Shown: positions 1-24,000, counted from the stretch's first letter. The stretch is 24,000 bases of DNA from Gammaproteobacteria bacterium (GCA_009937525.1 JAACFE010000029.1:1778-25777), one strand, 5' to 3'. Made by a program: numbers and translations. The notes: generated by a model from the sequence alone, not told the origin.

Positions 1-1485
1 GTCGACAGGATCGACGTAGACCTTATCGATCGTCTCCCCCGTGCGCCCCTTGAAGGCGGTCCTGAACGTCGCCCGCATGCCGGTCGACACCGCGAGATAC
101 GCCGAAGCGCGCCAGCGAACGGATTCGCCATCCTCTTCACCGCCTTCTTCGCCGCCGCCGTGGTGGCCACCGCCCGTGCACGGTGCCTTGCCCGCGTAGT
201 TCCAGAACAGGAAGTCGTCGAAGTCCTCCCCGGTTCTCGCGACGAGGTGCGTCCGCTTCGTCCGCGTGTCGTGGACGAAGATGCCCTGGTTGACCGGAAC
301 GTCTCGTACGGCATAGCAGCTGATCCCGTAGCTGGGATCGCTGGTGTCGTCACAGACGCTGCCCTCGTCGCCGATCGGCTCGTCCGCGCCCTCGCAGACC
401 AGTTCCTGGTTGCAATAGGCGATTCGATCCTTGTTGCCTTCGGTCGGGCAATACAGCTTGAGCGCGCGAGTCTCGTCGCCCCAGCCGCCCCAGAAGCCGA
501 CGTAGCGACCGTCGAAGGCGATGCCTTCGCCGAGCGCATTGAACTGGGCCTTGGTCGTGTCGCCGGGAACCCGCTGGCCGATGCTGACCAGCGTCGTGAG
601 TTTCGGCGAGTACGTGAGCGGCGCCATGTAGATGCCGCCTTGTGCCGGGTTGAGTTCGTCATCGAAACCGGCAAACACGACCTTGTGGTCGGCTGCGTTC
701 GGCGGCGCCGTCGAACCGAAGAACGTGTTGGTACCCGGAATCAGGGTCTCGGTGTTGGCAATCAGTATCGATGGGTGTGTTCCGCCGTGATCCTCCGGCA
801 ACAGGTGTCGGAAATAGACGCCGGTCTTTTCGGTACCACCACCCGTGTAGTTGCCCTTGAACGCGACGATATTGCCGTCCGTCACTGTCGGCGCACCCGG
901 GAATACTTCGAACGTCACGCCGTTATAGTCCGGTACGCCGAAGAAGCCGTACCCCGGTACGTGACCGAGCTTGGCGGCACCGGTGATCAGTTCACCGTGC
1001 GGGTTGCTGTAGATGCCCGTCGTACCAGCCCGCGTCTCGTCGTCGTCCGACCCGTATTGGTATACGGGCTGGTGGTTGCCGCGTGTCGCGATCGTGTTCG
1101 TGTGCATGTCGATGCGCGGGAACGACGGCGTCTCGACGAACGTCGAGCCCAGATTGTTCGGCTCCGGCACGGGTGATGTCCTGTCGAGTACACGGACGAT
1201 CTCGCTATCCGCAAGTCCCATGTCGCGCATGTAGATGCCGTGCGTCGCCGGCCCGAGTGGAGGCCCACCCCGGCTGCGCGCCCGCACGACAACCATACCC
1301 CTGGTGTTTACCGAGGGCGGGTTGTAGCTGTTGAAGTTTCGTGTCTCCAGAGGCGGCATCACATCACTGTTGTTTATGACGGTGTTCCATTGAAAGACGC
1401 TCTCCTTTTCGTCCGCGACTGCAGTGCTTGTCACTACCGTTGCCGCCACCAGCAGATACACGGATTTCATGTACCTGGGTTTCAT
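1..1485 (-). CDS. secreted protein of unknown function, N-terminal 495 codons only (C-terminus lies beyond the window start)
   Basis: Absent from the ORF track because it has no stop inside the window. ATG at 1485-1483 with AGGAGG 6 nt upstream. Hand translation gives MKPRYMKSVYLLVAATVVTSTAVA/DEKESVFQWNTV... I translated 1485-841, 540-481 and 250-1 in one frame. No complete minus-strand ORF is listed in this frame, so the frame is open to position 1. Signal peptide present. Recurring strand motifs: VNTRGMVVVRA, TDGNIVAFKG, FDGRYVGFWG. Internal GGGHHGGGEEGGEEDGE tract at about 124-175. Confidence 0.75.
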   Translation of the reverse strand, partial: MKPRYMKSVYLLVAATVVTSTAVADEKESVFQWNTVINNSDVMPPLETRNFNSYNPPSVNTRGMVVVRARSRGGPPLGPATHGIYMRDMGLADSEIVRVLDRTSPVPEPNNLGSTFVETPSFPRIDMHTNTIATRGNHQPVYQYGSDDDETRAGTTGIYSNPHGELITGAAKLGHVPGYGFFGVPDYNGVTFEVFPGAPTVTDGNIVAFKGNYTGGGTEKTGVYFRHLLPEDHGGTHPSILIANTETLIPGTNTFFGSTAPPNAADHKVVFAGFDDELNPAQGGIYMAPLTYSPKLTTLVSIGQRVPGDTTKAQFNALGEGIAFDGRYVGFWGGWGDETRALKLYCPTEGNKDRIAYCNQELVCEGADEPIGDEGSVCDDTSDPSYGISCYAVRDVPVNQGIFVHDTRTKRTHLVARTGEDFDDFLFWNYAGKAPCTGGGHHGGGEEGGEEDGESVRWRASAYLAVSTGMRATFRTAFKGRTGETIDKVYVDPVD

Positions 1486-1501
1486 GGCTGTCCTCCTGGT
1501 T

Positions 1502-1524
1502 CCCCGGGCCGTTACGGCCCGGGG
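1502..1524 (-). terminator. perfect 10-bp GC hairpin between two secreted-protein genes (possible terminator or processing site)
   Basis: CCCCGGGCCG-tta-CGGCCCGGGG at 1502-1524. It lies 44 nt after the stop at 1568 and 17 nt before the ATG at 1485. No U-tract follows on the minus strand, so intrinsic termination is uncertain. Confidence 0.3.
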
Positions 1525-1567
1525 GTTGTGCCTGCTGTCGTCAGCTGGCGTTGTTATCGAGAGCGGC

Positions 1568-3157
1568 CTAGTGACCGCCACCTCCGCCGGACGCCCTCAC
1601 ATTGGAAGTCGCAAAAGCGTCGTTGTTGCCCGGGTTCGGGTCTGTTCCCGGCGGTCCGGCGATAACCGTCGCGCTCCAGTCGATGGTTCTGCCGGACGTG
1701 TTGATCGTGAAGATCTGGGTAAAGGAAGCAGTTTCGCCCGCAGAGAGCTCTTCGATGTCGAAGACCCACTCTCCGAGTGTTCCTTCTGCACCGGTGGCAA
1801 CCACCGTAACGGTGCCAAAGGCCTCATCCGGACCCAGGTTGCCGACGTTGATGAAGAACTCCCTTTCACCGCCGTTCACGTAGTTCTTTGGCACCTGCAA
1901 GCCGGACTGCTCGCTGATCGCGAGGTCATACAGGATATCGCCTGAAGGTACACAAGGAACCGCGGTCCCATACAGATCCGCATTCGGAATCGGCCAGTCG
2001 TGCATGAAGTTGATCACCGCACGCGAGTCATCGGCCGCCACTGCGAATCCCCCGATGTTCTCGCCGTAATAAGTCGGATCGGCCATCAGTTCAGGTACGG
2101 CTGCGAGGATCGGTCCCTTCGCTATTTCGAAAGTGAGGGGTTCTGCCGTAAGAACCCGGAGGTACTCGAATATGCCTTCGTCTGTCTGATCAAACTCCGA
2201 CCAGATGTACGGCGGCGCGGGGAGTGCGCCAAACGTATCGGAACGGCTGTACGCATATCCCAGCACTCCGCCACCGTCGTCGTAGCTCGCGTAGTCCAGG
2301 AAGCACTTCTCTACCTGCTGGATCGTACCCTGCACCTCTTCCCGGTAGTTCTCGCATACCTTGGGAAGGATCGTCGGCGTGACGTCCAGACCCATGAGCA
2401 TGTTGAGATAGGCCACCATGTCCACGTTGAACTCGCCGCCCTTGTCAGAGGCGACGCCCAGTCCCCTGGCCGCGGTGTCCAGGACATCGGCATCTTCCGG
2501 CAGATCAACCCCGATGCTGCCCGTCATCATCAGTTGCCGGTAGACCGCCAGGTTCTGCAGCGGTGAGTCGATGGTGCTCGTTATCGTGTCCTCATCGTCT
2601 CCGCAGTTGCTGGCCACCATCCGTCCGGCGGGATCCAGGCTCGTGCTGTCGGCCGTGGCCAGTTTGACGACCACGTCCTCCAACTGGGCCTCGAATACCG
2701 ATTCAGGAGAGCGTGCCTCGTTGATACGGCCGAAGTCGACCTCGCGCGTATAGGCTCCGAAAAATGCCTCTACGGCACAGTTGTACTGGTCAACCGGAAT
2801 CAACCAGCCGCCGTCGACCGCTGTGCTTGCCGTGGGGACGACGACCCTGTCTTCCGGCTCGGTCCAACCGTCATACGAGAACTCTTCCTCCGCAAGGGGC
2901 TGCCAGCACTCTCCGCCCCAAACCGTCGCACCGGTTTCGGGATTCGGCACTTCGACCGGATCGGACGGGATGGGGACGCCATTGTCATAGCGATAGAGGA
3001 TGATGAGGTCCCCGAAGTCCGGGGCCCCTTCGTCGCCTCCACCGCCGCCCCCGTTGCCCCCGCCACCACCATGGCCCTGGGCGACGGCTGTGCCGCTCAG
3101 GCAGATAGCGCCGGCTGCGAGTGCGCTGAGTAAAGTAAGAAGCAGTTTAGTCTTCAT
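1568..3157 (-). CDS. secreted protein of unknown function with an N-terminal poly-Gly/His tract, a C-terminal CARDB-like domain and a GGGGGH C-terminus
   Basis: ORF 1568..3244. I prefer the internal ATG at 3157 because AAGGAGGTG lies 6 nt upstream. That start gives MKTKLLLTLLSALAAGAICLSGTAVA/QGHGGGGGNGGGGGGDEG, a clean signal peptide. The C-terminal roughly 100 aa (NVGNLGPDEAFGTVTVVATG...LSAGETASFT...DPNPGNNDAF) match my memory of the CARDB adhesion-domain pattern. The protein ends ...RASGGGGGH. Confidence 0.85.
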   Translation of the reverse strand: MKTKLLLTLLSALAAGAICLSGTAVAQGHGGGGGNGGGGGGDEGAPDFGDLIILYRYDNGVPIPSDPVEVPNPETGATVWGGECWQPLAEEEFSYDGWTEPEDRVVVPTASTAVDGGWLIPVDQYNCAVEAFFGAYTREVDFGRINEARSPESVFEAQLEDVVVKLATADSTSLDPAGRMVASNCGDDEDTITSTIDSPLQNLAVYRQLMMTGSIGVDLPEDADVLDTAARGLGVASDKGGEFNVDMVAYLNMLMGLDVTPTILPKVCENYREEVQGTIQQVEKCFLDYASYDDGGGVLGYAYSRSDTFGALPAPPYIWSEFDQTDEGIFEYLRVLTAEPLTFEIAKGPILAAVPELMADPTYYGENIGGFAVAADDSRAVINFMHDWPIPNADLYGTAVPCVPSGDILYDLAISEQSGLQVPKNYVNGGEREFFINVGNLGPDEAFGTVTVVATGAEGTLGEWVFDIEELSAGETASFTQIFTINTSGRTIDWSATVIAGPPGTDPNPGNNDAFATSNVRASGGGGGH

Positions 3158-3235
3158 AATGTCCACCTCCTTTGTATAGATCATCAGTGGTTGATGAAGA
3201 TGTAATCCCTCTATCGTGTAGTCTGCCGGTGTCCT

Positions 3236-3283
3236 GTTTCTCACGTATTTCCGAAGCGTGTGAAATTGTTACAGTGTGTTTCC
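3236..3283 (-). promoter_or_regulatory. copy 1 of the 48-bp four-half-site operator, facing the gene that starts at 3157
   Basis: Plus strand: GTTTC tcacgt ATTTC cgaagcgtgtgaaatt GTTACA gtgt GTTTCC. Same half-site offsets (0, 11, 32, 42) as the other three copies. 78 nt separate it from the ATG at 3157. Confidence 0.6.
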
Positions 3284-3401
3284 TGGAAGCCAGGTACGGG
3301 CGTTCGTTTGCGGAGGGCGGTTTCCGATAACGGGGCCGGGACGGACCGGCAGGACAATCAGGCGCCTGCGAGCCATTAACTGTTTTCGTTGATTCGTGGA
3401 G

Positions 3402-3431
3402 GGCCAGCGAGAACCTGCGCCCTCGCTGGCC
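3402..3431 (-). terminator. possible terminator hairpin downstream of the 3483..4871 gene
   Basis: GGCCAGCGAG-(10 nt loop)-CTCGCTGGCC, about 50 nt after the stop at 3483 on the minus strand. No clear U-tract. Confidence 0.3.
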
Positions 3432-3482
3432 GAAAGTGACGTGGTGCAAGCGCACCGCGCCACTCAGTCCTTCCAACTGCGG

Positions 3483-4871
3483 CTAGTGGTTGCCGCCACC
3501 GCGGCCGCCGCCACCGGTGTGGCTTGCGGCATCAGTCTGGGTCGCGGAATCGACGTGGCCACCACCACCACCTCCGCCGCCACCACCACCACCGGCGCCA
3601 ACGGCATCCCTCGCGACGATGCAAAGGTCGATGTAGCTAAGGTTGTAGGTGGAATTGACGACCGGAACATACAACGCCTCGGATTCACCGTCGTCGGGTA
3701 ATGCGATGGCCGTGTTGAATGCTGTCCGCGGAAGTTCGCGCACTTGCGCCGGCACTGCCGGCGGTGCGCTGACCGGCGCGTTCTCGTCGTCGAATACCAC
3801 CTCGTCACCCGGAGTGTAGAAGGTCAAACGCCACCAGCCGGTCTTCAACCACCCGGCGCCGCATACTGACTCGGTGTTGACGCTCTTCATTGGCCAGTTG
3901 TAACCGTAGACGTACTTGCCGCCGACGCTGAGCTCGACACTGTAGGGAGCATCCCGCCATGTGCAGGCGCCCTCCCAGTCCGAACCGGTCCACGTGCTCA
4001 GCACGGGCGCTCCGAGTTGCTGCACAACGACTTCGCCTTCGCCGTCTTCACCGCCACCGGGTTGCGGACACTCTGCGCTGTCCGGCTCCATCTTCGCGAT
4101 GTTCAGCCGTGCGTTGTCGGTCTTGATGATCTGGAATGGCGAGTCATAGTTGTATGACACCAATTCCTCGGCCCGCACGCCCCAATGCTCGCTTGTGCCC
4201 TGGCCGGACACGTGCCACATCTGGAAGCCCACCTTGCAGTCAGCCTCCGGGTCAGCACTCGCATTCTCACAGGTGCCGAGCGTGGGATCGAAACCTGGAA
4301 TGCGGCTGCTGTAAGGCTGGGTCTCGACACGAATCTGAGACCGCGATGTCCAGGACCTGGCTTCAAGGGCGTCACCCCAGTCCACATAGGCTACGGAGGC
4401 CGGACCATCTATGCCGTCCTCGTCAGCCCACCAGTCGTTGTCGACGACCTTCTGCCAGTAGATACGCGACACCGATTCACCGTAGCAGGGTGCATCGGTC
4501 GGCACGGTGCATTCTTCCGCATCCAGATAGAGAGTCGGTTTCATCAAGTCGTCCACGCAGGACGTATTGGGGTAGCTAAATGCTCCGGAGACCTCCTTTT
4601 TGTTGCAACCAAAGGAGTAGTGCTCGCCGCGCACGGAATCCGCAGGTGGACTCCAATTTGCCGGAATCGTGTTTGTCGTGTCTGTCAAATTCGCGGGCAG
4701 TGATAGGTTGTTCCCGGCCTCTTCCTCGCCACCACCCGGGCCGCCTTTGCACGGCGGGCCGCCCATGTCGATGCACCATTGAGGTGCGGCACTCGCCACG
4801 CCACCAAAGCCGACTACCATGGCCACGGCTGCGCCTGCCAGCGCAATCGATAAACGTTTGATAATCGTCAT
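3483..4871 (-). CDS. secreted Cys-rich protein of unknown function with a (Gly)12-His tract and a GGGNH C-terminus
   Basis: Full ORF in the track. AGGAGGG lies 6 nt upstream of the ATG at 4871. Signal peptide MTIIKRLSIALAGAAVAMVVGFGGVASA/APQW, followed by GGPPCKGGPGGGEEEAGNNLSLP. The C-terminus is AGGGGGGGGGGGGHVDSATQTDAASHTGGGGRGGGNH. I recognise no catalytic family. Confidence 0.85.
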   Translation of the reverse strand: MTIIKRLSIALAGAAVAMVVGFGGVASAAPQWCIDMGGPPCKGGPGGGEEEAGNNLSLPANLTDTTNTIPANWSPPADSVRGEHYSFGCNKKEVSGAFSYPNTSCVDDLMKPTLYLDAEECTVPTDAPCYGESVSRIYWQKVVDNDWWADEDGIDGPASVAYVDWGDALEARSWTSRSQIRVETQPYSSRIPGFDPTLGTCENASADPEADCKVGFQMWHVSGQGTSEHWGVRAEELVSYNYDSPFQIIKTDNARLNIAKMEPDSAECPQPGGGEDGEGEVVVQQLGAPVLSTWTGSDWEGACTWRDAPYSVELSVGGKYVYGYNWPMKSVNTESVCGAGWLKTGWWRLTFYTPGDEVVFDDENAPVSAPPAVPAQVRELPRTAFNTAIALPDDGESEALYVPVVNSTYNLSYIDLCIVARDAVGAGGGGGGGGGGGGHVDSATQTDAASHTGGGGRGGGNH

Positions 4872-5002
4872 TTTGATCCCTCCTGGATTCGGTATTTAAT
4901 GAGTCCCTTGCCTTTAACGGGCTTGCCTTTCGCTGCAACCTCACCTCCTTCCCATGTCCTGGGGCCTTCTTCAGGCCAGTGTATATATCCTGTCCGGGTC
5001 GT

Positions 5003-5050
5003 GTTTCTTACGTATTTCCGCGCGGCGCAAAATTGTTACAGTGTGTTACC
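5003..5050 (-). promoter_or_regulatory. copy 2 of the 48-bp operator, facing the gene that starts at 4871 and abutting the response-regulator start codon
   Basis: Plus strand: GTTTC ttacgt ATTTC cgcgcggcgcaaaatt GTTACA gtgt GTTACC. 131 nt separate it from the ATG at 4871. A TATATA hexamer at 4982-4987 lies 15 nt beyond half-site A on the minus strand and is a candidate -10. The element ends 1 nt before the regulator ATG at 5052. Confidence 0.6.
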
Positions 5051-5051
5051 T

Positions 5052-5789
5052 ATGGACGCTGGACGACGTGCGACTCACGCCAGCGATTCACATCTGCTGG
5101 TTGTGGACGACGACAGGGAGACCCGCGAGCTCCTGTCGCTTTACCTGGGGCAACAGGGTTTCGACGTTGCCGTCGTCGAGGACGGCAAGGCGATGGACGC
5201 CTGGCTTGCGGACAACTCCACCGACCTGGTCATACTGGACCTGATGCTCCCCGGCGAGGATGGACTGTCGATCGCGAGGCGCCTGCAGAGCGATCACAAG
5301 CTGCCTATCGTGATGATCTCGGCGCGAGGCGAGGAACTCGACCGCATCGTAGGACTCGAGGTCGGCGCGGACGATTACCTGCCCAAACCGTTCAATCCGC
5401 GCGAGCTGTTGGCGCGCATCCGGGCAGTGTTGCGCCGCAGCGGTATGTCCGACGAATCGGAATCCGACCGCGACGCAAGCTACAGATTCGGCGAATTCCG
5501 TTTCGACGATCAACGGCGCGTTTTGTACCGCGGCGCCGAGGACATCGATCTTTCGCGGGCGGAGTTCGACCTGCTACAGGTATTCGTGCACCACCCGAAC
5601 CGGGTGCTGAGCAGGGACCAGATCATGGACTGCCTCAGCGGCGGCGACCGGAATCCCTTCGACCGCAGCATCGACGTGCGTGTCACGCGCCTGAGACACA
5701 AGATAGAAGACGACCCCGCCGACCCGAAATTCATTCGCACGATCTGGGGCATCGGTTACCAGTTCACGCCGCGCGGAGACGCAACGTGA
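5052..5789 (+). CDS. OmpR-family response regulator (receiver plus winged-helix DNA-binding domain)
   Basis: HLLVVDDDRETRELL..., LVILDLMLPGEDG (Asp codon 5238-5240), PIVMISARGEELDRIVGLEVGADDYLPKPFNPRELLARIRAVLRR and SIDVRVTRLRHKIEDDPADPKFIRTIWGIGYQF closely parallel E. coli OmpR. I chose the start at ATG 5052. The 4899 start would add 51 non-homologous residues across the divergent promoter. No Shine-Dalgarno is visible. Confidence 0.9.
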   Translation: MDAGRRATHASDSHLLVVDDDRETRELLSLYLGQQGFDVAVVEDGKAMDAWLADNSTDLVILDLMLPGEDGLSIARRLQSDHKLPIVMISARGEELDRIVGLEVGADDYLPKPFNPRELLARIRAVLRRSGMSDESESDRDASYRFGEFRFDDQRRVLYRGAEDIDLSRAEFDLLQVFVHHPNRVLSRDQIMDCLSGGDRNPFDRSIDVRVTRLRHKIEDDPADPKFIRTIWGIGYQFTPRGDAT

Positions 5790-7276
5790 CAATTTATCCG
5801 CGTTCGCTGCTCGGTCGGACCGCGATTACGATCGCCCTCACGCTTCTCGCCTTCATGGCGATCTCGATGGCCGCCGCCGTGTATTTCGTATACAGCCCGA
5901 TGGCGAAACGGGCGGCAGACGATTTTGCCGCAGTCATAGTATCGGCCGCCCATTCACTGCAGAGCCTGCCTGTGGAGATGCACGGGGATCTCAAGAATCA
6001 GCTGATGCAGGATCACGGACTGATCGTCGCTGAACAACCATTCGAGTCAATCGAGACCACCTCGGAACTGCCTTTCTACCCGTTCTTCCATGAATCGCTC
6101 GATGAGAAGGCCGGCACAGACCTGCGCATTATCGAACCTGTGAACAGTCCGATCATCTGGGTGGACGTGCCCGCCCATGGCAAGGTATACAGGCTCGGCT
6201 TCGACAAGGAACGGCTGGGCACCAATCCGCCGGTCGTACTGATAATGGCGGTCGGCGTCGGTGCATTGCTTACCTTGATTGCAAGCCTGCTCGAAGTGCG
6301 CAGAGTTGTCCGGCCACTGAAGCAACTATCGGATGCCGTGAAGAAAGTGGCACGCGGAGGCGGCGTGCCGCAGATTCCCGAGGAGGGTCCGGAGGAGATC
6401 GCCAACCTCGCCCGAACTTTCAACCGCATGTCTTCCGACCTGCAGCAGCTGTCGGAAAACCGCACGGTGATGATCGCGGGCATCTCGCACGATCTTCGCA
6501 CGCCATTGACCCGCCTGGGCCTCGCGGTCGAGATGCTCGACGAGAACTCGAATCCCGAACTCATCGCACGAATTCGGCACAACCTCGATACGATGAACAA
6601 CCTGATCCGGCAGTTCCTGCAGTTCTCGCAAGGCGTCGAGGGCGAATGCCCGGTGCAGCTGGATCTCTGGCAGATGATCGAATCGCTTGCGGCCGATCTG
6701 AAGCTCGAAGGTTCCGAGCTGGTACTTCACCGAAGGGATCCTCCCTGCGTCTACTTCGCCGACGTCGTCGCCCTCGAGCGCGTCCTGGCGAATCTGCTGA
6801 AGAACGCGGCGCAGCACGGAATGGGGAAGCCCATCAACATCAGCCTGCACTGCAACGACGAAGAGGTTGCTATCGAAATAGCCGATCGCGGACCTGGCAT
6901 TCCACCCGAGGAAGTTCAGGCCGTGTTCCGGCCATTCCACCAGCTCGGATCAGAACGCGCTCAACCGTCCGAAGGTAGCGGTCTCGGTCTCGCCATAGCA
7001 AACCAGCTCGCGTTGAAACACAACTGGACCATCCAGCTGCTGCCTCGGGATGGTGGAGGGACAGTGGCCAAACTCTCCCTCCCGCCGGGGCAGCGCTTCG
7101 GGCTATGCGGATCTTCAGCGCAGCGCGGGCAGATATCGCTTAACCTGCAGGCCGGCGCCCCAGTCGGCGCCGCTGTCGGTGAATCCCTTGAAGACGAAGC
7201 CCTGCAGACGCCAGTCAGCGCTGATGCGGTTCGACAGGAAGACACTGAGCTCCTGAGTCGGGTCGGCACCGATTGA
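5786..7276 (+). CDS. EnvZ-like sensor histidine kinase (2 TM, periplasmic domain, HAMP, HisKA, HATPase_c)
   Basis: GTG at 5786 overlaps the regulator stop (GTGA). TM1 is TAITIALTLLAFMAISMAAAVYFVY and TM2 is PPVVLIMAVGVGALLTLIASLL. H-box ISHDLRTPLTRL (His codon 6488-6490), N-box LLKNAAQHG, G1 DRGPGIP, G2 GSGLGLAIA. There is no in-frame stop until 7276, so a tail of about 60 aa overlaps the convergent OMP gene. Confidence 0.88.
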   Translation: MTIYPRSLLGRTAITIALTLLAFMAISMAAAVYFVYSPMAKRAADDFAAVIVSAAHSLQSLPVEMHGDLKNQLMQDHGLIVAEQPFESIETTSELPFYPFFHESLDEKAGTDLRIIEPVNSPIIWVDVPAHGKVYRLGFDKERLGTNPPVVLIMAVGVGALLTLIASLLEVRRVVRPLKQLSDAVKKVARGGGVPQIPEEGPEEIANLARTFNRMSSDLQQLSENRTVMIAGISHDLRTPLTRLGLAVEMLDENSNPELIARIRHNLDTMNNLIRQFLQFSQGVEGECPVQLDLWQMIESLAADLKLEGSELVLHRRDPPCVYFADVVALERVLANLLKNAAQHGMGKPINISLHCNDEEVAIEIADRGPGIPPEEVQAVFRPFHQLGSERAQPSEGSGLGLAIANQLALKHNWTIQLLPRDGGGTVAKLSLPPGQRFGLCGSSAQRGQISLNLQAGAPVGAAVGESLEDEALQTPVSADAVRQEDTELLSRVGTD

Positions 7277-7909
7277 CGATTCGCGGTAGTCGAAGAACAT
7301 GCCGGCTCTCGTGTGCCCATTGAATTTGTAGATGCCGCCTGCCGAGGCCAGTAGCGCGTCGTCGAGCACCGCGCCGGGCGGTTGCCCGCGGAATTTGTAG
7401 CCGATCGAGCCTATCCAGGTGACACGGTCTGAGAACTTGAGAAAATCGGCCAGGACCGTGAAATCATTCTCGCCGGTTCCGAGACCCTTGTCGACGTCGG
7501 CCGTGCCGAACTTGACCTTGCCGGTGAGGTCCATTGCAAAGCCGAGTCGCCGATTGCGAATAACATCGTAGACCGTCACGGCGGCGATCACGTCGCCGAT
7601 GCCGCTGTTCGTAACGATGTCCCCGCTACCGGGGATCGGTTCGCCGCCCGGACCCGTGATTACGGTTCCCGCGGGCGCCCTCACGCTAAGGTACGGAACT
7701 GTCAGGCGAAACGACAGCCGGCTGAAGTCCATCGTGGCCTTCAGCGGCACGTAAAAGTCCTCGATCTCGGTGTCGCCGCCGTAGGTGCCCGTCGTATATT
7801 CCGCGCCGGCAGAGAGCGAGAACCGTGGTCCTTCGTCCTGCGCCGCCACCGTCGTACCGGCAAGCAGGATCAGGCAGCCGAGCAATGGACTGTTCTGTAT
7901 TAACTTCAT
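7115..7909 (-). CDS. outer-membrane beta-barrel protein (resembles the 'transporter / MetA-pathway of phenol degradation' OMP type; family assigned from memory)
   Basis: ORF 7115..7957. I prefer the internal ATG at 7909 because GGGAGA lies 5 nt upstream. That start gives MKLIQNSPLLGCLILLAGTTVAAQ/DEG, a signal peptide. The longer form would begin inside the terminator hairpin at 7929-7951. Alternating hydrophobic strands rich in Gly and aromatics throughout (FSLSAGAEYTTGTYGG, LSFRLTVPYLSV, WIGSIGYKF, GGIYKF). Confidence 0.75.
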   Translation of the reverse strand: MKLIQNSPLLGCLILLAGTTVAAQDEGPRFSLSAGAEYTTGTYGGDTEIEDFYVPLKATMDFSRLSFRLTVPYLSVRAPAGTVITGPGGEPIPGSGDIVTNSGIGDVIAAVTVYDVIRNRRLGFAMDLTGKVKFGTADVDKGLGTGENDFTVLADFLKFSDRVTWIGSIGYKFRGQPPGAVLDDALLASAGGIYKFNGHTRAGMFFDYRESSIGADPTQELSVFLSNRISADWRLQGFVFKGFTDSGADWGAGLQVKRYLPALR

Positions 7910-7928
7910 CGTCGTCTCCCGGGAAAAG

Positions 7929-7951
7929 GGGGCCGGACGTTTGCCGGCCCC
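7929..7951 (-). terminator. intrinsic-terminator-like hairpin between the Asp-Arg-repeat gene and the OMP gene
   Basis: The minus strand reads GGGGCCGG-caaacgt-CCGGCCCC followed by CTTTTCCC. It starts 33 nt after the stop at 7984 and ends 19 nt before the OMP ATG at 7909. Confidence 0.5.
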
Positions 7952-7983
7952 AGTCAAGAGGTTACCGAATACGGGGGACGGGA

Positions 7984-8631
7984 TTATTCGGCCTCCTCTA
8001 TGTCGAGCTTGAGGGCTTTTGCCCTAAGCTCCATTTGCTCACGATGCTGTGCCTGAAACTTTTCGCGTTCCTTTTCCGAGTCCATGTGGCGCAGCTGTTC
8101 GCGATACTGATTTCGCTCCTGCACAGTCATTAGTCCGCTGCCATAAATGGCTCCCTGGCCGGGAGGCACGAGGTCCTCACCCTGCAATTGCGCACGTTCC
8201 TGCATCTTTGATTCATGCTGAATCTGGAAGTGTTCGCGAGCCTGGTTGGTCTCCATATTCATGAGCTGATTACGATATTGCTTCAGCTCTTCTTCGCTCA
8301 TCAACGTGCTGCCGTAGATGTCTTCGTCCCGCAGGCTCGCCGGGTCGGTGACATGCAGACGGTCACGATCCTGGACGCGGTCCCGGTCCTGGTCCTGATC
8401 GTGTCCCCTAGACTGATCGCGATCGCGATCCTTGGAGTCGGCCATTGTGTAGTCCCTGTCACGATCCCGGTCCTGGTCCATATCGCGGTCGTAGGTGTAG
8501 TCACGATCCTGATCCATCTGTCGGTCACGGTCACCGCTTCCACCGCTCTGTCCGTGCTGTGCGCCAACGGCCATGAACATGAGCGCCACTATCGACGTCA
8601 GGATGATGCTGATAGATAGTCTGTGTCTCAT
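7984..8631 (-). CDS. periplasmic protein with an Asp-Arg (DRDRDQ) low-complexity region and two tandem helical modules of about 46 aa
   Basis: AAGGAGG upstream of the ATG at 8631. Signal peptide MRHRLSISIILTSIVALMFMAVGA/QHGQSGG. Residues 33-91 are almost entirely D, R and Q. Two repeats, IYGSTLMSEEELKQYRNQL...FQIQHESKMQERA and IYGSGLMTVQERNQYREQL...FQAQHREQMELRA, match at 22 of 46 positions in my hand alignment. Confidence 0.8.
   Translation of the reverse strand: MRHRLSISIILTSIVALMFMAVGAQHGQSGGSGDRDRQMDQDRDYTYDRDMDQDRDRDRDYTMADSKDRDRDQSRGHDQDQDRDRVQDRDRLHVTDPASLRDEDIYGSTLMSEEELKQYRNQLMNMETNQAREHFQIQHESKMQERAQLQGEDLVPPGQGAIYGSGLMTVQERNQYREQLRHMDSEKEREKFQAQHREQMELRAKALKLDIEEAE
8359..8535 (-). 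repeat. coding low-complexity repeat (imperfect GTCRCGATCCYGGTCC-like units encoding DRDRDQDRD)
   Basis: Recurring strings on the plus strand: gtcacgatcctgg (8362), gtcccggtcctggtcctgatc (8380), gatcgcgatcgcgatcc (8415), gtcacgatcccggtcctggtcc (8458), gtcacgatcctgatcc (8500). Confidence 0.7.
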
Positions 8632-8739
8632 TCTCCGATCCTCCTTTAATCATTCGTGCTCCTGATCGCGCTCTCCAGACGCTTTGTGGCAGTATCGAAT
8701 GGAGATTGTCGACCCATGGTAGGAATGTGCAGTGAATAT

Positions 8740-8787
8740 GTTTCCGGCCAATTTCCGAAATGCCTGAATTTGTTACAGACTGTTTCC
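8740..8787 (-). promoter_or_regulatory. copy 3 of the 48-bp operator, facing the Asp-Arg-repeat gene that starts at 8631
   Basis: Plus strand: GTTTC cggcca ATTTC cgaaatgcctgaattt GTTACA gact GTTTCC. Offsets identical to the other copies. 108 nt separate it from the ATG at 8631. Its TTGTTA (8770-8775) with TATATG (8794-8799, 18-nt spacer) could also act as a plus-strand sigma70-like promoter for mtnA. Confidence 0.6.
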
Positions 8788-8824
8788 CTGCTCTATATGT
8801 CACCGCTAATATCGGACTAAACAC

Positions 8825-9954
<1,130 letters not shown>

Positions 9955-9958
<4 letters not shown>

Positions 9959-10554
9959 TCGACGAAGGCTATACAAAATACGAATGCGACTGGGTGCAGA
10001 CACCGGCCTTGCCGGTCGACGCTGTCGCGGAACTCAATGCGTGGCGCAACCGCTTGCATCAGCAAGGACTCATCGGCTACTACCCGGAGCACGGCGTCGG
10101 TTACGGCAACGTCAGCATCCGCGTGGGCGATTCGGACCGGTTCATCATCAGCGGCACGCAGACCGGCCACATTGAAGAGACCGATGAAACACACTACGGC
10201 CTGGTCGTCCGCTGCGACATCGGCGGCAACCGGGTGCACTGCGAAGGGCCGGTGCAGGCCTCATCCGAGGCCCTGACGCATGCTGCGATCTACGCGCTCG
10301 ATCCGGCGATTCGCGCCGTGGTCCACGTGCACGATATGGCCTTGTGGCACGAACTCATGGACAGAATCCCGACGACGTCGCGGCAGATTTCGTACGGCAC
10401 GCCGGAAATGGCGATCGAATTCCGTCGACTTTACGACGAGACCGATTTCGCGGCACGGGGCATTGCCGTCATGGGCGGTCACGAGGAAGGAATCGTTTCG
10501 TTCGGCCTCGACATCGAGCAGGCTGCGCAGCGCGTGCTGCAACGCCGGGACTGA
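9955..10554 (+). CDS. class II aldolase/adducin-fold protein (MtnB-like dehydratase or Ald2/DrdA-like aldolase; the sequence does not let me decide)
   Basis: The ATG at 9955 overlaps the mtnA stop (ATGA). GYGNVSIRVGDSDRFIISGTQTG...GPVQASSEALTHAAIYALDPAIRAVVHVHD fits the class II aldolase fold pattern: GN-S-R...ISG...PSSE...H..IY...AV.H.H. Confidence 0.85.
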
Positions 10555-10584
10555 GATTACTCCGCGCCGGGAATCGGCAAGGTG

Positions 10585-11451
10585 CTACAGGTACACCGCG
10601 GGTGTAACAACATGGGAGATACCAGCCTCGCGCAACCTTGCGGCAGCCCTTTCTACACCTGCCTTCGGCATCTTCTCCCACTCGAGTGCCTTCGGTCGGA
10701 CGCCGTGGTGCTGAAAAGCATTGAGCTTGACCCGAACGTCGCCGCCGAGCGTTCTGACGAAATTGATCAGTCCGTCGAGTTCTTCGTCGCTATCCGTTAC
10801 TCCGGGAACCAGCAGGAAACGCAGTTCGTAGAGTTTTCCAGCTTCGTGCAGAAAGCGAGCTGACTGCAGGCTCTTTTGGTGCCCTTTGCCCGTCAGGTTG
10901 CGGTGGACGTCGTCGTCAAAGCTCTTGATATCGATCATGACGCCGTCGGTAACCGGCAACAGCGACTCCCACCCGGCCGCGCCGAGATGACCGTTGCTGT
11001 CGATGAGGCAGTCGAGCCCTGCCAGCTCGGCGTCCGACTTGATCGCCTCGAACAGGGCGATGATGAACCCGATTTGCCTGGTCGGCTCACCGCCCGACAC
11101 CGTAACCCCGGACAGGAACGGCAAGTGCTCGCGGATCAGCTCGAGGATGTCGGATACCCTATATTCGCGGACCATCGGATTGGCGTCGATCGGGCAGGCT
11201 TCGAGACAGTCGTCGCACAGGTCGCAGGTCAGCGGGTCGAAGACGATCCGCCCGTCCACCAGCGACAGTGCGTCCGCGTGACAGGCTGGAACGCATTCAC
11301 CGCAGTGATTACACTCGCCGATGGTATGGGGATTGTGGCAGGCCGTGCAGTTGAAGTTACAACCCTGCAGGAAGATCACGAACCGGTTGCCCGGCCCGTC
11401 TACGATCGAATAGGCGAGTACCTTACTGACCGTAGCCCGGGGAGAGTTCAT
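10585..11451 (-). CDS. yjjW: glycyl-radical enzyme activating protein, YjjW family (radical SAM with two extra ferredoxin-type clusters)
   Basis: VDGPGNRFVIFLQGCNFNCTACHNP contains the CX3CX2C radical-SAM motif. It is followed by CNHCGECVPAC and CDLCDDCLEAC (two CX2CX2CX3C motifs) and by VTVSGGEP, the SAM-binding GGE. The gene overlaps the 3' end of the glycyl-radical enzyme gene by 29 nt. Confidence 0.9.
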   Translation of the reverse strand: MNSPRATVSKVLAYSIVDGPGNRFVIFLQGCNFNCTACHNPHTIGECNHCGECVPACHADALSLVDGRIVFDPLTCDLCDDCLEACPIDANPMVREYRVSDILELIREHLPFLSGVTVSGGEPTRQIGFIIALFEAIKSDAELAGLDCLIDSNGHLGAAGWESLLPVTDGVMIDIKSFDDDVHRNLTGKGHQKSLQSARFLHEAGKLYELRFLLVPGVTDSDEELDGLINFVRTLGGDVRVKLNAFQHHGVRPKALEWEKMPKAGVERAAARLREAGISHVVTPAVYL

Positions 11452-12958
11452 TGCCCACCACGCGTGGCTTCCGGTCGAGTATGCCGGTCATGTCGGCAGC
11501 TTCCGCCCCGAGCACTGTCGTGTTCGTGCGGGAGCCCTGTCGGTCGTTGAACTTCCGAATATCCGAAAGCCGGACCATGTAGCCGGTAACCCGCACGAGG
11601 TCGTTGCTGGCGACGTTCACCGTGAACTCGCGGAAGCCACTGGCAAAAGCGCCCTTGCACAACTGCACCAGCGCTTCCGGATTGTTCGTGACGCTCTCGT
11701 CCACCGTGAGTATCTCGCTGATCCCCGCATCGTAATACTGATGATGCGGCGCGAGCGCCTGCACGTGCGTCACCGGGTCCGGCTCGGTGCCATAGGGGAT
11801 GCGGACGCCGGGCGTCGCATCGACGTCGTCGCTGAGCCCCGCCTGCGAGTGCAGCAATGCGTGGCCACGCCAGACTTTGTCGAGACGCCGCTTGCGCACA
11901 GCCTTCGCGAGTGTTTCCGAGATCCTGTGGCCGAGCGCATTCGCTTCTTCATCGAATCCGTAGCGGCCATCGCGTCTTTCCTTGTCTTGCAGAACGTTGA
12001 CCGCTTCCGCCATGGCAAAGACGCCGAACATCGCGGTAAACCGTTCCTTCTCGATCCAGCCTTCCTTCACGAGGAAGCTGTCGAAGAATCCGGACCCGTC
12101 GAAGAGGTAGTCGATGCGCGCCTCAGTGAGACGGAAATTGAGTTCGAGGAAATAAGGCAGGGTGTCCTCGAAGAATTCCCGCTCGCTACCGGATCGGTTC
12201 GCGACTTCTTTCAGGTTGACGCGCGTAAGCGTGGATGCGCCTCCTGCCACCGGCAGCACGTTGTAACAGCTGACGATACCGTAGCCACGCGCGTCAAATG
12301 CATCGGCATGTACCACGTGGTTGGCGATGTGGGGCTTGCAGCACTCCGCGATATTCTTTCCGGCTATCACGAGAATCTCGTCGCCGCTGATCTCCGGGTC
12401 GTAGAGCAACGTGAGATTGGGTGCTATTTGCTTCAGCTCCGCGTCAACGCGCAGGATCGCGCGCGCGACGCGGTTGTCGGTCGGGCCGATGTTCGCGTGC
12501 ATGAACGCATCGGGCAATGTGCGGTCCAGGTAACGCCAGAAAAGCCTGATCTTCTCGTAAAGCGTCTCATCGCAAACGCCATCGCAGAACGGCAGCAGCA
12601 ACTCGTCGAGCTGGCCGATATAGACGGGCATGCCTGTCACCGACGGGACGTGGTGGTAAGCGATCATCAGGGTGTTGATAGCTTCGTCGAGCGTGACAGG
12701 TAGCGGCAACTCCAGGTACTCGCTGCCGTTTCGCATCAGAACGCTGTAATCCGGCAGAACATAGCGTGGCTTGTACGGTGCATGGCCTTCGAACATGTCG
12801 CAGATAACCCGCTCATCGAGTGCTTTTTGGGTTTCGGCATCGAGAGCCGGATAGCCCAGCATGTTCTCGGCTTCGAGCGATAGGTAGCGCGCTTTCTGCG
12901 CGGGGCTTAGCGTCGCGTCGTTAGTGATGCTGCGTAGCTTGCGGAGAGTGTCCTGCAT
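11423..12958 (-). CDS. yjjI: YjjI-family glycyl-radical enzyme (function unknown)
   Basis: ORF 11423..13102. I prefer the ATG at 12958 because GGAGCG lies 6 nt upstream. That start gives MQDTLRKLRSITNDATLSPAQKARYLSLEAENMLGYP. Length is 511 aa. The C-terminal glycyl-radical motif DLVRVTGYMVR has its Gly codon at 11582-11584. The gene is paired with a YjjW-type activase, as in E. coli yjjI-yjjW. Confidence 0.88.
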   Translation of the reverse strand: MQDTLRKLRSITNDATLSPAQKARYLSLEAENMLGYPALDAETQKALDERVICDMFEGHAPYKPRYVLPDYSVLMRNGSEYLELPLPVTLDEAINTLMIAYHHVPSVTGMPVYIGQLDELLLPFCDGVCDETLYEKIRLFWRYLDRTLPDAFMHANIGPTDNRVARAILRVDAELKQIAPNLTLLYDPEISGDEILVIAGKNIAECCKPHIANHVVHADAFDARGYGIVSCYNVLPVAGGASTLTRVNLKEVANRSGSEREFFEDTLPYFLELNFRLTEARIDYLFDGSGFFDSFLVKEGWIEKERFTAMFGVFAMAEAVNVLQDKERRDGRYGFDEEANALGHRISETLAKAVRKRRLDKVWRGHALLHSQAGLSDDVDATPGVRIPYGTEPDPVTHVQALAPHHQYYDAGISEILTVDESVTNNPEALVQLCKGAFASGFREFTVNVASNDLVRVTGYMVRLSDIRKFNDRQGSRTNTTVLGAEAADMTGILDRKPRVVGNELSPGYGQ

Positions 12959-13071
12959 GGTGTCGCTCCGGTGCGTGGTGCCGACCATCTCTATTCTAGC
13001 TGAAATCCGAAACAGATCGGTTCGCCAGCTCGCGCTATCATCGGGTCTCCCTGCCTGCACCGGAGAGCACC

Positions 13072-13893
13072 ATGTGCCGCTGGATCGCCTACTCGGGTAC
13101 ACCCATCTATCTCAACGAAGCCGTGTTCGAACCGGAACATTCTCTGATCGTTCAGAGTCTCAGCGCGAAGTCCAGCGAAACGACCACCAACGGTGACGGC
13201 TTCGGCATCGGCTGGTACAACGACAGGGAGTTTCCCGGCGTGTTCAAGGACGTCAGGCCCGCATGGAACGACGGCAACCTGCTCGCGCTTTCGCAGCAGA
13301 TCAAGGCGTCGCTATTCCTGGCTCACATCCGCGCAGCGACCGTCGGTTCCGTCCAGCGCAGCAATTGCCACCCGTTTTCCCATGAGAACTGGCTATTCGT
13401 GCACAACGGCGCGATCGAGGGTTACGAGCGGATGCGGCGGGACCTGATGTTCGCCATCGCGCCGGAACTTTTCAATTTCGTCGAAGGCACGACCGATTCC
13501 GAGATCATGTTCTACCTGGCCCTGACTTTCGGCATGGCCGGTGACGTCGCCAGCGGTATCGCCCGTATGGCCGGATTTGTCGAGATGCTCGGCGAGCAGA
13601 ACGGCATCGAGCACCCCTTGCAGATGTCGCTCGGCATCAGTGACGGCAAAAACCTCTACGCCGTGCGGTATTCGAGCGCCCGTGAATCCCGTTCGCTGTT
13701 CCACAGCAAGGATGTGGAGGCGTTGCAGGACGTGACACCGGAGGCCGACCGGGTCTCGTCGAAGACCTGCGCGATTGTCTCCGAACCCCTGACCGGCCTT
13801 GTCGATGCCTGGCAGGAAGTGCCCGAGTCGAGCTTCCTGACCATCGCCAGGGGCAAGGTTCATCTCGAAGAATTCGTGCCGCGCCGGCCCTGA
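13072..13893 (+). CDS. class II (Ntn-type) glutamine amidotransferase, stand-alone (YafJ/EgtC-like)
   Basis: MCRWIAYSGTPI gives an N-terminal nucleophile Cys2. NGDGFGIGWY, AHIRAATVGSVQRSNCHPF and WLFVHNGAIEGY are typical class II GATase blocks. GGAGAG lies upstream of the ATG. Confidence 0.85.
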   Translation: MCRWIAYSGTPIYLNEAVFEPEHSLIVQSLSAKSSETTTNGDGFGIGWYNDREFPGVFKDVRPAWNDGNLLALSQQIKASLFLAHIRAATVGSVQRSNCHPFSHENWLFVHNGAIEGYERMRRDLMFAIAPELFNFVEGTTDSEIMFYLALTFGMAGDVASGIARMAGFVEMLGEQNGIEHPLQMSLGISDGKNLYAVRYSSARESRSLFHSKDVEALQDVTPEADRVSSKTCAIVSEPLTGLVDAWQEVPESSFLTIARGKVHLEEFVPRRP

Positions 13894-13988
13894 CCGTGTG
13901 ACATTCAGATACAAGCCGTTACGAATTTGTCACCCCGCCCTCACCCCACCTCGCTAGTCTCTCGCTCTTCGGAGAGGTGTAAGCGGTC

Positions 13989-16376
13989 ATGAGAACAAGG
14001 ACTATCGCCTGCGTCGCGGCCGGCATTTTCGCGTTCCTGCTGGCGCCGGTATCGACGGCCGACGCCAGCGAAACGGGGATCGAGATTCGGGTCATCAGCG
14101 CGGAGACGCGGCGCGCGCTCGAGGGCGTCGAGGTTGCCATCACCGCCAGGGACGGCGAGACGTCCGCGGCGACGACGAACAGCGAGGGCGTCGCGCGCAT
14201 CGTGGATCTCGATCCTGGACTGTATGCGCTGAACGCCACGGGCAGCGGTTTGGTCGAGGCACTGGAACCGAGCGTCCGGGTCGTTGCGCGCAGCACCACG
14301 CCGGTCCGTCTCGAGATGATGCCCGTCGACGAGGGTCTCGACGAGGTCGTCGTGGTGGCACGCGCGGTGCAGGCGGACCCGCACGGCGCCGTCAGTTCTA
14401 CCTTTCTCAATCGCGAGGAACTCCGTAGCGCCGTTGGCGCCGGCAGCGACGTGATGCGAGCACTGGACGGGCTGCCCGGCCTCGTTTCCACCGGCGATTT
14501 CGCCAACTTTTCGGTACGCGGGCGCGGCCCGCGCGACAACCTGATCTTCGTCGACGGACTGCCCTTCGACAAGGTCGTGCACTTCGACCAGACCCTCGGC
14601 GAGGAAGAGGATATCGGCGGCGGCGGCCGGTTCTCCATATTCGCGCCCAACTCGATCGAGGGTGCGGAGTTCTCGCCCGGCGGCTGGAGCGCCGCCTACT
14701 CGGGCCGTTCCGGCTCACTGCTGCAGCTCGACGTCGTCGGCGGCAGCCCGACGCCGAGTGCAAGTCTGCGAATCGACATCGCGGGCTTCGAGCTCGGTTA
14801 CGACGGACCGAGTGGCTTCCATGACGACACGACCCTGTTCCTGACCGCGCGCAGTTTCGACTTTGGCCGTGTTTTCGACATCATCGGCGAGAAAGATATC
14901 GGTCAGCCCGAACTTTCCGACTTCATCCTGAAAACCGTCACCGAAGTCGACAGCCGCAACAGTTTCGAGGTTCTCGCGATTGCCGCGCCGGAGTCGTACA
15001 GCCGCGATATCGATAACGTGCTCGAATCACCGAACTTCGAAGATGTCGCACTGCTCGAGTCGGAGCAGGATCTCGGCCTCCTCGGACTCACCTGGCGCCG
15101 TCTCGTCGGTGACACCGGCGAGTGGACCAACAGGCTCTATTTTCGCGGCAGCGACAAAACGAGTTCCGAGGGCGAGGCCTACCCGGACCTCGTGCCGGAG
15201 GGTACGCCGGCCGCAGCGATCCCCGTGCGGGAACGCCTGATCACGGTGGACGAAGAGGAAACGGAAATCGGCTGGCGCAGCGATTTCTCGTTCATCAACC
15301 GCTTCGGGCCCGCCAGCATGGGGCTCCGCGTCGTGCAGACCGATGTCGACTACTCGAGTATTCTGCGCGAGGACTGGATCCGTTACGTCTACCGCAGCAC
15401 CGATCCGCGCCCGCCGGGTCAGGACTTCATCGTGCTGACCCCGGAAAACGTAAACTCCGCATTCGCGGCGAAGGAAACGAACTACTCCGTCTACGCGGAG
15501 CAGATCTTCGAGTTCGGCCGCTGGGACGTTCGCGCAGGCTTGCGTTTCGACCGCGACGGTTTCGCCGACGAGTCGCTCGTATCGCCTCGCCTGGCCGCAA
15601 ACTGGCGGTATTCGCCCGCCACGCGGTTATCTGCGACCGCAGGCATCTTCTACCAGTCGCCACGATACCTCGTGCGCTCAGCCAATCCGGATAACTTCGA
15701 CATCTCGAACGAGAAGATCACGCACTTCAGCGTAGGGCTCGAACACGACTTCGGCCGCGACTGGCGACTGATCATCGAGCCCTACTACCAGCAGCTCGAC
15801 GGTCTCGTGGTCGCGGAGGGCCGGACCAGCGGCCGCGTGACCAATGACGGCGAAGGGGCGAACTACGGCGTCGACGTGGTGCTCTCGCGTTTCTTCGACA
15901 ACGGCTGGTCGGCTAACGCGACGTATTCCTACAACAATGCGCGTTACGACGACAACGACGGTAACGGCAAGTACGACGCCGATTTCAACCGGCCCAACTT
16001 CTTCTCGATCGGCGGCAGCTGGGAGATCAACGAGCGCTGGAAGGTCGGCACGCGCTGGAAGTGGGCCAACGGGCGCCCGACGGATGACTTCATAATCAAT
16101 GAAGACGTCCTCGGTCCGGGCCAGCCGCTGCGATATTCCAAGGAGTTGACGGAGCAGAATGCGCTGCGCCTGGAGGACTATCACTCGCTCAACATTCGCG
16201 TGGACTACCGGCAGCCGATCGGACCGGTGGACCTCGTCGCCTTCATCGACGTGATCAACGTTTACGGCGGGCCGGGGGCGAACTCGCAGGAGTTCGATCC
16301 GCGACGCGGCGTCATTATCGTCGACGACAACGAAGCGTTCCCGATCATCGGCATCATCTTCGAGAGGACCTGGTAG
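13989..16376 (+). CDS. TonB-dependent receptor with an N-terminal carboxypeptidase-regulatory-like domain
   Basis: Signal peptide MRTRTIACVAAGIFAFLLAPVSTADA/SE. IEIRVISAETRRALEGVEVAITARDGETSAATTNSEGVARIVDLDPGLYAL is CarboxypepD_reg-like. DEVVVVA is TonB-box-like. Plug blocks are DVMRALDGLPGLV, FSVRGRGPRDNLIFVDGLPF. A long beta-barrel follows, ending ...IIGIIFERTW with an aromatic C-terminus. Confidence 0.9.
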   Translation: MRTRTIACVAAGIFAFLLAPVSTADASETGIEIRVISAETRRALEGVEVAITARDGETSAATTNSEGVARIVDLDPGLYALNATGSGLVEALEPSVRVVARSTTPVRLEMMPVDEGLDEVVVVARAVQADPHGAVSSTFLNREELRSAVGAGSDVMRALDGLPGLVSTGDFANFSVRGRGPRDNLIFVDGLPFDKVVHFDQTLGEEEDIGGGGRFSIFAPNSIEGAEFSPGGWSAAYSGRSGSLLQLDVVGGSPTPSASLRIDIAGFELGYDGPSGFHDDTTLFLTARSFDFGRVFDIIGEKDIGQPELSDFILKTVTEVDSRNSFEVLAIAAPESYSRDIDNVLESPNFEDVALLESEQDLGLLGLTWRRLVGDTGEWTNRLYFRGSDKTSSEGEAYPDLVPEGTPAAAIPVRERLITVDEEETEIGWRSDFSFINRFGPASMGLRVVQTDVDYSSILREDWIRYVYRSTDPRPPGQDFIVLTPENVNSAFAAKETNYSVYAEQIFEFGRWDVRAGLRFDRDGFADESLVSPRLAANWRYSPATRLSATAGIFYQSPRYLVRSANPDNFDISNEKITHFSVGLEHDFGRDWRLIIEPYYQQLDGLVVAEGRTSGRVTNDGEGANYGVDVVLSRFFDNGWSANATYSYNNARYDDNDGNGKYDADFNRPNFFSIGGSWEINERWKVGTRWKWANGRPTDDFIINEDVLGPGQPLRYSKELTEQNALRLEDYHSLNIRVDYRQPIGPVDLVAFIDVINVYGGPGANSQEFDPRRGVIIVDDNEAFPIIGIIFERTW

Positions 16377-16469
16377 GCACGATCGTCCCTCCGCCAGGGG
16401 TCGTTGGCTTACCATCGATGCCCACCTGCCTCATTGGTGTAGCATTGTGTGAAGGGAGGGCGGCGTGCG

Positions 16470-16865
16470 ATGTCACTGATCGGCAATATCTTCTTTTTCG
16501 TCTTCGGCGGATTCCTGATTTTCGTCGGCTACCTTCTGGGCGGGATCGTGCTTTGCCTGACGATCATCGGTATTCCCTTCGGCATCCAGTGCTTCAAGCT
16601 CGCCGGCGGTGTCCTGGCGCCCTTCGGCCGCGAGGTGCGCGAGACCGAGCCGCCCGGCGGCGCGCTCGCGCTGATCATGAACATCATCTGGATCATTCTC
16701 CCGGGTCTCGAACTGGCGATCATGCATCTCCTCCTCGCCGCTTTCTTTGCATTGACGATCATCGGAATTCCGCTTGCCGCGCAGCACATCAAGCTCCTGC
16801 CGCTGGCGTTGTTACCCTTCGGCCGGGTCGTGCGCGACATCGAGACAGGACGGCAATTCCCATGA
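16470..16865 (+). CDS. yccF: YccF-family inner-membrane protein
   Basis: AAGGGAGGG lies 9 nt upstream of the ATG at 16470. Duplicated LTIIGIPFGIQCFKLAGGVLAPFGREV and LTIIGIPLAAQHIKLLPLALLPFGRVV motifs match the internal duplication I recall in E. coli YccF. Confidence 0.85.
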   Translation: MSLIGNIFFFVFGGFLIFVGYLLGGIVLCLTIIGIPFGIQCFKLAGGVLAPFGREVRETEPPGGALALIMNIIWIILPGLELAIMHLLLAAFFALTIIGIPLAAQHIKLLPLALLPFGRVVRDIETGRQFP

Positions 16866-17170
16866 TCTTCGTTTTCGAAGTGCAGGTCCGACCCGGTCAC
16901 ACTGCGGAGGCCTATGCCGAAGCCTGGGTACGCGCGAGCGAGATCATCCAGCGGGCGCCGGGCGCACGCGGCACTCGGCTGCATCGCAGGATCGGGGACG
17001 ACCACAGGTTGCTCGCGATCGCGAGCTGGGACAGCAAGGCGCAACGGGATGCAATGGAGGCGAACCCATCGGCCGAAGTGCAGCGGATCATCGCCGAGCA
17101 GGCCGAGTTCGTCGACGTCCGCGTGATCGGAGAGTTCGACGATCCCGACTGGATCGTCAATCCGCGGTAG
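16862..17170 (+). CDS. ABM (antibiotic-biosynthesis-monooxygenase-like, ferredoxin-fold) domain protein, 102 aa
   Basis: The ATG at 16862 overlaps the yccF stop (ATGA). MIFVFEVQVRPGHTAEAYAEAWVRASEIIQRAPGARGTRLHRRIGDDHRLLAIASWDSKAQRDAM fits the ABM pattern: beta1 with a PG turn, and ...W.S.EA. It lies inside the longer listed ORF 16418..17170. Confidence 0.65.
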   Translation: MIFVFEVQVRPGHTAEAYAEAWVRASEIIQRAPGARGTRLHRRIGDDHRLLAIASWDSKAQRDAMEANPSAEVQRIIAEQAEFVDVRVIGEFDDPDWIVNPR

Positions 17171-18011
17171 GCACGCCTTCGAGCCAGCAGATCACCTCGT
17201 CCCAGATCGGCTCCGCACCCCGGCGGAAGAATCCCATGTGGCCGATCTTCTGGAGACCGTAATCGGCGGGCACCAGGTGGCGCCGGGTCACGTGCGAATA
17301 GGCGCGCATCATGTCATCGACGGCACGCGGTGTGCCCCAGTCGTCATCATCGATGCTGTAGGCGAGTACCGGCGCATCGAACGCGTCATAACGCTCGAGC
17401 GGCAGAGTCTCGTCGCCGAGCAGGTAATCCGGATCCCGGCACCAGCGTGCCCATTCGAGCGCAACTCCGGCGGGCAGGTTCTCGCCTGCCGCAAACAGGC
17501 TCCATGGGAAATAGCCGAATAACCGGGTGAGGACGGGGATCAGGGCCGTCACGGCGATTCGGGCCCGGTATCTTTCCGAGCCTCCCTGCACGCCCCAGTA
17601 GCCGCTTTGCGCCGATACGCCAACCATGGCCGTGATGCGTCGCGGCCCCTCGATCATCCCGATACCCTGGCCGCCGAAGCTGTGACCGACGGAGAAGATG
17701 CGCCTCGGCTCGAACTCCGACGACAACCAGTCGATGAGTGCCTGCATGTCGATCATTGCCCAGTCACGCATCCGCGCCCCGAATCCACGCAGCTTCGGCG
17801 GGGCCGAGCCGCCGATGCCGCGATAATCGTAGGTCACGGTCGTCCATCCATGGTCGCGCAGGTATGCCGCGAAGTATTTATAGAACTGGCGCGGCACACC
17901 GGTTGCCGCGTTGACGAGCACGACCGTATCGGACCCGGGAGTCTCGAACAGGCTGGCCGCGAGCGCATGGCCCCGGGCGTCGATGCGGTGTTCGGCGACG
18001 TCCCGGCTCAC
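17157..18011 (-). CDS. alpha/beta-fold hydrolase
   Basis: The listed ORF (17157..18266) overlaps the upstream gene. I prefer the GTG at 18011, which overlaps the upstream stop (GTGA). VVLVNAATGVPRQFY, the nucleophile elbow SVGHSFGGQ, and later D/H-containing blocks (YSIDDDDWGTPRAV, IGHMGFFR) are consistent with a Ser-Asp-His triad. Confidence 0.8.
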   Translation of the reverse strand: MSRDVAEHRIDARGHALAASLFETPGSDTVVLVNAATGVPRQFYKYFAAYLRDHGWTTVTYDYRGIGGSAPPKLRGFGARMRDWAMIDMQALIDWLSSEFEPRRIFSVGHSFGGQGIGMIEGPRRITAMVGVSAQSGYWGVQGGSERYRARIAVTALIPVLTRLFGYFPWSLFAAGENLPAGVALEWARWCRDPDYLLGDETLPLERYDAFDAPVLAYSIDDDDWGTPRAVDDMMRAYSHVTRRHLVPADYGLQKIGHMGFFRRGAEPIWDEVICWLEGVPTAD

Positions 18012-18955
18012 ACCTTGTTCGGCCTGATTCGTTTGATCAGGTATTGCGCGCCGACAAGCACACCGCCAACGACGACACCGGTGATGCCGTTGAAGACCAG
18101 CGATGCCAGATCCGAGAACAGCTCCCTCGCGACCGGCAAGGTGTGTGCAAAATCTTCGATATCGTGCAGCCATTCTGCGAGCAGCGGCAGGCCGTGCGCG
18201 ATGATGCCGCCGCCGACCAGGAACATCGCTGCTGTACCCAGCACGGACAGGGACTTCATCATCCACGGCGCGAAGCTGAGGATCATCCCGCCGAGCCGCC
18301 TTTGCGCCGCAGCGAGCCGTGACTCACCGGCCTTCTCCATGAAGTGCATGCCGACGTCGTCGAGTTTGACGATGCCGGCGACGAGCCCGTAGACGCCGAT
18401 GGTCATGAGCGCGGCGATCAGTGTCACGACGCCGATTCGAACGGCGAGTTCTGCCTCCTGGACCGTCCCGAGAGCGATAACGATGATCTCCGCCGACAGG
18501 ATGGCATCCGTGCGTATCGCGCCACGGATGCGCTGCTTCTCGAACTCCGCCATGTTCACCCGGCGATCGGCAACCGCCTGGACTCGCCTGGCGTGATCCT
18601 CTTGTTCCTCCTCGCGCGAGTGCAATAGACGATGTGCGACCTTCTCGAAACCTTCGTAGCACAGGAATGCGCCGCCGATCATCAGGAGCGGCGTGATGAT
18701 CCACGGGAACACGGCGCTCAGGATCAGCGCCGCCGGCACCATGATGAGCTTGTTGACCGCCGAACCCTTGAACACCGCCCAGACGACGGGCAGCTCGCGA
18801 TCGGCCCGGACGCCGGTGACCTGTTGCGCGTTCAGGGCAAGATCGTCGCCCAGCACGCCGGCCGTCTTCTTCGCGGCCACCTTGGTCATCAGCGACACGT
18901 CATCGAGAATCGTGGCGATGTCGTCGAGGAGGGTTAGCAGGCTGCCGGCGGCCAA
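18008..18955 (-). CDS. yedI: DUF808 (YedI-family) inner-membrane protein
   Basis: MAAGSLLTLLDDIATILDDVSLMTKVAAKKTAGVLGDDLALNAQQVTGVRADRELPVVW... closely parallels the E. coli YedI N-terminus as I remember it. Several TM segments. GGAGAA RBS. Confidence 0.85.
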   Translation of the reverse strand: MAAGSLLTLLDDIATILDDVSLMTKVAAKKTAGVLGDDLALNAQQVTGVRADRELPVVWAVFKGSAVNKLIMVPAALILSAVFPWIITPLLMIGGAFLCYEGFEKVAHRLLHSREEEQEDHARRVQAVADRRVNMAEFEKQRIRGAIRTDAILSAEIIVIALGTVQEAELAVRIGVVTLIAALMTIGVYGLVAGIVKLDDVGMHFMEKAGESRLAAAQRRLGGMILSFAPWMMKSLSVLGTAAMFLVGGGIIAHGLPLLAEWLHDIEDFAHTLPVARELFSDLASLVFNGITGVVVGGVLVGAQYLIKRIRPNKV

Positions 18956-18987
18956 GGTGTTCTCCGTCGTTGAGTCAGGTTACGCGA

Positions 18988-19326
18988 TCACTGGTCGGAG
19001 CAAGATGCCGCCAGATCGTACTGGGTGCGAATCTCGCCGATTTCCCCGAGTGCTTCGTCGAGGCGCGCTTGCGCGACCGCCGTATCGCTGATTTCGCGGT
19101 CCTTATCCACGATATCGGGCAACAGGGCAGCTGCCGCATCCGTTTGCTGGCGGTCGGCCTCTGTCAGCACCTCGACCCAGAGGCCGGCCAGGGCTCCCGT
19201 CCCCGCCCCTTTCGCCGCGCCCTGGGCAGCGTAGCTGTCACTCGCGCAGCCGGATTGGCATAGCAGGGCGCCCGTAACGACCAGTGTGCCAAGGAGAGTC
19301 CGGACTTTGATCGTTGTTTCAAACAT
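18988..19326 (-). CDS. small lipoprotein of unknown function
   Basis: ORF 18988..19374. I prefer the ATG at 19326 because AAGGAG lies 6 nt upstream. That start gives MFETTIKVRTLLGTLVVTGALLCQSGC/ASDS, a lipobox-like SGC. No family recognised. Confidence 0.6.
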   Translation of the reverse strand: MFETTIKVRTLLGTLVVTGALLCQSGCASDSYAAQGAAKGAGTGALAGLWVEVLTEADRQQTDAAAALLPDIVDKDREISDTAVAQARLDEALGEIGEIRTQYDLAASCSDQ

Positions 19327-19400
19327 CACTGGCTCCTTCGTCGATTCAGATGGGCTCGCCTCGCCGAACACCATAAGGTGCCTGTGGGCATCTTGTTACG

Positions 19401-19826
19401 TCACTCGGAATCGCGGCCCACTGGGTAAGGAAGCTTGACGTGCCCCCATCGCACGACGAGAACAGCCACCGCGATCAACAGGATACTCGCGGCGATAGCG
19501 ATCACCCGCAGCGCTTCCATGTCCTTGATGTCGATAATCAGGTAACGCGCGATGGCGACAATCGCGATATAAAGCGGCATCCTGACCGGCAGCTTGCCGG
19601 ATTCCCAGTAGACCTTGACCATGGTCACGGTCTCAACGTAGATGAACATGAGCAGCAGGTCCGTCAGCATGACGCTCCGCTGCACCCACATGTGGTGGAT
19701 CTCGACAGCCCCCGCAACCATCGTCGCCAGGAGGATGATGCTGAGGCCGATGTCCTCGACGAGCCGGGCGACGCGAATGCCGTGGCGCCTGATGTCGCTG
19801 TGGACGTGCTGGGTCGTATTGGTCAT
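19401..19826 (-). CDS. psiE: PsiE-family (phosphate-starvation-inducible) membrane protein
   Basis: LLLMFIYVETVTMVKVYWESGKLPVRMPLYIAIVAIARYLIIDIK aligns by eye with E. coli PsiE [42 protein letters not shown]. Length (141 aa) and TM pattern are similar. The start lies only 9 nt after the upstream stop. Confidence 0.8.
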   Translation of the reverse strand: MTNTTQHVHSDIRRHGIRVARLVEDIGLSIILLATMVAGAVEIHHMWVQRSVMLTDLLLMFIYVETVTMVKVYWESGKLPVRMPLYIAIVAIARYLIIDIKDMEALRVIAIAASILLIAVAVLVVRWGHVKLPYPVGRDSE

Positions 19827-19835
19827 TGGTCTATT

Positions 19836-21998
19836 CTACCGGCTATTCTTCAGGACATTAATGCCGAGTACGCCCATGTCCATGCCGTCGAACACGGGAA
19901 AGCCCTGGCGCTCGAAGACGGACTTGTAGCTCTGGTAAGGCATACCTGCGTCGATAACGACGCCGATAAGACGTCCGGTCGATTGCGCCAGCGACCTGAG
20001 CCTCGCCGCGAACGCCTCCGCCTGTGTCAGCTGGTGGGTGTCGAGCTGTTCCGACAGCGGCACCAGACCGAGCATGACGACACCGGCGCCGAACCCGATC
20101 ATGGCTTCGACGCAATCGAAATAGACATCCTCGTCGGCCATCGGCGTGAGGTCCAGCGGGTTCGATGCGGCGACGAGTCCCTGCATGCCATGACGCTCCA
20201 GGATAGCGGTAAGCGCCGCACGGTCGTCTTCGCCGAAGCGGTACAGGCGATCGGTGTCAGTGTCACCGAGTGTGTCGACGCTGCCGACGGTTTCGTAGCC
20301 TGCGTTCGTGACGATCGCCAGCTTGCCCAGCTCGCGCAGCTCGGGGTACGCCGACATCCATTTCAGGACCGCGTTGAACTGGTTGAACGACTCGGTGAGT
20401 ATCGCGCCAGCTTTGTGCAAAAGCCTTTTCTGTACGTGGTAGTCGCCGGTCATCGCACCCGTGTGACTCTCGGCCGCGGTTTGCCCGAGCTGCGAGCGGC
20501 CGCCCTTGTAGATGATAACGTGGCGATTCTCCGCCCTGAACTGCTCGACCAGCTTCGCGACCGCGCAGGCGTCGCCGCCGACAAAGCCTTCGACGTAGAT
20601 GCCGAGCACGCGCACCGATTTGTCTCGCGCAACCAGCGCCATGAAATCCGACAGCTTCATGTCCAGCTGGTTGCCGATCGAGAACCCGTACTTGAGATTC
20701 AGGTTCGAATGGCGCGACAGTCGTGTTATCAGGAACGCGCCGCTCTGGCTGATCAGTGCGACGTCGGATTCCGGTGCGAACTCGACGTTCAGCTTGCTTT
20801 GGGGGATGAAAAGGCTGTTGAGCTTCAGCGGCGACAGCAACATGCCGAGGCCATTGGGGCCTACGATCGCAGGGCACCATTCGCCTTTTTGCCGTCGTGA
20901 GTCGATGAGCGCGGACAGCCGTTCGCCGAAGCCTTCTTTGTCGGCACCGTCACCGATGCCGCCCGCGACGATGTAGACGACCGCAGCGCCGCCGCCCTGC
21001 TCGCACAGCGTTTCGATCATCGGCACGCATCGGGTTGCGGGTAAGGCGACAATCAGTATGTCGACCGGATCGTCCGCCAGCGCGGCAACGTCGGGCACGC
21101 AGCGAACGCCGGCAAACTCATCGACGCCCGGTTTTATGACCAGCAGACCCTCGTCGGGCAACGACGACTTGCGAAGATTCTCGAGTATCAGGCCACCGAC
21201 GCTTCCGGCTTTCGCCGAAACACCCGCAAGGGCGATACGCCGTGGATTGAGGAAGCTGTCGTCCTGAAGCGGGACCGGGCAATACTCTTCCTGCGCATCG
21301 GCGGAGCGCAGGCCGACGCCGTCCAGAGCGACGAACTCGCCCGTGTCGTCGATGACCACCGGGTTCATCTCGAGGAGGCCCAGCTGCTCATTCGCCATCA
21401 GTTCATCGAGCTTCCAAAGCTTCTCGAGAAGATCGAGCAGCTTGTCGCGGGTTGTGAGCGCCGTTTGCTGGCGGGCTTCGCCGAGCAGGATCCTGCCCAG
21501 CCAGTGCCCGCAGAGTTCTTCCAACGCTTCCTCCGGTGTATACACGGAAGTCGGCCATACGAGCAGGGACTGCTTCAGTTCCCGCGCCCAGTCCTCCGTC
21601 AACAGGCCGCCGAAACCGAAACTGATTATCGCTCCGCAACACTGATCTCTCTGCAGACTAATGAAGATCTCGCTCGGTGCGTGCCTGGCGCGCCTGAACC
21701 CGACATTCTCCGCGATCAGGGTTCCGAGCCACTCGAATCGCGGGCCGACCTTCTCATGCATTTCGCTGTGCTTTGCTGCAACGGCACCGCTGTCGAAATC
21801 ACAAAACGCCAGGGCGCCATATTCCGACTTGTGCCACAGGTCCCGGGCGAGTCCCTTGACGACGACGGGCTCGCCTTCCTCGAACGGCGCATCGGCGACC
21901 TTGCTCTCGTCATCGGCCAGGAAATGCCGCGGCACCTTCATGCCGACGGCGGACAGGTATCCGTAGACTTCGTGTTCCGGGATGAAAGCGCTGGTCAT
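19836..21998 (-). CDS. ADP-forming acyl-CoA synthetase family protein (NDP-forming, succinyl-CoA-synthetase-like) with the ATP-grasp part at the N-terminus
   Basis: N-terminal EHEVYGYLSAVGMKVPRHF...VVVKG...MNPVVI is ATP-grasp-like. Next come a CoA-binding Rossmann region (NPRRIALAGVSAKAGSVGG), ALISQSGAF, and the phosphohistidine loop AAESHTGAMTG. A second flavodoxin-like ligase-CoA domain follows (LAIVTNAGYETVG...LIGVVIDAG). The ATG at 21998 overlaps the upstream stop (ATGA). Confidence 0.85.
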   Translation of the reverse strand: MTSAFIPEHEVYGYLSAVGMKVPRHFLADDESKVADAPFEEGEPVVVKGLARDLWHKSEYGALAFCDFDSGAVAAKHSEMHEKVGPRFEWLGTLIAENVGFRRARHAPSEIFISLQRDQCCGAIISFGFGGLLTEDWARELKQSLLVWPTSVYTPEEALEELCGHWLGRILLGEARQQTALTTRDKLLDLLEKLWKLDELMANEQLGLLEMNPVVIDDTGEFVALDGVGLRSADAQEEYCPVPLQDDSFLNPRRIALAGVSAKAGSVGGLILENLRKSSLPDEGLLVIKPGVDEFAGVRCVPDVAALADDPVDILIVALPATRCVPMIETLCEQGGGAAVVYIVAGGIGDGADKEGFGERLSALIDSRRQKGEWCPAIVGPNGLGMLLSPLKLNSLFIPQSKLNVEFAPESDVALISQSGAFLITRLSRHSNLNLKYGFSIGNQLDMKLSDFMALVARDKSVRVLGIYVEGFVGGDACAVAKLVEQFRAENRHVIIYKGGRSQLGQTAAESHTGAMTGDYHVQKRLLHKAGAILTESFNQFNAVLKWMSAYPELRELGKLAIVTNAGYETVGSVDTLGDTDTDRLYRFGEDDRAALTAILERHGMQGLVAASNPLDLTPMADEDVYFDCVEAMIGFGAGVVMLGLVPLSEQLDTHQLTQAEAFAARLRSLAQSTGRLIGVVIDAGMPYQSYKSVFERQGFPVFDGMDMGVLGINVLKNSR

Positions 21999-22465
21999 TC
22001 GGAACCATGGCCGCCGGTAAGCGATACCTCGCCGGAATCCCTGACGCGGATCGACGGTCGCAGTGCGCCGGGATCCAGCTTCGCTTCGAAACTGTAGCTG
22101 AGGGTATCCTTCCCGCTCGACATCAGGTCACGAATCAGGCCGACACCGGCGAACAGGTCGGCTGACGCATGGAGCGTAATGTCACCCTCGCCGTAGCCGT
22201 CGATCACCGGCAACTCGTTGCCGACGCCCTTGATCAATTCATGCCCTTCGAGGCTCACCGTGTAAGACACGCCGACGAGCTTCAATGCCTCGCGGTTCGG
22301 GTTGACGACGTGCAGGTCGATCTCGAACTCGGGCAACATCCCCTCTGACGGAATCGCCCGAACTGCCTTGACGGTAACCGTCGGGGTTTCGTAGCCGGGC
22401 CTCATACCGCCGCAGGCCGCCAGCAGGACTGCAACCGTGACACAAACGATTATCAAACGTGGCAT
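21995..22465 (-). CDS. LEA_2 (late-embryogenesis-abundant type 2 / water-stress domain) lipoprotein
   Basis: MPRLIIVCVTVAVLLAAC/GG is a lipobox. PTVTVKAVRAIPSEGMLPEFEIDLHVVNPNREALKLVGVSYTVSLEGHELIKG matches the bacterial LEA_2 (LEA14-like) beta-sandwich pattern. Confidence 0.75.
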   Translation of the reverse strand: MPRLIIVCVTVAVLLAACGGMRPGYETPTVTVKAVRAIPSEGMLPEFEIDLHVVNPNREALKLVGVSYTVSLEGHELIKGVGNELPVIDGYGEGDITLHASADLFAGVGLIRDLMSSGKDTLSYSFEAKLDPGALRPSIRVRDSGEVSLTGGHGSE

Positions 22466-22647
22466 CGAGAACTCCCCTGGTTGGCCGCATCGGCAACCGT
22501 CTGCTCCGCTGCATCCGCCGCCTCGTCGACTATGGCCGATCCGGGCGGCAATGCTGATCGAACCGCATTCTACCGGGATTGGTTCGGGTTTGGCGCGGCC
22601 GACAGGATGCCCGCTCGTCCATGCCCGCGCCCGAGATGACGTCTTCA

Positions 22648-22695
22648 GGACACAGAATGTAACAAATTGAACACACTTCGAAACTCCCGGGAAAC
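22648..22695 (+). promoter_or_regulatory. copy 4 of the 48-bp operator, inverted relative to copies 1-3 and facing the plus-strand gene that starts at 22772
   Basis: The reverse complement of 22648-22695 is GTTTC ccggga GTTTC gaagtgtgttcaattt GTTACA ttct GTGTCC. Offsets are the same (0, 11, 32, 42). 76 nt separate it from the ATG at 22772, close to the 78 nt of copy 1. Confidence 0.55.
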
Positions 22696-22771
22696 AAAGT
22701 TGCGATAGGCTCAGCCTGAACCGGTAGATAGGTGTCGTCGGCCACCAGCCATCGAATGGAGGGACGCTGCT

Positions 22772-24000
22772 ATGCGAATCACATTTCTACCGCATCTTTG
22801 GATGCTGCTTCTCTGCGTATCGAGCCAGGCGGAAGCTCCCCAGACCGAACTGCTTTTTGCGCCGGACGCCGTCAACCTCACCCCCGCAGTGGGCACGACG
22901 GCCAATAAGGCGCGTTTACTGAGACTGACGGATGGAACCCTGATAGCAGCCTGGCACGAGGGCGTGGACGTGGCTCACGGGGCCTGGAGCCTCGATGGAG
23001 TCGTTTATGCGCCCCGAGATATTTTCATTGTTGCCTCGCCGGACGGCGGGGCCTCCTGGAGCAATCCGCTCAATGTCTCGAATACTGCGAGCCTGACTGA
23101 CGCGTCGGTCTTCTACGACAGAAACGGGGACGGCACAGGCCTGGCCAATTATCCGGGCGACTCTGACAAGGCGACCATTTTCGCTTCGGGCAAGAACCTC
23201 GTCGTCACGTGGAATGACACGTACTGTGGCGACGGCATTCACGGCCCGGCACGGTACCAGGGCTCTCTGGGAATGATCGAGGTACCGTATCACTGCCTGT
23301 ACGCCGCACGCGCGACGGTTTCGTCAGGCAACGTCAAATTGATTGCTGTCAACAGGTTGACGGACGGGACCCGGGACGTCAAAAACGAAATAGCGCGCGG
23401 AACGGGCGCGGGCTTCGCGCTGGCCTGGCAGGAAGATCCAGCCGGTTTGCAGCTGGGTGAGGCTCGCGGAGAAGGTGACGGGGCGAGCGGCGCCAGGGTG
23501 ACCCACGGTACGGACATATGGTACGCGTGGATCATGAAATCGGAGTTCGCGGATGCCGAGAAGTCCTGGCATGGGCCGGTCGCGATAAGTGACAACTTCG
23601 ACTACGACACCGAAACCTTAATCGGCGGCGGGGCATCACGGCCCATCATGGCAATGGCTGGCTCGCCCGCCTATGCGTTGCTCGTCTATGAAGAGACGAA
23701 GAACAGTTCCGGGGTAGACGTCGGCAAGTATGTGCGGTTCCACCAGTTTCCGTTCAACGCTCCGGAAGTATCCGCGGCCGGTGTCATTATCAGTACTCCG
23801 GGCGAAAATGGCCGCCGCGCCCGGATCATAGCGACTTCCACTCCCGGGAAAGCTCACGGTACTCGCATGGTGCTCATGTGGCGGCAGGGCGAGGGCATCC
23901 AGGGTGCGCCCGCTGATTTCATGATGCGGATCGCTTCAGTGCCATCGGGCACGGATCTCGACAGTGTTCCCAACGCGGGCTTCCGCGTGGAAGATCTGTG
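22772..24000 (+). CDS. secreted BNR/Asp-box (sialidase-like beta-propeller) protein, 5' part only
   Basis: Absent from the ORF track because it has no stop inside the window. GGAGGG lies 8 nt upstream of the ATG at 22772. MRITFLPHLWMLLLCVSSQAEA/PQ is a signal peptide. The Asp-box is IVASPDGGASWSNP (SxDxGxxW). I hand-translated 22772-23160 in frame and the remainder was read open to the window end. Confidence 0.8.
   Translation, partial: MRITFLPHLWMLLLCVSSQAEAPQTELLFAPDAVNLTPAVGTTANKARLLRLTDGTLIAAWHEGVDVAHGAWSLDGVVYAPRDIFIVASPDGGASWSNPLNVSNTASLTDASVFYDRNGDGTGLANYPGDSDKATIFASGKNLVVTWNDTYCGDGIHGPARYQGSLGMIEVPYHCLYAARATVSSGNVKLIAVNRLTDGTRDVKNEIARGTGAGFALAWQEDPAGLQLGEARGEGDGASGARVTHGTDIWYAWIMKSEFADAEKSWHGPVAISDNFDYDTETLIGGGASRPIMAMAGSPAYALLVYEETKNSSGVDVGKYVRFHQFPFNAPEVSAAGVIISTPGENGRRARIIATSTPGKAHGTRMVLMWRQGEGIQGAPADFMMRIASVPSGTDLDSVPNAGFRVEDL

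What the first reader, a model, noticed from the sequence alone, without database searches (positions are those of the whole stretch)
1..4871. Three tandem genes for large secreted proteins with poly-Gly/His tracts and Gly(n)-x-His C-termini
The proteins from 1568-3157 and 3483-4871 share a design without obvious sequence similarity to each other. Each has a signal peptide, then an acidic Gly-rich linker (QGHGGGGGNGGGGGGDEG and GGPPCKGGPGGGEEEAG), then a large domain with no catalytic motif I recognise. Both end in Gly runs that terminate in His: ...ASGGGGGH-COOH, and ...G12-HVDSATQTDAASHTGGGGRGGGNH-COOH.

The third gene (1-1485, truncated by the window edge) carries GGGHHGGGEEGGEEDGE internally.

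If the signal peptide of the 1568-3157 protein is cut after AVA, the mature N-terminus is Q-G-H. That is the X-X-His arrangement of ATCUN Cu(II)/Ni(II) sites, and Gly-Gly-His is the classic small-peptide chelator.

Two of these genes carry the 48-bp operator. The terminal Gly-His motif could be a metal-binding tail or a new sorting or processing signal. Both readings are speculation.
Basis: partly seen in the sequence, partly recalled or inferred. Interest (0 to 1): 0.7.

Follow-up and report, generated by a model that had tools for sequence, protein, structure and literature searches.

The report
Secreted proteins with conserved oligoglycine tails
Three co-regulated exported proteins of a marine-sediment gammaproteobacterium belong to large uncharacterised families, two of which almost always end in a run of glycines capped by one to three polar or basic residues; this tail is under selection and undescribed, and it looks more like a docking or anchoring tail than a dedicated metal site.

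Summary
Three minus-strand genes (C 1-1485, A 1568-3157, B 3483-4871) encode Sec-exported, Cys-containing proteins with Gly-rich termini. A and B each carry a copy of a direct-repeat operator next to a divergent OmpR/EnvZ-like pair.

The Gly tails are not drift. 111/120 A homologues and 117/120 B homologues keep them, with synonymous codon changes. ASGGGGGH is invariant in the 24 closest A clusters. Among ORFs of 81 loci, such tails occur almost only in A and B.

The conserved unit is [K/R]-x-x-Gly(4+) plus a variable cap. His is the commonest cap, at about one third. The ATCUN-like QGH is not conserved: 20 of those 24 clusters have QGQ. Gene C orthologues have no Gly tail.

The bulk of A and all of B match no Pfam family and no PDB sequence or fold. 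Only A's C-terminal CLIPPER/CARDB Ig domain is known. A and C are neighbours in about 49 of 78 loci across several phyla.

Some relatives carry SLH, PASTA, T9SS or PEP-CTERM-like modules where the tail would be. I therefore favour a localisation or docking tail (confidence 0.4). Metal binding, a cleaved transpeptidation signal and a passive spacer remain open. Function is unproven.

The parts
1..1485 (-). Gene C, 5' part (495 of about 586 codons). Exported protein with signal peptide aa 1-24 (nt 1414-1485). Likely beta-propeller-like, inferred only from sub-threshold repeat-family hits.
   Evidence: Translation. Weak DUF7453 (21.3 bits, cut-off 26.2) and NxxGxxAF repeat (29.2 bits, cut-off 50) hits. 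Full-length orthologues. It follows gene A in about 49 of 78 loci.
109..180 (-). Gene C internal loop CTGGGHHGGGEEGGEEDGESVRWR (Cys-x-Gly3-His plus an acidic cluster).
   Evidence: The C[TVL]GGGH(H/S)...acidic...RWR pattern is kept in 17 of 39 full-length C proteins from several phyla.
1502..1524 (-). GC-rich hairpin CCCCGGGCC-GTAAC-GGCCCGGGG between the gene A stop and the gene C RBS. No T-run follows it.
   Evidence: No minus-strand terminator was found. A and C are probably co-transcribed.
1568..3157 (-). Gene A (529 aa): signal peptide, acidic Gly linker, novel domain of about 370 aa, one CLIPPER/CARDB Ig domain and an oligoglycine-His tail.
   Evidence: At least 411 homologue clusters, all unnamed. 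AF2 model pLDDT 84.9. Only the Ig domain matches the PDB.
1571..1591 (-). Gene A C-terminal tail SGGGGGH (five mixed Gly codons, then CAC and TAG).
   Evidence: ASGGGGGH is invariant in the 24 closest clusters. It is disordered in the AF2 model.
1607..1888 (-). Gene A CLIPPER (DUF11, PF01345) / CARDB-like Ig domain, aa 424-517.
   Evidence: Pfam score 27.5 bits against a cut-off of 24.6. 43 of 48 family members match. Foldseek matches CARDB structure 3idu.
3020..3157 (-). Gene A signal peptide (nt 3080-3157) and acidic Gly linker QGHGGGGGNGGGGGGDEGAP (nt 3020-3079).
   Evidence: The AF2 model shows an N-terminal helix and then a disordered stretch to residue 49. The linker varies among close orthologues.
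3223..3284 (-). Operator copy upstream of gene A: GAAACAcacTGTAACAattt-N10-GGAAATAcgtgaGAAACA, four direct half-sites at steps of about 10, 21 and 11 nt.
   Evidence: 79% identity to the second copy. Conserved upstream of A in L003, L004, L036, L038, L042, L047 and L074.
3483..4871 (-). Gene B (462 aa): signal peptide (nt 4788-4871), linker APQWCIDMGGPPCKGGPGGGEEEAG (nt 4713-4787), novel Cys- and Trp-rich beta domain and a long Gly tail.
   Evidence: At least 391 homologue clusters and 486 representatives at 50% identity. AF2 model pLDDT 81.1. No PDB fold or sequence match and no Pfam family.
3486..3599 (-). Gene B C-terminal tail GAG12-HVDSATQTDAASHTGGGGRGGGNH.
   Evidence: It is disordered in the AF2 model. 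Near-identical database copies are 460 and 461 aa, which points to Gly-run length polymorphism. The H.D..TQTD..SH insert is shared by a sub-clade.
4990..5051 (-). Second operator copy, upstream of gene B and abutting the response-regulator start codon.
5052..5789 (+). OmpR-family response regulator, divergent from gene B.
   Evidence: Pfam Response_reg plus Trans_reg_C. Best NCBIfam hit is OmpR at 283.7 bits, below the equivalog cut-off of 331.
5786..7276 (+). EnvZ-like sensor histidine kinase. Its GTG start overlaps the regulator's stop codon.
   Evidence: HAMP, HisKA and HATPase_c domains. Best NCBIfam hit is EnvZ at 236.3 bits, below the cut-off of 415. Start codon checked.

Best explanation
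The three genes form a recurrent module of Sec-exported envelope or surface proteins.

The proteins:
- A and C are the conserved core pair.
- B, or a distant B-like gene, joins them in some genomes.
- A is a new domain of about 370 aa followed by one CLIPPER/CARDB Ig domain.
- B is a new Cys-rich beta domain.
- C resembles DUF7453 and NxxGxxAF-repeat proteins.

Regulation: in this lineage (closest related loci are Woeseiaceae MAGs) the module sits under a local OmpR/EnvZ paralogue. A four-half-site direct-repeat operator is present once before A-C and, duplicated, before B.

The conserved design at the protein ends is not Gly-x-His. It has two parts:
1. A Gly/Pro-rich arm directly after the signal peptide, clearly acidic in A (net negative in 96/118) and only weakly so in B (47/111).
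2. A C-terminal tail of the form [K/R]-x-x-Gly(4 to more than 12)-cap. The cap is one to three polar or cationic residues: His in about one third, otherwise Arg/Lys-Pro, Asn-Pro-Asn, Arg-Arg, Lys-His and similar.

Proposed mechanism (inferred): the tail is a localisation or docking arm. It is a flexible oligoglycine leash, and from established protease specificities it should resist most proteases. It presents a cationic or imidazole end group. This group holds the protein on an anionic envelope component or on a partner, for example the conserved acidic loops of C.

The tail occupies the position that SLH, PASTA, T9SS or PEP-CTERM-like modules take in other members of the same families.

Shown here: conservation, exclusivity, selection at the amino-acid level, charge asymmetry, alternative anchors and co-regulation. 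Inferred: what the tail binds and where the proteins end up.
For: Conservation of the tail:
- 111/120 A and 117/120 B homologues keep it.
- 69/113 full-length representatives of the deep B superfamily keep it.
- ASGGGGGH is invariant in the 24 closest A clusters, while the N-linker of the same proteins varies in length and sequence.
- Gly runs use mixed GGC/GGT/GGA codons with synonymous differences between orthologues.

Specificity:
- 37 of the 38 Gly-tailed ORFs in 81 loci are A or B.
- A basic residue sits at position -3 before the run in 86/111 A and 84/116 B, although the two domains are unrelated.

Charge pattern:
- N-linkers are net acidic in 96/118 A.
- Tails are net basic or His-bearing in 84/111 A, and net positive in 95/117 B.
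- In deep B relatives, G(n)-H-x-E and G(n)-K-P-P-V-E alternate at the same linker position. His and Lys-Pro are therefore interchangeable.

Alternative anchors:
- SLH domains are inserted in B (P0225, P0226, P0240, P0356). P0240 and P0356 have lost the tail, and in P0226 it is reduced to GGGD.
- A plus PASTA occurs without a tail (P0111).
- A B-like domain carries a T9SS sorting domain at 57.1 bits against a cut-off of 23 (P0454).
- A PEP-CTERM-like end is seen in P0446.
- Giant Big_2 adhesin-like proteins end in a B-like subdomain plus a Gly tail.
- CLIPPER is a hallmark of cell-surface proteins (PMC12617251).

Export: signal peptides and conserved Cys residues.

Module: A is followed by C in about 49 of 78 loci across Gammaproteobacteria, Desulfobacterota, Acidimicrobiia and Acidobacteriota. 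B-like genes sit beside them in L018, L021, L037 and L081.

Co-regulation.

Possible docking site: C has conserved acidic clusters.
Against: - There is no experimental localisation.
- A's tail is only 6-7 residues, which is short for a leash.
- Caps are heterogeneous, and a few are acidic (GGGGEGE, GGGGGE).
- The tail has no hydrophobic segment or fixed motif of the kind known sorting signals have.
- No conserved processing or anchoring enzyme lies near A.
- The families occur in MAGs assigned to both Gram-negative (diderm) and Gram-positive-type (monoderm) phyla, so no single envelope target is obvious.
- AF2 leaves the tails disordered and undocked.
- The anchor-replacement argument rests on fewer than ten proteins. 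One SLH-bearing member (P0225) keeps its tail.
- B usually stands alone, without A-C nearby.
Confidence: 0.4

Rival explanations
1. Metal-binding arms. Gly runs next to His (C-terminal G5-H and GGGNH, the predicted mature N-terminus Q-G-H, and CxGGGH in C) capture Cu(II), Ni(II) or Zn(II). Binding would use the imidazole plus deprotonated Gly amides, as in GGH/ATCUN peptides and the prion HGGGW repeat. The arms would hand the metal to, or buffer it for, the folded domains.
For: - His is the commonest final residue in both families (40/120 and 36/120). It recurs in separate lineages of Gammaproteobacteria and Desulfobacterota.
- One B sub-clade adds H.D..TQTD..SH and ...DDHGDH ends.
- Stand-alone relatives of A's N-domain have long Gly/Ser/His/Asp-rich linkers. 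66 of 95 contain His, for example QQHGGGGHGGGGGGGHG.
- At least 25 of 99 of these relatives have AxA|X-X-His at the predicted signal-peptidase site.
- C keeps a CxGGGH-acidic loop in 17 of 39 proteins.
- Gene A has only three His residues. Two are at the predicted mature ends and the third is the invariant H386.
Against: - About two thirds of tails have no His, and Lys/Arg-Pro caps replace it freely. A cationic cap would repel metal cations.
- QGH is found in only 3 of the 24 closest A clusters.
- Only 5 of 113 linkers in the A family contain His.
- An N-terminal Gln can cyclise to pyroglutamate and block an ATCUN site (established chemistry).
- No metal-homeostasis genes are conserved next to the module.
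- The two-component system resembles OmpR/EnvZ more than the CusRS/CopRS type.
Confidence: 0.2
2. A cleaved sorting or transpeptidation signal. An unidentified peptidase or transpeptidase removes the 1-3-residue cap as a leaving group. It then joins the exposed Gly end to an amine, such as peptidoglycan, a Lys side chain or the N-terminal Gly arm of another subunit. Analogues are ubiquitin precursors (GG-X), butelase (N|HV) and sortase (LPXT|G).
For: - The same tail grammar occurs on two unrelated families, with a strictly kept Gly run and a freely varying short cap.
- It is near-exclusive to these families.
- It is largely mutually exclusive with known anchor modules.
- The same proteins carry N-terminal Gly-rich arms that could act as acceptors.
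Against: - No candidate enzyme is conserved within 7 kb on either side of A in 78 loci or near B.
- There is no hydrophobic helix or basic cluster as in all described sortase-type signals.
- The predicted mature N-termini are Gln, Ala or Glu, not Gly.
- B's tails vary from 4 to 58 residues.
- The families occur in phyla with very different envelopes.
- No literature precedent was found.
Confidence: 0.12
3. Passive low-complexity ends. The Gly stretches are disordered spacers or protease-resistant caps with no specific ligand. They are kept because they are harmless or because they protect the termini. Their length drifts by codon-repeat slippage.
For: - AF2 predicts disorder.
- B's tails and both N-linkers vary widely in length and sequence.
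- Near-identical B copies differ by one or two Gly residues.
- Caps have no single consensus.
Against: - An exact five-Gly-plus-His tail is invariant across the 24 closest clusters, down to about 64% identity, while the neighbouring folded strand and the N-linker vary.
- The tail persists across phyla and in two unrelated families, with the same basic residue at -3.
- It is near-absent from all other ORFs of the same loci.
- Nothing follows the tail, so there is nothing for it to space.
Confidence: 0.18

Closest known systems
Sortase-type C-terminal sorting signals and 'choice-of-anchor' surface protein families (LPXTG, PEP-CTERM, GlyGly-CTERM, MYXO-CTERM, T9SS CTD)
   Same: It is a short module at the extreme C-terminus of Sec-exported proteins. 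Unrelated domain families share it. Within a family it is swapped for other anchors such as SLH, PASTA, T9SS or a PEP-CTERM-like end.
   Different: It lacks the signature motif, transmembrane helix and basic cluster of those signals. No cognate sorting enzyme lies in the neighbourhood. The tail can be as short as six residues. Cleavage has not been shown.
ATCUN / Gly-Gly-His and prion octarepeat (HGGGW) Cu(II)/Ni(II) sites; His-rich tails of metallochaperones (SlyD, UreE, HypB, ZinT)
   Same: A Gly run lies directly next to His in a disordered terminal segment. X-X-His is predicted at the mature N-terminus of gene A and of many stand-alone relatives. As with chaperone tails, the feature varies between orthologues.
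   Different: The His is at the C-terminal end, not third from a free amine. It is absent from two thirds of tails and is replaced by Lys/Arg-Pro. Gene A has a single His per tail. No metal genes lie nearby.
CLIPPER (DUF11, PF01345) / CARDB Ig-like domains of fibrillar adhesins
   Same: Gene A's residues 424-517 score above the Pfam threshold and superpose on CARDB structure 3idu. The D..N..NN signature is invariant. The domain marks cell-surface proteins (PMC12617251).
   Different: There is a single copy at the C-terminal end of a globular protein of about 500 aa, not a tandem stalk. Whether an isopeptide bond forms is unknown.
OmpR/EnvZ regulons with tandem direct-repeat OmpR boxes
   Same: The regulator and kinase have the same domain architecture, and OmpR and EnvZ are their best hits. 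The operator has four G(A/T)AA(C/T)A half-sites in helical phase.
   Different: Scores fall below the equivalog cut-offs, so this is a paralogue. The signal it senses is unknown. Its targets are the A-C operon and B rather than porins.
Braun lipoprotein-type covalent tethering through a C-terminal Lys
   Same: Many deep B-family tails end in Lys, for example ...GGGKKK and ...GGGRK. PASTA and SLH variants point to association with the cell wall.
   Different: Most tails end in His, Pro, Arg or Asn. There is no lipobox. No L,D-transpeptidase link was tested.

Membership tests
Pfam PF01345 CLIPPER/DUF11 (gene A, aa 424-517) | Score at or above the Pfam gathering threshold | tested here: met
   27.5 bits against a cut-off of 24.6. 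43 of 48 family members match.
Pfam PF01345 CLIPPER/DUF11 (gene A, aa 424-517) | Ig-like beta-sandwich fold | tested here: met
   The AF2 model has pLDDT above 90 in this region. Foldseek matches CARDB 3idu with TM-score (target) 0.68-0.71.
Pfam PF01345 CLIPPER/DUF11 (gene A, aa 424-517) | Intramolecular Lys-Asn isopeptide with a catalytic Asp/Glu (present in only some members, per PMC12617251) | tested here: inconclusive
   K424, E433 and the invariant N511/N512 are present. Model coordinates could not be inspected.
Pfam PF24251 DUF7453 (gene C) | Score at or above the gathering threshold | tested here: not met
   21.3 bits against 26.2 for the window fragment. The full-length orthologue from L003 gives no hit at E<=1.
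NCBIfam TIGR05002 NxxGxxAF 'choice-of-anchor' repeat (gene C) | Score at or above the curated cut-off | tested here: not met
   29.2 bits against 50, with a single repeat matched.
Sortase/exosortase/rhombosortase-type C-terminal sorting signals | Tripartite signal: signature motif, hydrophobic transmembrane helix and basic cluster | tested here: not met
   The tails are about 70% Gly with no hydrophobic stretch. No NCBIfam or Pfam sorting-domain hit was found for A or B.
Sortase/exosortase/rhombosortase-type C-terminal sorting signals | Cognate processing enzyme co-occurs | tested here: inconclusive
   None is conserved within 7 kb on either side of A in 78 loci. Whole-genome co-occurrence could not be tested.
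ATCUN metal site | Free N-terminal amine with His at position 3 of the mature protein | tested here: inconclusive
   AVA|QGH is predicted from the sequence, but the cleavage site is not shown experimentally. N-terminal Gln may cyclise. Only 3 of the 24 closest clusters keep His.
ATCUN metal site | Cu(II)/Ni(II) binding | not testable with these tools
   This needs spectroscopy or ITC.
OmpR / EnvZ (NCBIfam equivalogs NF007005, NF007004) | Score at or above the equivalog cut-off | tested here: not met
   283.7 bits against 331, and 236.3 bits against 415. The domain architecture itself is met.

The most novel reading that the evidence does not exclude
'[K/R]-x-x-oligoGly-cap' is a new class of C-terminal recognition tag for exported proteins. 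It evolved convergently on at least two unrelated domain families across several bacterial phyla. It is read by a partner not yet identified. That partner is either a docking site (for example on the co-encoded protein C) or a transpeptidase that removes the variable cap and ligates the Gly end. Either way it gives a sortase-independent route for fixing proteins in the envelope.
Probability: 0.2. Interest if true: 0.8.

Novelty: new variant of a known kind. Interest (0 to 1): 0.55.

Why it matters
- Both families are large. A has at least 411 clusters, B has at least 391 clusters at 90% identity, and the B superfamily has 486 representatives at 50% identity.
- They are spread over sediment and soil lineages. 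These include Woeseiaceae, Methylococcales, Desulfuromonadales, Desulfobulbaceae, Acidimicrobiia and Acidobacteriota. Cultured carriers include Desulfopila aestuarii, Geopsychrobacter electrodiphilus, Methylomonas and a Shewanella strain.
- Every named copy listed is called 'hypothetical protein', apart from a few JGI B homologues labelled 'uncharacterized membrane protein YgcG'. The main domains have no Pfam family, no solved relative and no detectable PDB fold.
- A short terminal tag shared by unrelated exported proteins is how LPXTG, PEP-CTERM and similar sorting systems were first recognised. If this tail is read by a partner, it would define a new localisation route and could be a compact tag for protein engineering.
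- If the tail instead binds metal, it points to an unrecognised extracytoplasmic metal-handling module in environmentally abundant bacteria.
- The finding also gives a clean, testable regulon: one OmpR-like regulator, a defined operator and two target promoters.

Tried and rejected
Searches that gave nothing:
- Pfam and NCBIfam on A, B and C and on 48 and 45 family members. Only CLIPPER/CARDB in A reached threshold, with sub-threshold hits in C.
- Profile searches of PDB sequences. Nothing meaningful was found.
- Foldseek against the PDB. A matches only through its Ig domain, and B has no match with E<0.1.
- Literature searches for polyglycine or oligoglycine tails, DUF7453 and Gly-His periplasmic proteins. 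No description of such bacterial tails was found.

Hypotheses rejected:
- Homology between A and B. hhalign aligns only the signal peptide and linker, and the C-terminal subdomains give E of 0.04 or higher.
- A conserved neighbouring enzyme. All-against-all clustering of 2,672 ORFs around A in 78 loci recovers only A, C, two-component genes and antisense artefacts.
- Informative context for B and for stand-alone A-domain proteins. Their neighbourhoods are variable.
- Within-genome co-variation of A and B termini. L018 shares CDDGTRPPC in both proteins, but L021 and L037 do not, and the caps do not co-vary.
- DNA slippage as the sole cause of the Gly runs, because codons are mixed and differ synonymously between orthologues.
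- ATCUN as a family feature.

Method note: my first signal-peptidase site heuristic cut too early. I replaced it with a context check.

Full report
**1. What is in the sequence**

All three genes lie on the minus strand.

Gene A (1568-3157, 529 aa):
- It starts at an ATG seven bases after a GGAGG.
- Its signal peptide is MKTKLLLTLLSALAAGAICLSGTAVA, followed by the linker QGHGGGGGNGGGGGGDEGAP.
- It ends ...NVRASGGGGGH.

Gene B (3483-4871, 462 aa):
- Its signal peptide ends VASA, followed by the linker APQWCIDMGGPPCKGGPGGGEEEAG.
- Its tail is twelve Gly, then HVDSATQTDAASHTGGGGRGGGNH.

Gene C (1-1485):
- This is the 5' 495 codons of a gene of about 586 codons.
- It has a signal peptide and the internal loop CTGGGHHGGGEEGGEEDGE.

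A 62-nt element is repeated at 79% identity upstream of A (3223-3284) and upstream of B (4990-5051).

There is one caveat. The C-terminus of gene C is outside the window, and none of 39 full-length C proteins ends in a Gly run.

**2. The Gly termini are selected, not drift**

Family sizes:
- Gene A has at least 411 homologue clusters and gene B at least 391. Every named A copy is 'hypothetical protein'. So are the named B copies, apart from a few JGI entries labelled 'uncharacterized membrane protein YgcG'.
- An exhaustive profile search finds 486 representatives of the B superfamily at 50% identity.

Conservation:
- Among the 120 best hits of each family, 111 (A) and 117 (B) have a Gly run in the C-terminal tail.
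- 69 of 113 full-length deep B representatives still have one.
- In the 24 closest A clusters (100 to about 64% identity), the last eight residues ASGGGGGH are invariant. The N-terminal linker of the same proteins varies in length and sequence.
- The runs use mixed GGC/GGT/GGA codons that differ synonymously between orthologues.

Specificity: of all ORFs of at least 150 aa in 81 fetched loci, 38 end with four or more Gly in the last 15 residues. Of these, 35 are A, 2 are B and 1 is a small B-like protein.

Counter-observation: B's first Gly run is length-polymorphic between near-identical copies of 460, 461 and 462 aa. Length is therefore loosely constrained in B and tightly constrained in A.

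**3. What exactly is conserved**

It is not Gly(n)-x-His.
- The final residue is His in 40/120 A and 36/120 B homologues. That is the plurality and it recurs in separate lineages.
- Pro (after Arg, Lys or Asn), Arg, Asn and Lys make up most of the rest.

The shared grammar of the two families:
- A basic residue sits three positions before the run, in 86/111 A and 84/116 B.
- Four or more Gly residues follow.

Charge pattern:
- Tails are net basic or His-bearing in 84/111 A, and net positive in 95/117 B.
- The linkers after the signal peptide are net acidic in A (96/118). In B the bias is weaker: 47 of 111 are negative and 47 are neutral.

Interchangeable elements:
- The same linker variants appear in both families: GGIPGPP-x-GG(G/E) and C-x-D-G-x-x-P-P-C.
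- In deep B relatives the linker often ends G(n)-H-x-E or G(n)-K-P-P-V-E just before the conserved NNLS(Y/F)P. His and Lys-Pro are thus interchangeable at both ends of these proteins.
- I read this as the cap acting as a cation or hydrogen-bond donor rather than strictly as a metal ligand.

ATCUN: the QGH arrangement occurs in only 3 of the 24 closest A clusters. Twenty have QGQ and one has QGK.

**4. What the proteins are**

Gene A:
- AF2 model: mean pLDDT 84.9, with the linker and tail disordered.
- It consists of an alpha/beta domain of about 370 residues and a C-terminal Ig domain.
- The Ig domain passes the Pfam threshold for CLIPPER/DUF11 (27.5 bits against 24.6). It superposes on the CARDB domain 3idu.
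- CLIPPER is characteristic of cell-surface proteins (PMC12617251).
- The large domain has no Pfam family, no PDB sequence relative and no Foldseek match.
- It carries invariant motifs (GR....RSP..V, IDSPL.NLA.Y, AADD.R.V..F.H).

Gene B:
- AF2 model: mean pLDDT 81.1. It is a beta-rich domain.
- Ten Cys and many Trp residues are invariant.
- No Pfam family or PDB sequence match was found. The best Foldseek match has E of 0.1.

A and B are unrelated apart from the signal peptide and linker.

Gene C gives only sub-threshold hits to DUF7453 and the NxxGxxAF 'choice-of-anchor' repeat.

All three have conserved Cys residues and signal peptides. They therefore work outside the cytoplasm.

**5. Genomic context**

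- A relatives were found in 78 genome loci. The lineages include:
  - Gammaproteobacteria: Woeseiaceae, Chromatiales, Methylococcales, Thiotrichaceae and a Shewanella strain.
  - Desulfobacterota: Desulfuromonadales, Desulfobulbaceae and Desulfopila aestuarii DSM 18488.
  - Acidimicrobiia.
  - Acidobacteriota.
- C directly follows A in about 49 of these loci.
- A distant B-like gene lies between or beside A and C in L018, L021 and L037. A small B-like gene ending in G10-RK precedes an A-like gene in an Actinomycetes MAG, L081.
- B itself usually stands alone in variable contexts.
- No other gene family is conserved near A; in particular there is no peptidase or transpeptidase.
- The OmpR/EnvZ-like pair, an outer-membrane beta-barrel gene and a gene for an Asp/Arg-rich exported protein accompany A-C in seven related loci (L003, L036, L038, L042, L047, L074 and the window); only L038 and L047 are labelled Woeseiaceae.
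- In that clade and in L004, the sequence GAAACAcacTGTAACAattt-N10-GGAAATAcgtaaGAAACAcgac is conserved upstream of A. It holds four direct half-sites at steps of about 10, 21 and 11 nt.
- From my own knowledge, this layout is typical of tandem OmpR-family binding.
- The closest relative, L003, has the regulator directly next to A and has no B. In the window's lineage, B therefore sits there with its own copy of the operator. A second MAG, GCA_041557895.1, has the same B-A-C order.
- A GC-rich hairpin without a T-run lies between A and C.

**6. Evidence on function**

(a) A choice-of-anchor pattern:
- B-family members with SLH domains inserted in a loop lack the tail (P0240, P0356) or have it reduced to GGGD (P0226). 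One (P0225) keeps it.
- An A member with PASTA and an extra Ig domain lacks the tail (P0111).
- A Bacteroidota-type B-like protein ends in a T9SS sorting domain (P0454; 57.1 bits against a cut-off of 23).
- Another ends in a PEP-CTERM-like sequence (P0446; 17.8 bits against 20.7).
- Three proteins end in a short hydrophobic segment; two of them (P0365, P0366) carry InlB-type repeats before it.
- Giant Big_2 adhesin-like proteins end in a B-like subdomain plus a Gly tail.
- This places both families at the cell envelope or surface. It also puts the tail where anchors normally sit.

(b) Hints of metal binding:
- The A N-domain also exists as a stand-alone secreted protein of about 400 aa. At least 448 such clusters were found, in Alphaproteobacteria, Rhodanobacter and Actinomycetes. 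They have no CLIPPER domain and no Gly tail.
- Their linkers are long and Gly/Ser/His/Asp/Lys-rich, and 66 of 95 contain His.
- At least 25 of 99 have AxA|X-X-His at the predicted cleavage site. Examples are QSH, QTH, QKH, QQH and DSH.
- C keeps its CxGGGH-acidic loop in 17 of 39 proteins.
- One B sub-clade, including the window, inserts H.D..TQTD..SH in the tail.

(c) Points against a dedicated metal role:
- Two thirds of tails lack His.
- Cationic caps substitute for His.
- Only 5 of 113 A-family linkers contain His.
- No metal-homeostasis genes are linked to the module.

**7. Verdict**

- The best-supported reading is a localisation or docking tail on a co-regulated set of exported proteins (confidence 0.4).
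- The rivals are metal-binding arms (0.2), passive low-complexity ends (0.18) and a cleaved transpeptidation signal (0.12).
- None can be settled without experiments.
- The tail fails the defining tests for sortase-type sorting signals, having no hydrophobic helix and no cognate enzyme nearby. It should therefore not be filed with them, although it may work like an anchor.
- I found no description of such tails in the searched literature.
- The feature is real, widespread and undescribed, but its function is inferred. Hence a moderate-to-good interest score.

**8. Limits**

- Signal-peptide cleavage sites are predicted by eye and by a simple heuristic, not by SignalP.
- Counts of homologues are not phylogenetically independent.
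- The anchor-replacement argument rests on fewer than ten proteins.
- Whole-genome co-occurrence, and whether B-carrying genomes also have A-C, could not be tested.

Noticed in passing
Proteins P0241-P0355; related to window 1889-3019: The N-terminal domain of gene A also exists as a stand-alone secreted protein of about 400 aa in Alphaproteobacteria, Rhodanobacter and Actinomycetes. These proteins have long Gly/Ser/His/Asp/Lys-rich linkers such as QQHGGGGHGGGGGGGHG. At least 25 of 99 have AxA|X-X-His (an ATCUN-type arrangement) at the predicted signal-peptidase site. Two carry RTX (HemolysinCabind) repeats.
   Followed up: partly
window 7984-8631 (-) and 7115-7909 (-): An exported 215-aa protein has a DRDRDQ-rich low-complexity half and two copies of an ...EE..QYR.QL..M....ERE.F..QH motif. 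From memory this resembles CpxP/Spy/ZraP. It is followed by a 264-aa predicted outer-membrane beta-barrel. Neither has a Pfam or NCBIfam family. Both travel with the OmpR/EnvZ-like pair in L003, L036, L038, L042, L047 and L074.
   Followed up: partly
window 1502-1524 (-): A GC-rich hairpin, CCCCGGGCC-GTAAC-GGCCCGGGG, lies directly before the gene C ribosome-binding site and has no T-run. It could be an mRNA processing, stability or attenuation element that sets the A:C ratio.
   Followed up: no
window 3553-3594: The first Gly run of gene B is encoded largely by (GGT)4 blocks. Database copies that are otherwise identical are 460 and 461 aa instead of 462, which points to slippage-type length polymorphism.
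   Followed up: partly
L018 13053-14855 and L021 13109-14911: In some gene C homologues the loop RARSxGG...HGIY is expanded to a run of up to 11 Gly before ..PIHG (RARSKGGGGGGGGGGGPIHGIY). Gly runs next to His therefore turn up in all three proteins of the module, at different positions.
   Followed up: no
P0365, P0366, P0370: These B-superfamily proteins (P0365 and P0366 also carry Flg_new_2/InlB repeats) end in a short hydrophobic motif (F/S)(P/S)W.(L/M)(Y/F)LP.I.... followed by a few polar residues. It looks like an uncatalogued C-terminal sorting signal. No NCBIfam model matches it.
   Followed up: no
window 10585-13102 (-), 8825-10554 (+), 13989-16376 (+): The rest of the window looks like ordinary chromosome. 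It holds a YjjI-like glycyl-radical enzyme with its radical-SAM activase, a methylthioribose-1-phosphate isomerase-like gene with a class II aldolase, and a TonB-dependent receptor with a CarboxypepD_reg domain. No link to the finding is evident.
   Followed up: no

Follow-up and report, generated by a model that had tools for sequence, protein, structure and literature searches.

A 24,000-nucleotide stretch of gammaproteobacterial DNA (the window) carries a four-half-site element in several intergenic regions around a two-component system, and the question is whether these copies are operators through which that system controls a set of neighbouring genes, as the original prediction proposed. 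The four 48-mers were present as claimed, each an exact match to the pattern, which reads on the plus strand in the first three copies and on the minus strand in the fourth (Table 1). The half-sites begin at element positions 1, 12, 33 and 43, and the spacings given for them (11 and 10 bp, with a gap of 16 bp) were correct. The proposed polarity also held: the GTTTC end faces the gene in 4/4 copies, at 78, 131, 108 and 76 nt from the ATG for copies 1 to 4, within the earlier range of 76-131 nt.

An element of this kind is not readily obtained by chance. A pattern scan of the window found no further copies even at up to three mismatches, and 100 dinucleotide shuffles gave no match with three mismatches permitted. 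Copies 1-3 also formed the top family in an unbiased repeat search of the window. A 64-bp position weight matrix (PWM), trained on other genomes only and then applied to the window, scored the four sites at 47-76 bits, with the next-best window position at -11 bits and the highest score over 50 shuffles at -6.7 bits. All four sites are intergenic, none lying inside a gene, and the PWM scores were bimodal over 1.43 Mb of fetched loci, which argues against a motif scattered at random or through coding sequence.

Table 1. Features of the window. Positions count from its first nucleotide; operator copies and -10 elements carry the strand of the gene they face, and targets are candidates.
Feature	Position	Strand	Description
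Operator copy 1	3236..3283	-	Upstream of DUF11-domain secreted protein gene; exact pattern; PWM 70.1 bits
Half-sites of copy 1	3236-3240, 3247-3251, 3268-3273, 3278-3283		Four TGTTWC-type half-sites
Predicted -10 CAGACT, copy 1 promoter	3220..3225	-	10 bp after proximal half-site
Target 1	1568..3157	-	529-aa secreted protein; Gly-rich N-terminus, Pfam DUF11 at C-terminus
Operator copy 2	5003..5050	-	Between divergent p462 and regulator genes; PWM 59.3 bits
Predicted -10 CAGGAT, p462 promoter	4987..4992	-	A-N3-T at 10-bp gap, sequence reading
Target 2, p462	3483..4871	-	462-aa secreted protein; Gly-rich C-terminal tail
Regulator	5052..5789	+	OmpR-like response regulator; Pfam Response_reg 6.9e-29, Trans_reg_C 9e-25
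Kinase	5786..7276	+	EnvZ-like sensor histidine kinase; HAMP, HisKA, HATPase_c
OMP264	7115..7909	-	264-aa predicted outer-membrane-type protein; signal peptide, alternating beta-strand-like sequence
Target 3, DRD215	7984..8631	-	215-aa secreted protein
Predicted -10 CACATT, DRD215 promoter	8724..8729	-	A-N3-T rule, sequence reading
Operator copy 3	8740..8787	-	Upstream of DRD215-OMP264 pair; pattern match; PWM 75.8 bits
Operator copy 4	22648..22695	+	Reversed in window; upstream of choice-of-anchor O gene; PWM 47.2 bits
Predicted -10 TAGGCT, copy 4 promoter	22706..22711	+	A-N3-T rule, sequence reading
Target 4	22772..24000, off window end	+	Secreted 'choice-of-anchor O' protein; NCBIfam NF040591, 227 bits, cut-off 125

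The element is widespread and not special to the source genome: searches of other genomes and metagenomes yielded 185 sites with it. Its proposed linkage to the regulator was reproduced there, with 105 of the 185 sites directly flanking an orthologous OmpR/EnvZ-like pair of response regulator and histidine kinase genes (RR-HK). These regulator-flanking sites belong to Gammaproteobacteria (Woeseiaceae and relatives) and also to Rhizobium, in cultured strains of which the cassette likewise precedes an OmpR/EnvZ-like pair, with a regulator that shares 49% identity with that of the window. Among the 58 full-motif sites in reference genomes, 37 were directly upstream of the orthologous RR-HK pair (52-87% identity) and 9 further ones lay within 3 kb of it.

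Conservation upstream of orthologues extended to all four target families, in relatives at 41-100% protein identity. Sites preceded homologues of DRD215 (44 sites), the DUF11 protein (20), the choice-of-anchor O protein (10) and p462 (8), and the lowest protein identity at which the element was kept was 41-52% across the families. In the relative L007, whose p462 is 77% identical, the three regulator-near copies keep their half-sites while the spacers diverge; the orthologue of copy 1 in L007 and L079 likewise has retained half-sites and changed spacers, and the layout of copy 3 is repeated in L007, L052, L059 and L126. Homologues of the target genes outside the lineage (L009) are without the element, which fits a lineage-specific regulon but means that the site is not predicted by target function.

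Comparison of 51 non-redundant reference-genome sites altered the extent of the unit. The repeats described in the original prediction stood, but its 48-bp limit did not, as the true unit is about 64 bp long and includes a predicted -10 element. An A at +12 and a T at +16 after GAAAC were each found in 51/51 sites; these A-N3-T positions, exactly 10 bp past the gene-proximal half-site, lay outside the search pattern, and the sites came from other genomes. Conserved blocks of 5-6 bp followed a 10-11-bp period with free spacers, a T preceded the distal half-site in 49 of the 51 sites, and an A followed the last half-site in 41. The predicted -10 hexamer is TATCAT, CATAAT or TATAAT in AT-rich lineages, and weak (CAGGAT, CAGACT) in GC-rich lineages. 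A -35 consensus is absent, the -35 position being occupied by 'AT' and variable spacer, unlike TTGACA, and a consensus scan of these intergenic regions found no sigma-70 -35/-10 promoter.

Each copy would be a self-contained, activator-dependent sigma-70 promoter of about 64 bp. Towards the gene, it would consist of a distal pair GAAACA-N3-TGTAACAAWTT (10-bp period), an 11-bp variable spacer, a proximal pair GAAAY-N6-GAAAC (11-bp period), a 10-bp gap and a -10 hexamer nAnnnT. With the -10 set at -12 to -7, the half-sites would fall at about -70/-65, -60/-55, -38/-34 and -27/-23, all four on one helix face. A-N3-T reads identically on both strands, and over the 51-site table the fit to TATAAT was only modestly better for the target-strand reading. 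The argument for promoter orientation therefore rests mainly on the copies not adjacent to the regulator, where a gene lies on one side only.

The protein best placed to bind the element is the response regulator itself. Pfam scans of the called window ORFs found no other transcription factor, in agreement with the earlier statement that it is the sole regulator nearby. The source contig does have an ECF sigma/FecR pair, some 4 kb outside the window's left end. The regulator combines a receiver domain with a winged-helix domain, shares 51% identity with E. coli OmpR across 234 aa, and has a near-identical recognition helix (SIDVRVTRLRHKIE versus SIDVQISRLRRMVE in E. coli OmpR). Its best NCBIfam model was OmpR (NF007005) at 283.7 bits against a cut-off of 331, and the second-ranked family reached 204 bits. 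The kinase, whose start overlaps the regulator stop codon (GTGA), aligns with EnvZ over its full length; its best model was EnvZ (NF007004) at 237.1 bits against a cut-off of 415, with residues 2-433 aligned. The two models led their runners-up by about 80-100 bits. These best models agree with an OmpR/EnvZ type of system, but both proteins missed the equivalog cut-offs and 'OmpR/EnvZ-like' is the safe label; they may represent a paralogous subfamily.

The resemblance to OmpR sites seen earlier in the half-site words is matched by published motifs, namely KWWGTTACAT and GTTACATTTTGTTACAT in E. coli and TGTWACAW in Salmonella; at tviA, OmpR binding requires TGTTACAA (PMC5438342, PMC3586657). 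Two words of the element, AAWTTGTTACA and TGTAACAA, agree with these E. coli and Salmonella motifs. Set beside the OmpR boxes (ompF F1-F3, ompC C1-C3 and tviA), TTGTTACA and TGTAACAA equal the published motifs and the distal pair has a 10-bp period, and the remaining three half-sites are GTTTC/GAAAC variants. Since GTTWC on one strand is GWAAC on the other, half-site orientation relative to the E. coli sites cannot be fixed. The region upstream of E. coli ompR has an exact TGTAACAATTT but lacks the full cassette (-15 bits). OmpR sites in E. coli are contiguous arrays that end near -40, whereas here there are two pairs with one vacant slot between them, the proximal pair lying over the -35 position. 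The OmpR regulon also differs in its targets, which here are secreted proteins of unassigned function and not classical porins; no classical porin gene with the cassette was found among the loci examined.

Other members of the family offer partial parallels. At PhoB boxes the rule is that tandem direct repeats recur every 11 bp and that a TAN3T -10 follows after 10 bp, with no -35 (PMC1906773), and the proximal pair has exactly this geometry. However, the PhoB half-site CTGTCAT differs from those of the cassette, PhoB ranks only fifth among the families matched by the window regulator, the cassette has a second, obligatory distal pair, and the cassette-linked genes include none that is phosphate-related. 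The TorR system resembles copy 2 in layout, in that four direct repeats for an OmpR-family regulator occupy the short stretch between divergent genes, one pair adjoining the regulator gene and the others the target promoter. With the tor box definitions for the torR-torCAD layout (PMC9239176), direct reading of E. coli torR-torC gave torR ATG, 18 nt, box1-box2, 11 nt, box3, 12 nt, box4, 27 nt and CATAAT. The box sequence and spacings are unlike those of the cassette, the regulator start is 0-1 nt from the element here versus 18 nt in torR, and the four-site cassette here also stands at promoters without an adjoining regulator gene. The torR-adjacent tor box pair reportedly serves autoregulation (Ansaldi et al. 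2000, as cited in PMC5294996).

A further likeness is to cpxP-cpxRA, in that many relatives have the two-component operon divergent from a gene for a small periplasmic protein, with the boxes between; the small protein is either a secreted EF-hand pair protein or one that is Q/N/R- and Gly-rich. CpxR and CpxA were, however, far weaker matches to the window regulator and kinase, and neither DRD215 nor the small proteins showed homology to CpxP or Spy in Pfam, PDB sequence and fold searches. That any of them acts in feedback would be pure conjecture.

At copy 2, the regulator start does abut the element as described, with the ATG at 5052 placed 1 nt after its far end. Among the 94 distinct regulator-adjacent sites, 76 have an ATG or GTG at 0-1 nt beyond the far end; in those sites the regulator start lacks a Shine-Dalgarno sequence, leaves no space for a leader, and is preceded by TGTTTCC. 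An in-frame stop within the element was present at 29 of 74 sites. As read from the sequence, such a close start codon without a Shine-Dalgarno sequence implies autoregulation of the regulator, whose mRNA is possibly leaderless. A CAnnnT at element positions 37-42 would put a transcription start at the ATG, but the same bases are also half-site bases. At 24 of 34 EF-hand/QN-group sites, a perfect TATAAT lies on the regulator strand 32-37 nt left of the element, and the leader from it would be about 73 nt. Because only 1 nt separates the distal pair from the regulator start codon, occupancy of copy 2 must also affect regulator transcription, whether upwards or downwards.

The downstream genes had been described as encoding signal-peptide proteins, and a typical Sec signal peptide was present in 4/4 translations. 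Three of the target proteins have no Pfam match over their full length, and the fourth has only the C-terminal DUF11. For p462, 390 homologues were found and no Pfam or NCBIfam match. The AlphaFold model of DRD215 shows a D/R-rich repeat, disordered, as the N-terminal half (residues 18-93, pLDDT <50) and a C-terminal half that forms two helical hairpins, each opening with LM(S/T)xxE (residues ~100-215, pLDDT ~90); the protein had no match in Pfam, PDB sequences or PDB folds. OMP264, which had no family match in Pfam or NCBIfam, is probably co-transcribed with DRD215 directly upstream, and this gene pair is kept in relatives. In the window, the pair lies just downstream of the kinase gene. The gene for a 583-aa protein (p583; window 1-1485, cut by the window edge) follows target 1, probably in the same operon; this gene order was taken from the source contig (L001).

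The four repeats are most likely binding sites of the neighbouring OmpR-like regulator. They might instead form a direct-repeat operator for another OmpR/PhoB-family regulator encoded elsewhere, with adjacency due to cross-regulation or coincidence, given that several family members recognise TGTT-type half-sites (the PhoP, ArcA and RstA boxes among them), that other paralogues may lie elsewhere in the source genome, and that the regulator scores under the OmpR equivalog cut-off. We consider this quite unlikely, as 105/185 sites stand at the start of an orthologous regulator gene, in lineages, Rhizobium among them, whose regulators are only 49-60% identical to that of the window, and element-regulator linkage that persists in this way usually marks autoregulation; the match of the words to OmpR motifs and the OmpR-like recognition helix also speak against it. 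It also seems unlikely that the regulator is a repressor over the -35 of constitutive promoters, whose genes would be on when it leaves. The -35 position has no likeness to TTGACA, the consensus scan gave no sigma-70 promoter, weak -10 hexamers in GC-rich lineages are the pattern of activator-needing promoters, and the geometry equals that of PhoB-activated promoters. Repression would nevertheless suit a proximal pair spanning -38 to -23, given the assigned -10, and a copy 2 distal pair covering the regulator's start region, which is a repressive arrangement in the tor system. We infer activation only from the missing -35, and occupancy of -38 to -23 by a regulator could bring about repression.

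Explanations without a binding regulator fare worse. It is very unlikely that the repeat acts at the RNA level, as a leader structure, small RNA or riboswitch, or is an alternative-sigma promoter: Rfam gave 0 matches at the gathering threshold, RNAalifold found 0 conserved pairs in 16 diverse leaders, conserved blocks of 5-6 bp recur every 10-11 bp between spacers that are free to vary, and copies 1, 3 and 4 are upstream of the predicted -10 and hence would not be transcribed. Copy 2, on the other hand, may be transcribed within the regulator leader, and many relatives have the perfect TATAAT 32-37 nt left of the element. GAAAC does resemble ECF-type -35 words, but its gap to A-N3-T is 10 bp versus 16-17 bp in ECF promoters, and the sigma-54 signature GG-N10-GC was absent on direct reading. 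Several near-identical copies in one neighbourhood could also suggest a REP- or MITE-like repeat, dispersed as a selfish or structural element and without a part in regulation. This we regard as extremely improbable, in view of the lack of terminal inverted repeats and target-site duplications, the fixed polarity and distance class to gene starts, the conservation between genera at orthologous positions, where the half-sites alone are fixed, and the count of 0 copies inside genes in the window.

We therefore return to the neighbouring OmpR-like regulator, and think it likely that the four repeats are its sites within activator-dependent promoters for secreted proteins. Given an inducing signal, the EnvZ-like kinase would phosphorylate the regulator, and two head-to-tail regulator dimers would occupy the two half-site pairs. 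The proximal dimer would then replace the missing -35 and recruit RNA polymerase, in the manner of PhoB at its pho boxes. The genes activated would be those for secreted envelope proteins, namely the DUF11 protein (with p583), p462, DRD215 (with OMP264) and the choice-of-anchor O protein. Every computational test put forward with the original prediction came out favourable, and the sequence comparisons give good support to a regulon that is new, though of a kind already familiar.

The original prediction described four copies of a 48-bp element with four half-sites (copies 1-4), each preceding a target gene (targets 1-4), and linked them to an OmpR-like response regulator paired with an EnvZ-like histidine kinase. 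All four 48-mers lie in the sequence exactly where they had been placed. With up to 3 mismatches allowed, the proposed pattern matched these four copies and no others in the window, and it gave 0 matches in 100 dinucleotide-preserving shuffles. A blind repeat search returned copies 1-3 as the top direct-repeat family of the window. We also scored the window with a 64-bp weight matrix whose training sites came solely from other genomes. The runner-up position to the four copies scored -11 bits, and the best position among 50 shuffles scored -6.7. Given the high scores of the copies themselves, the window thus contains exactly four of them, with no graded tail of weak sites. All four are intergenic. 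Each target gene opens with a Sec-type signal peptide, as had been claimed, and Pfam scans of the called ORFs across the window revealed no second transcription factor, in agreement with the view that the regulator is the only one in the neighbourhood. BLASTP detected no paralogy between the four target proteins. The window derives from a metagenome contig, and an identical p462 (the protein of target 2) occurred on 23 contigs read, the longest of 35 kb.

Features of the window, with element-to-ATG gaps and 64-bp matrix scores for the four copies
Feature	Position	Strand	Description	Basis
Copy 1	3236-3283		gap 78 nt; 70 bits	matrix scan
Copy 2	5003-5050		gap 131 nt; 59 bits	matrix scan
Copy 3	8740-8787		gap 108 nt; 76 bits	matrix scan
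Copy 4	22648-22695		gap 76 nt; 47 bits	matrix scan
Regulator	5052-5789	+	response regulator, receiver and winged-helix domains	Pfam
Kinase	5786-7276	+	histidine kinase, HAMP-HisKA-HATPase; start overlaps regulator stop	Pfam
Target 1	1568-3157	-	529 aa, Gly-rich N-terminus, C-terminal DUF11	Pfam/NCBIfam
Target 2 (p462)	3483-4871	-	462 aa, without known domain	Pfam/NCBIfam
Target 3 (DRD215)	7984-8631	-	215 aa, D/R-repeat	Pfam/NCBIfam
OMP264	7115-7909	-	264 aa, outer-membrane-like, directly after DRD215	Pfam/NCBIfam
Target 4	22772 to window end	+	'choice-of-anchor O' protein	NCBIfam
Kinase-OMP264 overlap	7115-7276		162 nt, convergent genes
Hairpin, target 1	3180-3198		ATCATCA...TGATGA
Hairpin, target 2	4963-4977		GGCCT-TCTTC-AGGCC
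Genes unrelated to the element	10585-13102		YjjI-like glycyl-radical enzyme and radical-SAM activase genes beside mtnA (methylthioribose-1-phosphate isomerase) and a class II aldolase gene

The regulator and kinase were compared with the NCBIfam models. The best model was OmpR for the regulator (283.7 bits; next family, 204) and EnvZ for the kinase (237 bits in a full-length alignment; next, 140), with both proteins below the equivalog cut-offs of 331 bits for OmpR and 415 bits for EnvZ. Over 234 residues the regulator shares 51% identity with E. coli OmpR, and the recognition helices are nearly identical. The EnvZ model stops at residue 433 of the 496 in the kinase, so the last ~60 residues form a tail without explanation. 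The overlap between the kinase ORF and the convergent OMP264 gene is also called on related contigs. The mtnA gene lies next to copy 3, an adjacency that is not kept in relatives.

Conservation was examined first in close relatives. At locus L007, where p462 is 77% identical, the gene order is that of the window and all three copies near the regulator are kept; each half-site base is retained and the spacers have diverged, as in CGAAGCGTGT to CCCGGCGCAT. The copy upstream of p462 is also kept at L008, a 65% relative. L009, an unrelated MAG with a p462 homologue of 61% identity, has neither the motif nor an adjacent regulator. Taken together, the three loci indicate that the site tracks the regulator lineage and not the target gene.

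For a wider survey, GTDB was scanned at one genome per species with a shortened pattern that fixed 19 bases (TTTC-N7-TTTC-N11-AAWTTGTTACA), which yielded at least 117 loci. About half of the listed matches were scattered chance matches in AT-rich genomes, and at least 58 sites also carried the bases left out of the pattern (G1, R12 and GTTTCC/A). Nearly all of these 58 come from gammaproteobacterial MAGs (Woeseiaceae, Sedimenticola, Thioalkalivibrio, Lysobacterales and Chromatiales). According to BLASTX of the flanks, 37 of the 58 listed sites lie directly upstream of an orthologous regulator-kinase pair in the same orientation, with regulators 52-87% identical; 9 further sites lie less than 3 kb from such a pair, and the remainder precede homologues of DRD215, the DUF11 protein, the choice-of-anchor O protein or other envelope proteins. 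A metagenome scan with a stricter pattern, which included the -10 bases described below, gave at least 120 loci. The pooled loci hold at least 185 sites, with a regulator gene on the distal side, the side facing the regulator at copy 2, in at least 105. In 1.43 Mb of fetched loci the matrix found extra copies beyond the strict pattern, and the scores were bimodal, with 234 sites at 40-90 bits and a thin tail at 10-40 bits. Downstream homologues were as little as 41-52% identical to the window targets. Since homologues of all four targets come with the element, the motif is conserved upstream of orthologues of every window target, a check that the original prediction had proposed.

Protein families linked to the element
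Family	Sites	Remark
Small secreted EF-hand pair (by Pfam) or Q/N/R-rich Gly-tailed proteins	at least 50	47 divergent from regulator gene
DRD215 homologues	at least 44	none beside regulator gene among the matches listed
DUF11-protein homologues	at least 20
Small 'MSxEER' proteins ending GYGSGYGSRQGGG	at least 13
Choice-of-anchor O homologues	at least 10
One lipoprotein family	at least 9
p462 homologues	at least 8
RND adaptor	at least 3
Other envelope proteins, e.g. cytochrome c peroxidase-like	a few

Conservation extends past the 48 bp. We aligned 51 non-redundant sites among the matches listed (less than 80% mutual identity, oriented towards the regulated gene) and inspected flank positions, none of which had been used in the search pattern. 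An A follows the last half-site in 41 of the 51 (giving GAAACA), and a T precedes the distal half-site in 49. Counting from GAAAC, position +12 is A and position +16 is T in every one of the 51 sites. The two key bases of a sigma-70 -10 element are its A in second and its T in sixth position. The hexamer at +11 to +16 reads TATCAT, CATAAT or TATAAT in AT-richer lineages, and CAGACT, CAGGAT, CACATT and TAGGCT at copies 1-4, respectively. The expected -35 position falls on 'AT' plus variable spacer, and none of these intergenic regions contained a -35/-10 promoter by consensus scan. PhoB boxes follow a published rule in which 10 bp separate the tandem repeats from a downstream TAN3T -10 element (PMC1906773). 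The invariant A and T, the missing -35 and the PhoB-like geometry argue that the element is longer than 48 bp and is, as predicted from its sequence, a 64-bp activator-dependent promoter. Its half-sites would lie at about -70/-65, -60/-55, -38/-34 and -27/-23, and would so fill four out of five successive positions along one face of the helix. A-N3-T is strand-symmetric and reads identically on both strands. By the base counts of the alignment, reading the target strand gives just a modest gain over the other strand in the fit to TATAAT, and the -10 was oriented mainly because copies 1, 3 and 4 have a gene on that side only.

Some weaker sequence trends accompany this cassette. After the second half-site, C-G-n-A is weakly favoured at element positions 17-20 on the plus strand (e.g., window 3252-3255 and 8756-8759), at 0.45-0.63 bits per position; it gives short palindromes such as ATTTCCGAAAT or TTCCGGAA and may reflect a further inverted half-site or a constraint on shape. 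Targets 1 and 2 each have a short hairpin directly past the predicted start of transcription. That of target 1 seems to covary with TTCAG-CCA-CTGAA at L014 and L032, and both may act as stem-loops at the 5' end that make the mRNA more stable.

Which protein binds the element? The core AAWTTGTTACA, read as TGTAACAA from the opposite strand, is the same as OmpR motifs already published. ChIP-exo of E. coli OmpR gave the motif KWWGTTACAT and the repeat GTTACATTTTGTTACAT (PMC5438342). In Salmonella, the ChIP-seq motif is TGTWACAW, and OmpR binding at tviA was lost when TGTTACAA was mutated (PMC3586657). Similar OmpR boxes have been predicted in Acidithiobacillus (PMC9861516). The cassette architecture also occurs in at least seven Rhizobium genomes, including the cultured R. 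rhizogenes NBRC 13257, as GTTACA-N3-TGTAACAAATT-N11-GAAAA-N6-GAAAC-N10-CAGGTT. On its distal side lies a regulator-kinase pair with OmpR and EnvZ as the best models, the regulator being 49% identical to that of the window. On these comparisons the adjacent regulator is by far the most likely binding protein, favoured alike by the motif, by the similarity of the proteins and by the lasting linkage of site and regulator gene.

The Rhizobium loci (L033, L037, L054, L091, L106, L117 and L119) have a strong GC hairpin, GCCGTCCCTCCGGAGCGAGGGGCGGC, after the cassette -10, as well as a fifth GGAAAC directly upstream of the distal pair of half-sites. The next long ORF there, pseudouridine-synthase-like, starts only ~240 nt from the cassette, which leaves a small RNA or a small ORF as a possible direct product. 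A candidate identity for the Rhizobium pair is ActJK, a system described in Sinorhizobium. Upstream of E. coli ompR the matrix scores -15 bits; that region lacks the full cassette and shares an exact TGTAACAATTT alone. In E. coli K-12 (L127, ~1680-1690, minus strand), TGTAACAATTT is followed after 5 nt by GAAAT, reading towards ompR, and may be left over from, or related to, the cassette's distal half.

We weighed this reading against other explanations. That the element acts at the RNA level was rejected: it had no Rfam match, 16 diverse leaders shared no consensus structure, and at three of the four window copies it lies upstream of the -10. A promoter for an alternative sigma factor was likewise rejected, as the spacing does not suit an ECF factor and direct reading showed the GG-N10-GC signature of sigma-54 to be absent. 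A dispersed selfish repeat would explain the recurrence of the sequence; the orthologous positions, the fixed polarity and the conservation of the half-sites alone speak against it.

Two further possibilities keep the element as an operator, namely that another regulator of the family binds it, or that the regulator represses through it instead of activating. We consider both less likely, as each is weakened by the linkage of site and regulator, the promoter geometry, the Rhizobium loci and the match to OmpR motifs. The observation behind the original prediction is therefore confirmed and its interpretation is supported by the comparative evidence; to it we add a sharper model (the 64-bp promoter cassette of PhoB geometry), a much wider distribution and the unusual abutment of the regulator's start codon.

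This abutment was surveyed at 94 distinct sites adjoining a regulator gene among the matches listed. The ATG (occasionally GTG) stands 1 nt past the element in 70 of the 94 listed sites and 0 nt past it in 6, and the N-terminal peptides that follow are diverse. The abutting starts have no Shine-Dalgarno sequence because the preceding bases are TGTTTCC. An in-frame stop inside the element, present in 29 of 74 listed sites, means that the ORF cannot start further upstream. In the remaining lineages and in Rhizobium, which keep the cassette, a leader of 15-50 nt carries a Shine-Dalgarno sequence. From this layout, the regulator promoter must overlap the predicted operator region, and with such an overlap operator occupancy must feed back on regulator expression. 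There are three candidate promoters: (a) CAnnnT at element positions 37-42, from which transcripts would begin at the ATG and be leaderless; (b) the predicted -10 of the target promoter, used in common since it reads alike on both strands; and (c) TATAAT 32-37 nt left of the element, which would give a ~73-nt leader containing the operator. A perfect TATAAT on the regulator strand occurs at that distance in 24 of 34 listed sites of the EF-hand and Q/N group, and the window's own family has no good hexamer there. At fixed distance, it is probably a constitutive regulator promoter that reads through the operator. The loci concerned (L017, L039, L045, L065, L077, L086, L097, L110 and L123, plus metagenome relatives) vary in neighbouring sequence.

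For the Woeseiaceae-like clade we tentatively raise the possibility, which we hold to be rather doubtful, that the operator doubles as the core promoter of a leaderless regulator mRNA. The CAnnnT inside the distal pair of half-sites would then act as the -10, the ATG lying 1 nt beyond the element would also be the transcription start, and one 48-bp cassette would form a compact two-way switch. Phosphorylated regulator on the proximal pair, nearer the target, would turn on the divergent gene for a secreted protein, and binding at the distal pair would exert direct control over the start site of the regulator itself. If true, this design has long been conserved, being present in 76 of the 94 listed sites with regulators down to ~52% identity. 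In the tor system the box pair next to the regulator gene mediates autoregulation, a role that the title of a 2000 paper by Ansaldi et al. reportedly gives to the pair beside torR. The layout of the four tor boxes between torR and torC of E. coli (described in PMC9239176), as read from the E. coli sequence, resembles that of the cassette.

The target proteins have features of their own. In the AlphaFold model of DRD215 the N-terminal half is disordered and the C-terminal half is confident, with two helical hairpins. The N-terminal half is an RD/DRD repeat whose PDB profile matches are solely eukaryotic RD-repeat proteins (NELF-E), and each hairpin opens with LM(S/T)xxE(R/L)xxYRxQL. One JGI annotation suggested a CpxP/Spy-type chaperone, which we rejected: there was no Pfam LTXXQ match, the PDB profile search returned RD low-complexity repeats alone, and Foldseek against PDB gave none at E < 1. 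Many cassette-linked proteins, among them targets 1 and 2 and those at L025, L031, L092, L108, L194 and others, carry Gly runs followed by basic residues or His at the start or end (e.g., ...ASGGGGGGH, ...HTGGGGRGGGNH, ...GYGSGYGSRQGGGSGGGKGRGH and ...GGGGGGGGRH). This common tail could be a sorting or metal-binding signal.

A limited search of the literature on OmpR-family operators and autoregulation, extending to OmpR motifs, AmgR, leaderless OmpR autoregulation, tor boxes, pho boxes and ActJK, found no prior description of the element. The cassette is a probable operator of an OmpR-family regulon in lineages largely known from uncultured genomes, and not a new mechanism. To our knowledge, gene regulation in Woeseiaceae and their relatives, themselves mostly known from such genomes, is almost uncharacterised, so a purely sequence-based prediction of a regulon, complete with a precise model of its promoter, is a rare entry into the group. 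The 64-bp model can be used to annotate the regulon in related genomes, the presence of the cassette in cultured Rhizobium strains makes the regulon testable in culture, and a start codon set right against the operator offers a clear case for studying leaderless or otherwise unusual autoregulation. The secreted targets are mostly low-complexity and hydrophilic (D/R repeats, Q/N repeats, EF-hands and Gly runs ending in basic residues or His), and we conjecture that they fit an envelope, osmotic or cation response under the EnvZ-like sensor. The D/R-repeat, Q/N-rich, Gly-tailed, EF-hand, DUF11 and choice-of-anchor O proteins would gain a first functional handle from their link to one signalling pathway with an EnvZ/OmpR-like sensor of the envelope or osmolarity.
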